Source: an uncultured Actinomycetota bacterium (GTDB taxonomy: Bacteria; Actinomycetota; Actinomycetes; Mycobacteriales; Mycobacteriaceae). Taken from it: 32,000 bases of DNA. Below, piece after piece: positions 1-32,000 of this stretch. The DNA lies in contig CAVZTC010000009.1 of assembly GCA_963778135.1 (NCBI GenBank), forward strand, positions 1,231,826 through 1,263,825, written 5' to 3'. Numbering within the stretch: position 1 is the stretch's first letter; each line of letters opens with the position of its first letter. The notes below the pieces were generated by a model that was not told the DNA's origin, did not search any database, and worked only from the letters and a program-made list of their open reading frames with translations. Made by a program: the position numbers and the translations under genes.

Positions 1-310
1 CCATCCGCGGTCGCAGCTCCACTAGCGCCTCGCGCTCCGAGAATGGGACCTGCAGCCCGACGCCGGTGGAAAGCTGGATCAGGATCGGACACCGATCGGC
101 GATCAGATCCATTGTCAGGCGGGCGATTCCGAGGTCGGCGGTGGGTGTGTCGTCGCGGTCGCGGAAATGCAGGTGCGCTACGGCCGCACCGGCCCGGTGC
201 GCGTCGTGGACCGCCTGCGCGATCTCGTGCGGCTGGGTGGGCAGCGTCGGGTTGTCGGCCTTGGTGGCGATCGGACCGGTCGGGGCGACGGTGAGCACGA
301 CGCTACTCAT
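1..310 (-). CDS. BKACE-family (3-keto-5-aminohexanoate cleavage enzyme-like, DUF849) protein; N-terminal part only, gene runs off the left edge
   Basis: Absent from the ORF track because it has no stop codon in the window. My minus-strand translation from the ATG at 310-308 reads MSSVVLTVAPTGPIATKADNPTLPTQPHEIAQAVHDAHRAGAAVAHLHFRDRDDTPTADLGIARLTMDLIADRCPILIQLSTG. The VAPTG, LPxxPxEIA and AGAAxxHLHxRD patterns are typical of this family. Its ATG overlaps the TGA of the upstream ALDH gene (ATGA at 307-310), which suggests translational coupling. Confidence 0.7.
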   Translation of the reverse strand, partial: MSSVVLTVAPTGPIATKADNPTLPTQPHEIAQAVHDAHRAGAAVAHLHFRDRDDTPTADLGIARLTMDLIADRCPILIQLSTGVGLQVPFSEREALVELRPRM

Positions 311-1722
311 GCGCCCGGCACTTCCGGGGACGGTCCCCACGGGCCGGAACCGGCGGCGGCGACGTTGACCAACTTGCGATTGACGAACTCGCCGAAGCCC
401 AATTCGGCCAGTTCCCGGCCGAACCCGGAACGTTTCACCCCGCCGAACGGCAATTCCGGTGCGGTCCAGGCCGGTTGGTTGACGAACACCATGCCACTGT
501 CGAGCTGTGCGGCGACCTTTCTCCCCCGCGCGGTGTCGGCGGTGAAGACCGACGCCCCCAGGCCGAATGGGGTGTCGTTGGCAAGCGCGATCGCGTCCGC
601 CTCGGTGTCGACCACGTAGAACGCGGCGACGGGACCGAAGAACTCGGTGTGGTGGGCGGCGTTCGCTTCGTCGATCCCGGTCAGGACGGTGGGCTCGAGG
701 TAAAAGCCCGGGCGGTCGACGCGTGCACCGCCCACGACGACGCGCGCGCCGCCCTTCTCCGCCAGTTGGATCTGCTCGAGCAACAGGTCCAGCGCGCGCT
801 GCGAGGACACCGGCCCCAGGGTGGTGGCGAGATCCATTGGGTCTCCGGCCCGCAGCGCCGCCATCTGCTCGCTGAAGGCGCGGAGTGCGGCGTCGCCGCG
901 GTCCTGGCCGACGACGATGATGCGCTTCGACCCCACGCAGCACTGCCCGGTGTTGAACATCCGGCCGAAGACGGCCGATTGCACCGCGTGGTCCAGGTCC
1001 GCGTCCTCCAGGATGATCAGGGGGTCGCTGCCGCCCAGCTCCAGCACGACCTTCTTCAGGTTGCGACCCGCGTGCTCGGCCACCGCGGCGCCGGCGCGCT
1101 CGCTGCCGGTTATCGTCACCGCGGCCACCCGCGGATCGGCGATCACGCGCGCCGCCTGCTCGTGCGTGCAGAAGATGTTGGTGTACACCCCCTCTGGGGC
1201 GCCGGCCTCGGCCATCAGGCGCGCCCACCCCAGAGCGCAGTGCGGCACGCTTTCGGCGTGCTTGACCACCACCACGTTGCCCGCGAGCAGCTGCGGTGCG
1301 GCCACTCGGGCGACCTGGTAGTACGGGAAATTCCACGGCTCAATCGCAAAGATCACGCCGATCGGCTCGGTCAACACAACCGCCCCGGGCGATTCCGGCA
1401 ATTCTCTTGGCGCCATGAGGGTTTCGGTGCGGTCCGCGTAGTAGTCGAGTATCGACGCGGCCAGCTCCACCTCAGCCTCGGCGGTGCCGATCAACTTGCC
1501 GGTCTCCAGCGTCATGCGGTGGGCATGCACCGCGGCGTTCGCGCGCAGTTCGACAGCCGCCGCCTTGAGGATGTCGGCCCGCTCCCGCACCGGGCGGTGG
1601 CGCCAGTCGGTTGCCCATGCGGTGTGGGCGGTGTCCAGGCGCTCGTCGAGTTCCTGGTCGCGCAGGGTGTCGAAGCTGCAGAGCTGTTCGCCCGTGGCCG
1701 GGTTGATTGTGCTGTATCCCAT
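307..1722 (-). CDS. NAD(P)-dependent aldehyde dehydrogenase, succinate-semialdehyde dehydrogenase-like
   Basis: 471-aa ORF with aldehyde dehydrogenase hallmarks: EPWNFPYYQ, ITGSERAG, catalytic Glu in VLELGGSDP, catalytic Cys in FNTGQCCVGSKR, and C-terminal PFGGVKRSGFGRE. Confidence 0.9.
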   Translation of the reverse strand: MGYSTINPATGEQLCSFDTLRDQELDERLDTAHTAWATDWRHRPVRERADILKAAAVELRANAAVHAHRMTLETGKLIGTAEAEVELAASILDYYADRTETLMAPRELPESPGAVVLTEPIGVIFAIEPWNFPYYQVARVAAPQLLAGNVVVVKHAESVPHCALGWARLMAEAGAPEGVYTNIFCTHEQAARVIADPRVAAVTITGSERAGAAVAEHAGRNLKKVVLELGGSDPLIILEDADLDHAVQSAVFGRMFNTGQCCVGSKRIIVVGQDRGDAALRAFSEQMAALRAGDPMDLATTLGPVSSQRALDLLLEQIQLAEKGGARVVVGGARVDRPGFYLEPTVLTGIDEANAAHHTEFFGPVAAFYVVDTEADAIALANDTPFGLGASVFTADTARGRKVAAQLDSGMVFVNQPAWTAPELPFGGVKRSGFGRELAELGFGEFVNRKLVNVAAAGSGPWGPSPEVPGA

Positions 1723-1829
1723 GGTGTTTCGCCTGTCGAGTAGGTCGAGAAGATGGTGGGCTCACGCGTGGCGCGCCGAGGGCGCGTCTGGTGTTGGCAC
1801 GGCAACGCCGCGACCTCGGCGCCGCGCGA

Positions 1830-2315
1830 TCAGTTGACGTCGGCGGTTGTTCCCGGGGCCAACGCGAGTTTGACGGGCAGCTTTTCCTGGTGCGAGTAGG
1901 GCGTGGCCTTGTTCTCCGCGACCCAGCGCTTCTCGGCGTGGGATTCGAACGGCGGCGGAATGATGCCCTGCAACGACCACAGGTCGAATGGCGGCTCGGT
2001 GATGGTGAATTCCCAATCGAAGCCCCGGTCGGCGATCCACGGCCTGATCACGCCGTCGACGTGCTGCACCCACCATTGGCGCACCACCGGTCCGGGCAGT
2101 GTGCGGGCCATCTGGTCGATGTTGATCCTGACGAACTTGTCGTGCGAGTCGCCACCGACGAAGAAGTTGTCCGCCGGGACCTCTTCGAACAGCACCACGA
2201 CGTAGAACCTCGGGATCGGGATCGCCTCGTAAATAGACGTGATCGCCGCCGAGAACTGCTTCTTGTCCTCGGAGGTGTATGCCCCTACCGGGTGGTGAAT
2301 CTTCCACAGCGGCAT
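1830..2315 (-). CDS. tautomerase-family protein (Tautomerase_3-like, N-terminal catalytic Pro)
   Basis: 161-aa ORF starting MPLWKIHHPVGAYTSEDKKQFSAAITSIYEAIPIPRFYVVVLFEEVPADNFFVGG. Pro directly after the initiator Met plus the MPLW-I-HP...FYV-V-F pattern fit the putative oxalocrotonate-tautomerase-like family. The overlapping plus-strand ORFs are Arg/Gly-rich antisense artefacts. Confidence 0.65.
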   Translation of the reverse strand: MPLWKIHHPVGAYTSEDKKQFSAAITSIYEAIPIPRFYVVVLFEEVPADNFFVGGDSHDKFVRINIDQMARTLPGPVVRQWWVQHVDGVIRPWIADRGFDWEFTITEPPFDLWSLQGIIPPPFESHAEKRWVAENKATPYSHQEKLPVKLALAPGTTADVN

Positions 2316-2401
2316 GACTTTTCCTCGCTCTCCTGGCTTCCTTGGATATTTTGATGACGCGGACCGCGTTCGGACCGCGGGCGTGACTCGGAGCTACCGG
2401 A

Positions 2402-2415
2402 GTGACTCAGGTCAC
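2402..2415. promoter_or_regulatory. inverted repeat GTGAC-TCAG-GTCAC upstream of the tautomerase gene
   Basis: Seen directly in the sequence, in the 135-bp gap between HxlR-1 and the tautomerase gene. GTGACTC also occurs just upstream. Confidence 0.25.
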
Positions 2416-2450
2416 GTAGCAAGGAGCACAACACACCCCTAGGTCTTAAA

Positions 2451-2801
2451 TCAAGACTGAGTTGTATAGTCAAACTCACTCGGGCCGGGTCGGTGCCGCC
2501 GCCCCCAGGCCTCCAGCGCGGTGAGCGCGGGCGCCAGGGATTGGCCGACCTCGGTCAGGCCGTACTCGTAGCGTGGGGGGTGGTCGCAATATTGACGACG
2601 GCAGACCAGTGCGTGCGCCTCGAGGCGGCGGAGCCGCAGCGCCAACCGATCTCGCGGGACCCCCGTGTTCCGCTGGATGTAGTTGAACCGGTGGGTTCCG
2701 CTGCTGATCTCGTAGAGAACCAACAACGTGCACCGGTCGCCGAGCAAGTTCACCGCCCAGTCGAACGCTGCGTTGCGTGGCGGACGGAGGGGCTCAGTCA
2801 C
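2451..2801 (-). CDS. HxlR-family winged-helix transcriptional regulator
   Basis: 116-aa ORF with GDRCTLLVLYEISSGTHRFNYIQRNTGVPRDRLALRLRRLEAHALVCRRQYCDHPPRYEYGLTEVGQSL. This is the canonical HxlR core (RF..., PPRxEYxLTxxG). Confidence 0.85.
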   Translation of the reverse strand: MTEPLRPPRNAAFDWAVNLLGDRCTLLVLYEISSGTHRFNYIQRNTGVPRDRLALRLRRLEAHALVCRRQYCDHPPRYEYGLTEVGQSLAPALTALEAWGRRHRPGPSEFDYTTQS

Positions 2802-2847
2802 GGCAACCGGGGTCAGCGTCGAACATATTACGAGCGTCTCATATCTA

Positions 2848-2860
2848 GACTCAGTTGCAA
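2848..2860. promoter_or_regulatory. second copy of the ACTCAGTTGC motif (GACTCAGTTGCAA) between the two HxlR genes
   Basis: Seen directly in the sequence. It lies 41 bp upstream of the palindrome at 2889-2901. Confidence 0.3.
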
Positions 2861-2878
2861 AGACGAACGACGAATTGA

Positions 2879-3457
2879 GTGCTGAATTGCAACTCAGTTG
2901 CTATTCTTCACTGCGTGAAGCGAGAACTGTCCGGCTGGCCTTGCTCGGTCGCTCGTGCGGTCGCGGTGTTCGGCGACGCGTGGACGCTGATGATCTTGCG
3001 TGACTGCATGCATGGCGTGACGCGGTTCGACGAGTTCCAGAAGTCCCTGCAGATCGCGCGCAATACGCTCTCCGACCGGCTGTCCGGGTTGGTGGACGCG
3101 GGCGTGCTGACCAAGCGGTTCTACCAGGACAATCCGCCGCGGTATGAGTACCTGCTCAGTGACATGGGCCGCGATCTCTTCCCGGTGATTTCGGCGATGC
3201 TCGCGTGGGGCGATAAGTGGCTCGACGAGGGCGCGGGGGCTCCGGTGCGCCTGTACCACGAGACGTGCGGCCACGACGTGGAGCCGCAGGTGGTGTGCGC
3301 GCACTGCGGCAACCCGTTCGCCGCCGACGACGTGCAATTCTGCGTCGGGCCGGGCTTCCCCGAGACAGTGGAGTGCGGCACCGACTTCAGGCATCGGCTC
3401 GCCGCTTCGCCCGGGGCCGAAGGAGGTCGGCCCCACGCCCACCGCGCGGCCTCCTGA
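2879..3457 (+). CDS. HxlR-family transcriptional regulator with a ~70-aa Cys/His-rich C-terminal extension
   Basis: HxlR core: CSVARAVAVFGDAWTLMILRDCMHGVTRFDEFQKSLQIARNTLSDRLSGLVDAGVLTKRFYQDNPPRYEYLLSDMGRDLFPVISAMLAWGDKW. A tail follows, containing HETCGHDVEPQVVCAHCGNPF. The ORF track starts at GTG 2879. An in-frame GTG at 2915 (VKRELSGWPC...) is an equally plausible start and would leave the palindromes at 2848-2901 in the promoter. Confidence 0.8.
   Translation: MLNCNSVAILHCVKRELSGWPCSVARAVAVFGDAWTLMILRDCMHGVTRFDEFQKSLQIARNTLSDRLSGLVDAGVLTKRFYQDNPPRYEYLLSDMGRDLFPVISAMLAWGDKWLDEGAGAPVRLYHETCGHDVEPQVVCAHCGNPFAADDVQFCVGPGFPETVECGTDFRHRLAASPGAEGGRPHAHRAAS
2889..2901. promoter_or_regulatory. 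perfect palindrome GCAAC-TCA-GTTGC in the divergent HxlR intergenic region (candidate operator)
   Basis: Seen directly in the sequence. The core ACTCAGTTGC recurs at 2849-2858, and its complement GACTGAGTTG occurs at 2455-2464. Confidence 0.35.
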
Positions 3458-3459
3458 GC

Positions 3460-3467
3460 GGGGGGGG
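3460..3467. repeat. G8 homopolymer tract
   Basis: GCGGGGGGGGCC lies 3 nt after the HxlR-2 stop codon (3455-3457) and 45 nt before the first possible start of the FHA-cyclase gene. Confidence 0.9.
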
Positions 3468-3511
3468 CCTGACCAACGCTGTATTGTCTGCACCGACATC
3501 CGACGCCAGGC

Positions 3512-4576
3512 TTGAAGGACTGCCGTGACCTCAACGGACCAACGGATCAACCGCGCTTCGCGTTTGGTGCGCTGAACGGCGAGCGATCGCGATGGTTCCT
3601 GCCGACATGCCCGACAGAGCAACCCGACCAGCCGCCCGCCCACCTTGTTGTGGGAGACGAAGGCTCGGGACGCAGCGTGCCGATTTTCGACCAGCTGTAC
3701 GTCGGCCGGGAATGCGCGGGGATCAGCGAGGGACGCCGCCTGGTGATCGACGACCCCGAGATCTCCCGTACCCACCTGGAGATCCGGCTGGACGCCGCGC
3801 GCGATCAGGCTTTCGTGATCGACACCAGCACCAACGGTACGTCGCTCAATGGCGCGCGGCTGGAGCGCGCGGTTCCGGTGCCGATCAGACCGGGCGATCA
3901 GATGAGGATCGGCGACCACGCGCTGACCTTCCGGTCGCAGCGGTTCACGGCTATCAGAAAGACAACCCCGCGGCGCACGCTGGCCCGGATCGGCAAGTCC
4001 GCGCTGGTGATGGTGGTCGGCGACATCGTCAACTATTCGACGATTTCGCAGGTCACGGACGAGGGCGTGATGGCGCAAAGCCTGCACACCCTGTGGCATC
4101 GGCTGGCCGGAGTCCTGGCCGACTATCAGGGAACGCTGAGCCATTTCGCCGGCGACGCGCTGTTCGCGGTGTGGGAGCTGGGCAGGTTCCCGGACGCGGC
4201 CGGGCTGGCGATCGACTTTGCGCTGACCGGGAACCGGCTTGTCGAGGAACTCGCACCCGAGCTGCCGTTGCGCGGCCCGGACGGCGCGCCGATCCACATG
4301 GGCTGGGGTGTTGTGCAGGGTACCGCCGCCCAGGCCGCGATGAGCCGGGCGACCGACGCGGTGATCGGCGACTCGGCGAACGTGGCGTTCCGGTTGGCGG
4401 GGCTGGCCGGCCGCCAGGGTCGGGCGGCGGTGCTGGTGACCACCTCCGTGCGCATCGCCGTTTCGGCACAGTTCAAGTGGGGCGAGGGCGAGCGGGTCGA
4501 GATCAAGGGCCGACGCGGGACGGAGGCCGTCTACCCCGTTACCGAGCGCGACACGTCCGGGACGGCGCCGGCATAA
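3512..4576 (+). CDS. FHA domain-containing class III adenylate/guanylate cyclase
   Basis: The N-terminal FHA signature is LYVGRE...ISRTHLEIRLD...FVIDTSTNGTSLNG...IRPGDQMRIGDHALTF. The cyclase homology domain is ALVMVVGDIVNYS...FAGDALFAVWE...IGDSANVAFRLAG...VEIKGRRGTEAVY. The start is uncertain; TTG 3512 is the first start codon in the frame. Confidence 0.85.
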   Translation: MKDCRDLNGPTDQPRFAFGALNGERSRWFLPTCPTEQPDQPPAHLVVGDEGSGRSVPIFDQLYVGRECAGISEGRRLVIDDPEISRTHLEIRLDAARDQAFVIDTSTNGTSLNGARLERAVPVPIRPGDQMRIGDHALTFRSQRFTAIRKTTPRRTLARIGKSALVMVVGDIVNYSTISQVTDEGVMAQSLHTLWHRLAGVLADYQGTLSHFAGDALFAVWELGRFPDAAGLAIDFALTGNRLVEELAPELPLRGPDGAPIHMGWGVVQGTAAQAAMSRATDAVIGDSANVAFRLAGLAGRQGRAAVLVTTSVRIAVSAQFKWGEGERVEIKGRRGTEAVYPVTERDTSGTAPA

Positions 4577-5895
4577 GGGGACGTGACGCCGCCGCGTTGA
4601 GGTAGCCGCGCCCCGGCCAGAATCCGGCCGGCCACCAGCGCGGTCACCATCACGCCGACACCGACCAGTCCGTCGTCCTTGAGGCCCCACTTCACCGACG
4701 CCAGGATCGCCGCCCCCGCCACGCACAGCAGCGCGCCGACGCCCACGCCGCGCCCGACCGACGTGATGTCGGGGGCGCCGTCCCAACCGGGCAACCGGTT
4801 GTTCTCCAGCGGGCGCAAGGCCATGAACAGCACCGCCACCACGGCGATCATGATGAGCAGCTGCGCGACGCTGATCGCGGCGAAATGCTGCTGCCCGGGG
4901 TAGCGAGGGTAGCTCAGCTGATCGAAGAGCAGGTGCACGCACAGCAGCGCCGGCATATGCCAGAGATAGATGGTCATGGCACCGGAGTTGCCGACCGCCG
5001 TCCACCACCACACGCGTGGCCGCCGCGCCCACCGGGCGATCGCGGGTGCCGCCGCGATTGCCAACGCGCTCAACACGATTGAGTGCCCGGCGAGCAGCAG
5101 CGACGGTGGGCTGATGTTGGCAAGACGCTGGCCCGAGATGCCCACCAGGCTCAGGTCGTACGGCCCCCACCGCACCAGCGCGACATCGACGGCAAAGAAC
5201 GCCGCGGCGATCCCCAGCGCGGCGCGGCCGGAGAGCAGCTGGCGCCGGTAGGCGACGCCGAACATGGCCGGGATGAGCCAGACCGCGAAGTTGACGTAAC
5301 CGATTGGGGCCGAGGCGGGCCAGTGCAACCGGATCGCGTCGTCTGCCGCGACGATCCCGCAGACCGTCACCAAACCCGCGGCGAGGCGGGCAGTGGTGGT
5401 GATCCGGAACAGCACCGGGATCGCGGCCAGCACCAGCACGTAGACGCCGAGGAACCAGAGCAACTGAATGCTGACCCCGGCGATCGGGTCGTACACGTGC
5501 CTGGGCAGCACTCGAATCAGGACCGTTAGCGCGACCGCCCAAAACGCGAGGTAGTAAAACACCGGCCGAAATAGCCTGGTGCAGCGCTTCATCAGCCAGC
5601 CGCCCCAGCTCGTGCCCGGTCGCCACGACGACACGCACGCCGCGGCGCCGGCGAAAAAGAACAGCGGCATGATCTGAAAAATCCAGGTCAGTGCTTGAAA
5701 CGTGGTCGAAGTGGTGAGCAGGTTGTCCCAATGGAGCACGCCGTTGCGGATGACGCTGACGGCCATCACGGTGTGGCCGAGCACCACACCGATCAGGCTT
5801 ACGATGCGGATCACGTCGATTGCGCGGTCGCGATCGGCCGGGGTGTCTTCCGCCAGCTCGGCGGGGCTGGGAAAGCCCATGAGAGTTGAGGTCAC
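4531..5895 (-). CDS. acyltransferase family 3 integral membrane protein
   Basis: 454-aa, strongly hydrophobic multi-pass ORF. The N-terminus (DRAIDVIRIVSLIGVVLGHT) matches the conserved acyltransferase_3 R..D..R......V...H motif. Its 3' end overlaps the convergent cyclase gene by 46 bp. Confidence 0.8.
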   Translation of the reverse strand: MTSTLMGFPSPAELAEDTPADRDRAIDVIRIVSLIGVVLGHTVMAVSVIRNGVLHWDNLLTTSTTFQALTWIFQIMPLFFFAGAAACVSSWRPGTSWGGWLMKRCTRLFRPVFYYLAFWAVALTVLIRVLPRHVYDPIAGVSIQLLWFLGVYVLVLAAIPVLFRITTTARLAAGLVTVCGIVAADDAIRLHWPASAPIGYVNFAVWLIPAMFGVAYRRQLLSGRAALGIAAAFFAVDVALVRWGPYDLSLVGISGQRLANISPPSLLLAGHSIVLSALAIAAAPAIARWARRPRVWWWTAVGNSGAMTIYLWHMPALLCVHLLFDQLSYPRYPGQQHFAAISVAQLLIMIAVVAVLFMALRPLENNRLPGWDGAPDITSVGRGVGVGALLCVAGAAILASVKWGLKDDGLVGVGVMVTALVAGRILAGARLPQRGGVTSPYAGAVPDVSRSVTG

Positions 5896-6547
5896 CCAAA
5901 AAGGATCGCGGACGGGACGGTGCCCGCGCCTGCGTAGAACTACCTGTCTCTAGGCCGCGATCGTTCGCAAAATGCGCGTTTACCGGTGTCCACGGCGCCG
6001 AACCGGTGCGGCGGGCGTGGGCATGCGCCGGGCCGCGGTGCTCGGCGATGCGGCCTATGGTGCTGGCAAGCTGCTGACCAGTGCCGGCGCGTAGATTCTT
6101 AGCAACGTTCAGCCGCCGAGCGCACCAGGCGGCCGGTTCACCATCGACCCGAACGCAGTGACCTCCGCGATCCGCCCCGCCGAAATCGGGTTGCGGTACG
6201 GCCATGGGGTGGCGATTCTGGTTCGGCAGCCCGCGCACCGCGCCGAACTGGCCACCGCCGGGAACGCCGTGGAGTCATCATCGACGGCCCCGGTGATCAG
6301 CCGGGCTTCGCTGTCACCATCGGAAGCACCCGCATCGCCGATGCCGCCCGACGGTGCGTAGTTAACCGCGATGACGGGACCCTGGTGTTCCTCGACGGCA
6401 CCGAGCTGGCGGCCTGCCCGACATAGGTCTGTTGGACAACGGTATCGTCCGACACGGAAGACCCCCCCTAACTAATTGCTGAGGACCGCGGAGGCAAGTG
6501 AAGCGTCGCCGCGCAGCCTCAGTGCTCAACGATCAGGAGCTGAGCCG

Positions 6548-6778
6548 GTGAGCGTCAACCCATTTGACGACGACAATGGCAGCTTCTTCGTCTTGATCAA
6601 TGACGAAGAGCAGCATAGCTTGTGGCCAACCTTTGCCGATGTCCCCGCCGGTTGGCGGGTGGTCTTCGGCGAGGCGGCGCGGGCCGAATGCCTGGACTAC
6701 ATCGAACAGAACTGGCCCGATATCCGGCCCAAGAGTCTGCGTGACCGCCTTGCCCGGCAACAGTCCGGTGGTGCGTAA
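6548..6778 (+). CDS. mbtH: MbtH-family NRPS accessory protein
   Basis: The sequence [60 protein letters not shown] is the MbtH signature with its three conserved Trp. The ORF track opens at 6476. I prefer the in-frame GTG at 6548, preceded by AGGAG at 6535-6539, which gives the usual ~76 aa. Confidence 0.9.
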
Positions 6779-7182
6779 ATACTGTTACGCCGTACACCCA
6801 CACCTGGTTACTTGAGGCTTCCTGCTCGGGGCTTTGGTAACGGACACGCGGCACCGCGCCCGCACGACTGATTGCTCCTGACAGGTAATCGATCGCGCAG
6901 GTCGCTTCGGCGTGAACGACGCGACCGTCCGGATCATCGACGGGCTCACTGGCTGTCACAGCGGGGGTTGGCCGGTCGGGATCGTCGGGATTATCACGGA
7001 TCGCGAGATGGGAAATGAGCGGACCGGATCCGGCATCGATTGTGTTTGCTGACGACACGCATTATTGGCATCGGTGTTGTTAGCATTTTCGGGCTGCCGC
7101 GTTTGCGTTCGGCATCTGAATATGAATTCATTATGATGACTTCGCGAACGTGCTAGTTCATCCCTGACCTCACCAAGCGGCG

Positions 7183-8052
7183 TCACCATTTTCCGAGCGG
7201 TTCAGAGCTGGACCCCATTGGTTGGATAGTCCGCTGCGGTTCGCAGGTTGAGACCTGCTGCTGGTAGACCTCGTCAGGAGTGCGGCGGTTCAGGGCGTGT
7301 TGGCCTTGTCGGCTGTTGTAGAACTCGAAGTAGTGCGCCCAGGCCAGGAGGGGCGTGGCCAGGCCTCCTCGTATTTGACGCCGCGCCAATGCCGTTCAAT
7401 GAATACATTGTCCGTCCCACACGCCCCGACCAGCCATGCTGATAGTGATGCCGTGGTAATTGAGCACGCCGGTGAATGCCTCGCTGGTGAATTGCGAGCC
7501 TTGGTTCGGCGCATCAATGCAGAAACTGGTTGACCATCGTGTTGGACGGCCGCCGGCACAGCAACTTGCGCGAGTACCGGTCCATGGCTGCAACGATGTG
7601 CATGAAGCCGTTGGGCCATCGGCAGATAAGTTATGTCCGCGCAACAGATCTGGTGGGAACAGTCGTTCCAGCGCGCGCAGCAGGTACGGGTAGATCCACT
7701 GCCCTACTGCCGGGATCGTGGTCTGTCGCATCGGATACAACCCAGCTAGCCGCATGATGCGCATCGGCGCACCACCTTTATACGATTGACCACCAAGGCG
7801 TCGCCGACGAGGGCGTCGACGATGCGTCGACTGCCGAAAAAACGGCTGGATCAGCTGGATTTCATCGATCCTGAGGCCCTCGATCTAAGAATTGCCCTCC
7901 ATCGTCAGCTCACCGATCTTGACGTGCAGCCCCTTCTGCTCTTCGGCCAACGCCGCCAACGCCGCCAACGCCGCCTTGGCGTTGAACTGCGTCGAATGAT
8001 TCCTACGCTTGCGCCTTGCCGCGAGATGCTCCCTCGTCCGTTCACCCGTCAT
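7183..8052 (-). mobile_element. decayed IS3-family insertion sequence (orfA and orfB remnants, multiple frameshifts and internal deletion)
   Basis: The minus-strand orfB pieces are spread over three frames. One is RIMRLAGLYPMRQTT...IYPYLLR...DAPNQGSQFTSEAFTGVLNYHGITISMAGRG (7396..7764). Another is DNVFIERHWRGVKYEE (within 7290..7619). The third is YFEFYNSRQGQHALNRRTPDEVY (7183..7389). My translation of 8052-7890 gives an orfA remnant, MTGERTREHLAARRKRRNHSTQFNAKAALAAL...LHVKIGELTMEGNS*, which lacks the middle of orfA. The terminal inverted repeats could not be identified, so the element boundaries are approximate. Confidence 0.75.
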
Positions 8053-8169
8053 CGAAGCAGCCCCTATTTAATCGATTGTCAAAAATTGCGGGCCCGTCTC
8101 TGTTCCGGTATGGCGTGGACTTGTCTACGATGAGGCGTCCTATTTGCCCACATAGGGAGGAGTGAGTAC

Positions 8170-9831
8170 GTGGTGAGCTTCTTGGTGTCGCCCCCGGAGA
8201 TCATTTCTTCGCGTCTGTTTTCCGGTGCTGGTCCGGGCTCGCTGTTGGCGGCCGCGGCCTCCTGGCAGGGCCTGTCCTCGGAGTTACAGACGGCGGCGTC
8301 GTCGTTCGGGTCGTTGACGTCGACGCTGGCGAGCGGACCGTGGCAGGGCGCTGCGTCGGCGGCGATGATGACTGTGGCTGCGGGCCACGTGCAGTGGTTA
8401 ACGGCGGTTGCGGCGCGAGCTGACGAGACCTCCGCGGGGGCCATGGCGGCGGTGTCGGCGTTTGAGGCGGCGCAGGCATCCACTGTGCACCCCTTGGTGG
8501 TTGCGGCGAACCGCGCTCGGTTCGTGTCGTTGGCGTTGTCGAACCTGTTCGGGCTGAACGCCCCGGCGATCGCGGCCACCGAGGCGCACTACGCGCAGAT
8601 GTGGGCCCAGGATGTGGAGGCCATGGTCGGCTACCACGGCGCGGCCTCGGCGGCGGCGTCGAGCCTGCAGTCCTGGGAGGATGAGCTGACGAGCTTCCTG
8701 GAGGCCTATTCAAACCTTGGGTCGGGCAACACCGGGGGCTTGAACCTGGGCAATAACAACACCGGCTGGTTGAACATCGGATCTGATAACTCCGGGCTGG
8801 GCAACATTGGCAATGGCAACATTGGGAACGGCAATCTGTTCGCCGGTAACGCCAAAGGCTCGTTCAACCTTTTCAGTCTCAACGCTACAGGCTTCGTCAA
8901 CTTTATCAGTCTCAACGCTAACGGCATCCTCAACTTTATCAGTCTCGGCAACACCGGCAATTTCAACACAACCAATTTCAACCCCGCCGGTCCCGAGTTG
9001 GCCATTCTTGCTCTTCTCACTCCTGAGGATCCCCTGTCTTGGATCGAGTACCCCAGGTTCTTGAGCGACCTAACCGGCGGCCTCGTCGGAATTGGCTATC
9101 CACATCCTGGCCTCAACAACCTGCCTTTTACGATAGCAATCTCTGGTGGAAATAACGGCCTCAATAACTTTGGCGGGGGAAACTTTGGTGAATTTAACTT
9201 CGGGCACGGAAATCTAGGAGACTGGAACAAGGGCAGCGGAAATATCGGGATCGCGAACTCCGGCAGCGGAAATATCGGAAATTACGACACCGGCAGCGGG
9301 AATATCGGAGACCATAACACGGCGGGTGGGAACATCGGCAGCTACAACGTCAGCGCCGGAAACATTGGCAACCATAACGTGAGCGGGCTGCGCGGGGTGT
9401 TAATGAGTGTGTTAACCGTCCCCATGACTCTCAACGGAACAATCCCAGGAATTTACGTCGATTTGTTGCCGTATGTGAAGGATGTCCAGAATGTCACGCA
9501 TGCCCTGCAGAGCACCATAGGATCCTTCAGTGGCGGAGCGAACATCGGCGACTTCAACGTTGGCAGCGCGAACTTTGGCAGCAACAACTTCGGCTCCGCC
9601 AACATCGGCGACTTCAACGTGGGCAGCGTAAACGTCGGCAGTCATAATGTTGGCTTCGCAAATACAGGCGCGGGGCACACCGCGGCAATCAACGACTATG
9701 GCCTGGCCAACACGGGTAGCAACGATGTCGGCTTTGCCAACACGGGCAATCACGACGTCGGCATCGGCCTTACCGGTGACAACCAGGTGGGTATTGGCCC
9801 CGGTTTCTTCAGTCTGGGGTCAGAACGGTAA
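8170..9831 (+). CDS. PPE family protein, MPTR subclass; ORF as it stands, truncated by a frameshift
   Basis: The N-terminal ~175 aa form a typical PPE domain: VSFLVSPPEIISSRLFSGAGPGSLLAAAASWQGLSSEL...HYAQMWAQDVEAMVGYHG. Asn/Gly NxGxGNxG-type repeats follow. A GGGAGGAG Shine-Dalgarno sequence lies at 8154-8161, ahead of GTG 8170. Confidence 0.9.
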   Translation: MVSFLVSPPEIISSRLFSGAGPGSLLAAAASWQGLSSELQTAASSFGSLTSTLASGPWQGAASAAMMTVAAGHVQWLTAVAARADETSAGAMAAVSAFEAAQASTVHPLVVAANRARFVSLALSNLFGLNAPAIAATEAHYAQMWAQDVEAMVGYHGAASAAASSLQSWEDELTSFLEAYSNLGSGNTGGLNLGNNNTGWLNIGSDNSGLGNIGNGNIGNGNLFAGNAKGSFNLFSLNATGFVNFISLNANGILNFISLGNTGNFNTTNFNPAGPELAILALLTPEDPLSWIEYPRFLSDLTGGLVGIGYPHPGLNNLPFTIAISGGNNGLNNFGGGNFGEFNFGHGNLGDWNKGSGNIGIANSGSGNIGNYDTGSGNIGDHNTAGGNIGSYNVSAGNIGNHNVSGLRGVLMSVLTVPMTLNGTIPGIYVDLLPYVKDVQNVTHALQSTIGSFSGGANIGDFNVGSANFGSNNFGSANIGDFNVGSVNVGSHNVGFANTGAGHTAAINDYGLANTGSNDVGFANTGNHDVGIGLTGDNQVGIGPGFFSLGSER

Positions 9832-10306
9832 CTATGGTTTCTTCAACTCGGGCACCAATAATATTGGTGTCTTCAATTCAGGCTCCGGAAATGCGGGCGC
9901 GTTCAATTCAGGCATCCAGTCCACGGGAATCGGAAACGCCGGCATCACTGACGCCGGCTTGTGGAACACGGGCATGGGCAACGCGGGCTGGGGAAACTCG
10001 GGCAACTTCAACACTGGCCTCTGGAACGCGGGTGATAACAATAGCGGCTGGGGGAATGCCGGCAACGGAAATACCGGCCTATTCAACGCGGGTCTGAACA
10101 ACAGTGGACCCTATAACGCGGGCGACGGAAACCAGGGCGCCTACAACGGCGGCAACAATAACGTCGGCGTCGATAATTCGGGTAATACGAATAACGGGGC
10201 ATTCAACTCGGGCAACACAGACCAGGGCGCCTTTAACTCGGGCAGCTCCGATACGGGCTGGTGGAACTCTGGCTCGGGCATTCACGGTGTCGGCAATCAA
10301 CCTTAA
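9820..10306 (+). pseudogene. 3' continuation of the same PPE-MPTR gene, displaced into the +1 frame
   Basis: The frame of ORF 9647..10306 continues perfect MPTR repeats from about 9817: GQNGNYGFFNSGTNNIGVFNSGSGNAGAFNSG...GWWNSGSGIHGVGNQP*. Removing one G from the GGGG run at 9816-9819 joins ...GIGPGFFSLG to QNGNYGFFNSG in a single frame. Confidence 0.75.
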
Positions 10307-10345
10307 TGGCCACCGGCTCATCGAGGGCATTCGTAAGGTTGTTGA

Positions 10346-10982
10346 GCTGGTGTGTTGCCGCCAGGATTGGTAGCTGACGATTGCTCCGACGTAACAAGGC
10401 CTACCGGTATCCGATCGAGGTCATCGGGCATGCGCTGCCGCTGTATCACCATGGCACTGCCACGTTAGTGAGCGTCGGCGAACTGCAAGGATGGGCGGGG
10501 TGAGGACCGCAACGGCGTCGTACAAGGGCCGCCGCCTCCCGTTGGAGGTCATCAAGTTCGGGCAGGCCTACGCCAACGGGCTACGTCGACGTCGCCCCGG
10601 CCCGGGTGACAAGTGGCACCCGGATGAGGTCTTCGTGAAGATCAACGGGGTCACCCATTACCTGTGGTGCGCAGTCGACCAGGCCGGCAACTCCCATCAA
10701 CCCGCCCGCCTCCATGAACGGGCGATGAAACGCTTTAAATCGGCCCGCGATGCCGAACGGCTCCCGTCATCCTTCAGCGGTATCTCCCCACATTTTCGAC
10801 CGCGACGGAACCGGTCTGGCGCGACCGAATGGCTAGCCGAAATGGCTCACCGCTTCGCGGCCTGGCACGAGGTCACCGTACCCCACGCGGCCGCCTGAAA
10901 TATCGACGACCATAAGCTGATCCGTAGATATGGCTCCAAAACCAACTGTGGCACAGCATATTCCGATTGATGCGACAGTGCC
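10346..10982 (+). mobile_element. decayed IS6-family insertion sequence (transposase pseudogene ~10396-10898 plus right terminal inverted repeat)
   Basis: Transposase fragments read YRYPIEVIGHALPLYH (frame 1, from ~10402), then KFGQAYANGLRRRRPGPGDKWHPDEVFVKINGVTHYLWCAVDQAGN. This last fragment is joined directly to SHQPARLHERAMKRFKSARDAERLPSSFSGISPHFRPRR. There is therefore a frameshift, and the internal deletion removes the central catalytic region. The right end, GATGCGACAGTGCC (10969-10982), matches 11 of 14 bases of the IS26-type terminal repeat TTTGCAACAGTGCC. The left boundary is only guessed, from GGTGTGTTGCC at 10348. Confidence 0.7.
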
Positions 10983-10997
10983 CCCAGGAAGGGATGG

Positions 10998-12767
10998 GTG
11001 TTGATGGCGCCAGCCAAGAGCTCCGTAGCCACCGAACCTCGCAGTATGTTCAGTCTGCTTCGCGCTCACTGGGTCTCGATGACGGTGAGCGTGTTGTTGC
11101 TCGGCGTTGCGACCATGCTTACCTTGCTGCAGCCGCTACTGGCTGGTCGGCTCGTCGACCGCGCAGCGTCGGGCTCATCGACCCTGGCGTTGGCCGTCTT
11201 GCTGGTGATCATGCTTGTCGGACAGCTGCTCCTCGAGTGGTTAGGGCATTTCCAGCTGGGACGGACCGGCGAGCAAATCGTGTTGCGGTTGCGAGCTGTC
11301 TTCACCGATCATGTGGTGCGCCTGCCCATCGGATTGTTGGACCGGGGTCGCACCGGAGACCTGCTGGCCCGCGGAACCAGCGACGCCAGCATGGTGCGGG
11401 AAATGCCACGCGCCTTCGCCGACATCGTGTTTGGGGTGCTGACCTTCGTCGGTGTGAGTGTTTTCATGCTCACAATTGATGCCCTCACCGTGAGTATCGT
11501 GGCAGCTGTCATGGTGGCCGTGTTCGCTGTCGGCAGCCCGTTTCTGTCACGGATCCAACGCGCCGCACTCAATCGCCAAGTCGCGCTTGGTAACTACACG
11601 GCCGCGTTGGACCGAGCCCTGGGCGCCGCTCGCACCATAAAGCTGTTCGGCGCCGAAGACCGCGAAGTAGCGGCCATCAGCTCAAGCGCGCTCGCCGCCT
11701 GTAAGTCTGGGGTTCGCATCGCGCTTTCCACCGCCGTCTTCGAATCCATTACCAGGTTGGGATTTACCGGCTCGTTTTTGGCGATCATGATTATCGATGG
11801 GAGCCGCGTCGCGGACGGTCACCTAACGGTTGGCCAGTTCGTCAGCCTGTTCGCCTTCGCTATGTACGCGAGTCAGCCCGTCACCGCCGGCTTTGTCGCA
11901 CTCACCAAACTGCGTACCGCGGCCGGTGGATATCAACATCTCAGCGCCACCCTGCGGGAACTGCCGGAAGGCGATCCACCGTCAGTTGCCGTTGCCGACG
12001 GGGTCACGAGGCCGTGCGCTGTGCAGGCAGACCAGAACACCGCGCCACTGGTCCAGTTCGAGCACGTGTCGTTTTCCTACGGCGAGGCACCCGTGCTCGA
12101 CGACGTCTCCTTCACGCTCGGCCCAGATCAGATCACCGCGCTGATCGGGCCGTCTGGCGCTGGAAAGTCAACCATCCTGGCGCTGCTGTGCCGCTTCCAC
12201 GACCCGGGCGCCGGGACGGTGCGCTGGGAAGGCCACGACTTCCGCAGCATCCCCCTCAGGGAACTCCGCGGCCGACTCGGGCTTTTGGAACAGGACGCAC
12301 CCGTGCTGCACGGCACCATCCGCGACAACCTGCTCATCGCCGACCCCGACGCCGACGACGCCGACTTATGGCTCGTCCTCGAACAGGCGAACATCGCCGA
12401 CGAAATCGCCAGTCTTCCTGAACGACTCGACACCCCCGTACTCGAACGCGGGCGCGGCCTTTCCGGTGGCCAACGCCAGCGACTAGCCCTGGGCCGTGCA
12501 TTTCTATCGCGATCGCAGCTCATCCTCATGGACGAACCAACCGCACATCTCGACCGCGCCAACGAATACGACGTCATGACCAAGCTGCTGCAGGCGCGCG
12601 GCCAACGCAGTCTCCTCGTGGTTGCCCACCGTCTCTCCACCGTGACCAATGCCGACCAAATCCTGGTTCTTCAGCACGGCCGGATCCAAGCAGCCGGCAC
12701 CCACACTGAACTATTGCGCATGCCCATTTACCGCGAACTTATCGAGCGGGAACTCGCCGCCCACTAG
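10998..12767 (+). CDS. ABC exporter, fused permease/ATP-binding half-transporter
   Basis: 589 aa with an N-terminal six-helix-type ABC membrane domain. The NBD has Walker A GPSGAGKST, a Q-loop LLEQD, the signature LSGGQRQRLALGRAF, Walker B LILMDEPTAHLD and the H-loop VVAHRLST. Candidate starts are GTG 10998, TTG 11001 and ATG 11004. Confidence 0.9.
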   Translation: MLMAPAKSSVATEPRSMFSLLRAHWVSMTVSVLLLGVATMLTLLQPLLAGRLVDRAASGSSTLALAVLLVIMLVGQLLLEWLGHFQLGRTGEQIVLRLRAVFTDHVVRLPIGLLDRGRTGDLLARGTSDASMVREMPRAFADIVFGVLTFVGVSVFMLTIDALTVSIVAAVMVAVFAVGSPFLSRIQRAALNRQVALGNYTAALDRALGAARTIKLFGAEDREVAAISSSALAACKSGVRIALSTAVFESITRLGFTGSFLAIMIIDGSRVADGHLTVGQFVSLFAFAMYASQPVTAGFVALTKLRTAAGGYQHLSATLRELPEGDPPSVAVADGVTRPCAVQADQNTAPLVQFEHVSFSYGEAPVLDDVSFTLGPDQITALIGPSGAGKSTILALLCRFHDPGAGTVRWEGHDFRSIPLRELRGRLGLLEQDAPVLHGTIRDNLLIADPDADDADLWLVLEQANIADEIASLPERLDTPVLERGRGLSGGQRQRLALGRAFLSRSQLILMDEPTAHLDRANEYDVMTKLLQARGQRSLLVVAHRLSTVTNADQILVLQHGRIQAAGTHTELLRMPIYRELIERELAAH

Positions 12768-12873
12768 TCCTCGAATAAGCGAGTCGGTGTCAGCGGAACC
12801 TTCCCGGCGTGTCCAGAGACTTTCTGGTGTGAGAACTCAGCCGGCGGCTGGTCTCTGGTGATGAGCGCAGTTG

Positions 12874-13243
12874 GCCGCCGTCATTTCGATCGACGTGATG
12901 TCTCCGCAGTATTGGCACGAGCGGTGGTGATTGAATTTATTCGCGTGATCAAGCCGAACGCGGCGGTCATGAGGTACGGTATCAAGGCGGTTGAGAATGC
13001 CGTCGAAGATCTTCTAGCGGCCGATTTGGTGGTATGCCGCCTCCATTTCGATCGGAGGGTGTGTCAGCAGTATTGGTACGAGCGGCGGTGGTTGAATTTA
13101 TGCGGGTGATGGAGTCAAACGCGGCGGTCAGTGTGTGGCGTCATCGCGCTGCCGCCTGACATGTCAACGACCTAAAGCCGAGCCATAGATAGAGCTACCA
13201 CGGCAACTGTGCCACACTATATTCCGATTAACGTGGCAGAGCC
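12874..13243 (+). mobile_element. second IS6-family 3'-end remnant, partially duplicated in tandem
   Basis: 13151-13243 aligns without gaps to 10890-10982, which is the last transposase codons, the stop, the 84-nt tail and the terminal repeat of the first IS6 copy. I counted 70 of 93 identical positions, including the block TATTCCGATT and the terminal CAG(T/A)GCC. Upstream, two ~100-bp direct repeats (12874-12975 and 13036-13137, period 162) resemble the transposase C-terminal coding part. Copy B translates PPFRSEGVSAVLVRAAVVEFMRV...AAA*, against PHFRPRRNRSGATEWLAEMAHRF...AAA* in the first copy. Confidence 0.55.
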
Positions 13244-13415
13244 CACCAACCTGACCAACCAAGCCCAACATCCAACTCGCGACCGCGCCGCGACTAACAA
13301 CCGGCCGAACCGCGGCAACACGCTGCCGCCCCCCAAAAAAACGCCAGGTCAAACGCCCGAACTGAATGTATACCCCGGAGCCATACTCTTTCGACCGAGT
13401 GATTAGGGTAGCCGG

Positions 13416-15782
13416 ATGGAACGTGATGGCCAGGCGCTTCCGCTTTCGCGGGCACAGCTAGGTATTTGGTTTGCGCAGCAAGCGGGTTTCTTCGATACGG
13501 AGTGGCCGATCGGCCTATTTCTGATAGTCGAGGCGGCTGTAGTACCTGATGTGGTTGAGCAGGCAATCCGGAGAGTAGTGGAAGAGGCTGAGCCAATCAG
13601 GGCCACTTTCTTCGAGGCGGATGGCGAGATTTACCAAAAGGTAATTGAAGACCCGGATATCGAGCTTCCGCTGTATGACCTGAGGTCCTCGAATGATCCC
13701 GTGCAGGAGGCGTACAGGATAGCGGAGTCGATCCAACGTAAGCCGATGCCGCTCGATGGCCCGTTGTTTAAATTTGCGTTATTGCGGACGAGGACCGATG
13801 AGTCCTACGTATTCCTGTGCTGCCACCATATCGTCGTCGACGGGTTCGGCATTGGAATTCTTGGGCATCGGATCGCGGCTGTCTACTCTGCACTGGTTTC
13901 TGGCGTGCCCATCCCGCCCGGGTTCTTCGGCTCGCTGCATGACCTGATTGAGTGCGAATCAGAATACGAAGCATCCGCCGAATATCACGACGATCTGGCC
14001 TACTGGAAAAGAAATCTTCCACCGGATACGGCACAGCAATATCGGTTGCCGCAGGCGACCGGAGGGGGTGATTCCGGCTGGCGCTCTGCGCCGGTACAAC
14101 TGGACCCTTCGGTTGTCGCTCGAATACAGGAGTTATCGGAGTTTTTGGGTGTTCGCCGAGCCTCGGTGACGACGGCGGCGTGCGCGCTTGTGGTGCATGA
14201 ATTGTCCGCTGGGGGCCCCGAGGTGGTGCTCGACTTCCCGGTCAGTCGGCGCGTGCGTCCGGAGTCGAAGATGGTTCCCGGCATGTTCGCCGGGGTGGTG
14301 CCTTTGGTGTTGACGGCGTCGCCGGGATCGACGGTTGCCGGTTTTTGTGAGCATGTTGACGGACGAATACGAGAAACGCTGCAACATCAGCGTTTTCCGG
14401 TGCACATTCTTGAGGGCAGGGACCGCCTCCTTGACCCGCATGGCGCGGCACAACGGGTGAATATCAATTTCATCCCGGCCGCGATGAGTGGGACCTTCGG
14501 GGGTGCGCCGGGATCGGGATTGGTGACCACTTTTGGCCCGGTGGGCCACTTTGCGCTGTTCTTCCTGCGAGCCGGTGATGAGCTGTCGCTGAGCACCGCG
14601 GGTTGCGGGCAGCCGTTTTCGAATTTCTCCGTCGCCGATTTAGCGCGTCGATTGGAGCAGGTGGTGGTGGCGATGGCCGCCGACCCCTCCCGGCGGCTGG
14701 CGTCGATGGATCTGTTGGACGGTGGTGAGCACGCCCGGCTGGACGGCTGGGGGAATCGGGCGGTGTTGACCCGGCCGGCGAGCGCACCGGTGTCGATTCC
14801 GCCGTTGTGGGCCGCCCAAGTTGCACGCACGCCGGAGGCGGTGGCGCTGACGTTCGCGGGGCGCTGCACGACGTACCGGGGGCTTGAGGAGGCGTCGAAC
14901 CGGTTGGCGCACCTGCTGGTGGGCCGGGGTGTGGGTCCGGGGCAGTGTGTGGCGCTGCTGTTTACCCGTTCCATCGATGCGATTACCGCGATTACGGCGG
15001 TGCTGAAGACGGGGGCGGCCTATCTCCCCATCGATCCGGGCCTGCCGGCGGCCCGGATCGCGTTTATGCTCGCTGATGCGGCACCGGTGGCCGCGATCAC
15101 CACCACCGCGCTGGCCGCCCACCTCGAGGGCTATGACCTGCTGGTCATCGATGTCGAGGACCCCGCCATCGACACCCAACCCGTTACCGCGCTACCGGCG
15201 CCGCGCCCCGATGACCTGGCCTACCTGATCTACACCTCGGGCACCACCGGAACCCCCAAGGGCGTCGCGGTCAGTCATGCCGGCATTCCCGACTTAGTGG
15301 CCACCCGCGCGGAGCGTCTTGGCATCGGGCCGACGAGTCGCGTCCTGCAGTTTGCTCCGTTCATCTTCGATGCGTCGGTGGTGAACCTGTGGGTTGCGTT
15401 GTTGACCGGCGCGACCGCAGTACTGCCCGCCGAGGACCAAGCGCTACCGGGCCGGGAATTAGTGGACTTGATCGTCGAGCAGAACGTCTCTCACGGGGAA
15501 TTGACGCCCACCGCGATCGCCGCCCTCCCCGAACACCGAGCTGCACGGCATGACTGTGATTGCCGGCGGCGAGGTCTGCTCGACAGACCTTGTCGCGCGC
15601 TACGCCGATGCCGGCTCCTTCATCAACTCCTACGGCCCGACCGAGGCGAGCGTGGACCTGACCATGACGGGCCCGCTGGCTGCCGATTGCGGAACGCCAC
15701 CGATTGGTTACCCGGTGTCGTGGGCGGGGTTGTTTGTCCTGGATGGCTGGTTGCGCAGGGCGCCACTGGGTGCGGTCGGTGA
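13416..15782 (+). CDS. NRPS segment 1 (starter C domain plus first part of A1); meaningful translation ends at ~15528
   Basis: ORF-track protein begins [29 protein letters not shown] (C3 motif) lies at 13824-13844 and [17 protein letters not shown] (A3 motif) at ~15220. After ...[10 protein letters not shown] the ORF degenerates into an Arg/Cys-rich tail, while the +1 frame continues with [14 protein letters not shown]. Confidence 0.85.
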
Positions 15783-16480
15783 ACTGTATGCCGCGGGTCG
15801 CGGTGTGGCCTATGGGTATTGGGGCCGTTCACGCGAGACCGCGTCGCGGTTTGTGGCCTGCCCATTCGGGGGAGTCGGCGAACGCATGTATCGCACCGGG
15901 GATCTGGTGTGGTGGGGTGCTGATGGGCAGTTGCGGTATGCGGGGCGCGCTGATGAGCAGGTCAAGATCCGCGGGTATCGCATTGAGCTGGGCGAAGTCC
16001 GGGCCGCGCTGGCCCAGCTTGCGGGGGTGGAGCAGGCGGTGGTGATCGCCCGTGAGGACCGTCCTGGGGATCGGCGGCTGGTGGGTTATGTGACGGGGAC
16101 GGCGGACCCGGCCGCGGTGCGTAGCGTGCTGGCCGAGCGGCTGCCGGTCTATATGGTTCCCGCGGCCGTGGTGGTGGTGGAGGCGTTGCCGTCGACGCCT
16201 AACGGCAAGCTCGACGTCCGCGCGTTGCCGGCCCCCGATTTTGGCGATGTTGACCGGTATCACGCCCCAGCGACGCCGGTTGAGGAGATCTTGGCCGGTA
16301 TTTTCGCGCGGGTCTTGGGGTTAGCGCGGGTGGGGGTCGAGGACTCGTTTTTCGAGTTGGGTGGGGATTCCCTGTCGGCGATGCGCCTGATTGCGGTGGT
16401 CAACAAGTCGTTGGGTGCTGGTCTGTCGGTGCGGACGGTGTTTGAGGAGCCGACGATCGCGGGGTTGGCGCGGCATCTCG
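13416..16480 (+). other. NRPS module 1: C(starter-type)-A1-T1
   Basis: C1 spans ~13416-14700 (HHIVVDG at 13824-13844). A1 spans ~14740-16240 ([49 protein letters not shown]). T1 spans ~16260-16480 ([18 protein letters not shown] at ~16359-16376). Frameshift 1 lies inside A1. Confidence 0.8.
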
Positions 16481-19400
16481 GCGCAGACACGGTTGCGCGT
16501 CAGCCGCTGGTGGCTGGTGAGAGGCCGGCGGTGGTGCCGTTGTCGTTTGCCCAGCAGCGGTTGTGGTTTTTGAATCGGTTCGAGGGCGGGGTCGCCACCT
16601 ACAACATCCCGGTCGCGTTTCGGGTGAGCGGGGCGCTGGATGTCGAGGCGTTCGGTGTGGCGCTCGATGATGTGATCGCCCGTCATGAGTCGCTGCGCAC
16701 CGTGTTTCCCGATCGGGAGGGTGTGCCGGTCCAGCAGGTGATACCGGCGTCGGCGGGGTTGTGGCGGCGCGGTGGTGCCGCGGTGCTGGCGGTGCCGGAG
16801 GCCGAGGTGGTCGCGGAGTTGGTGGGGTTGGCCGGGTATCGGTTTGATTTGGCCGGCGAGGTCCCGATCCGCGCGCAGATCTATGCGCTGGGCCCCGAGC
16901 AGTATGTGGTGGGGATGGTGGTGCACCACATCGCGTTTGATGGGTGGTCGCTGGCCCCGATGGTGCGTGATGTGGCCCAGGCGTACGCGGCGCGCTGCCA
17001 GGGCGGCGCCCCGGGTTGGGCGCCGTTGCCGGTGCAGTATGTCGATTACACGTTGTGGCAACGGCAGTGCTTGGGCGAGGAGTCTGATCCGCACAGTGCG
17101 ATCGCCGCGCAGTTGGCCTACTGGCGCCAGGAGTTGGCGGGGCTGCCGCAGGTGGTGTCGCTGCCCACCGATCGGCCCCGTCCGGCGGTAGCCAGTTACC
17201 GCGGTGATGCGGTGGCGCTGGTCATTGAGGCGCCGGTGTGGGCGGGGGTCAAGGCGCTGGCCGCCGAGCACAACGCGACGCCCTCGATGGTGTTGCAGGC
17301 GGTCATGGCGGTGGTGTTGGCCAAGGCCGGGGTCGGTTCGGATGTGGTGATGGGTTCGGTGATCGCCGGGCGTTTGGATGAGGCGCTCGATGATCTGGTC
17401 GGGTTTTTCGTCAACACCTGGGTGTTGCGGGTCGGTGTCGAGGCCGGCGACCGGTTCGGTGAGGTGTTGGCGCGGGTGCGCGACAAGGCGCTGAATGCCT
17501 ACACCCATCAGGAGATTCCGTTTGAGTTGCTGGTGGAGCGGCTCAACCCGGTGCGTTCAGCGGCGCATCATCCGCTGTTTCAGGTGTGCATGGTGCTCCA
17601 GAACAATGCGCTCCCCGAGCAGATTGCGCTGGACGGGGTCGCCGTTGAGCCGCTGGCGACGTCCACCCACACCGCCAGGTTCGACCTGGACATCCAGCTG
17701 TGGGAGGTGCCCACCGGGGATCCGGGGGTGTCGATGGCCGCCGGTGCGGTGACCTATGCCACGGATTTGTTTGACCGGGCCAGCATCGAGCGGTTGGTCG
17801 GCTGGTTCGCGCGGGTCCTGCAAGCGGTCATCGCCAATGCCTTGGTGCCCGTCGCAGAGGTGTCGTTGCTGGATGCCGGTGAGCGTGATCGGGTGCTGTC
17901 CGACTGGTCTGGCGCCCAGGTGGAGGCGCCGGTAGGGGTGGCGCCGGCGTTGCTGGCTGCCGCGGTGGCCGCTGACCCGGACGCGGTGGCGGTCATCGAC
18001 GGCGACCGGCAGCTGTCGTATCGCGAGCTTGATGAGTGCTCGACGCGGTGGGCTCGGGTGCTGATCGAGACCGGGGTGGGTCCCGAGCGCGCAGTGGGTG
18101 TGGCGACGGGTCGGTCTGTGGAGTTGGTGGTCGCCTGGTGGGCGGTGGCCAAGGCCGGCGGGACCTATGTGCCGGTGGATCCGACCCATCCGGTGGCGCG
18201 GGTCGCAGCGGTATTGGATGCGGTGAGCGCGGAGTGTGTGTTGACCTGTGGTGTCGACACCATGGCCGCGGCCGGGGCCCGCCCGGTGCTGCGCATGGAT
18301 GTTTCAGACGCCCTGGACGTGTCCGCGCGTTCCGCGGAACCGATCACCGATGCCGAGCGGCTGGCGCCGCTGACGGTGGACAACTCCGCGTATGTGATCT
18401 TCACGTCCGGGTCTACCGGTGTCCCCAAGGGGGTGGCGGTCAGCCACGCCGGTCTGCTCGGGCTGGCCGCCGCGCTACGGGCGGTGTTCGAGGTGGATGC
18501 CGGTGCGCGGATCCTGATGGTGGCCGCACCGACCTTCGATGCCTCGATTAGCGAGATGTTGGTGGCGGTGGAGTCGGGGGCGGCGCTGGTGGTGGCGCCG
18601 CCGGAGGTGTATGCCGGTGCGGCGTTGACCGCGTTGCTGGCCGAGCAGCGGGTCAACGCCGCGAAATTGACCCCGTCGGTGCTGGCGACGCTGGATCGGG
18701 CCCGACTGGGCGGATTGGGCACCGTGGTCGTCGCCGGTGAGGCGTGCCCGGCGGAGTTGGTGCACACCTGGGTGCCGGGCCGGCGGATGGTCAACGCCTA
18801 CGGCCCCACCGAGGCCACCGTCTGGGCGACCTGTGCACGACTCGTGGCGGGCCAGCCCGTTACCATCGGCGCTCCGCTTGCGGGGGCGTGCGCGCTGGTG
18901 CTCGATTCCCGACTGAATCCGGCCCCGATCGCGGTGGTGGGCGAGTTGTATCTGGCCGGGCCCGGTCTGGCCCGCGGTTATGTGGGCCGGGCGGGGTTGA
19001 CCGCGGAACGCTTTGTAGCCAATCCTTTCGGGGGTGCCGTTGGCCAGAACGGGACGCCGGGAACACGGATGTATCGCACCGGGGACCTGGTGCGCTGGAC
19101 CCCGGCCGGTGACCTGGAGTACCTGGGTCGCGCTGATGCCCAGATCAAACTGCGTGGGCAGCGTATCGAGTTGGGTGAGATCGAAAACACCCTGTTGGCG
19201 TGCCCTCAGGTCAGCCAGGCCGCCGCGGCCGTGCATCACAGCGATACCGGTTCTGCGCTGGTCGCCTACATCACTGTGGAGGACACCGCCAGCCCCGATC
19301 ACGACGCCGAAAGCCTCGAAGAGTGGCAACACCTGCATGACGAGCTGTATGGCGCTGAGCTAGCCCAGGTCCCTGGGGTCCCGGGGGTCCCTGGGGTCCC

Positions 19401-22400
19401 TGGGGTCAATGGGATCGAGGCGCCGGGGTTCGGGATGGACTTTCGGGGCTGGAACAGCAGCTTTACCGGTGATCCGATTCCGCTGGAGGAGATGCTGGAG
19501 TGGCGTTCGGCCACGGTGGATCGGATCTTGGCCTTGGGGCCGCGGCGGGTGTTGGAGATCGGGGTGGGCAGCGGACTGCTGTTGTCGCAGATCGCCCCGC
19601 ACTGCGAACGCTATGTCGGCACCGATGTGTCGGGCGTGGTCATCGACAACATGGCCGGCGCGCTGCAGCGCCAGGGCCAGTGGCGGGATCGCGTCGAGTT
19701 ACACGCCCAGCCCGCTCACCTGGCTGAGGCGTTGCCGCGCGGCTATTTCGACACCATCATCGTCAACTCGGTCGTCCAGTACTTCCCGCACGCGGGGTAT
19801 CTGACCGAGGTCCTCGACACCGCGCTGGATTTGTTGGCCCCGGGTGGGGCGGTGTTTATCGGCGATGTGCGCAACCACGGCCTGGCCGCCGCGTTCTACA
19901 CCGCGGTCGTGTTGGCCGGTGCCGCCAGGTCAGAAACCTCGGATGCTATCGAGGCTGCCGAGATCAGTCAGCGGGTGCAGCGCGCGATGCTCGGCGAATC
20001 CGAATTGTTGTTGGCGCCGGAGTTTTTCACCGGTTGGGCCGGGGGTCAGGCGGTGGTGGCCGGGGTCGATATCGAAGTCAAGCGGGGATCGGCTGATAAC
20101 GAACTGACCCGGTATCGCTACGACGTCGTCATTCACACGGCCCCCACCGGGGTGTGTTCGCTGGCCACCGCGCCGGTGTGGGCGTGGGCCGACTGTGCGG
20201 GTCTGGACGGGCTGGGCGCCCGGTTGCAGTCCGGGCCTCGTACCGCGGTGCGCGTTACCGCCATCCCGGCCAGGGGGCTGTTCACCGACGTGCGTCGGCA
20301 CGCCGCCGTCGACGCCGCGGTGGCCGCGGGGGTTGCGCTGGGCGAGGTACTCGCCGACACCGACACTGGGGTCCCCCTGGCGGTGACCACTGAGCAGCTG
20401 CATCGCCTGGGTGAGGCCAGCGGGTATCGCGTCGCGGTCACCTGGGGTGCCCAGCCCGGCACGTTGGACGCGGTTTTCCTGGCTGCCACCGAGGCGGATG
20501 GTGAGCCCATGGCGGCGTTGACCGATATCTACCTGCCCGCGGCCGGGGATCGGCCGTACGCCAATGATCCGCAGATCACCGCCAAAGTCGGCGCGGTGCG
20601 GGCGCGGTTGAGTGCGTGGTTGCCCGAGTACATGGTGCCGGCGCACCTTGTGGTGCTTGACCAGTTTCCGTTGACGTCGTCGGGCAAGCTCGACCGTAAC
20701 GCGTTGCCGGCGCCGGTGTTTGACGCGAAACCGTTCCGGGCGCCGGCGACGCGGACCGAGGAGATCGTGGCCGGGGTGTTCGCGCAGGTGCTGGGCCTGG
20801 GTCGGGTCGGGCGCGACGACGACTTCTTTGCCCTGGGTGGGGATTCGTTGAGCGCCACTCGGGTGGCCGCGCGGTTGCAGGTCGCGGCGGGCAGTCAGGT
20901 GTCGGTGCGGTCGTTGTTCGAGGCGTCCACCGTCGCGTCGCTGGCCGAGTATCTGGGCCGCGATGGCGGTGGGCCGGTGCGCCCGCCGTTGGCGGTGATG
21001 ACGCGTCCGGCGGTGGTGCCGTTGTCGTTTGCCCAGCAGCGGTTGTGGTTCCTGGACCGGTTGGAGGGCGGGGTCGCCACCTACAACATTCCGGTCGCGT
21101 TTCGGGTGAGCGGGGCGCTGGATGTCGAGGCGTTCGGTGCGGCGCTCGATGATGTGATCGCCCGCCATGAGTCGCTGCGCACCGTGTTTCCCGATCGGGA
21201 GGGTGTGCCGGTCCAGCAGGTGATACCGGCGTCGGCGGGGTTGTGGCGGCGCGGGGGTGCCGCGGTGGCGGCGGTGCCGCACGACGAGGTGGCCGCGGAG
21301 TTGGTGGGGTTGGCCGGGTATCGGTTTGATTTGGCCGGCGAGGTCCCGATCCGCGCGCAGATCTATGCGCTGGGCCCCGAGCAGTATGTGGTGGGCATGG
21401 TGGTGCACCACATCGCGTGTGATGGGTGGTCGCTGGTCCCGATGGTGCGTGATGTGGCCCAGGCGTACGCGGCGCGCTGCCAGGGCGGCGCCCCGGGGTG
21501 GGCGGCGTTGCCGGTGCAGTATGTCGATTACACGTTGTGGCAACGGCGGTGGTTGGGCGAGGAGTCTGATCGGCACAGTGTGATCGCCGCGCAGTTGGCC
21601 TATTGGCGCCAGGAGTTGGCGGGGCTGCCGCAGGTGGCGTCGCTGCCCAGCGATCGGCCGCGTCCGGCGGTGCCCAGTTACCGCGGTGATGCGGTGGCGC
21701 TGGTTATTGAGGCGCCGGTGTGGGCGGGGGTCACGGCGCTGGCGGCGGCGCACAACGCGACGGCGTCGATGGTGTTGCAGGCGGTCATGGCGGTGGTGTT
21801 GGCCCGGGCCGGGGCCGGCGACGACATCGTGTTGGGTTCGGTGATTGCCGGGCGGTTGGATGAGGCGCTCGATGATCTGGTCGGGTTTTTCGTCAATACG
21901 TGGGTGTTGCGGGTCGGTGTGGAGGCCGGCGACCGGTTCGGTGAGGTGTTGGCGCGGGTGCGGCGCAAGGCGCTGGATGCCTACACCCATCAGGAGATTC
22001 CGTTTGAGTTGCTGGTGGAGCGGCTCAACCCGGTGCGTTCAGCGGCGCATCATCCGCTGTTTCAGGTGTGCATGGTGTTCCAGAACAATGCGCGCCCCGA
22101 GCAGGTCGCGCTGGACGGGGTCGCGGTGGAGCCGTTGGCGACGTCGACCCGGACCGCCAAGTTCGACCTGGATTTCCAGCTCAGCGAAATGCCCACCGGC
22201 GATCCGGGGGTGTCGATGGCCGCCGGGGTGGTGACCTATGCCACGGATTTGTTTGACCGGGCCAGCATCGAGCGGTTGGTCGGCTGGTTCGGGCGGGTGT
22301 TGGAGGCGGTGATCGCTGATGCCTCGGTGGTGGTCGGCGACGTGGCGTTGCTGGATGCCGGTGAGCGCGCCCGCCTGGATGGGTGGGGCAACCGCGCGGT

Positions 22401-25400
22401 GTTGACCCGGCCGGCCCCGACACCGGTGTCGATTCCGGTGCTGTGGGCCGCCCAAGTCGCGCGCATCCCTGAGGCGGTGGCGGTGACGTTCGAGGACCGC
22501 TGCATGACGTACCGGGAGCTTGATCAGGCCGCTAACCGGCTGGCGCATCTGTTGGTCGCCCAGGGTGTGGGTCCGGGACAGTGTGTGGTGCTGCTGTTTA
22601 GCCGTTCCATCGAGGCGATTGCGGCGATGTTGGCGGTGCTGAAGACGGGGGCGGCGTATTTGGCGATCGATCCGGGTCTGCCGGCGGCCCGGATCGGGGT
22701 GATCGTTGCCGATGCTGCGCCGATCGCCGCGGTGAGCACCGCCGGGCTGGCCGAGCGCCTCGACGGGTGTGTGCTGGTCATCGATGTCGGTGATATCTGG
22801 GCCCCCGCTGGTGACAGCCACCCGGTCGCCGCGTTGGCGCCACCGGCCGGTGAGGACATCGCGTACATCATTTACACCTCGGGGACTACTGGTGCGCCCA
22901 AGGGTGTGGCTGTGGCTCACCGCAACGTGACCCAGCTGTTGGAGGCGCTGGATGGCGAGGTGCCGCGTGCGGGGGTGTGGACGCAGTGTCATTCGTTGGC
23001 GTTCGACTTTTCGGTGTGGGAGATCTGGGGTGCGCTGCTCGGTGGCGGGCGGTTGGTGGTGGTCTCGGAGTTGGTGGCCCGCTCACCGGAGGACTTCCAT
23101 GCCTTATTGGTCGCTGAACGGGTCAGCGTTTTAAGTCGGACCCCGTCGGCGTTTTATACGTTGCCGGCCCCTGATGCGCTGGGGTCTGGGCGGGCAGATC
23201 AGCTGGCGGTTGAGGTTGTGGTGTTCGGCGGGGAAGCGCTGCAACCGCAGCGTTTGGGGTCGTGGCTGGATCATCCGGGATCGCCGCGGCTGATCAACAT
23301 GTATGGCATCACCGAGACGACGGTGCATGCGTCGGTGCGCGAGATCGGGATCGGTGATGTCACCAGCATCGCCAGTCCTATTGGGGTGCCGTTGGCGCAT
23401 CTTGGGTTTTTTGTGCTGGACGGGCGGCTCAATCCGGTGCCGGTGGGTGTGGTGGGGGAGTTGTATGTCGCCGGGTCGGGGTTGGCGTATGGGTATGTGC
23501 GCCGGGCCGGGTTGAGCGGGTCGCGGTTTGTGGCGTGTCCGTTCGGGAGTCCGGGGGCGTCGGGAACGCGGATGTATCGCACTGGGGACGTGGTGCGCTG
23601 GACTGCCCGGGGTGAGCTGGAGTACCTGGGTCGTGCTGATGAGCAGGTCAAACTGCGCGGGTATCGCATCGAGTTGGGGGAGATCGAAAACACCTTGTTG
23701 GCGTGTCCGCAGGTCAGCGGGGCCGCCGCCGCGGTGTATCACAGCGACACCGGTTCGCAGCTGGTCGCCTACATCACCGTCGGCGACACCGCCGGCTCCG
23801 AGCGTGACACCGAAAGCGTCGAAGAGTGGCACGAGCTGTATGACGAGTTGTATGGCGCTGAGCTAGCCCAGGTCCCTGGGGTTGAGGCGCCGGGGTTCGG
23901 GATGGACTTTCGGGGTTGGAACAGCAGCTTTACCGGTGATCCGATTCCGCTGGAGGAGATGATCGAGTGGCGTTCGGCCACGGTGGATCGGATCATGGCC
24001 CTACAACCGCGGCGGGTGTTGGAGATCGGGGTGGGCACCGGACTGCTGTTGTCGCAGATCGCCCCGCACTGCGATCACTATGTCGGCACCGATATGTCGG
24101 GCGTGGTCATCGAGAACCTGGCCCACGCGGTAGAGAGTCAGGGCCAGTGGCGCGATCGTGTCGAGTTGCGCGCCCAGCCCGCTCACCTGGCTGAGGGGTT
24201 GCCGCGCGGCTATTTCGACACCATCATCGTCAACTCGGTCGTCCAGTACTTCCCGCACGCGGGGTATCTGACCGAGGTCCTCGACACCGCGCTGGATTTG
24301 TTGGCCCCGGGTGGGGCGGTGTTTATCGGCGATGTGCGCAACCACGGCCTGGCCGCCGCGTTCTACACCGCGGTCGTGTTGGCCGGTGCCGCTAGGTCAG
24401 AAACCTCGGATGCTATCGAGGCTGCCGAGATCAGTCAGCGGGTGCAGCGCGCGATGCTCGGCGAATCCGAGTTGTTGTTGGCGCCGGAGTTTTTCACCGG
24501 TTGGGCCGGGGGTCAGGCGGTGGTGGCCGGGGTCGATATCGAAGTCAAGCGGGGATCGGCTGACAACGAACTGACCCGGTATCGCTACGACGTCGTCATT
24601 CACACGGCCCCTACCGGGGTGTGTTCGGTGGCCACCGCGCCGGTGTGGGCGTGGGCCGACTGCGCGGGTCTGGACGGGCTGGGCGCCCGGTTGCAGTCCG
24701 GGCCTCGTACCGCGGTGCGGGTGACCGCCATCCCGGCCAGGGGGCTGTTCACCGACGTGCGTCGGCACGCCGCCGTCGACGCCGCGGTGGCTGCGGGGGT
24801 TGCGCTGGGCGAGGTACTCGCCGACACCGACACTGGGGTCCCCCTGGCGGTGACCGCTGAGCAGCTGCATCGCCTGGGTGAGGCCAGCGGGTATCGCGTC
24901 GCGGTCACCTGGGGTGCCCAGCCCGGCACGTTGGACGCGGTTTTCCTGGCTGCCACTGAGGCGGATGGTGAGCCCATGGCGGCGTTGACCGATATCTACC
25001 TGCCCCCGGCGGGGGCCGGAGACCGGGCGCACGCCAATGATCCGCAGATCACCGCCAAAGTCGGCGCGGTGCGGGCGCGGTTGAGTGCGTGGTTGCCCGA
25101 GTACATGGTGCCGGCGCACCTTGTGGTGCTCGAGGCGTTCCCGGTGACGTCGTCGGGCAAGCTCGACCGTAAAGCCCTGCCGGCGCCGGTGTTGGACGCG
25201 AAACCGTTCCGGGCCCCGGCGACGCGGACTGAGGAGATCGTGGCCGCGGTGTTCGCGCAGGTGCTGGGCCTGGGTCGGGTCGGGCGCGACGACGATTTCT
25301 TTGCCCTGGGTGGGGATTCGTTGAGCGCCACTCGGGTGGCCGCGCGGCTGCAGGTGGGGTCGGGCAGACGGGTGTCGGTGCGGTCGTTGTTTGAGGCGCC

Positions 25401-26835
25401 CACGGTGGCTGGTCTGGCTGAGTATCTGGGCCGGGAGGGTCAGGGGCCGGTGCGTCCGCCGTTGGCGGTGATGACGCGCCCGGCGGTGGTGCCGTTGTCG
25501 TTTGCTCAGCAGCGGTTGTGGTTTTTGAACCGGTTGGAGGGCGGGGTCGCCACCTACAACATCCCGGTCGCGTTTCGGGTCAGCGGGGCGCTGGATGTCG
25601 AGGCGTTCGGCGCGGCGCTCGATGATGTGATCGCCCGCCACGAGTCGCTGCGCACCGTGTTTCCCGATGAGGACGGTGTGCCGGTTCAGCAGGTGATACC
25701 GGCGGGGGTGGGGTTGTGGCGGCGCGGAGGTGCCGCGGTGGAGGCGGTGCCGGAGGCCGAGGTGGTCGCGGAGTTGGTGGGGTTGGCCGGGTATCGGTTT
25801 AATTTGGCCGGCGAGGTCCCAATTCGGGCGCAGATCTATGCGGTGGGCCCCGAGCAGTACGTGGTGGGGATCGTGGTGCACCACATCGCTATTGATGGGT
25901 GGTCGCTGGCCCCGATGGTGCGTGATGTGGCCCAGGCGTACGCGGCGCGCTGCCACGGTGTGGCCCCGGGGTGGGCGCCGTTGGCGGTGCAGTATGTCGA
26001 TTACACGTTGTGGCAACGGCAGTGGTTGGGCGAGGAGTCTGATCCGCGCAGTGTGATCGCCGCGCAGTTGGCGTATTGGCGCCAGGAGTTGGCCGGTGTG
26101 CCCCAGGTGGTGTCGCTGCCCAGCGATCGGCCGCGCCCGGCGGTCGTCAGTTACCGCGGTGATGCGGTGGCGCTGCGTATCGAGGCGCCGGTGTGGGCGG
26201 GGGTCAAGGCGCTGGCCGCCGCGCACAACGCGACGGTCTCGATGGTGTTGCAGGCGGTCGTGGCGGTGGTGCTGGCCCGCGGCGGGGCCGGTGACGACAT
26301 CGTGTTGGGTTCGGTGATCGCCGGGCGGTTGGATGAGGCGCTCGATGATCTGGTCGGGTTTTTCGTCAACACGTGGGTGTTGCGGGTCGGCGTGCACCCC
26401 GCAGACCAGTTCGGTGAGGTGTTGGCGCGGGTGCGACGCAAGGCGCTGGATGCCTACACCCATCAGGAGATTCCGTTTGAGTTGCTGGTGGAGCGGCTCA
26501 ACCCGGTGCGCTCAGCGGCGCATCATCCGCTGTTTCAGGTGTGCATGATTTTCCAGAACAATGCGCGGCCCGAGGCGGCGCTGCAGGGCGTCGCGGTGGG
26601 AGCCGCTGGAGATGTCGACCCGGACCGCCAAGTTCGACCTGGATATCGAGCTGGGCGAGGTGGATACCGGCGATCCGGGGGTGTCGATGGCCGCCGGGTT
26701 CGTGTCGTATGCCACGGATTTGTTCGACCGGGCCAGCATCGAGCGGTTGGTCGGCTGGTTCGGGCGGGTCCTGCAGGCGGTCATCGCCGACCCGTCGGTG
26801 GTGGTCGGCGACGTGGCGTTGCTGGATGCCGCTGA
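15550..26835 (+). CDS. NRPS segment 2 (rest of A1-T1, modules 2 and 3, most of C4); meaningful translation runs ~15529-26598
   Basis: 3761-aa ORF containing [36 protein letters not shown], three [11 protein letters not shown] carrier motifs, three HHIAxDGWS condensation motifs and two embedded methyltransferases. After ...GVAV at 26598 the ORF turns into an Arg/Gly-rich tail, while the +1 frame continues with [15 protein letters not shown]. Confidence 0.9.
19330..20566 (+). other. embedded SAM-dependent N-methyltransferase domain MT2 (inserted between A-domain core motifs A8 and A9/A10)
   Basis: [17 protein letters not shown] is the SAM-binding motif I (VLExGxGxG). [15 protein letters not shown] matches the NRPS N-MT core motif NELSxYRYxAV. 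The domain is flanked upstream by [20 protein letters not shown] (A8) and downstream by LPEYMVP...SSGKLDR (A9/A10). Confidence 0.85.
19369..19413 (+). repeat. in-frame 9-bp tandem repeat, 4 good copies plus 1 degenerate, encoding (VPG)n
   Basis: The repeat reads GTCCCTGGG GTCCCGGGG GTCCCTGGG GTCCCTGGG GTCAATGGG and encodes [15 protein letters not shown]. The paralogous site in module 3 (about 23868-23880) has a single VPG; [11 protein letters not shown] there corresponds to [23 protein letters not shown] here. Confidence 0.9.
19417..22360. repeat. ~2.9-kb direct repeat, copy a (MT2-A2 tail-T2-C3)
   Basis: Matches 23884-26835 at offset 4467. The offset grows to 4473 after a 6-nt indel near 20540/25010 and to 4474 after the extra G at 26598-26600. 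The antisense ORFs 19930..21990 and 24397..26463 in the track are near-identical. Confidence 0.85.
20962..23832. repeat. 2.87-kb direct repeat, copy 1 (T2-C3 linker, C3, A3 core)
   Basis: Matches 28706-31576 at a constant offset of 7744 nt. By hand I counted roughly 30 mismatches, nearly all in the first ~900 bp. In the supplied track the antisense ORF translations 22039..22992 and 29783..30736 are letter-for-letter identical. Confidence 0.9.
21003..25430 (+). other. NRPS module 3: C3-A3(interrupted by MT3)-T3
   Basis: C3 spans ~21003-22340 (HHIACDG at 21406-21426). The A3 core spans ~22375-23832 ([41 protein letters not shown]). MT3 spans ~23833-25038. The A3 tail runs to ~25190. T3 spans ~25210-25430. 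Confidence 0.85.
23833..25038 (+). other. embedded SAM-dependent N-methyltransferase domain MT3
   Basis: [17 protein letters not shown] and [15 protein letters not shown] are present. Over most of its length it differs from MT2 by only two residues (the stretch [21 protein letters not shown]...ALTDIYLP). Confidence 0.85.
23884..26835. repeat. ~2.9-kb direct repeat, copy b (MT3-A3 tail-T3-C4)
   Basis: See copy a. Confidence 0.85.
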
Positions 26836-28700
26836 GCGTGATCTGGTGCTGTCCGACTGGTCCGGCGCCGGTGTGGGGGCGCCGATAGGGGTGGTGTCGG
26901 CGTTGCTGGCGGCCGCGGTGGCCGCTGACCCGGACGCGGTGGCAGTCATCGACGGCGAGCGGCAGCTGTCGTACCTGCAGCTTGATGAGTGCTCGACGCG
27001 GTGGGCTCGGGTGCTGATCGAGACCGGGGTGGGTCCCGAGCGCGCGGTAGGCGTGGCGATGGACCGGTCTGTGGAGTTGGTGGTGGCCTTCTGGGCGGTG
27101 GCCAAGGCCGGCGGGGTGTATGTGCCGGTGAATCCGGCGCATCCGGTGGCGCGGGTCGCGGCGGTGCTCGACGCGGCCGGGGCGGTGTGTGTGGTGACCT
27201 GTGGTGTCGACACCGTGGCCGGGGCCGGGGCCCGCCCGGTGCTGCGGATCGATGCTTCGGACGCTGCCGACGTGTCCGGGCGGAGCGCGCAGCCGATCAC
27301 TGACGCTGAGCGGCTGGCGGCGTTGACGGTGACTAACACGGCGTATGTGATGTTCACGTCCGGGTCCACCGGTGTCCCCAAGGGGGTGGCGGTCAGCCAC
27401 GCCGGTCTGCTGGGGCTGGCCGCCGCACTGCGGGCGGTGTTCGGGGTGGGTGCCGACGCGCGGGTATTGATGGCGGCCGCGCTGACCTTTGATGCCTCGG
27501 TCGGCGAGTTGTTGGTGGCGGTGGAGTCGGGGGCGGCGCTGGTGGTCGCGCCGCCGGAGGTGTATGCCGGTGCGGCGTTGACGGCGTTGCTGGACGAACA
27601 GCGGGTGAGCACCGCGCTGTTGACCCCGACGGTGCTGGCGACGCTGGATCGGGCCCGGCTGACCGGGCCGCAGGCGTTACACACGCTGGTCGCTATCGGG
27701 GAGGCCTGCCCGCCGGAGGTGGTGGACGCGTGGGCGCCGGGCCGGCAGATGTTCAACGCCTACGGCCCGACCGAGGCCAGCGTGTGGGCCACCTGTGCAC
27801 GACTGGTGGCGGGTCAGCCGGTCAGTATCGGCGCCCCGCTTGCGGGGGCGTGTGTGCTGGTGCTCGATGCCCGGCTGAACCCGGCCCCGGTGGGGGTGGT
27901 GGGCGAGTTGTATCTGGCCGGGCCTGGTCTGGCGCACGGTTATCTGGGCCGGGCGGGGTTGACCGCGGAACGCTTTGTAGCCAATCCTTTCGAGGACGCC
28001 GTTGGCCAGAACGGGACGCCGGAAACACGGATGTATCGCACCGGGGACCTGGTGCGCTGGACCCCCCGAGGTGACCTGGATTATCTGGGTCGCGCTGATG
28101 CCCAGATCAAACTGCGTGGGCAGCGTATCGAGTTGGGTGAGATCGAAAACACCCTGTTGGCGTGCCCGCAGGTCAGCCAGGCCGCCGCGGCCGTGCATCA
28201 CAGCGACACCGGTTCGCAGCTGGTCGCCTACATCACCGTGCAGCACCCCGCCAGCCCCGAGCGCGACACCGAAACCCTCGACGAATGGCCGCACCGGTAT
28301 GAGGAGCCGGATGGCGCTGAGGACACCACACTGAGCGCGGTGCGGGCGCGGTTACGTCAGTGGTTGCCCGAGTACATGGTGCCGGCACACATCGTGGTGC
28401 TCGAGGCATTCCCGGTCACGTCGTCGGGCAAGCTCGACCGTAAAGCGTTGCCGGCGCCGGTGTTTGACGCGAAACCGTTCCGGGCGCCGGCGACGCGGAC
28501 CGAGGAGATCGTGGCCGGGGTGTTCGCACAGGTGCTGGGCCTGGGTCGGGTCGGGCGTGACGACGACTTCTTTGCGCTGGGTGGGGATTCGTTGAGCGCC
28601 ACGCGGGTGGCCGCGCGGCTGCAGGTCCCGTTGGGCAGGCAAGTGCTGGTGCGGGCGTTGTTTGAGGCGCCCACCGTGGCTGATCTGGCCGACCATCTGC
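25470..28700 (+). other. NRPS module 4: C4-A4(no MT, scar)-T4
   Basis: C4 spans ~25470-26835 (HHIAIDG at 25879-25899; frameshift 2 at 26598-26600). A4 spans ~26880-28440 and is a paralogue of A2 ([31 protein letters not shown]). T4 spans ~28480-28700. Confidence 0.8.
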
Positions 28701-31700
28701 AGCGCCATGGCGGTGGGCCGGTGCGACCGCCGTTGGCGGTGATGACGCGTCCGGCGGTGGTGCCGTTGTCGTTTGCCCAGCAGCGGTTGTGGTTCCTGGA
28801 CCGGTTCGCCGGCGAGGTGGGCACCTACAACATTCCGGTCGCGTTTCGGGTGAGCGGGGCGCTGGATGTCGAGGCGTTCGGTGCGGCGCTCGATGATGTG
28901 ATCGCCCGCCATGAGTCGCTGCGCACCGTGTTTCCCGATCGGGAGGGTGTGCCGGTCCAGCAGGTGATACCGGCGTCGGCGGGGTTGTGGCGGCGCGGGG
29001 GTGCTGCGGTGGCGGCGGTGCCGCACGACGAGGTGGCCGCGGAGTTGGTGGGGTTGGCCGGGTATCGGTTTGATTTGGCCGGCGAGGTCCCGATCCGCGC
29101 GCAGATCTATGCGCTCGCACCCGAGCAGTATGTGGTGGGCATGGTGGTGCACCACATCGCGTGTGACGGGGGGTCGCTGGTCCCGATGGTGCGTGATGTG
29201 GCCCAGGCGTACGCGGCGCGCTGCCAGGGCGGCGCCCCAAGCTGGGCGGCGTTGCCGGTGCAGTATGTCGATTACACGTTGTGGCAACGGCGGTGGTTGG
29301 GCGAGGAGTCTGACCCGCACAGTGTGATCGCCGCACAGTTGGCCTATTGGCGCCAGGAATTGGCGGGGCTGCCGCAGGTGGCGTCGCTGCCCACCGATCG
29401 GCCGCGTCCGGCGGTGCCCAGTTACCGCGGTGATGCGGTGGCGCTGGTTATTGAGGCGCCGGTGTGGGCGGGGGTCACGGCGCTGGCGGCGGCGCACAAC
29501 GCGACGGCGTCGATGGTGTTGCAGGCGGTCATGGCGGTGGTGTTGGCCCGCGGCGGGGCCGGCGACGACATCGTGTTGGGTTCGGTGATCGCCGGGCGGT
29601 TGGATGAGGCGCTCGATGATCTGGTCGGGTTTTTCGTCAATACGTGGGTGTTGCGGGTCGGTGTGGAGGCCGGCGACCGGTTCGGTGAGGTGTTGGCGCG
29701 GGTGCGGCGCAAGGCGCTGGATGCCTACACCCATCAGGAGATTCCGTTTGAGTTGCTGGTGGAGCGGCTCAACCCGGTGCGTTCAGCGGCGCATCATCCG
29801 CTGTTTCAGGTGTGCATGGTGTTCCAGAACAATGCGCGCCCCGAGCAGGTCGCGCTGGACGGGGTCGCGGTGGAGCCGCTGGCGACGTCGACCCGGACCG
29901 CCAAGTTCGACCTGGATTTCCAGCTCAGCGAAATGCCCACCGGCGATCCGGGGGTGTCGATGGCCGCCGGGGTGGTGACCTATGCCACGGATTTGTTTGA
30001 CCGGGCCAGCATCGAGCGGTTGGTCGGCTGGTTCGGGCGGGTGTTGGAGGCGGTGATCGCTGATGCCTCGGTGGTGGTCGGCGACGTGGCGTTGCTGGAT
30101 GCCGGTGAGCGCGCCCGCCTGGATGGGTGGGGCAACCGCGCGGTGTTGACCCGGCCGGCCCCGACACCGGTGTCGATTCCGGTGCTGTGGGCCGCCCAAG
30201 TCGCGCGCATCCCTGAGGCGGTGGCGGTGACGTTCGAGGACCGCTGCATGACGTACCGGGAGCTTGATCAGGCCGCTAACCGGCTGGCGCATCTGTTGGT
30301 CGCCCAGGGTGTGGGTCCGGGACAGTGTGTGGTGCTGCTGTTTAGCCGTTCCATCGAGGCGATTGCGGCGATGTTGGCGGTGCTGAAGACGGGGGCGGCG
30401 TATTTGGCGATCGATCCGGGTCTGCCGGCGGCCCGGATCGGGGTGATCGTTGCCGATGCTGCGCCGATCGCCGCGGTGAGCACCGCCGGGCTGGCCGAGC
30501 GCCTCGACGGGTGTGTGCTGGTCATCGATGTCGGTGATATCTGGGCCCCCGCTGGTGACAGCCACCCGGTCGCCGCGTTGGCGCCACCGGCCGGTGAGGA
30601 CATCGCGTACATCATTTACACCTCGGGGACTACTGGTGCGCCCAAGGGTGTGGCTGTGGCTCACCGCAACGTGACCCAGCTGTTGGAGGCGCTGGATGGC
30701 GAGGTGCCGCGTGCGGGGGTGTGGACGCAGTGTCATTCGTTGGCGTTCGACTTTTCGGTGTGGGAGATCTGGGGTGCGCTGCTCGGTGGCGGGCGGTTGG
30801 TGGTGGTCTCGGAGTTGGTGGCCCGCTCACCGGAGGACTTCCATGCCTTACTGGTCGCTGAACGGGTCAGCGTTTTAAGTCGGACCCCGTCGGCGTTTTA
30901 TACGTTGCCGGCCCCTGATGCGCTGGGGTCTGGGCGGGCAGATCAGCTGGCGGTTGAGGTTGTGGTGTTCGGCGGGGAAGCGCTGCAACCGCAGCGTTTG
31001 GGGTCGTGGCTGGATCATCCGGGATCGCCGCGGCTGATCAACATGTATGGCATCACCGAGACGACGGTGCATGCGTCGGTGCGCGAGATCGGGATCGGTG
31101 ATGTCACCAGCATCGCCAGTCCTATTGGGGTGCCGTTGGCGCATCTTGGGTTTTTTGTGCTGGACGGGCGGCTCAATCCGGTGCCGGTGGGTGTGGTGGG
31201 GGAGTTGTATGTCGCCGGGTCGGGGTTGGCGTATGGGTATGCGCGCCGGGCCGGGTTGAGCGGGTCGCGGTTTGTGGCGTGTCCGTTCGGGAGTCCGGGG
31301 GCGTCGGGAACGCGGATGTATCGCACTGGGGACGTGGTGCGCTGGACTGCCCGGGGTGAGCTGGAGTACCTGGGTCGTGCTGATGAGCAGGTCAAACTGC
31401 GCGGGTATCGCATCGAGTTGGGGGAGATCGAAAACACCCTGCTGGCGTGTGCGCAGGTCAGCGGGGCCGCCGCTGCGGTGTATCACAGCGACACCGGTTC
31501 GCAGCTGGTCGCCTACATCACCGTCGGCGACACCGCCGGCTCCGAGCGTGACACCGAAAGCGTCGAAGAGTGGCACCACGACCCGCAGATCACCAGCAAA
31601 CTCAGCGCCGTGCGTGCGCAGTTAAGTGCATGGTTGCCCGGGTACATGGTGCCGGCGCACATTGTGGTGCTCGAGGCGTTTCCGGTGACGTCGTCGGGCA

Positions 31701-32000
31701 AGCTCGACCGTAAAGCCTTGCCGGCGCCGGTGTTTGACGCGAAACCGTTCCGGGCGCCGCGGACCCGGACCGAGGAGATCGTGGCCGGGGTGTTCGCCGA
31801 GGTGCTGGGCCTGGGTCGGGTCGGGTGTGATGACGATTTCTTCGCTCTGGGTGGGGATTCGTTGAGCGCCACTCGGGTGGCCGCGCGGCTGCAGGTGGCT
31901 TTGGACAGACGGGTGTTGGTGCGGTCGTTGTTCGAGGCGTCTACCGTCGCCGATCTGGCCGACCATCTGCAGCGCCATGGTGGCGGGCCGGCCCGCCCCC
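26600..32000 (+). CDS. NRPS segment 3 (end of C4, A4-T4, C5-A5-T5), open at the right edge
   Basis: Not in the ORF track because it has no stop codon in the window. My translation in the frame of position 26600 reads [64 protein letters not shown]... It continues through [28 protein letters not shown], two [11 protein letters not shown] motifs, [26 protein letters not shown] and [11 protein letters not shown]. It ends ...[14 protein letters not shown] at 31999. Confidence 0.85.
28706..31576. repeat. 2.87-kb direct repeat, copy 2 (T4-C5 linker, C5, A5 core)
   Basis: See copy 1. Identity ends abruptly at GAAGAGTGGCAC (23821-23832 and 31565-31576), the point where MT3 begins in module 3. Confidence 0.9.
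28747..31970 (+). other. NRPS module 5: C5-A5(no MT, scar)-T5
   Basis: C5 spans ~28747-30090 (HHIACDGGS from 29150). A5 spans ~30120-31700 and is near-identical to the A3 core. T5 spans ~31750-31970 ([11 protein letters not shown]). The window ends exactly where the earlier modules begin their next C domain, so at least one more C domain is expected beyond 32000. Confidence 0.8.

Follow-up and report, generated by a model that had tools for sequence, protein, structure and literature searches.

The locus analysed here raises the question of how an ABC exporter gene came to lie between remnants of IS6-family insertion sequences (IS) immediately upstream of an NRPS. The window, which is the whole 32,000-nt stretch of DNA under study, contains this gene at positions 10998-12767 of the + strand as an intact ORF. 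Its product is a fused ABC exporter in which a transmembrane domain (Pfam ABC_membrane PF00664, 3.7e-31) is followed by an ATPase domain (ABC_tran PF00005, 1.9e-31), and the translation holds the Walker A, signature and Walker B set (GPSGAGKST, LSGGQRQR and LILMDEPT), in full agreement with the original prediction, in which a complete exporter with canonical motifs had been described. Two starts can be read, a GTG at 10998 and an ATG at 11004, the latter giving the 587-aa product on record; at 589 or 587 aa the protein is equal in length to its orthologues. With a dN/dS of 0.30-0.41, equal to that among relatives, the exporter is under purifying selection, the private exporter branch of the window lineage having a dS of about 0.17.

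Three IS6 fragments, all on the + strand, were detected with nhmmer (E 6e-4 to 2e-67), the query profile combining four full-length IS6 elements. The 3' ends located on either side of the exporter (10890-10982 and 13151-13243) are identical at 70 of 93 positions in an ungapped alignment, exactly as had been counted beforehand, while the runner-up 93-mer in the window on either strand reaches 46/93 (mean 23.3, sd 4.3), and in the repeat search the match grows to 98 nt, 76% of them identical. That both ends are IS6, and not the ends of unrelated families, was borne out by the Pfam and IS6 profile matches. The left ORF displays the PF13610 domain (DDE_Tnp_IS240, E 2.1e-8, 34.9 bits for a cutoff of 27) and matches 1757 IS6-type proteins as well as IS6 transposase genes carried by Rhodococcus plasmids. 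On sequence comparison, the two 3' ends belong to one IS6 lineage, that of a metagenomic IS6 relative of 842 bp (L038:72-913).

The segment 10346-10982 had been regarded as one decayed IS6 copy. Its right end does lie 15 bp before the GTG of the exporter (21 bp before the ATG), but a single copy starting at 10346 was not recovered, the left inverted repeat (IRL) being found at 10453 and the sequence upstream of it corresponding to a separate and older 5' stub. This stub, fragment A (10326-10452, + strand; E 6e-4, with model positions 10-103 falling on 10336-10427 and an envelope of 10326-10447), contains an IRL-like end and the N-terminal coding region of the transposase, gives a weak tblastn match ('KAYRYPIEVIGHALPLYHH') and was also picked up in the repeat search. 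It ends at about element position 128, exactly at the start of the adjoining IRL of copy B. Copy B itself (10453-10982, + strand) was recovered as three profile matches (10453-10555, 10553-10691 and 10684-10982; E 5e-27, 8e-38 and 2e-67) whose sequences are 93%, 88% and 80% identical to L038, respectively. Both inverted repeats are kept, and like those of IS6 elements they are short (ca. 14 bp) and start with GG: the IRL (10453-10466, GGCACTGCCACGTT) matches the L038 repeat GGCACTGTCACGTT at 13/14 positions and the right one (IRR, 10969-10982; reverse complement GGCACTGTCGCATC) at 11/14. Relative to the 842-bp elements, copy B has undergone two in-frame internal deletions of 114 and 198 bp, with which the helix-turn-helix region and two residues of the DDE triad, the second D and the E, have been lost; what is left of the ORF (10500-10898) is collinear with a 236-aa IS6 transposase across all 132 retained codons in a protein alignment. 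With 530 bp and an incomplete DDE, against the 700-890 bp and the one intact transposase gene with complete DDE triad of an IS6 element, copy B is a dead derivative and not an active IS.

On the other side of the exporter, fragment R (13125-13243, + strand; E 6.3e-15, model positions 718-842) is a 3' stub of 119 bp that runs from the end of the transposase gene, with its TGA stop codon (13157-13159), through the 3' non-coding region to the IRR, and that is 78% identical to L038. The second IS6 end, starting at 13151, was thus found by nhmmer as announced in the original prediction, on the same strand as the first, 384 bp past the exporter stop codon and with its own stop codon and terminal repeat. 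Copies B and R agree at 73-75/98 nt, B and L038 at 78/99 and R and L038 at 75/98. Since B and R are no closer to each other than either is to L038, they may stem from a single parent copy, and their star-like relation would fit two related IS just as well as identical copies that have each decayed by ca. 12%. The decay of B and R amounts to about 0.10-0.15 per site.

Most of the interval between the exporter and fragment R is of another origin. IS6 had been suspected throughout 12874-13243, which holds for 13125-13243 only, 12874-13124 being debris of an IS3-family element on the opposite strand; one IS6 3' region covering the whole interval was rejected because 12803-12944 corresponds to an IS3 transposase end and 13036-13130 to its tandem duplicate. 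The IS3 3' end (12793-12944, - strand) consists of the last ca. 35 transposase codons, the stop codon and the terminal sequence. Its counterpart on the Mycobacterium plasmid NZ_AP025525 (blastn, 77.7% over 111 nt, E 7e-13) is matched over the gene end and 34 nt beyond, so that both the IS3 C-terminus and the end of the element are represented; transposase residues 367-401 were found by tblastn (E 6e-6) and the remainder of the element is absent. Within this debris, the repeat search revealed a tandem duplication with a period of 162 bp (12874-13035, with a partial copy at 13036-13130; 85% over 71 nt and 89% over 19 nt, spacing 161-162), the second duplicate still coding for FNHRRSYQYC on the minus strand. 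Another decayed IS3-family element with internal deletions occurs at 7204-8071 (- strand), where five pieces display 80% identity to the IS3 transposase region of the M. intracellulare plasmid NZ_CP015270 and minus-strand ORFs carry rve-like C-terminal motifs. The possibility that 7204-8071 and 12793-13130 make up one composite IS3 transposon was considered and discarded since the two remnants match different IS3 elements and not each other.

Whether the exporter itself is foreign to the cluster was addressed by comparison with related loci. Orthologous exporters (70-87% aa) are found in homologous NRPS/PKS clusters of about 20 related loci, and no trace of IS6 or IS3 was detected at any of the related exporter loci compared (20 from genomes and 6 from metagenomes). 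By these homologies the exporter is native to this mycobacterial NRPS/PKS cluster family. The original prediction had proposed that the export function was acquired by IS6-mediated capture; because IS-free orthologous exporters occur in NRPS/PKS clusters, the very observation that this prediction had set against itself, acquisition is ruled out. This leaves relocation, inside or into a cluster in which the exporter was already in use. In the relatives, the gene usually follows a conserved leader of ca. 125 nt and has same-strand NRPS genes upstream of it (16-17 of the 20 genome loci and 4 of the 6 metagenome loci). It might still be argued that this lineage inherited the order exporter-then-NRPS from its ancestors and that IS inserted around a gene that never moved, as gene order next to the exporter varies among relatives (an mbtH gene on the minus strand adjoins it in L006/L010, and a convergent PKS gene follows it in L035-37). 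This reading is strongly disfavoured and we regard it as very improbable, for a same-strand NRPS occurs downstream of the exporter in 0/26 related loci, and mbtH adjoins the NRPS with no exporter in between in all three loci homologous to the NRPS start.

The edges of the displaced segment are sharply defined. In comparisons with each of the 26 related exporter loci, nucleotide homology sets in at 10981-10998, right at the IRR of copy B. According to an alignment of 11 relatives, the last 15 nt of the native upstream region are kept (10983-10997, + strand) with the ribosome-binding site GGAAGGGA, while the rest of the conserved leader is absent, having been cut at -15 by the IS6 right end. At the 3' side ca. 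25 nt of native sequence remain (12768-12792, + strand), in which 'TCCTCGAATAAGCGAG' aligns with 'TCCGAAGTTGCGCGCG', the post-stop sequence of L021/L033/L034/L035. None of the native neighbours (the small upstream ORF, the leader or the downstream genes of L002/L021/L032-L034) was found by blastn elsewhere in the window. A hybrid outward promoter at the right end of copy B was also considered and rejected, as a consensus scan of 10250-13500 shows no sigma-70-like site.

The original prediction had further called for a search for 8-bp target-site duplications, and none was found for any pairing of ends (A...R, B...R, B alone or A...B) when the flanks TCATCGAG, ATCACCAT, CCCAGGAA and CACCAACC were compared. 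Copy B is not bordered by 8-bp direct repeats (ATCACCAT versus CCCAGGAA) and neither TCATCGAG nor ATCACCAT, at the left of the IS6 unit, matches CACCAACC at its right; the best near-duplication is a 5-mer, CACCA, that is 2 nt out of register and not significant. That stubs A and R are the halves of a single interrupted IS6 was discarded for lack of such a duplication and because the element is not continued after R. No Rfam family or tRNA that could be an integration target was detected in the window. Direct-repeat IS6 arrays, the loss of target repeats following intramolecular events and the insertion of one IS6 into another have all been documented (PMC7986276). The missing repeats are therefore compatible with cointegrate or intramolecular events (PMC7986276) and lend them no positive support.

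The same features could be accommodated if IS6 had only trimmed a gene that some other event had brought near the NRPS: through intramolecular replicative transposition, an upstream IS6 would have deleted all the DNA next to it as far as -15, where selection for the exporter would have set the limit. The tight bracket, with 15 nt kept upstream and 25 nt downstream, and the lack of a target duplication around copy B are in line with such a deletion, the loss of flanking repeats after intramolecular IS6 events having been described (PMC7986276). We nonetheless consider it unlikely, as it explains neither the second and third IS6 fragments in the same orientation nor the position of the exporter between mbtH and the NRPS.

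This position is itself derived. An mbtH-like gene (6548-6778, + strand; Pfam PF03621, E 2.4e-29) is the left partner of the ancestral junction and is 83% identical at the nucleotide level to the mbtH located directly before the NRPS start in L042/L043, and 75% in L044. The right partner corresponds to the NRPS genes (13416-32000, + strand, running off the window), which encode a starter C domain followed by C-A-(N-methyltransferase)-T modules (Pfam Condensation, AMP-binding, PP-binding and Methyltransf_12), with interruptions of the reading frame near 15.54 kb and 26.56 kb; they are 75-77% identical to L042-L044 from 15 nt before the ATG onward. The homology blocks 6542-6744 and 13401-15273 are separated by 37 bp in L043, 38 bp in L042 and 52 bp in L044, against 6657 bp in the window, which places the IS6-bracketed exporter inside a larger insertion complex of ca. 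6.6 kb (approximate ends 6785-13392) that splits the mbtH|NRPS junction. Relatives lacking the block, with which the original prediction had called for a comparison, do exist, but their empty mbtH|NRPS site fits the larger complex and not the IS6 unit (10326-13243). The complex also contains a PPE-MPTR gene (8170-10306, + strand; Pfam PPE E 1.7e-56, Pentapeptide_2 repeats), present as two ORFs owing to a frameshift near 9830, and an orphan spacer of 149 bp (13244-13392) in which the terminator scan found a terminator-like hairpin on the - strand (13360-13336). This spacer has no homologue in any locus compared or in the plasmid collection, and a 20-mer from it gave only chance matches in unrelated contigs when compared with metagenomes. 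The outer flanks of the IS6 array are therefore the PPE gene on the left and the orphan spacer on the right; neither is the ancestral junction, so at least one further event built the 6.6-kb insert.

Such a patchwork lends itself to an alternative in which other rearrangements, for instance homologous recombination between dispersed IS copies or a duplication followed by deletion, brought the exporter and the PPE gene, and in which IS6 and IS3 inserted independently in a tolerant, non-essential junction, the bracket being coincidental. The occurrence of at least five IS fragments of three different elements in 6.6 kb, the missing target duplications, the star-like relation of B and R, the IS3 rather than IS6 debris at the 3' side of the exporter and the non-ancestral outer flanks are all consistent with this alternative. 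It leaves unnamed what moved the exporter, however, and leaves to chance both the single orientation of all three IS6 fragments and the coincidence of the copy B right end with the exact breakpoint of exporter homology, so that we hold it to be possible but doubtful. An artefact, namely a chimeric join at repeats in a metagenome-assembled contig, hardly deserves credence: the source is indeed a single 1.28-Mb contig with no second record, and the frameshifts in PPE and NRPS could be long-read indel errors (L002 is similarly fragmented), but the IS fragments are diverged, truncated and unique, unlike the identical repeats behind misjoins, and the junctions fall at biologically meaningful IS ends.

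As the exporter lies between IS6 remnants of the same orientation within 6.6 kb of mobile debris, it was probably moved from its usual place by insertion sequences. That the native gene was transferred to the mbtH-NRPS gap, with IS6-family (IS26-type) events as the likely cause, has in our judgement about an even chance of being correct, and a cointegrate or translocatable-unit event of the IS26 type is the best, if unproven, explanation. The role of IS6 as the carrier of the exporter, in preference to some other process, is inferred, and so are the order of events and the way in which the PPE gene and the other debris arrived. Copy B would first have inserted 15 nt before the exporter at its original site; copy B and the adjoining exporter would then have left as a cointegrate or as a circular translocatable unit, whose integration at or into a resident IS6 (stub A) would have produced an IS6-exporter-IS6 structure in direct orientation. 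Later, an IS3-family element would have landed 25 nt past the exporter stop codon, deletions would have cut the right IS6 to its 119-bp stub and taken 312 bp from copy B, and point decay of about 10-13% would have inactivated every IS, the exporter ORF alone being kept intact by selection. The timing is coherent, with a decay of copies B and R of about 0.10-0.15 per site for a private exporter dS of about 0.17.

Two IS6 copies in direct orientation do flank the passenger, the right one as a stub only, but the passenger is contiguous with an inner IS6 end on the left side alone. There the IRR meets the exporter region at -15 in an intact junction; on the right, stub R is set apart from the exporter by IS3-family debris (12793-13130) and by a deletion junction, and because the right neighbour of the exporter is an IS3 end and not an IS6 inner end, the right inner junction has been lost. 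The fossil pseudo-compound transposon put forward in the original prediction is accordingly retained as a direct-orientation bracket and given up as a structure with two clean arms, its right arm being reduced to the stub and IS3 debris coming before the cargo. Since the arrangement is found in one genome only, no intermediate stages are available.

Comparison with known systems places this locus, a probable IS-mediated gene relocation, among events of a known, ordinary kind, with no new mechanism. It shares with the pseudo-compound transposons and translocatable units of IS26/IS6 (e.g. Tn4352, or Tn610 with its IS6100 flanks in Mycobacterium fortuitum) the direct-orientation bracket, an IS end right before the passenger, a lack of target repeats like that left by intramolecular or targeted events, and the IS arrays (PMC7986276). 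It differs from them in that its arms are an internally deleted copy and a 119-bp stub, neither of them alive, that the cargo is the exporter of a chromosomal biosynthetic cluster and not a resistance gene, that IS3 debris separates the cargo from the right arm, that the outer ends match no empty site and that no second copy or active form is known. The end of stub A at the start of the copy B IRL recalls IS15, in which one IS6-family copy lies inside another, and by this analogy the A/B junction is what the entry of B, or of a cointegrate with B at its front, into a resident IS6 would be expected to leave; unlike in IS15, the rest of the interrupted copy and an 8-bp duplication are not found after B or R.

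Mycobacterial loci are eroded and reshuffled by IS in IS- and pseudogene-rich regions, as with IS6110 or IS2404. The present locus resembles these in having decayed IS of several families at a rearrangement junction beside PPE and NRPS genes, but its IS6 and IS3 relatives are known only from environmental mycobacterial or actinobacterial sequences and the biosynthetic genes on its flanks show no sign of deletion. With the fused ABC exporters associated with mycobacterial NRPS/PKS clusters (annotated as 'ABC transporter ATP-binding protein' or 'BmrA') the gene shares 70-87% aa, the same length and domain order and the proximity of homologous N-methylating NRPS and PKS genes; it departs from them in its place ahead of the NRPS, with mbtH on one side and the first module on the other, and in lacking the conserved leader.

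The locus is a natural case, resolved in good detail, of a biosynthetic gene cluster reshuffled by insertion sequences. For cluster annotation, it means that the position and promoter context of the exporter are here secondary and not ancestral. In the field of IS biology, the IS6 direct-repeat structures gain a very old candidate that lies in a chromosome and has a cargo other than a resistance gene. In its most specific form, which we advance tentatively and as somewhat less probable than its negation, the scenario is that an IS26-type translocatable unit in the chromosome of an environmental Mycobacterium took the exporter away from its conserved leader and brought it to the front of the NRPS operon by re-insertion, the exporter being kept while the IS decayed. 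If true, such a unit would have given a natural-product cluster a new architecture and presumably changed how its exporter is regulated.

The exporter gene does lie between IS6-family remnants of the same orientation, as the original prediction held, although the map of these remnants had to be corrected. The 70 of 93 identical positions reported for an ungapped alignment of 10890-10982 with 13151-13243 were exactly reproduced on recount, whereas the runner-up 93-mer reached 46 (mean 23.3, sd 4.3; both strands, whole window), and a repeat search lengthened this pair to 98 nt with 76% identity. The left element belongs to the IS6 family: its ORF matches Pfam PF13610, the product has 1757 IS6-type homologues, and its DNA is similar to IS6 transposase genes of Rhodococcus plasmids. 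Its nearest fetched full-length relative is an 842-bp element found on two soil metagenome contigs (L038:72-913 and L039). This left element is not, however, a single copy. A profile derived from four complete IS6 elements, run with every filter off, detected five pieces in the window, all on the plus strand, four of which resolve it into an older 5' stub, A (10336-10427, envelope 10326-10447; model positions 10-103, E 6e-4), followed by a copy, B (10453-10555, 10553-10691 and 10684-10982; model positions 1-103, 215-353 and 544-842). The right fragment, R (13125-13243; model positions 718-842, E 6e-15), is a 119-bp 3' stub in which the stop codon and the terminal repeat (IRR) were both present as predicted. 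No further IS6-like sequence was detected in the window by this unfiltered profile.

Copy B retains inverted repeats at both ends, while internal deletions of 114 and 198 bp take out the helix-turn-helix region and, from the catalytic triad, the second D and the E. Its residual transposase ORF (10500-10898) is still open: each deletion is divisible by three and the 132 retained codons carry no stop codon or frameshift, though neutral decay is estimated at ca. 10%, and comparison with the L038 transposase gives a dN/dS of 0.40. This open frame is probably due to chance, yet is somewhat unexpected.

Between the exporter and R, the sequence matches IS3 on the opposite strand, so that 12874-13243, once proposed as an IS6 range, does not stand as such. 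At 12803-12913 there is a match (77.7%, E 7e-13) to a Mycobacterium plasmid, covering the final part of an IS3-family transposase gene and the next 34 nt; the peptide read from the minus strand, '...FNHHRSCQYCGD...AHHQRPAAG*', can be aligned to the IS3 C-terminus (E 6e-6). Part of this debris (12874-12969) recurs in tandem at 13036-13130 in a repeat search; the duplication (12874-13130) has a 162-bp period with copies 85-89% identical, and 12970-13035 within it had no match in anything searched. A second decayed IS3-family element (7204-8071, minus strand) has large internal deletions and matches, at 80% in five pieces, an IS3 of M. intracellulare plasmid NZ_CP015270.

In all three loci homologous to the NRPS start (ca. 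57-65% aa by tblastn; 75-77% nt beginning 15 nt upstream of the ATG), mbtH lies directly 5' of it. The blocks 6542-6744 and 13401-15273 are 37, 38 and 52 bp apart in these relatives versus 6657 bp in the window, which thus carries an insertion complex of ca. 6.6 kb (ca. 6785-13392) in an otherwise conserved mbtH/NRPS junction. An ancestral origin of the gene order seen in situ is very improbable, and a misassembly even more so. The IS6-bracketed unit, whose own outer flanks differ from the ancestral junction, is nested in the complex, which comprises, in order, 419 bp of orphan DNA, the IS3 element at 7204-8071, a PPE gene, A, B, the exporter, IS3 debris, R and a 149-bp orphan spacer. No homologue was detectable for the orphan stretches at either edge (6785-7203 and 13244-13392); the latter contains a terminator-like hairpin then a T-run on the minus strand (13360-13336), as might be left by the 3' end of a gene since lost. 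The PPE gene (ca. 9830) and the NRPS (ca. 15540 and 26560) have broken reading frames, and the NRPS of the closest relative (L002, a MAG) is similarly fragmented; indel errors of long-read sequencing, and not true pseudogenisation, may account for these breaks.

The predicted passenger is indeed a complete ABC exporter: 10998-12767 is intact, with ABC_membrane and ABC_tran domains, Walker A, signature motif and Walker B. Gene callers start it at ATG 11004 (587 aa), which is better placed for the ribosome-binding site GGAAGGGA. It forms the longest branch (private dS ca. 0.17), and its dN/dS of 0.30-0.41 against five orthologues equals the range among those orthologues, indicating that it remains under selection. 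Orthologues (70-87% aa) were compared in 20 genome and 6 metagenome loci, none of the 26 containing IS6 or IS3. Nucleotide homology always starts at 10981-10998 and ends at 12770-12772; downstream of the stop codon, ca. 16-25 nt can be aligned with relatives before the IS3 end, ca. 25 nt from that codon. NRPS genes on its own strand precede the exporter in 16-17 of the 20 genome loci and in 4 of the 6 metagenome loci; in three loci (L035-L037) the exporter is 158 bp past an NRPS reductase-domain gene with a convergent PKS opposite, and in L006 and L010 mbtH and PKS genes are divergent from it. The upstream NRPS shares an N-methyltransferase-containing module type with that of the window, where two such modules (22252-23166 and 29996-30910, 7744-bp period) gave identical tblastn statistics.

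A leader of ca. 125 nt directly 5' of the exporter is conserved in eight relatives independently of the preceding gene (L032:1117-1262, L033:2329-2474, L034:1854-1999, L035:696-841, L021:1448-1593 and L006/L010:9861-10006, among others). It has no Rfam match, and covariation was seen in just 1 of 27 predicted pairs; a promoter/operator is one possible identity and an unclassified leader RNA another. The window retains only its final ca. 15 nt because the IRR of B occupies that place. Shared context, leader and absence of IS6/IS3 in relatives make the exporter an old member of the cluster family, which contradicts, on the very grounds named beforehand for its refutation, the proposal that export was newly acquired by capture. 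In a related MAG (L021:2801-5410), the exporter carries a frameshift around codon 405, and a gene for a 542-aa DDE_Tnp_1 transposase (3554-5182; Pfam E 1.7e-13) lies between two copies of the last ca. 208 nt of the exporter, an arrangement that resembles insertion of an IS accompanied by a target duplication of unusual length.

An IS26-type cointegrate or translocatable-unit event would have moved this native exporter, and we consider the chances of such IS6-mediated relocation to be even. The window resembles the footprint of such events in having three IS6 fragments in direct orientation, a right end of B that is exactly the exporter homology breakpoint, and a stub A that ends where the IRL of B starts. 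Direct-repeat arrays, IS copies inserted one inside another, and the disappearance of target repeats following intramolecular events are documented for the family (PMC7986276). Decay of ca. 11-13% per copy (three-point comparison of 3' ends) and of ca. 10% for B (codon-based) both fall within the private dS of the lineage, so that timing is consistent with this mechanism. The 8-bp target duplication sought at the ends of the unit was not found for any pairing of IS6 ends, B and R resemble each other no more than either resembles L038, the inner junction on the right is lost to IS3 debris and a deletion, and the PPE gene and orphan DNA must have arrived through other events; the case for relocation by IS6 is thus circumstantial. 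With the same observations in view, it is possible, if less probable, that the junction was rearranged otherwise and colonised independently by IS elements, while an action of IS6 solely via adjacent deletion is unlikely.

Of the predicted IS6-mediated capture followed by decay, what is kept is a native exporter relocated in an IS-rich insertion complex, without acquisition and without a clean two-armed transposon. The IS6-bracketed exporter is a fresh instance of a type of structure already well known. In one of the homologous loci (L044:6799-9277), a DrrABC-type ABC transporter (ABC_tran plus two ABC2_membrane genes) lies just 5' of mbtH and the NRPS start, indicating that the head of the cluster is held by different exporters in different lineages.

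Follow-up and report, generated by a model that had tools for sequence, protein, structure and literature searches.

The region 13416-32000 on the forward strand of the analyzed stretch of 32,000 nucleotides (the window) probably represents the 5' 18.6 kb of a giant Mps1/GPL-like lipopeptide synthetase gene, encoding five complete nonribosomal peptide synthetase (NRPS) modules and still open at the window end. The motif map gives the domain order Cs-A-T / C-A(MT)-T / C-A(MT)-T / C-A-T / C-A-T, and matches to the Pfam families Condensation, AMP-binding, AMP-binding_C, PP-binding and several methyltransferases have E-values from 1e-254 to 1e-18. Repeating C-A-T units with HHxxxDG motifs, A core motifs and a GGxS carrier serine characterize the protein as a modular (type I) NRPS, and the five HHxxxDG motifs, the A3, A4, A5, A7 and A8 motifs, the A10 lysine, the GGDSL serine and methyltransferase motif I are all intact. 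An earlier interpretation made from the letters alone (the sequence-only reading) had described a giant NRPS of at least five modules with this same domain order and with two frameshifts in one frame; the order is reproduced exactly, five full modules lie in a single 18.6-kb frame, and both frameshifts can be placed.

Three successive open forward frames (13407-15780, 15505-26833 and 26549-32000) cover the gene, and in silico repair of both frameshifts yields a stop-free product of at least 6194 amino acids. The first frameshift is a 1-nt indel at ~15537 (15531-15545, forward strand) within A1 between core motifs A4 and A5, where the frame switch is seen by blastx against paralogous A domains and is flanked by two 12-residue A1 stretches. 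The second, at ~26599 (26595-26601, forward strand), is an extra G in GTGGGAG within C4, past the C5 region, and this G is missing from the paralogous segment 17400-18100 in the alignment. Taken as real, the frameshifts would make the gene a true pseudogene yielding only a 788-aa fragment of a C and a partial A domain and no peptide. Truncation within domains at both sites is in keeping with this, as are a third frameshift in the adjoining PPE-MPTR gene and an IS6-family transposase remnant, which fit a decaying locus. A pseudogene is nevertheless unlikely given that the 6194 amino acids contain no in-frame stop and no damaged catalytic motif, that the three indels in the 32 kb, near 9820, 15537 and 26599, are each of 1 nt with two of them in G runs, and that the source contig is unannotated, with homologues on similar contigs also truncated into out-of-frame tails. 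Spurious frameshifts are documented for M. smegmatis mps1, which was formerly split by sequencing error (PMC3537567). On these grounds one-base errors in the assembly of a long-read contig, and not a true inactivation, are the most likely source of both frameshifts. No full-length homologue is present among the matches listed in the protein searches, where no protein exceeds ~1900 aa, and relatives in the contig scan reach at most 59% identity among the matches listed.

The stretch from A8 to A10 measures 531 aa in A2 and 521 aa in A3 compared with 99 aa in A1. A2 (17989-20736, forward strand, located by Pfam, motif map and PDB comparison) is interrupted by MT2 at ~19294-20586, and A3 (22459-25206, forward strand) by MT3 at ~23764-25056. 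The inserts match Pfam Methyltransf_12/23/25/11, carry SAM motif I (VLEIGVGxG) and an 11-residue MT motif, and find their best PDB match in the interrupted A-MT domain of TioS (PDB code 5WMM, 238 bits), so that domain searches bear out the methyltransferase identity given in the sequence-only reading. NRPS N-methyltransferases are recognized by such a pattern: some 400 aa inserted between A8 and A9/A10, containing SAM motif I and resembling a known N-MT. In the TioS A4-M4 structure, too, the MT interrupts the A domain toward its C terminus; this protein differs in coming from another pathway (that of thiocoraline) and another organism, and its match to the window is at the family level only. 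The linker of MT2 contains a 9-nt PGV tandem repeat at 19368-19407.

An MT embedded between A8 and A9 can also O-methylate Ser, as in KtzH, and this analogue at the same site, together with the predicted activation of a hydroxy amino acid by A3, favors an alternative in which one or both MTs act on a side chain instead of the backbone nitrogen, module 3 then producing O-methyl-Thr. This alternative is improbable because among known structures the TioS N-MT matches best and because MT3 is 93.7% identical to MT2 although the A scaffolds that hold them differ. Against it also stands the survey of C-A-MT-T modules with a ~400-aa insert between A8 and A9, the insertion site of NRPS N-MT domains, in which such inserts are N-MTs (PMC2613160). 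MT2 and MT3 are predicted to methylate the alpha-nitrogen and not the Thr oxygen.

Comparison among the modules points to a shared origin. A5 shares 99.6% identity with the N-terminal portion of A3 and equals A3 minus a clean 401-aa MT segment, C5 is 97.7% identical to C3, and A4, which is 84.5% identical to A2, has no MT and retains an MT-loss scar between A8 and A10. We propose that the four elongation modules are intragenic duplicates of one C-A(MT)-T ancestor, with subsequent loss of the MT from modules 4 and 5. If true, the gene records tandem module duplication in NRPS evolution followed by clean MT excision from two modules. The pairs of MT-bearing and MT-free modules would mark natural, tolerated boundaries for MT insertion or removal that are useful for NRPS engineering.

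The first condensation domain, C1 (13416-14735, forward strand, motif HHIVVDG), begins at residue 8 of the protein, is only 23-26% identical to C2-C5 and is a starter domain, probably of the lipo-initiation type. Its best PDB matches are RzmA-Cs (PDB code 7c1k, 148 bits), ObiF1, CDA-C1 (112 bits) and EntF (94 bits), supporting the starter-type assignment made earlier. RzmA-Cs (PDB codes 7C1H/K/P) and CDA-C1 (PDB code 4JN3) share with C1 the N-terminal place in a first module, whereas the matches of C1 to them are well below the level of orthologues. Homologues of C1 with 54-58% identity at two related loci, L038 and L013, directly follow a type I PKS ending in an ACP; the KS-AT-DH-ER-KR-ACP gene ends 20-23 bp before the starter module, and MmpL genes lie nearby. 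The 13 kb upstream of the NRPS in the window contain no FAAL, ACP or PKS gene and no aryl-acid genes. The sequence-only reading had put forward an N-acyl or N-aryl cap, and of the two the acyl cap is favored since the homologous starter modules directly follow this reducing PKS.

An aryl-capped siderophore-type NRPS, with C1 taking a salicyl or dihydroxybenzoyl group from an aryl carrier (EntF-, DhbF- or MxcG-like) and with A1 loading a basic residue, is very improbable. In NCBIfam, module 1 matches MxcG best (330 bits), with PRK05691 second and EntF third (227 bits), each falling far short of its cut-off; EntF also appears among the PDB matches of C1, positions 278 and 331 of A1 are acidic, and an ABC exporter is encoded upstream, all of which would suit a siderophore. 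However, the lipo-initiation domains RzmA-Cs and CDA-C1 both score above EntF with C1, the PKS context of the C1 homologues and the lack of aryl-acid genes in the upstream 13 kb count against an aryl starter, and two N-methylations combined with an aliphatic and Thr composition are not siderophore-like.

The remaining condensation domains, all on the forward strand, are C2 (16513-17856, HHIAFDG), C3 (20995-22338, HHIACDG), C4 (25468-26812, HHIAIDG, holding the second frameshift) and C5 (28739-30082, HHIACDG). These belong to the LCL class, as the sequence-only reading had proposed, with 25-30% identity to the 27 post-E C domains of related loci compared with a median of 48% (maximum 71%) to the 191 non-post-E C domains, and with PDB matches of 190-400 bits to LCL domains compared with 76-89 bits to SrfA-C and TycB1. 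Dual E/C domains are marked by a second, N-terminal HHxxxxGD motif, and this assignment was rejected as no N-terminal HH motif is found in C2-C5. The 14-residue LCL-type start that had been reported within ~25 aa of each carrier domain is present, but the spacing is corrected to 55 aa past the carrier serine and ~10-25 aa past the end of the T domain. Both frame junctions split a domain (A1 and C4) and no domain begins at the 5' end of either downstream frame, an anatomy that refutes three separate overlapping NRPS genes, even though a gene caller lists a 788-aa protein of its own (P0001) for the first frame.

The carrier domains, likewise on the forward strand, are placed at 16264-16476 (T1, LGGDSL), 20749-20952 (T2), 25222-25425 (T3), 28493-28696 (T4) and 31763-32000, the last of these comprising T5 and the first part of a linker like those ahead of C3-C5. 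A mycobacterial E-domain query that matches the related loci at 60 or more sites gives no tblastn match in the window; a TE query also gives no tblastn match in the window, and the domain map of 13416-32000 contains no R domain, in line with the absence of E, TE and R domains noted earlier. At its 3' end the window breaks off in GGGPARP, the linker also found ahead of C3-C5; another C domain, the sixth, is thus very probably encoded beyond it, which agrees with the earlier claim that the NRPS runs past the window.

The four distinct specificity codes extracted earlier by hand (A1, A2, A3 = A5, and A4) are reproduced exactly. A1 (14823-16296, forward strand) has the code DAVEIGSVDK, and its substrate is possibly basic, Orn/Lys-like. 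The A domains closest to A1 (67% identity; P0272, P0274 and P0320) have the code DMGKVGEVDK, and transfer of their substrate to A1 was rejected because of this difference. A2 (DASKVAAVWK) had been read as Tyr/Phe-like, which is unsupported in view of its high identity to A4 and its membership in the mycobacterial A subfamily that carries an MT in L5P-like module 2. A4 (26945-28477, forward strand, DAGLVIAVWK) is predicted to take an aliphatic, Val-like substrate. A3 and A5 (30203-31747, forward strand) share the Thr code DFWSVGMVHK, which is also that of the last two A domains in L052 and L044, loci of the Mycobacteroides type matching the M. abscessus GL8P synthetase, and the E-domain pattern of these loci fits GL8P modules 4-8. 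Residues 7 and 8 of GL8P are Thr (PMC11978893), and on this correspondence A3 and A5 are predicted to activate Thr, which places the earlier Thr assignment on firmer ground; A3 is 65-66% identical to the Thr-type pair of L052/L044 compared with 56-59% to the other three A domains. The substrates given for A1, A2 and A4 are guesses, and code-based prediction in mycobacteria has failed once, for GL8P residue 6, which was predicted as Thr and is Leu (PMC11978893).

Two genes upstream of the NRPS, absent from the sequence-only reading, may serve the pathway. An MbtH-like gene with a GTG start (6548-6778, forward strand; Pfam MbtH E = 2.4e-29) encodes a 76-aa protein that is a probable A-domain activator and whose exact sequence is present in the protein collection; in GPL loci an mbtH-like gene is always located upstream of the NRPS genes (PMC3537567). 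An ABC exporter half-transporter with membrane and ATPase domains (10998-12767, forward strand; Pfam ABC_membrane 3.7e-31, ABC_tran 1.9e-31) has NCBIfam MsbA-like and peptide-exporter matches below the cut-offs and may be the exporter of the product. The IS6-family transposase remnant is situated downstream of the MbtH-like gene and upstream of the NRPS, and the PPE-MPTR gene with its frameshift adjoins the cluster. A 1114-aa open reading frame at 2894-6238 on the reverse strand was discarded as spurious, having no Pfam match and an Arg/Gly/Pro-rich composition and being overlapped by real genes.

In the proposed biosynthesis the starter C domain would transfer a fatty or polyketide acyl chain from its carrier to residue 1, with the MbtH-like protein assisting the A domains. 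The donor genes for the acyl chain are not in the window. Before condensation, modules 2 and 3 would each use SAM to methylate the thioester-bound residue at its alpha-amino group, the LCL domains would join L-residues with no epimerization, and the chain would be handed to at least one further module past the window, the ABC protein possibly exporting the product. Read from the modules, the predicted product starts as acyl-X1(possibly basic)-NMe-X2-NMe-Thr-X4(aliphatic, Val-like)-Thr-..., and the peptide would be all-L. More tentatively, at somewhat less than even confidence, it may be a new doubly N-methylated all-L lipopeptide of at least six residues with a possibly cationic residue 1, forming a new GPL-like branch, probably from an uncultured environmental lineage. 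The predicted peptide is amenable to chemical synthesis and testing.

The NRPS gene does not overturn current understanding. Comparable long uncharacterized NRPS genes are common in mycobacterial genomes, as seen in the survey of related loci and in the literature (PMC11978893). Among the NRPSs of related mycobacterial loci, embedded MT domains occur in 22 of 80, a Thr-like A domain being paired with an MT in seven. Fortuitine, N-methylated at residues 2 and 5 and with Thr as residues 6 and 7, was considered and rejected as these positions do not fit the module order of the window. GPL synthetases (Mps1/Mps2 with GplH) comprise four modules with three E domains and end in a reductase; the window resembles them in its starter C family, upstream mbtH-like gene and Thr module, and JGI gives the name "glycopeptidolipid biosynthesis protein" to homologues of module 1 at 57-59% identity, whereas the window has five modules or more, two of them with an MT, and neither an E domain nor a reductase in view. 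The GPL core is D-Phe-D-alloThr-D-Ala-L-alaninol, with four residues, three of them D, and an alcohol terminus (PMC3537567).

The lipopentapeptide L5P, made by Mps1 of M. avium subsp. paratuberculosis, is acyl-D-Phe-NMe-L-Val-L-Ile-L-Phe-L-Ala (PMC8103206). Likenesses to the window are a mycobacterial NRPS, an N-acylated peptide and an N-methylated residue 2, and in L5P-like loci (such as L072) the module-2 MT is carried by A domains of the A2/A4 type. L5P differs in having five modules, one N-methyl group, a D residue 1 (which implies epimerization) and no Thr; the window lacks E domains, carries an MT in two modules and a Thr-type A domain in two, and probably belongs to an NRPS of more than five modules. 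The GL8P synthetase of M. abscessus (MAB_4691c/MAB_4690c) has eight modules with E domains in 1, 3, 6 and 8 and no MT, and such GPL-like second loci differ between species in size and predicted product (PMC11978893). As a GPL-like "second locus" for a long lipopeptide with an MbtH-type protein and the Thr code DFWSVGMVHK it resembles the window, and it differs in its four E domains, lack of N-methylation, MmpL transporters and glycosyltransferases; the window, by contrast, encodes MT domains and an ABC exporter and lacks E domains. The module pattern of the window is that of none of the GPL, L5P and GL8P synthetases, extending the mismatch with GPL and L5P stated in the sequence-only reading, and its product is thus probably undescribed. 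If active, the synthetase would extend the mycobacterial lipopeptides (GPL, L5P/L3P and GL8P) by a product that is N-methylated and all-L; it would thus join a family whose members are surface antigens and colonization factors.

Starting at 13.4 kb, the plus strand is covered as far as the window end by three successive open frames (13407-15780, 15505-26833, and 26549-32000). All three have Pfam matches, to the Condensation, AMP-binding, AMP-binding_C, PP-binding, and several methyltransferase families, with E-values from 1e-254 to 1e-18. Joined at both frame changes, which fall within domains (A1 and C4), they encode a 6194-amino acid nonribosomal peptide synthetase (NRPS) product free of stop codons. 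The motif map of this repaired product, Cs-A-T / C-A(MT)-T / C-A(MT)-T / C-A-T / C-A-T (Cs denoting a starter condensation domain), reproduces the domain order proposed in the sequence-only reading, with all HHxxxDG motifs, the A-domain core motifs, the A10 lysine, the GGDSL serine, and MT motif I intact. The NRPS is real and was read correctly. As that reading also held, no epimerization (E) or release (TE) domain is in view; the window gave no match to a mycobacterial E query, which matches related loci at 60 sites or more, or to a TE query. The last 12 residues of the window form the type of linker that precedes C3, C4, and C5, which makes it almost certain that a sixth C domain lies beyond the window end, consistent with the earlier view that the gene continues.

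The first frameshift lies at ~15537 (+) in A1 between two 12-residue segments, and the second at ~26599 (+) in C4, where one extra G in GTGGGAG is without counterpart in the paralogous copy at 17400-18100. The third frameshift of the window is in the upstream PPE-MPTR gene (8170-10306, +), which occupies two frames (8170-9831 and 9647-10306) because of a single-nucleotide indel within the GGGG run at ~9815-9830; two of the three single-base indels are in G runs. Neither a stop codon nor a damaged motif occurs in the repaired NRPS frame between its indels and the window end, and module-1 homologues from similar large contigs carry the same type of out-of-frame Arg/Gly tail. The Mycobacterium smegmatis mps1 gene was itself once split by two sequencing errors in a finished genome (PMC3537567). 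Taken together, these features make assembly error the probable origin of the NRPS frameshifts, and true inactivation is unlikely in view of the stop-free frame, the undamaged motifs, and the mps1 precedent. Many of the module-1 homologues (P0003, P0007, P0008, and P0014, on contigs of 0.1-1 Mb) are fragments of 700-1000 amino acids with Arg/Gly-rich tails, a pattern suggesting that the assemblies behind them have systematic indel errors in their giant NRPS genes.

The elongation domains C2-C5 share 87-98% mutual identity. When the C domains of the 80 related mycobacterial loci listed are classed by the presence or absence of an E domain just upstream, C2 is only 25-30% identical to the 27 post-E (DCL) domains compared with a median of 48% and a maximum of 71% for the 191 others. 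The PDB matches of C2-C5 score 190-400 bits for LCL domains (5U89, the FscG PCP-C didomain, Txo1/2, and TycC5-6) and lower, 76-89 bits, for SrfA-C and TycB1, bearing out the LCL class assigned earlier. Dual E/C domains are marked by a second HH motif, which is absent from C2-C5. C1 is only 23-26% identical to C2-C5, and among solved structures it is closest to the lipo-initiation domain RzmA-Cs (148 bits), followed by ObiF1, CDA-C1, and EntF, as expected for the starter-type domain accepting acyl or aryl groups that had been predicted. Domains of the C1 type occur in 13 of the 80 loci with 45-63% identity. In L038 (Mycobacterium paraffinicum) and L013, 20-23 bp separate this domain from the end of an upstream KS-AT-DH-ER-KR-ACP polyketide synthase gene, and MmpL genes lie upstream of it in L013 and L016, an arrangement shared with the loci for glycopeptidolipids (GPL), which favors a predicted acyl cap over an aryl cap.

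The methyltransferase domains MT2 and MT3, recognized earlier in modules 2 and 3, are inserts of ~400 amino acids each between A8 and A10, the site described for NRPS N-methyltransferases (PMC2613160). In the PDB they match the interrupted A-MT domain of TioS best (5WMM, 238 bits), and they are 93.7% identical to each other despite their different A scaffolds. These features indicate that N-methylation is likely, with O-methylation of a Thr residue a possible alternative chemistry. The linker before MT2 contains a 9-nt tandem repeat of 4.4 copies (19368-19407, encoding 12 residues) that is present as a single copy in the MT3 linker.

Two large intragenic DNA repeats, 20591-23832 with 28335-31576 (3.2 kb, 97.7% identity) and 18910-22367 with 23425-26838 (3.5 kb, 90.5% identity), point to a recent duplication of modules, or to gene conversion, and are a hazard for assembly. 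The first repeat stops close to where the MT is inserted after A8, the region in which the second begins. A5 (30203-31747) equals A3 (22459-25206) minus exactly 401 amino acids, a clean MT deletion that retains the N-terminal MT linker directly before HDPQITSK. A similar scar is seen in A4 (26945-28477), and the A8-to-A10 spacing is 125 amino acids in A4 and 120 in A5 compared with 99 in A1. From the repeats and scars the four elongation modules appear to descend from a single C-A(MT)-T module, with loss of the MT in two, and A domains with and without MT paired in one protein offer a natural case of MT-domain loss.

The four distinct specificity codes extracted by hand in the sequence-only reading are exactly reproduced. 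A1 (DAVEIGSVDK) is acidic at positions 278 and 331 and resembles the Orn code, DVGEIGSIDK; its closest A domains among the matches listed are 67% identical with a different code. In the Mycobacteroides loci L052 and L044 the A3 and A5 code, DFWSVGMVHK, recurs in the final two A domains; the five visible modules of these loci have the E-domain pattern -,-,E,-,E, fitting modules 4-8 of the Mycobacteroides abscessus GL8P synthetase. The GL8P product is acyl-T-A-F-I-Y-L-T-T with D residues at 1, 3, 6, and 8, and at residue 6 the code predicted Thr where Leu is present, an earlier failure of code-based prediction in this genus (PMC11978893) that makes the A1 code an uncertain guide. The last two L052/L044 domains would correspond to Thr7 and Thr8, and A3 is 65-66% identical to them compared with 56-59% for the other three, so that Thr, as read earlier, is a reasonably supported predicted substrate of A3 and A5. 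A2 (DASKVAAVWK) and A4 (DAGLVIAVWK) are 84.5% identical and belong to a mycobacterial subfamily having members with MT in 11 of the loci listed. In L072 (Mycobacterium scrofulaceum) an E domain is followed by DCL-A(DAGIIVGIWK)-MT-T, LCL-A(DFWTVGVMWK, Ile by the GL8P mapping), and two further modules, paralleling the lipopentapeptide L5P (D-Phe / NMe-Val / Ile / Phe / Ala). Given the NMe-Val-like position of the A2/A4-type domain, the A4 substrate may be aliphatic and Val-like, an uncertain assignment, and the Tyr/Phe-type reading of A2 is weakened by the same parallel and its kinship with A4, leaving A2 uncertain also.

The sequence-only reading treated the NRPS only. The MbtH-like gene (6548-6778, +, 76 amino acids, Pfam 2.4e-29) lies 6.6 kb 5' of the NRPS, and its exact product is on record in a 90%-identity cluster with MbtH proteins of Mycobacterium gastri and other mycobacteria. 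An mbtH-like gene is located upstream of the NRPS genes in every GPL locus and is required for GPL production (PMC3537567). Besides the PPE-MPTR gene, a predicted ABC exporter (10998-12767, +) lies upstream of the NRPS, and an IS6-family transposase remnant (10491-10898, +), a short ORF with a weak match confined to the first 30 positions of the IS240/IS6-family DDE domain, sits between the MbtH-like gene and the NRPS. An Acyl_transf_3 membrane acyltransferase (4531-5895, -) has a same-family protein adjoining the homologous NRPS in locus L011 (5084-6508) and may be a tailoring O-acyltransferase. A 1114-amino acid ORF (2894-6238, -) is spurious, being Arg/Gly/Pro-rich, without a Pfam match, and overlapped by the acyltransferase gene, an HxlR regulator (2879-3457, +), and an FHA/cyclase-like protein (3512-4576, +). 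Together with the PPE gene, the uniformly mycobacterial database matches assign the window to Mycobacterium.

This type of NRPS is already well known and common in related loci, with embedded MT domains in 22 of the 80 listed and a Thr-like A domain combined with MT in seven, including Mycobacterium triplex and Mycobacterium ahvazicum; GPL-like loci vary by species in size and predicted product (PMC11978893). It is useful for genome mining but no surprise to the specialist. In L072 (1-17951) and L024 (Mycobacterium parascrofulaceum) NRPS modules 2-5 parallel L5P (NMe-X / Ile-type / X / X) and the proteins extend further with additional E and C domains; these loci may correspond to the longer Mycobacterium avium-complex lipopeptides mentioned in PMC11978893. 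Substantial differences from the described synthetases agree with the misfit noted earlier. The GPL core has four residues, three of them D, and ends in alaninol (PMC3537567), whereas the window NRPS has five modules in view and no E domain. L5P is a Thr-free peptide of five residues that starts with D-Phe and has a single N-methyl group (PMC8103206), compared with two MT domains, no E domain, and two Thr-type A domains here. The GL8P synthetase has eight modules, of which four carry an E domain and none an MT (PMC11978893), whereas the five modules seen here have two MT domains and no E domain. Judged on these modules, and with the closest non-self relatives among the matches listed at ~60% identity, the product is probably undescribed, as the first reading held, and distinct from GPL, L5P, and GL8P.

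Follow-up and report, generated by a model that had tools for sequence, protein, structure and literature searches.

Gene conversion as the probable origin of near-identical modules 3 and 5 in a mycobacterial nonribosomal peptide synthetase gene

Related megasynthases and the architecture of the locus

Concerted evolution and internal recombination have been documented in nonribosomal peptide synthetases (NRPS) and polyketide synthases (PKS) (Medema et al. 2014, PMC4256081), and the A4Leu and A7Leu domains of the syringafactin family illustrate exchange of adenylation (A) domains within a cluster, between modules sharing a residue specificity (Goetze et al. 2019, PMC7472662). The gene described here has several features in common with these systems: domains of a single synthetase resemble one another much more closely than their positions would suggest, neighboring blocks are mosaic and mutually incongruent, and A domains for the same (here predicted) residue are homogenized, with tract boundaries within or between domains. 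It differs in that only here does a tract boundary coincide with the scar of a deleted methyltransferase (MT) domain, and its host is an uncharacterized Mycobacterium. As concerted evolution and module loss in NRPS and PKS are already well documented, the locus is a further instance.

Two mycobacterial systems offer closer comparisons. Strains of M. avium subsp. paratuberculosis differ by exactly two internal modules of mps1, with five modules in C-type strains (L5P) and three in S-type strains (L3P), a precedent to which a prior reading made from the sequence only had pointed, and mps1 module 2 contains an N-methyltransferase (L5P has N-Me-Val) (PMC8471605, PMC8103206). Going by the published description of mps1, both genes encode mycobacterial NRPS starting with a condensation (C) domain, and the two-module strain difference would be the same kind of change as a 7744-bp crossover at our locus. 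Our gene, however, has two MT domains, at least five modules, and an upstream PPE gene, IS fragment, and ABC transporter, and the best homologues found for it are just 60-65% identical. The mycolactone PKS genes mlsA and mlsB of M. ulcerans and relatives contain near-identical repeated domains for which gene conversion has been invoked; laboratory deletions arise within these repeats, and natural variants lack one whole module (PMC2569948). These are also mycobacterial megasynthase genes, but they are plasmid-borne, encode a PKS rather than an NRPS, and are 98.7-100% identical across nearly all domains, whereas here one module pair is at 99% and the rest at 80-95%. Finally, Fewer et al. reportedly described in 2008 how mcyA of Anabaena and related cyanobacteria naturally lost, in frame, the N-methyltransferase that interrupts an A domain. 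Both cases involve clean in-frame excision of an MT block of ~1.2 kb between motifs A8 and A9 with the A domain apparently intact; here it is seen twice in one gene, with different breakpoints.

The window, meaning the whole stretch of 32,000 nucleotides that was analyzed, covers five modules of an NRPS gene in the order C1-A1-T1, C2-A2(MT)-T2, C3-A3(MT)-T3, C4-A4-T4, and C5-A5-T5 (Table 1). Pfam and a motif map together gave the repeating C-A-T order of a multi-modular NRPS, with HHxxxDG, A3-A10, and LGGxS motifs. The N terminus is a C domain (residues 7-334, Pfam), and this C1 domain has no DNA similarity to C2-C5. The gene is read in frame 3 (13407-15779), frame 1 (15505-26832), and frame 2 (26549-31999).

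Table 1. Coordinates of features within the 32,000-nucleotide window
Feature	Position	Strand	Details
MbtH-like protein	6476-6778	+	Pfam PF03621, E = 2.4e-29; ~6.6 kb upstream of NRPS start
ABC transporter	10998-12767	+	Membrane and ATPase domains; directly upstream of NRPS
NRPS gene	13416-32000	+	Continues past window end; Pfam Condensation, AMP-binding, PP-binding, and Methyltransf matches; core-motif and open-frame maps
Frameshift 1 (+1)	about 15528-15545	+	In A1 between motifs A4 and A5; adjoins CCCC run, outside repeat
MT2/MT3 direct repeat	19704-20503 vs 24171-24970	+	12 mismatches in 800 bp, 98.5%
Left extension of copy 1	20582-20961	+	End of A2, T2; lower identity, 88% to 28326-28705
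Repeat copy 1	20962-23832	+	T2-C3 linker, C3, A3 core through motif A8 to first MT-insert residues
Longest exact run	22136-23106 (= 29880-30850)	+	971 bp perfectly identical
N-methyltransferase block in A3	23833-25035	+	Between motifs A8 and A9; 1203 bp, 401 codons
Frameshift 2 (one extra G)	26598-26600	+	GGG vs GG in modules 3 and 5, TG in module 2
MT-deletion scar in A4	28271-28354	+	Separate from that in A5; 20-codon degenerate relic, then directly LSAVRARL
Repeat copy 2	28706-31576	+	T4-C5 linker, C5, A5 core through motif A8 to MT-deletion scar
MT-deletion scar in A5	31556-31618	+	ESVEEWH (31556-31576) joined directly to right relic

A probable homogenized tract in modules 3 and 5

The sequence-only reading had described two ~99%-identical repeats at a constant offset of 7744, each spanning a linker, a C domain, and an A core. 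An ungapped comparison at this offset bears out the repeat, with 32 mismatches in 2871 bp (98.9% identity) against roughly 30 counted by eye, and the motif map assigns the same domain content to modules 3 and 5. The mismatches do cluster in the first ~900 bp, with 25 in 20962-21846 (2.8%) and 7 in 21847-23832 (0.35%); this density is significantly uneven (Fisher's test p = 4e-8), and the observed maximum chi-square was reached in 0 of 1000 permutations. The alignment also contains the patch of six mismatches at 21063-21077 in which LEGGVAT is replaced by FAGEVGT. The region from about 21850 to 23100, previously said to be free of differences, is so except for one synonymous mismatch at 22135. 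Exact identity between any other pair of modules extends over at most 195 bp. Unrelated A cores of this gene reach just 48-63% identity, a level that rules out chance as the explanation of the repeat's identity.

The two edges of the repeat differ in character. On the right, the edge is sharp and mismatches begin at 23833. On the left it is soft: the ungapped blastn match reaches 20582-23832 against 28326-31576 (3251 bp, 97.6%), and the additional segment is one of at least four A10-T segments that are 81-95% identical among themselves. Silent-site divergence is far lower inside the tract than in its homologous flanks, as would be left by gene conversion. Between modules 3 and 5, dS was 0.18 in the upstream A10-T-linker, 0.042 in the C domain, 0.0095 in the A core, and 0.28 after the scar; between modules 2 and 4, it was 0.175 in the C domain, 0.216 in the A core, and 0.20 in the post-scar tail. 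The flanks on either side of the repeat are therefore as old as the 2/4 pair, leaving the C-A core as the one young part.

This profile (left flank, C, A core, right flank) separates the two origins that had been offered together, recent duplication or a gene-conversion tract, in favor of conversion. Had C3 and the A3 core been duplicated once, recently and as a segment, with no earlier duplication and with all differences arising as later point mutations, this event would account for the very high identity and for the in-register, ungapped alignment over 2.9-3.25 kb. We nonetheless consider it very unlikely: both flanks are homologous at dS 0.18-0.28, and a recent insertion would not land in an already paralogous module with matching domain order. 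The non-uniform mismatch distribution also argues against it, as do the sites at which module 5 alone departs from modules 2, 3, and 4 (19 of the 32), which lie in tight patches, such as the six within 15 bp, unlike independent point mutations.

We instead favor, with a probability of roughly 0.75, a history read from the sequence, that of a mycobacterial NRPS gene of the lipopeptide type, in which an old two-module duplication was followed by MT losses and then by recent gene conversion between modules 3 and 5. An ancestral [C-A(MT)-T][C-A(MT)-T] unit would have been duplicated long ago to give modules 2-3 and 4-5, after which modules 4 and 5 would each have lost their embedded N-methyltransferase by separate in-frame, scar-leaving deletions. 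Much later, homologous recombination without crossover would have carried C-domain and A-core sequence across between modules 3 and 5. The right end of this tract would fall precisely at the MT heterology of 1.2 kb, while the left end fades into the T domain and linker. Such recent conversion would explain why the C-A units of modules 3 and 5 are 99% identical at silent and replacement sites alike, and it predicts that both modules accept one and the same amino acid, with N-methylation confined to position 3. Alternatively, conversion might have stopped within an MT domain, with deletion of that domain coming only afterwards.

Methyltransferase scars and the mosaic gene

A2 and A3 are interrupted adenylation domains, with 498 aa (A2) and 488 aa (A3) between motifs A8 (GRxDxQxK) and A9 (LPxYMxP), and their inserts carry SAM motifs (VLEIGVGxG) and matches to Methyltransf_12/23/25/11. 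In A3, the Methyltransf_12 match covers residues 2824-2923 of the frame-1 ORF, and VLEIGVGTG occurs at 24016. The start of this block sets the right end of the repeat, as A5 has no MT block. The right edge of the repeat is thus the point at which module 5 lost its N-methyltransferase (1203 bp), a feature absent from the sequence-only reading. The right relic at the A5 scar is 21 residues long. The 20-residue relic in A4 has its counterpart in A2 at 19309-19368, and the counterpart of the A2 block that follows (19369-20586) is missing. Motifs A8 and A9 lie 92 aa apart in A4 and 87 aa apart in A5, compared with 66 aa in the uninterrupted A1 and 65-74 aa in 251 ordinary domains, and both A4 and A5 retain pieces of flanks that, across 23 homologous interrupted A domains, are conserved on either side of the MT. 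A homologue, P0252, shows a third form of MT scar.

Adjacent blocks of the gene tell incongruent stories. The C2-C5 domains are all alike (79-100% identity to each other per 150-bp window), while the A cores fall into two types, pairing A2 with A4 (79-94%) and A3 with A5 (99-100%), with 48-63% identity between types; MT2 and MT3 are 91-99% identical despite lying in different A-core types. MT2 and MT3 also contain a second high-identity direct repeat, which had gone unreported and whose offset of 4467 is a multiple of 3, keeping the frame. Judged by these sequence comparisons, the entire NRPS gene is a mosaic of homogenized cassettes, which had likewise been overlooked.

Frameshifts, assembly, and module-number variation

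The repeat offset is one more than a multiple of three (7744 = 3 x 2581 + 1), and copies 1 and 2 are read in frames 1 and 2, respectively. The extra base had been attributed to the stray G that constitutes frameshift 2, near the end of C4 and between the two copies; comparison among modules agrees, and removing this G reopens a frame of 5498 codons from 15505 to the window end. In total, the window holds three +1 frameshifts adjoining G/C runs, and these may be errors of an assembly that was apparently built from long reads of an uncultured organism. If the two frameshifts in the NRPS gene are real, the gene is inactive and functional consequences are moot.

These frameshifts bear on whether a long-read metagenome assembler created or homogenized copy 2 during assembly or polishing, the true locus having one copy or two clearly different ones. 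The NRPS of a related locus (L081) is likewise broken into overlapping ORFs, and polishing with cross-mapped reads could inflate identity in the central part of the repeat. Even so, we regard such an artifact as highly improbable, because the copies differ at 32 sites and have distinct flanks left and right, both junctions are crossed with the right domain order and reading frame, and six syntenic genes within 1-5947 are intact. The left boundary decays gradually, and the right boundary is the biologically meaningful MT scar, with module 4 bearing a separate scar of another form.

As a by-product of the proposed conversion, the two copies would be a good substrate for RecA-type crossover, through which 7744 bp would be lost or gained in frame, and with them two modules of the assembly line. 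We simulated crossovers throughout these long direct repeats (2871 bp, 98.9%, 971-bp exact core); wherever they were placed, the frame starting at 15505 stayed open through to the end of the window, and the stray G was gone, upholding the earlier claim that the deletion is in frame and removes frameshift 2. The deletion would not rescue the gene, however, because of the independent +1 frameshift in A1. That the repeats are set up for module-number variation is at most possible at this stage. No same-species genome was found in the searched protein, genome, and metagenome collections, matches in the genome collection did not include the source genome, and an exact metagenome scan for the locus gave no match. 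The searched collections also yielded no close relative carrying this NRPS gene (best identity 55-65%); the N-terminal homologue next in rank has 62-65% identity, and the top C-terminal one 60%.

Taken strongly, the sequence-only reading would make this a contingency-type locus, in which the repeats persist because two modules are often and reversibly deleted and duplicated, so that lipopeptide length varies in the population. The long same-orientation repeats with their perfect core, the in-frame outcome, the second in-frame repeat in MT2/MT3, and the dS evidence that these very copies recombined recently are all compatible with this, as are the two internal modules by which mps1 strains differ and the one module by which variants of the mycolactone PKS do. 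We think this very doubtful, given that no length variant was observed and searches returned no same-species genome, that a deletion is not readily reversible after loss of a copy, and that a shared substrate at positions 3 and 5 suffices to explain tolerated conversion. Furthermore, internal repeats of at least 500 bp and at least 90% identity occurred in 4 of 80 sampled loci, making them a recurrent minority feature of NRPS genes. Somewhat less improbable, though still unlikely, is that the locus is a snapshot of the two-module duplication, two scarred MT excisions, and scar-stopped conversion together with recombination now yielding natural alleles shorter or longer by 7744 bp (two modules) or 4467 bp (one module), so that lipopeptide length would vary between cells or strains.

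If natural length variants exist, this would be the second mycobacterial lipopeptide synthetase, after that encoded by mps1, with strain-dependent product length; mycobacterial lipopeptides of this kind are surface antigens. At present, the locus illustrates a known evolutionary mechanism in a gene that is possibly broken or imperfectly assembled. It also marks, to the exact base, natural boundaries where swapping a C-A unit and excising an embedded methyltransferase are tolerated by an NRPS, information of use for re-engineering these enzymes.

The upstream neighborhood of the gene includes an ABC transporter with an inferred exporter role and an MbtH-like protein, the usual partner of an NRPS. 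An N-terminal homologue of the NRPS (P0003, 61% identical) resides in cluster L081, whose upstream genes include an MbtH gene, glycosyltransferases, and methyltransferases, and which we read as GPL-like.

Extent and age of the repeat

The NRPS gene has the architecture C1-A1-T1, C2-A2(MT)-T2, C3-A3(MT)-T3, C4-A4-T4, C5-A5-T5 (condensation, adenylation, thiolation and N-methyltransferase domains, numbered by module) according to Pfam hits and core motifs, and no epimerisation domain was found within the window. The gene opens directly with a C domain, C1, which shows no DNA similarity to C2-C5 and is consistent with a lipo-initiation domain.

Features of the NRPS region and its upstream neighbourhood (window positions)
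Feature	Position	Remarks
MbtH-like gene	6476-6778	upstream of NRPS
PPE-MPTR gene	8170-9831	frame 1; upstream of NRPS
Frameshift in PPE gene	~9815	+1; adjoins GGGG
IS-transposase fragment	10491-10898	between PPE gene and ABC transporter
ABC transporter	10998-12767	upstream of NRPS
NRPS gene	13416 to window end	read in three frames
Frameshift 1 (A1)	~15530	+1; adjoins CCCC
Frameshift 2 (C4)	26598-26600	+1; GGG
A4 scar	28271-28354	20-codon degenerate relic, then straight into LSAVRARL
A5 scar	31556-31618	in-frame; form unlike A4 scar

The sequence-only reading had described two direct repeats of about 99% identity at a constant offset of 7744, and an ungapped comparison at that offset confirmed them: 20962-23832 and 28706-31576 differ at 32 sites over 2871 bp (98.9% identity). 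The ungapped blastn match is longer (20582-23832 versus 28326-31576; 3251 bp, 97.6%). In modules 3 and 5 alike, the repeated stretch takes in the T-C linker and the C domain together with the A core as far as motif A8. Mismatches are strongly clustered, with 25 in 20962-21846 and 7 in 21847-23832 (Fisher p = 4 × 10−8), and the maximum chi-square of this clustering was reached in 0 of 1000 permutations. The longest exact run spans 971 bp (22136-23106). A patch in which LEGGVAT is replaced by FAGEVGT proved real; the stretch from about 21850 to 23100, previously described as free of differences, is mostly so, but contains one synonymous mismatch at 22135. Identity decays gradually at the left edge of the repeat, and the right edge is exact, with the first mismatches at 23833.

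We estimated synonymous divergence (dS) by the Nei-Gojobori method. Between modules 3 and 5, dS is 0.18 in the upstream A10-T-linker, a segment for which modules 2 and 4 are not comparable because the upstream segment of module 2 is the divergent module-1 tail. It then falls to 0.042 in the C domain (0.175 between modules 2 and 4) and 0.0095 in the A core (0.216), and rises to 0.28 after the right edge (0.20). By this measure both flanks of the repeat are of the same age as the module 2/4 pair, and only the C-A core is younger, 5- to 20-fold. The identity extends to silent sites and so cannot be put down to selection for a shared substrate. The simplest history has a two-module unit duplicated long ago, with a gene-conversion tract between modules 3 and 5 superimposed on it recently. 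Of the two origins that the sequence-only reading had offered, recent duplication and a gene-conversion tract, the latter is favoured; the in-frame arithmetic of that reading also holds, though its interpretation as a whole was only partly supported. We also considered the mismatch patches as micro-conversion from C2 or C4 and rejected this, because at 19 of the 32 sites module 5 alone deviates while modules 2, 3 and 4 agree.

It is unlikely that the repeat is an assembly duplication: the copies differ at 32 sites, their flanks are different and paralogous, frame and domain order are kept at both junctions, the left boundary is gradual, and the right boundary is independently explained by biology. 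Polishing could have inflated identity in the central part. Rfam gave no matches, and the minus-strand ORFs across the repeat belong to no Pfam family, for which reason we regard them as shadow ORFs typical of a high-GC sequence.

That NRPS and PKS genes evolve in concert and recombine internally is well established (PMC4256081). For example, the syringafactin family shows intra-cluster exchange between A4Leu and A7Leu, two A domains loading an identical residue (PMC7472662), and the mycobacterial mycolactone PKS has domains that are 98.7-100% identical (PMC2569948). Of 80 NRPS loci from other bacteria, 4 had direct repeats within them that measured at least 500 bp with 90% identity or more, and none of these 4 loci is mycobacterial; such repeats are a recurrent minority feature of NRPS genes and no rarity. 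Two comparison loci carry long examples, one in an Acidobacteriota MAG (L016; 1563-5916 versus 5982-10335, 4354 bp at 100%) and one in an Actinomycetota MAG (L067; 1-1100 versus 3188-4287, 1100 bp at 99.8%). Either could reflect a true duplication of modules or an artefact of MAG assembly.

Module mosaic, substrate pockets and methyltransferase scars

Identity was scored per 150-bp window on an alignment of the four module units. Pairwise identity among the four C domains is 79-100%, and the A cores form two types (A2 and A4, 79-94%; A3 and A5, 99-100%) with only 48-63% identity between types. The two MT blocks are 91-99% identical despite lying in different A-core types, and a sub-block of each makes up a further direct repeat that the sequence-only reading had not listed (19704-20503 versus 24171-24970; 12 mismatches in 800 bp), with an offset of 4467, a multiple of three and thus in frame. 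Because identities pair differently for C domain, A core and MT, relationships between adjacent blocks are incongruent, which reads as the signature of repeated internal recombination. Overall, A2 (18520-19200) and A4 (27473-28160) are ~85% identical in DNA.

Stachelhaus-type codes were read from an internally consistent alignment to a GrsA sequence; on this alignment the predicted codes are DFWSVGMVHK for both A3 and A5, DASKVAAVWK for A2 and DAGLVIAVWK for A4. A3 and A5 are identical at every specificity-pocket position, which predicts one and the same peptide residue at position 3, where it would be N-methylated, and at position 5, where it would not. All these codes are to be taken as leads only; that of A3 and A5 is threonine-like. 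Among solved structures A5 best matched the second module of LgrA, which leaves specificity unsettled. A2 and A4 differ at 3 of the 9 variable pocket positions on the same alignment (239 S/G, 278 K/L, 301 A/I), which hints at substrate divergence in contrast to the homogenised A3/A5 pair.

A5 equals A3 minus 1203 bp (23833-25035): past motif A8, A3 continues with 18 residues, the MT domain and 27 residues, and A5 with 34 residues. The right edge of the repeat is thus the scar left by loss of the MT from A5. The degenerate relic in A4 has a 20-residue counterpart in A2. The same MT flanks recur, conserved, in homologous proteins (23 MT-interrupted A domains), with a left flank of 12 residues and the right flank ANDPQTNxKxSAVRQxLSAxLPxYMVP. 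Spacing between motifs A8 and A9 is 65-74 aa in ordinary A domains (n = 251) and 66 aa in the uninterrupted A1, as against 92 aa in A4 and 87 aa in A5. Flank relics and long spacing together argue that modules 4 and 5 lost their MT independently, and not that modules 2 and 3 gained one. The conversion tract ends to the base at the 1.2-kb MT heterology, which may have limited it; alternatively, the tract ended within an MT domain that was deleted afterwards. The main value of this locus lies in its clean scars and tract boundaries, which show where recombination and excision have naturally occurred in an NRPS. Loss of the MT from interrupted A domains seems recurrent among these homologous NRPSs. 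P0252, a 59% identical homologue, has a third scar form at residues ~1151-1260, in which the right flank DLYLPP...ANDPRT is kept.

Possible routes to a change in module number

It had been proposed that recombination between the copies would delete 7744 bp in frame and remove frameshift 2. We simulated crossovers at three points in the repeat, and each time the frame stayed open from 15505 to the window end, so that this arithmetic holds and frameshift 2 would be lost. The predicted recombinant is M1-M2-(C3/5-A3/5-T5)-..., without MT3, T3, module 4 and the C5-A5 core. Such a two-module change is mechanistically plausible because the copies have demonstrably recombined recently; unequal exchange could also add two modules, and the MT2/MT3 repeat would offer a second in-frame route, to a one-module change. 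Frameshift 1 would survive the 7744-bp deletion, and therefore no working gene would be restored if the frameshifts are real.

The precedent named for module-number variation, mps1 of M. avium subsp. paratuberculosis, is borne out for the outcome: this lipopeptide synthetase gene comprises five modules in C-type strains, which make L5P, but three in S-type strains, which make L3P (PMC8471605, PMC8103206). The mycolactone PKS undergoes deletions on laboratory passage, and natural variants lack one whole module (PMC2569948). Protein searches returned 100% matches only to the window's own ORFs, and the next-best NRPS homologues were 60-65% identical; the window's downstream NRPS ORF was not among the matches to a search for the gene's continuation past 32000. 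Look-ups of exact proteins gave no hit for the ABC transporter, the 788-aa and 3761-aa NRPS ORFs or the aldehyde dehydrogenase. A genome-collection scan with the MT3-T3-C4 segment gave nothing above 57% identity and no same-species sequence, and a metagenome scan with an exact 27-mer common to both copies gave no match.

Frameshifts and genomic neighbourhood

The PPE-MPTR gene apparently continues in frame 2 (9647-10306) with more pentapeptide-2 repeats, which adds a third frameshift to the two in the NRPS gene; all three in the window are +1. We consider assembly errors somewhat more likely than pseudogenisation. Past the two NRPS shifts, open frame continues for 11.3 and 5.4 kb and the motifs are intact; the relatives that come nearest are ENA contigs with names of the form contig_N; and the NRPS of the related locus L081 is likewise split into overlapping ORFs (820, 96, 2772 and >540 aa), which suggests that high-GC NRPS genes are frameshift-prone in assembly in that data source. 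Against error, six syntenic genes in 1-5947 are intact; moreover, there is a G/C run of at least 3 roughly every 25 bp here, so that the nearness of such runs to the frameshifts is weak evidence for sequencing error. L081 (10001-22463), the locus of the 61% identical N-terminal homologue P0003, also encodes three glycosyltransferases, methyltransferases and MbtH and looks like a glycopeptidolipid-type cluster.

The window is mycobacterial, with a PPE protein carrying pentapeptide-2 (MPTR-type) repeats and close homologues that are all from Mycobacterium. Its closest relative found was L082 (aldehyde dehydrogenase 93% identical, DNA 88%). Synteny with this locus stops at 5947; beyond this point L082 carries MarR and a kinase-WD40 gene, not the MbtH-PPE-IS-ABC-NRPS block, so that the region holding the NRPS may have arrived as an island or been rearranged. 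GC content falls to 55-62% in 7-14 kb. The short ORF at 10491-10898 is probably an IS remnant; its match to a DDE transposase domain (IS240-type; Pfam E = 2 × 10−8) is confined to the first ~30 positions of that domain.

Follow-up and report, generated by a model that had tools for sequence, protein, structure and literature searches.

[quoted passage not shown] The N-methyltransferase (NMT) segment of this gene is described as deleted in Anabaena (Fewer et al. 2008) and as absent in Planktothrix genotypes (Kurmayer et al. 2005), both states being associated with Dha7 and Dhb7 microcystins (Fig. 1a of PMC8097286; section 5.6 of PMC6950048). The Mycobacterium synthetase studied here resembles McyA in that an A-domain-embedded MT was probably removed by natural deletion, more than once. 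It differs from the cyanobacterial cases in its host, in the involvement of two adjacent modules with differing breakpoints and with MT-bearing paralogues in the same gene, and in that remnants of both MT edges could be mapped; furthermore, McyA variants stay productive and make the non-methylated congener, whereas retained function is what we infer for the present synthetase (see below). A first-pass annotation of this DNA had presented its module 4 as a natural de-interruption of an interrupted A domain. Such an event is not unprecedented, given the NMT deletions documented in mcyA of Anabaena and Planktothrix (PMC8097286, PMC6950048); no new category is opened. What is added here is a new genus, two independent scars beside intact paralogues, and recurrence in mycobacteria.

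In TioS(A4aM4A4b) (PDB 5WMM) a backbone N-MT lies between a8 and a9. Modules M2 and M3 of our synthetase are members of this architecture, whereas M4 and M5 appear to be derived from it, the MT core being gone and 27-32 residual residues being left. The same a8-a9 site was used in the engineered Ecm6 constructs (PMC9056781), in which M domains were added to uninterrupted A domains; the window would hold the reverse operation, performed naturally. Within the genus, M. avium subsp. paratuberculosis makes the lipopentapeptide L5P, with N-methyl-Val at position 2 (PMC8103206), and the mps1-type lipopeptide/glycopeptidolipid (GPL) synthetases share with the present gene the C-domain start, a ~61% identical starter module and an MT in module 2. 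The likeness has its limits: in the window a two-module unit is repeated within a total of at least five modules, and the genes upstream are those of an ABC transporter and PPE genes, not glycosyltransferases.

The window, i.e., the whole 32,000-nucleotide stretch analysed here, carries one NRPS gene that begins with a C domain and comprises five modules. According to Pfam and a core-motif scan, M1, M4 and M5 are C-A-T modules and M2 and M3 are C-A(MT)-T modules; the Pfam matches in the NRPS region were Condensation, AMP-binding and PP-binding domains, plus methyltransferase domains in two places. Upstream of the NRPS lie an aldehyde dehydrogenase gene, a gene for an FHA-domain protein, PPE/pentapeptide-repeat genes and an ABC transporter, and an Rfam scan of positions 1-14000 gave no match. 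The PPE genes, together with the best database matches, assign the window to Mycobacterium. Starter modules ~61% identical to M1 occur in two other loci (L084 and L085), which were considered as relatives and set aside as different clusters; L084 is of the GPL type and includes MbtH, glycosyltransferases and methyltransferases. The features of the gene are as follows.

13416-32000, + strand: NRPS coding region, open at the window end (Pfam domains, core-motif map, frame analysis)
15943 and 16141: starts of the A8 and A9 motifs of M1 (core-motif scan)
19126 and 20620: starts of the A8 and A9 motifs of M2 (core-motif scan)
19279-20592, + strand: intact MT unit of M2, 438 codons, SAM motif VLEIGVGSG (Pfam Methyltransf_12/23/25/11; alignment to TioS 5WMM)
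23629 and 25093: starts of the A8 and A9 motifs of M3 (core-motif scan)
23782-25065, + strand: intact MT unit of M3, 428 codons (Pfam and alignments)
28088 and 28364: starts of the A8 and A9 motifs of M4 (core-motif scan)
28088-28240, + strand: A8 motif and Asub beta-hairpin (..LVAYITV) of M4, the last A-domain sequence before the scar (motif map, alignment, AF2)
28241-28321, + strand: left remnant of M4, codons 1-27 of the MT unit once present there (alignments with M2 19279-19359 and with M3)
28322-28336, + strand: junction and putative right remnant DTTLS of M4 (DNA alignment, length accounting)
28337-28450, + strand: resumption of the A domain of M4, with helix, A9 LPEYMVP and A10 SSGKLDRK, motifs all intact (motif map, alignment, AF2)
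29591-31576, + strand: late C5 and A5 core, a near-identical copy of the late C3 and A3 core at 21847-23832 (self-comparison)
31373 and 31634: starts of the A8 and A9 motifs of M5 (core-motif scan)
31526-31579, + strand: left remnant of M5, 17 residues plus a junction His (alignments; second-best match of the MT-edge profile)
31580-31606, + strand: right remnant of M5, DPQITSKLS, last nine codons of the MT tail (alignments, length accounting)

An MT unit of ~430 codons sits between A8 and A9 in M2 and M3 and is absent from M4. When the five A8-A10 segments were aligned, M2 and M3 presented ~430 extra residues between ..LVAYITV and AVRARL..LPEYMVP, as in interrupted A domains of the TioS type with an a8-a9 N-methyltransferase. 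No Pfam MT domain was found in M4 or M5. Measured from motif start to motif start, the A8-A9 distance is 66 aa in M1, 498 aa in M2, 92 aa in M4 and 87 aa in M5, and the latter two fall in the top ~1.5% of 426 comparison A domains (median 68 aa, 95th percentile 78 aa). M4 and M5 lack the MT that marks the TioS type and also depart from the canonical uninterrupted A domain, in which A8 and A9 are ~65-75 aa apart with no MT-derived residues. They do match an MT-deletion variant: the length gaps are multiples of three, the A9/A10 and T (GGDSL) motifs are intact, and homologues with an MT at the exact site exist in the paralogues M2 and M3 and in 36 modules of relatives.

The M4 interval was the subject of the first-pass annotation, which regarded A4 as a paralogue of A2 whose homology jumps from the start of the MT directly to the post-MT sequence. 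Both points are borne out: self-blastn aligned 16139-19359 with 25091-28321 (85.8% over 3238 nt), and the match ends at 19359/28321 and restarts at ~20591 in M2 and ~28335 in M4. The peptide quoted for M4 is indeed encoded, at 28226-28384 in frame 2. The shared 11-mer ATGGCGCTGAG is located correctly in M4 (28311-28321), but its copy in M2 is at 19349-19359 and not at 19347-19357; it is found in M3 too, at 23852. Two lengths needed revision: the A8-A9 interval, given as ~35 aa, is the 92 aa mentioned above, and the MT-start residues, which are kept as claimed, are not ~15 but begin further left, at 28241, and extend over 27 codons. The difference in length between M4 and M2 is 1218 nt (406 codons), which is divisible by three; codons 28-432 of the MT unit of M2 have no counterpart in M4. 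The whole scar, 28241-28336, comprises 32 residues (27 plus DTTLS) between the hairpin and the A9 helix. DTTLS corresponds to the last MT-tail residues (..ITAKVG in M2, ..ITSKLS in M5), one codon shorter, an assignment that is tentative because it concerns only ~5 residues.

M5 carries a scar as well, which had been missed; it is an event of its own, with breakpoints that differ from those of M4. The module is 1203 nt shorter than M3, again a multiple of three, and holds a total of 27 MT-derived residues (18 plus DPQITSKLS) between the hairpin and the A9 helix. The left remnant is identical to M3 up to 31576 (equivalent to 23832), and the right remnant is ~81% identical to M3 25039-25065.

The assignment of these residues to the MT unit depends on where that unit starts and ends. 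The A8-A10 segment of M2 aligns end to end with TioS(A4aM4A4b) (E 4e-87), in an alignment that includes the pre-Rossmann motif (VEKW..YD..Y in TioS), the SAM motif and the tail. It passes through the remnant segment, where TioS reads 'EHVEKWRAIYDSMY', and the EEW..YD..Y motif of M2 lies inside the aligned interval. For every solved uninterrupted A domain (LgrA, PvdL, TycC, EntF, GrsA and others), the alignment is confined to residues 1-52 and 488-532 of M2. In 36 independent mycobacterial MT modules, highly conserved edges directly adjoin the MT, with LTDLYLPP.G....HANDP.TNTKIS as the right-edge consensus. The conserved edges of the unit, E.W..YD.LY and ..NDP.T.TK.., are partly kept in both modules: 27 residues on the left and ~5 on the right in M4, and 18 and 9 in M5.

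The first-pass annotation had argued that an uninterrupted A domain has no reason to carry the start of an MT, and the segment is in fact absent from 426 uninterrupted A domains: the W..YD.LY motif was found in 0/426 of their A8-A9 intervals, ~240 of them from close mycobacterial, Nocardia and Rhodococcus relatives. A left-edge profile built from the 36 MT modules outside the window was run against 429 uninterrupted A8-A9 intervals and ranked M4 of the window first (11.5 bits, E 0.005) and M5 second (11.0 bits, E 0.007), the next best scoring 3.8 bits. Once the remnants, or the whole unit, are subtracted, the A8-A9 spacing is exactly 60 aa in each of M2, M3, M4 and M5. On sequence grounds, the residues retained in M4 are those of an MT unit, not of a normal A domain.

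The two scars keep different ends of the unit: that of M4 has nine more left-edge codons and that of M5 has more of the right edge. Because neither can be derived from the other, at least two deletion events are needed. Relatives add further cases (P, proteins; L, loci). In protein P0013 of locus L083 the scar reads ..AYIILERTT followed by PTGHQRRHTPPPTDLYLPPTGVDQRTTRANDPRTDTEIS and then AVRQRL, keeping ~40 MT-tail residues, and the right-edge profile matches it with 45 bits (E 1e-13). Locus L082 is orthologous to L083 (87% identical over 10 kb, with shared downstream genes), and its scar, ..AYIT..ERAATHANDPQINTEIG followed by AVHRQL, is 72 nt shorter. The flanks of this scarred module are 77.9% identical to 15622-19273 of the window, i.e., M1-M2. 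By this similarity, a module that bears an MT in the window has a counterpart in a relative from which the MT would have been lost. The isolate Mycobacterium sp. E2733 provides protein P0001, in which the tail of an MT of a second class is retained (DSLAECVDDPSAIER, compared with GSLAGYVNDPSAIER in P0037). Other candidate scars were discarded: P0129/L081, L004 and P0026, picked up as regex matches, were frameshift artefacts, and in P0004 and P0050, which belong to the second MT class, the core is present.

Four scars (M4, M5, L083 and L082) keep different, partly non-overlapping ends of the unit, which deletion alone can explain. Repeated deletion predicts that one unit will leave variously nested ends in different genes, a pattern that insertion cannot yield. 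The reading of the first-pass annotation, loss of an embedded MT with the frame kept in M4, therefore stands: the remnants are MT edges, the frame and the motifs are intact, and the scars differ in their ends. The best explanation as a whole is that M4 and M5 each lost an embedded MT through separate in-frame deletions, to which we assign a probability of about 85%. In M4, a deletion of ~1.2 kb (406 codons relative to M2) would have joined unit codon 27 (...YGAE) to about the last five codons, and the Asub beta-hairpin (..LVAYITV) would now be bridged to the A9 helix (AVRARL..LPEYMVP) by a loop of ~30 residues where a 438-residue domain formerly lay. In M5, another deletion, which comes to 1203 nt when measured against M3, would have left ...EEWH, the junction H and DPQITSKLS. 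Illegitimate or short-homology recombination, or slippage, may have been the route. A search for microhomology at the M4 and M5 breakpoints gave only possible matches of 2-4 nt, none convincing, and the divergence of the right flanks makes even these ambiguous. The left breakpoint of M5 coincides with the start of a tandem repeat of two 12-bp copies (ELYD-ELYG, 23831-23854), and that of M4 precedes, by 9 nt, a (GGTCCCTGG)x4.4 array of M2 (19368-19407); both may be coincidence.

The loss in M4 seems to be old. A2 and A4 cores share 85% aa identity (dS 0.23), M4 being an old paralogue of M2 and no fresh copy, and their dN/dS of 0.38 indicates constraint. The M4 remnant is identical to M2 at 13/27 aa, a lower proportion than the 366/430 of the A core (Fisher p=1.9e-5), and has a dN/dS of ~1.9. 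Such divergence, far beyond that of the A core, suggests relaxed constraint after an old loss, and the decay of the remnant at four of the six edge positions with the strongest conservation (Q>P, D>E, L>P, Y>D) likewise points to an old event.

In M5 the picture is different from M4. The tract shared with the A3 region (see the feature list) has 7 mismatches in 1986 nt (99.65% identity) and stops exactly at the M5 junction, beyond which M5 is only ~81-88% like M2 and M3. Two histories fit: a recent conversion tract from M3 that ran up to pre-existing heterology, or a tract that entered the MT and was followed by a very recent deletion. In the first case, gene conversion would later have homogenised A5 with A3 as far as that heterology. 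The near-identity could, on the other hand, be inflated by polishing or multi-mapped reads. A single block insertion, from the end of MT2 to the start of MT3 and replacing the MT4 core, was also considered. It was rejected because the block (20591-23832/28335-31576) is a mosaic of 79-100% identity and not uniformly young: it is 79-84% identical in the T region and reaches 99.65% only from 21847 onwards.

The opposite direction of change would make the M4 and M5 linkers ancestral, the MT core having been inserted into M2 and M3 after module duplication. The MT2 and MT3 cores are 97-99% identical in DNA, which could resemble a recent shared acquisition, but this similarity fits the concerted evolution seen along all these modules. 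Insertion of the MT into M2 and M3 after the duplication had been named in the first-pass annotation as something that would refute its reading, but MT-bearing A2-like modules with the same edges are widespread, occurring in 36 other mycobacterial sequences; because these share conserved edges, the MT is ancestral to the module type and not a late insertion. Edges of the same type also flank the MT in TioS, from another genus, the supposed pre-insertion linker is the one lacking from all 426 uninterrupted A domains, and four scars with different nested ends would need four distinct pre-existing partial sequences. We regard such a gain as extremely improbable. A history in which M4, M5 or both never had an MT, and a conversion tract from M2 or M3 overran into the donor MT and was sealed illegitimately, has in its favour that intragenic recombination has plainly been active in this gene and that the 99.65% tract ends exactly at the M5 junction. 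Yet M5 keeps nine MT-tail codons beyond that junction, and because they are only ~81-88% like M2 and M3 they should be older than the tract; the left remnant of M4 is more diverged than the A core, which speaks against recent import, and the remnant-free spacing of 60 aa is that of the interrupted modules, not the 66 aa of M1. This import is very improbable, if somewhat less so than gain.

The scars or the A3/A5 near-identity might also have arisen through mis-assembly or polishing of a long repetitive gene in a long-read metagenome bin. The related contigs L081-L083 are full of frameshifts, the window itself has two that are associated with homopolymers, and multi-mapped reads could raise the A3/A5 identity. 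Nevertheless, at both junctions sequences without homology meet with the frame exactly kept (1218 and 1203 nt), which a repeat collapse does not produce. Reads from the flanks of the M4 scar would not be mistaken for M2, from which they differ by 14%, and the similar scar in P0001 comes from an isolate genome; an artefact is thus highly improbable. The frameshifts bear on the state of the synthetase too. The reading frame shifts twice, so that the gene occupies three frames, through single-base changes at ~15530 (in A1) and ~26598 (in C4, which has GGTGGGAG where C2, C3 and C5 have GGTGGAG). Together with the decayed M4 remnant, they could mean that the entire synthetase is degenerating as a pseudogene, the MT deletions being one part of this decay, which would be compatible with MT loss but would deny functional remodelling. 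Both sites are, however, short homopolymer runs, typical of long-read errors, and sequencing error is their likelier cause because the window probably comes from a long-read metagenome bin. Frameshifts aside, the 18.6 kb are open and every core motif is intact, and both the constraint on the A2/A4 cores and the multiple-of-three length of the two large deletions argue against decay; we consider a pseudogene unlikely, although it deserves more weight than the other alternatives.

With deletion as the preferred reading, A4 and A5 are predicted still to adenylate and load amino acids, because the core motifs of A and T in M4 and M5 are all intact (core-motif scan), the reading frame stays open from 26549 onwards, through both modules and up to the window end, the M4 fold is modelled with confidence, and the a8-a9 region is, in the words of engineering work (PMC9056781), 'incredibly tolerant' of insertions. 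The AF2 model of the M4 Asub-T segment (81-sequence alignment, mean pLDDT 86) has the hairpin as strands at residues 47-57 and 60-69 (pLDDT >90) and the A9 helix at 95-110 (pLDDT ~94); the remnant, residues 70-94, lies as coil (pLDDT 57-68) between these confidently folded elements. The tolerance of the a8-a9 loop to large changes (PMC9056781) supports the idea that a leftover of ~30 residues is harmless. The product would then carry N-methyl groups on residues 2 and 3 but none on residues 4 and 5. That such a product may still be made has indirect support in the dN/dS of the A4 core (0.38) and in the confident Asub fold.

Database comparisons gave no close relative of the cluster. In protein searches for an orthologue, all matches were ≤62% identical apart from the window's own 788-aa ORF at 100%, and an MT-bearing true orthologue of M4, i.e., the pre-deletion state, was not found among the collections searched. 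When genome contigs were scanned with the M4 A8-A10 peptide, 80 loci were recovered, with identities of 61-70% for the best and with all of them MT-bearing or ordinary, and an exact scan of JGI metagenomes with the M4 and M5 junction sequences gave no match.

We put forward, tentatively and as a doubtful generalization, that MT excision is a recurrent, breakpoint-variable route by which mycobacterial lipopeptide synthetases switch N-methylation off, one residue at a time. If so, scars would be trimmed progressively (40 aa in L083, ~17 in its orthologue L082, none in P0064), the duplicated two-module unit would make the same dipeptide once N-methylated (M2-M3) and once not (M4-M5), and anyone wishing to de-interrupt A domains would find functional templates in the natural breakpoints. 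Provided that A4 and A5 are active, they would be two natural, sequence-resolved returns to a working uninterrupted A domain with their parents M2 and M3 in the same gene, and with the scars of L083, L082 and P0001 engineers would have at least four different tolerated junctions to copy. Cell-surface lipopeptides are antigenic in M. avium subsp. paratuberculosis. The finding suggests that simple deletions can alter the pattern in which such lipopeptides of mycobacteria are N-methylated.

Module 5 (M5), which like module 4 (M4) is without an N-methyltransferase (MT) unit between motifs A8 and A9, also carries an excision scar, whose breakpoints are not those of the M4 scar; by length comparison M5 is 1203 nt shorter than module 3 (M3), which retains an intact unit (MT3). 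The features considered here are as follows, those of the non-ribosomal peptide synthetase (NRPS) gene being on the plus strand:

8170-10306, PPE-family gene containing MPTR pentapeptide repeats; the ORF that overlaps it and comes next is made up entirely of pentapeptide repeats
~15528-15535, plus strand, first NRPS frameshift, in a C-run inside adenylation domain A1
19368-19407, plus strand, 9-nt tandem repeat (GGTCCCTGG, 4.4 copies) encoding 12 residues, found only in the N-terminal linker of the module 2 unit (MT2)
21847-23832 and 29591-31576, plus strand, near-identical 2-kb repeat with 7 mismatches
23831-23854, plus strand, 12-nt repeat in two copies within MT3, encoding ELYD-ELYG
~26596-26600, plus strand, second NRPS frameshift, an additional G in GGTGGGAG inside condensation domain C4 (GGTGGAG in the other three C domains)
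31526-31606, plus strand, M5 MT-excision scar: left remnant of 17 residues, then junction H, then DPQITSKLS

One copy of the 2-kb repeat spans late C3 and the A3 core, the other late C5 and the A5 core, and the repeat ends exactly at the M5 junction. Similarity of 85-98%, distributed as a mosaic, was also found among C2 to C5 and among the segments comprising the C-terminal adenylation subdomain and the carrier domain, a pattern that indicates concerted evolution or gene conversion. The tandem repeats of MT2 and MT3 lie at or adjoining the positions equivalent to the left breakpoints of the scars in M4 and M5.

The two single-base frameshifts break the NRPS gene into three ORFs; both are probably long-read errors, true pseudogenisation being a possible alternative. 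The PPE gene and its overlapping ORF may likewise be a single gene broken by another frameshift. A 98-nt sequence occurs twice with 76% identity: the copy at 10886-10983 immediately precedes an ABC-transporter ORF, and the one at 13147-13244 lies ~170 nt before the NRPS gene begins. Between these copies is a 71-nt direct repeat with 85% identity (12899-12969 and 13060-13130). These repeats, for which an Rfam search gave no match, may be shared regulatory regions.

Orthologous NRPS loci from two related metagenome-assembled mycobacteria, L083 (13600-13700) and L082 (10300-10330), have MT scars that are nested: in L083 ~40 aa of the MT tail are left, and the L082 scar is 72 nt shorter. A 10-nt direct repeat in L083 (CGCACCACCC) roughly flanks the stretch absent from L082, a hint that scars are trimmed in steps. 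A further, probable excision scar, here from an isolate genome, is the 94-aa A8-A9 interval at residue ~1361 of P0001 (Mycobacterium sp. E2733), where the tail of an MT belonging to a second class is retained (DSLAECVDDPSAIER versus GSLAGYVNDPSAIER in P0037 and P0050). The ENA proteins P0057 and P0064 have flanks 97.5% identical; module 1 contains a full MT in P0057 and a clean short loop, GAPDLDTA, in P0064. This difference looks like an MT presence/absence polymorphism and, since the P0064 loop is identical to that of module 2, suggests scarless loss or gain of MT through inter-module recombination.

Follow-up and report, generated by a model that had tools for sequence, protein, structure and literature searches.

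N-methylation has a strong influence on the conformation that non-ribosomal (lipo)peptides adopt, on their resistance to proteases and on their antigenicity. In mycobacteria, the mps1 synthetase gene of M. avium subsp. paratuberculosis differs between L5P and L3P by whole-module deletion/recombination. Module-level changes in mycobacterial lipopeptide synthetases provide the background here (PMC8103206). A natural in-frame deletion of an N-methyltransferase domain has been described for McyA of Anabaena and Planktothrix (Fewer et al. 2008; Kurmayer et al. 2005; in PMC8097286, PMC6950048). The assembly line of the mcyA deletion variants is reported to be active and to make non-methylated [Dha7]-microcystin (PMC8097286, PMC6950048).

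Such methyltransferase (M) domains are embedded in adenylation (A) domains. In the interrupted A8-Mb-A9 type, exemplified by TioS(A4aM3A4b), PDB 5WMM (Mori et al. 2018; reviewed in PMC8341866, PMC10510592), the M domain protrudes from the A subdomain, which is its sole contact. When the Garneau-Tsodikova laboratory engineered M domains into uninterrupted A domains, adenylation and specificity were kept (PMC9056781). The loop tolerates large insertions, so by analogy its tolerance of removal is supported too; precedent and loop tolerance are covered by PMC8097286, PMC6950048, PMC9056781 and PMC10510592.

We analysed a stretch of 32,000 nucleotides (the window) encoding part of a non-ribosomal peptide synthetase (NRPS), in which two A domains hold M domains and two others hold what look like the scars of lost ones. 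We focus on module 5. With a probability of roughly three in four, it is a formerly interrupted A domain whose M domain was lost by an old in-frame deletion, and which was later homogenised with module 3.

The synthetase gene and its modules

Features of the locus are collected in Table 1. The modules repeat at 4482, 4473, 3271 and 3270 bp, and the difference between 4473 bp and 3270–3271 bp fits a missing M domain. In the present assembly the gene is spread over three frames. The first-pass annotation had described the junctions in modules 4 and 5 as in frame; this holds locally, but there are two +1 frameshifts elsewhere in the gene, overlooked in that annotation, one in A1 and one in C4. 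Taking out one C (15530) and one G (26600) gives a single stop-free ORF of at least 6,194 codons. As the gene stands in the assembly, the two frameshifts mean that expression as one protein may fail. A frame change was also seen in the PPE gene upstream of the NRPS gene. An antisense ORF at 2894–6238, Arg-rich and with no family match, was dismissed as spurious.

Table 1. Features of the NRPS gene in the window (condensation, C; adenylation, A; thiolation, T; methyltransferase, M)
Feature	Position	Strand	Basis or remark
Multimodular NRPS gene	13416..32000	+	Pfam domains and module repeats; extends past window end
Domain order C(starter)-A1-T / C-A2(M)-T / C-A3(M)-T / C-A4(scar)-T / C-A5(scar)-T			Pfam
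CCCC run, +1 frameshift inside A1	15527..15530	+	tblastn frame switch between 15527 and 15541
M domain interrupting A2	19333..20565	+	96% identical to module 3 M domain (97–100% in core)
M (N-methyltransferase-type) domain interrupting A3 between a8 and a9	23833..25038	+	Pfam Methyltransf_12/23/25/11; sequence missing from module 5
GGG run, +1 frameshift inside C4	26598..26600	+	Four-C-domain alignment; GG in modules 2, 3 and 5
Module 4 scar, 27 residues then DTTLS	28241..28334	+	Alignment; junction 28321/28322
Tract near-identical to module 3 (21847–23832), end of C5 and A5 core	29591..31576	+	Stops at junction
Left scar of module 5, 17 residues: linker and first conserved M block V-E-E-W-H	31526..31576	+	Same as module 3 23782–23832
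Right scar of module 5: HDPQIT, C-terminal end of lost M domain	31577..31594	+	= (A)H(AN)DPQIT, module 3 25030–25056
Diverged right flank of module 5	31580..32000	+	84–89% identical to modules 2, 3 and 4; dS 0.20–0.27

The M sequence contains the motif VLEIGVGxG and a second, 11-residue motif, both of which we take to be putative N-methyltransferase motifs. The interrupted A domain of module 3 is homologous over its full length to TioS 5WMM (E = 1.6e-116), and that of module 2 is likewise a homologue. TioS is also the closest solved homologue of the M domain. A3 and A5 have identical, Thr-like specificity codes, and Ser/Thr O-methylating M domains likewise sit between a8 and a9 (PMC8341866). 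A methyltransferase fold with its SAM motif between a8 and a9, which defines an interrupted A domain, is present in modules 2 and 3 and absent from module 5. A Pfam search of the second NRPS ORF, module 5 included, gave zero methyltransferase matches.

The junctions in modules 5 and 4

Modules were compared by anchored ungapped alignment (offset 7744) and by pairwise alignment with cheap gap extension; global MAFFT alignment of whole modules misplaces what follows the junction in modules 4 and 5. In the pairwise alignment, module 5 lacks 1,203 bp (401 codons) present in module 3, in frame. Read directly, the module 5 DNA runs GAA GAG TGG CAC / CAC GAC CCG CAG ATC ACC, encoding ...SVEEWH/HDPQIT..., with the junction at 31576/31577. 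The best alignment to module 3 consists of sequence up to 23832, then CAC (25030–25032), then sequence from 25039 onward. This agrees with the first-pass reading that module 5 jumps from pre-M to post-M sequence while keeping DPQIT, which module 4 lost.

Both sides of the junction carry recognisable ends of an M domain. The VEEWH block aligns with VEKWR of TioS (PDB 5WMM), and among 55 outside M-bearing domains a V-(E/D)-(Q/E)-W block was found in 53 and an (A/V)N(D/E)P block in 49. The a8–a9 spacing is 72 aa in module 5 and 77 aa in module 4, against 445–547 aa in M-bearing domains and 50–57 aa for the canonical loop, without M remnants, across hundreds of other A domains (~690). AF2 confidence over the left scar of module 5 is low (pLDDT 57–67), which fits a loop. 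As in mcyA, essentially the whole M domain is gone and the flanking A subdomain is kept.

The absence of the M domain from module 5 is confirmed as a real in-frame deletion of ~1.2 kb. The modules are repetitive enough that an assembly artefact, a repeat-induced misjoin or collapse, has to be weighed: perfect repeats between modules 3 and 5 reach 971 bp, the assembly has indel-type errors, and the junction was absent from the other collections searched. However, the M start and M end share no sequence on which an assembler could jump, the result is exactly in frame, module 4 has a second, different scar, and comparable scars occur in independent assemblies. The right flank of module 5 is unique, nowhere exceeding 89% identity to another module, and is therefore not a misplaced copy. 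We consider an artefact very unlikely. The junction is known from one assembly; the best relatives found reach 62–63% aa identity among genome contigs, 56% among metagenome contigs and 60% among homologous proteins. Exact look-ups of the aldehyde dehydrogenase encoded in the window and of P0001 gave no record. A degenerate 10-residue junction pattern had zero matches in metagenomes.

A search for microhomology at the junction, as proposed in the first-pass annotation, found CAC/GCAC at most. Even the best junction model has to invoke either three substitutions or the loss of 6 further bp (GCCAAT) and favours neither slippage nor illegitimate recombination; divergence of the right flank puts the exact breakpoints and their microhomology beyond reconstruction. 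A 12-bp tandem (ACGAGCTGTATG x2, 23831–23854) was rejected as the cause of the breakpoint; it merely encodes an ELYDELY motif.

Module 4 has a net loss of 1,218 bp relative to module 2. On the left, 11 residues after the Trp are kept in module 4 and H alone in module 5; on the right, DPQI is absent in module 4 and kept in module 5. The left breakpoint of module 5 lies upstream of that of module 4, as first annotated, but the distance is 10 codons rather than ~14. The annotated difference in breakpoints thus applies on both sides, and the breakpoints are non-nested, for which two events are the simplest reading. In the module 4 remnant, an L conserved in 43 of 53 outside M domains has become P, and a Y conserved in 48 of 53 has become D, changes that mark this scar as decayed.

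The scars of modules 4 and 5 are likely to record two separate deletions. A single ancestral deletion common to both, followed by small secondary trimming in each, would account for the placement of both scars in the same loop and for 'LSAVR' in the right flanks of modules 4 and 5 versus 'VGAVR' in modules 2 and 3. With non-nested breakpoints, however, it takes three events instead of two. Between modules 4 and 5 the right flanks are 84–96% identical, no closer than either is to modules 2 and 3, and the Ser of 'LS' is common among outside M-bearing domains. We regard a shared deletion as improbable.

Polarity, divergence and probable retained function

The flanks point to loss rather than gain. 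The 15 outside A domains closest to the two flanks comprise 14 with an M domain and one with a scar, although M-bearing domains make up 55 of 692 (about 8%) of the outside sample. A 14-residue signature co-occurs with the M domain in 35 of 40 cases. The VEEWH and DPQIT remnants, together with these neighbours, place module 5 by descent within the interrupted A8-Mb-A9 family. Because M remnants lie on both sides of the junction and the flanks belong to an M-associated lineage, the M-less state is supported as a derived loss from an M-bearing A domain. Replacement of the A subdomain by a plain one, as in Planktothrix mcyA, was rejected: the right flank has M residues and groups with M-bearing domains.

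The opposite polarity, raised in the first-pass annotation, has A5 ancestral and the M domain of module 3 inserted later; a possible source would be module 2. M-domain identity between modules 2 and 3 (96%) far exceeds that of their A cores (about 55%), evidence that M sequence moves between modules. But M sequence stands on both sides of the module 5 junction, as it never does in plain A domains, and both flanks of modules 4 and 5 lie in the M-associated lineage. At both ends, too, the module 3 M domain departs from that of module 2: the first ~25 nt and the last codons are unique, and the His kept in module 5 fits module 3 (AHANDP), not module 2 (PYANDP). A later insertion thus appears largely refuted already, and we give it hardly any weight. 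The module 3 M domain is ancestral, and its unique ends were not copied from module 2. A related scenario, in which a scar in module 3 served as the landing site for an M domain regained from module 2, was rejected since both ends of the module 3 M domain are unique.

Divergence between modules 3 and 5 changes sharply at the junction. To its left there are 7 mismatches in 1,986 bp (99.6% identity), all 7 within 21900–23832 in module 3 coordinates, and the wider ungapped stretch 20582–23832 has 77. In the A core (22450–23832) 6 mismatches in 1,383 bp (99.6%) bear out the ~99% identity to A3 first noted up to 31576. To the right there are 58 mismatches in 424 bp (86%; left versus right, Fisher p = 4e-37), so the 3' flank is indeed the more diverged, as had been noticed by eye. 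Synonymous divergence (dS) is 0.010 for the left flank and 0.215 for the right one. By pairs, A2–A4 are 82–92% identical and A3–A5 99–100%. The first-pass suggestion of dating the deletion from flank divergence fails on these values, which reveal a mosaic history: the left-hand identity stems from gene conversion or duplication that came later and stopped at the junction, and it does not measure how old the deletion is. Given such a divergence jump, flank identity is unusable for dating deletions of this kind.

Near-identity up to the junction is also the expected outcome of a recent hybrid join. Here a fresh copy of module 3, broken at the M start, would have fused to the post-M part of an older, diverged M-bearing module, making deletion and homogenisation one event and possibly losing further modules. 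The identity to module 3 does last to the final base before the junction, with divergence immediately beyond. A hybrid join, however, requires breaks at equivalent domain boundaries in two modules and a chance in-frame result. In addition, 4 of the 7 mismatches fall in the 138 bp directly preceding the junction, a clustering that points to layered conversion tracts and not to a single fresh join, and module 4 shows that old single-module scars exist in this gene. We judge a hybrid join unlikely.

Module 5 otherwise has the hallmarks of an A domain. It belongs to the ANL superfamily (PF00501 plus PF13193; Pfam AMP-binding match 30194–31240) and contains motifs a1–a10. Its a8 (GRxDxQVKxRGxRIE) is at 31373 and SSGKLDR is present; a9 (LPGYMVP, 31634–31654) and the a10 Lys (31700–31702) are intact, as is the Ser of T5 (Pfam PP-binding, 31781–31969). 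AF2 models its A subdomain and T domain confidently (pLDDT 85–98 in the right flank), with low confidence at the scar only. In the right flank dN/dS is 0.19–0.38; the retained flanks are under purifying selection. From the motifs, the dN/dS values, the model and the otherwise open frame we infer that module 5 would retain function and that its product would lose a methylation. The first-pass annotation went further, to recurrent selection for a changed N-methylation pattern; the data do not show this, but give purifying selection on the flanks and an otherwise intact frame.

The same data bear on neutral decay, by which the synthetase would be a pseudogene and the M deletions part of its erosion. 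The two +1 frameshifts (A1, C4) that split the gene favour this, as does the frame change in the upstream PPE gene. Yet both frameshifts in the synthetase gene are single-base insertions in homopolymers, where +1 changes are also typical sequencing errors, and the frame is otherwise open over at least 6,194 codons. The core motifs are all intact, the flank dN/dS is low, and both 1.2-kb deletions are in frame. Neutral decay is accordingly a quite improbable account.

The reading we favour is an old deletion followed by homogenisation, and we propose the following history. The ancestor of module 5, like modules 2 and 3, would have had a TioS-type SAM-dependent M domain in the a8–a9 loop. An in-frame deletion of ~1.2 kb took out the whole catalytic M domain, leaving a 23-residue scar (17 residues plus HDPQIT) in a surface loop of the small A subdomain. 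Because the M domain contacts the A subdomain only, the re-joined ends would be expected to spare adenylation, thiolation and condensation, and module 5 would incorporate its amino acid (Thr-like code) unmethylated. The deletion is probably not recent: modules 4–5 seem to have arisen long ago as a tandem duplicate of the module 2–3 pair, and the M domain may have been lost separately in each copy, in module 4 earlier or at least with more decay since. Gene conversion or duplication would later have made modules 3 and 5 alike across the C-A core, halting at the heterology left by the missing M domain. The order of events would then be duplication, deletions, conversion. The ~20-fold change in dS at the junction illustrates how indel heterology bounds gene-conversion tracts between modules.

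Significance and comparison with known systems

Scars are not confined to the window. P0008/L080 and P0001 (Mycobacterium sp. E2733) carry independent scars whose breakpoints differ, bringing the different scars to at least four with modules 4 and 5, and 'clean' M-less forms are seen in P0033 and P0038. A tentative extension, which we think doubtful, is that M loss may be recurrent and family-wide in mycobacterial lipopeptide synthetases, with scar ends, helped by frequent intragenic conversion, perhaps serving as homology arms for loss and re-acquisition of the M domain. If this were true, the N-methylation pattern of the product would be evolutionarily switchable. The natural scars also mark points where M can be excised while sparing frame and core motifs, and may serve as blueprints for NRPS engineering: there are four different cut points here, and the ~20 residues added to the loop are predicted to do no harm. 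The gene is a clear example of tailoring-pattern diversification within one assembly line.

Microcystin mcyA provides natural examples of in-frame N-methyltransferase deletion, and the principle is therefore not new here: M-domain loss is an already documented route to altered methylation, and the present case adds no new class of mechanism. Like the mcyA variants, module 5 has an in-frame deletion of ~1.2 kb that removed nearly the whole A-embedded M domain. Unlike mcyA, one gene here has two scars with different breakpoints, in an actinobacterial (Mycobacterium-like) synthetase, and the module 5 scar is adjacent to an almost identical M-bearing paralogous module. With respect to TioS, modules 2 and 3 are full-length homologues, whereas modules 4 and 5 keep terminal residues of the M domain only and are derivatives of that type, not members. 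In contrast to the engineered M insertions, module 5 represents a natural removal, with ~20 extra residues left behind. Like mps1, the locus is a mycobacterial NRPS gene whose highly similar modules recombine and whose product would have a putatively N-methylated residue; it differs in that a tailoring domain alone was removed, not whole modules.

Organization of the synthetase and the missing M domain

The window (GC 0.59–0.70) is dominated by one large nonribosomal peptide synthetase, with repeats of condensation (C), adenylation (A) and carrier (T) domains. Repeat analysis gave module periods of 4482, 4473, 3271 and 3270 bp; the ∼1.2-kb gap between long and short periods is the M domain, a methyltransferase inserted between motifs a8 and a9 of an interrupted A domain. 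Pfam matches (Methyltransf_12/23/25/11) were found in modules 2 and 3, and the M domain is missing from modules 1, 4 and 5. The assembly splits the synthetase over three reading frames through two +1 homopolymer insertions. These are sequencing errors of the kind typical of homopolymers, or else slippage mutations of very recent date; with one base taken out at each site, a single stop-free frame of at least 6,194 codons results. In neither case does the gene look like an eroded pseudogene. Homopolymer errors are unable to make a 1.2-kb in-frame deletion.

Coordinates of features in the window
Feature	Position	Strand	Remarks
1,114-codon ORF	2894–6238	-	Arg-rich, no family match
Acyltransferase_3 gene	4531–5895	-
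PPE-MPTR gene	8170–10306		PPE domain and Pentapeptide_2 repeats
Synthetase	13416 to window end	+	C-A1-T / C-A2(M)-T / C-A3(M)-T / C-A4-T / C-A5-T...
First C domain	13416–14400
Frameshift +1	15527–15530		CCCC run, in A1
M domain, module 2	19333–20565
9-bp tandem repeat	19368–19407		GGTCCCTGG x4.4
M domain, module 3	23833–25038
Frameshift +1	26598–26600		GGG run, in C4; GG in the other three modules
Module 4 scar	28321/28322		net loss of 1,218 bp against module 2
Module 5 junction	31576/31577		in frame

The first C domain has weak likeness to the internal C domains, 43% to a homologous protein (P0008) and a partial Pfam match, and an ABC transporter gene lies directly 5' of it, consistent with a candidate starter (lipo-initiation) C domain. 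The PPE-MPTR gene changes frame near 9780–9830, its repeats running on in an ORF at 9647–10306, which makes this the third site in the window that looks like a frameshift. Together with the high GC content, the PPE protein places the window in a Mycobacterium-like actinobacterium. The 1,114-codon ORF was dismissed as a spurious high-GC frame: it has no family match, is antisense to + strand HxlR regulator and FHA-domain protein genes, and overlaps the acyltransferase_3 gene in another frame of the same strand.

The first-pass annotation had proposed a second methyltransferase excision in module 5, with breakpoints unlike those of module 4. The absence of the M domain and the in-frame join are read directly in the sequence, which runs ...DTESVEEWH and then into M-domain C-terminal residues beginning HDPQI. 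Set against module 3 at an offset of 7744, module 5 shows 7 mismatches across 21900–23832, and the A cores differ at 6 of 1,383 positions (99.6% identity). By the best alignment module 5 has lost 1,203 bp (401 codons), corresponding to 23833–25029 plus 25033–25038; about 400 residues of module 3 lie between those flanking the junction. As had been described, (H)DPQI is kept to the right of the junction and is missing in module 4, and the left breakpoint is upstream of that in module 4, but by 10 codons rather than ∼14. Microhomology could not be established at the module 5 junction: the sole shared stretch is CAC/GCAC, and even this requires assuming a further loss of 6 bp or several substitutions.

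A3-M-A3 is homologous along its full length to the TioS interrupted A domain (PDB 5WMM, E = 1.6e-116). Because the start-of-M segment of module 3 aligns with TioS VEKWRAIYDSMY, the EEWH kept in module 5 belongs to the first conserved M block and not to the A domain. From motif positions, A3 and A5 have the same specificity-conferring residues (DFWSVGMVHK), a code we take to be close to that for threonine (DFWNIGMVHK). With a threonine substrate, an O-methylating M type may remain a candidate (PMC8341866), although the nearest solved homologue is the TioS M domain. In TioS, the M domain of ∼380 residues sits in the small A subdomain between a8 and a9, and touches that subdomain alone (PMC10510592; PMC9056781). 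The N-terminal linker of the module 2 M domain carries a 9-bp tandem repeat that module 3 lacks.

Polarity of the change

We measured a8-to-a9 spacing for every A domain in 160 fetched loci and 120 homologous proteins. Plain A domains have 50–57 residues (a few reach ∼68, from unrelated causes) and M-bearing ones 445–547; module 5 has 72 and module 4 has 77, the surplus consisting wholly of M-domain ends, here called scars. Among 55 unique outside M-bearing domains, the N-terminal block V-(E/D)-(Q/E)-W-Q-x-(I/L/V)-Y-D-(E/D)-L-Y occurs in 53 and the C-terminal block (A/V)-N-(D/E)-P in 49; neither was seen in plain A domains. Where the sequence directly following a8 recurs, 35 of the 40 carriers have an M domain. 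Against a set of 692 unique A domains from outside the window, the flanks of modules 4 and 5, taken on both sides, had 12–14 M-bearing domains and one scarred domain among their 15 nearest neighbours. The M domain starts differently in module 3 (WH-ELYDELY) and module 2 (WQHLHDELY), and the C-terminal ends are likewise unlike, so module 3 is not a recent recipient of the module 2 M domain. The His just after the module 5 junction also agrees with module 3. Together these observations make it very unlikely that A5 is ancestral and the module 3 M domain a later insertion. Judged by these sequence features, the M-less state of module 5 is loss and not gain, and the polarity evidence supports the excision reading.

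Two scars and their histories

The right flank of module 5 was copied from no other module in the window, to which it is 84–89% identical in the first 100 bp and 87–88% over 405 bp. Misassembly as the source of the junction is unlikely because this flank is unique, the two M-domain ends share no sequence, and a second, different scar is present in module 4. Neither scar is nested within the other: each retains residues that its counterpart has lost, and no additional deletion could turn one into the other. Descent from one scar common to both modules would take three events, against two for separate deletions, and the right flanks of modules 4 and 5 show no special affinity; we regard it as improbable. 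Two independent deletions are the better reading, with a probability of roughly 0.7, and the independence claimed for the removals is thus probable.

The flanks of the junction differ sharply: between modules 3 and 5, dS is 0.010 on the left vs 0.215 on the right, where there are 58 mismatches in 424 bp (Fisher p = 4e-37, left vs right). Such a mosaic could also arise from a recent illegitimate join of a module 3 copy to the tail of an older M-bearing module, which we consider rather unlikely. The proposal to date the event from flank divergence fails, since the two dS values reflect different flank histories, and the 5'-side identity cannot date the deletion because the C-A core of modules 3 and 5 was probably converted or duplicated later. 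Module-wide, A2 and A4 are 82–92% alike and A3 and A5 99–100%, vs ∼55% for A2 and A3, and all C domains are 85–99% alike. Identity between the module 2 and module 3 M domains is 96% (core 97–100%); the tailoring domain thus evolves in concert and separately from the host A cores (∼55%).

The simplest account would have four steps: a unit of two modules was duplicated in tandem long ago; each copy then lost its M domain separately; gene conversion among modules went on in patches; and, recently, modules 3 and 5 came to share a C-A core by conversion or duplication, in an event whose 3' end was set by the missing M domain. The module 4 scar has Pro in place of a Leu found in 43 of 53 M domains, and Asp in place of a Tyr found in 48 of them, decay that would fit an old event under relaxed constraint.

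Module 5 retains intact a8, a9 (LPGYMVP) and a10 (SSGKLDRK) motifs and the carrier-domain serine, and its right flank has dN/dS of 0.19–0.38 against other modules. An AlphaFold2 model of its A subdomain and T domain, from a 27-sequence alignment (mean pLDDT 77.8, pTM 0.64), scores 85–98 over canonical elements, and the scar alone (residues 111–130) falls to 57–67. The data in hand lend no support to the suggestion of selection for a new methylation pattern.

Related synthetases and known deletions

The collections searched contained no close relative, the best matches reaching 63% amino acid identity in genomes, 60% in the protein database and 56% in metagenomes, and the module 5 junction pattern was not found in the metagenomes searched. 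Outside the window only two domains, both in mycobacterial synthetases, are scarred, among 479 unique locus-derived domains (692 with protein matches), and their breakpoints are unlike the window's. P0008 (contig L080, a8 at 13454) has the scar ...ILERTTPTGHQRRHTPPPTDLYLPPTGVDQRTTRANDPRTDTEISAVRQRLSAWLP with a spacing of 88 residues, and P0001 (Mycobacterium sp. E2733, residue 1360) has ...LNQEPVEQCMSNDSLAECVDDPSAIERVADLRRF with 79. Gene calling breaks up the NRPS region of L080, a metagenome contig, into numerous short genes (1–20400), which suggests frequent frameshifts; this is probably an error-prone long-read assembly, so its scar is to be taken with some caution. Because these scars have different breakpoints, M-domain loss appears recurrent among the most similar synthetases, yet rare overall in the collections searched. 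In two homologous proteins, P0033 and P0038, flanks of the M lineage enclose a clean 53-residue loop (LIAYIAGAPDLDTAVVRQWLGARLP); of two P0033 modules with matching flanks, one bears an M domain and the other does not. In two Nostoc loci (L073, L074), several A domains carry short a8-a9 inserts translating TCTERSRSK or TCTEHLDFARWSRSRSK, repeated across modules, which resemble in-frame insertions of a small repetitive DNA element.

Natural deletions of the McyA N-methyltransferase were reportedly described by Fewer et al. 2008 and Kurmayer et al. 2005. In-frame deletion of this domain in Anabaena and Planktothrix, which yields non-methylated microcystins, is well documented (PMC8097286; PMC6950048), and the a8-a9 loop accepts large engineered insertions (PMC9056781). 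Module 5 adds another case to the McyA kind. Beyond the McyA kind, there are here two different scars within one gene, a near-identical M-bearing paralogue (module 3) nearby, and a conversion tract bounded by M heterology.
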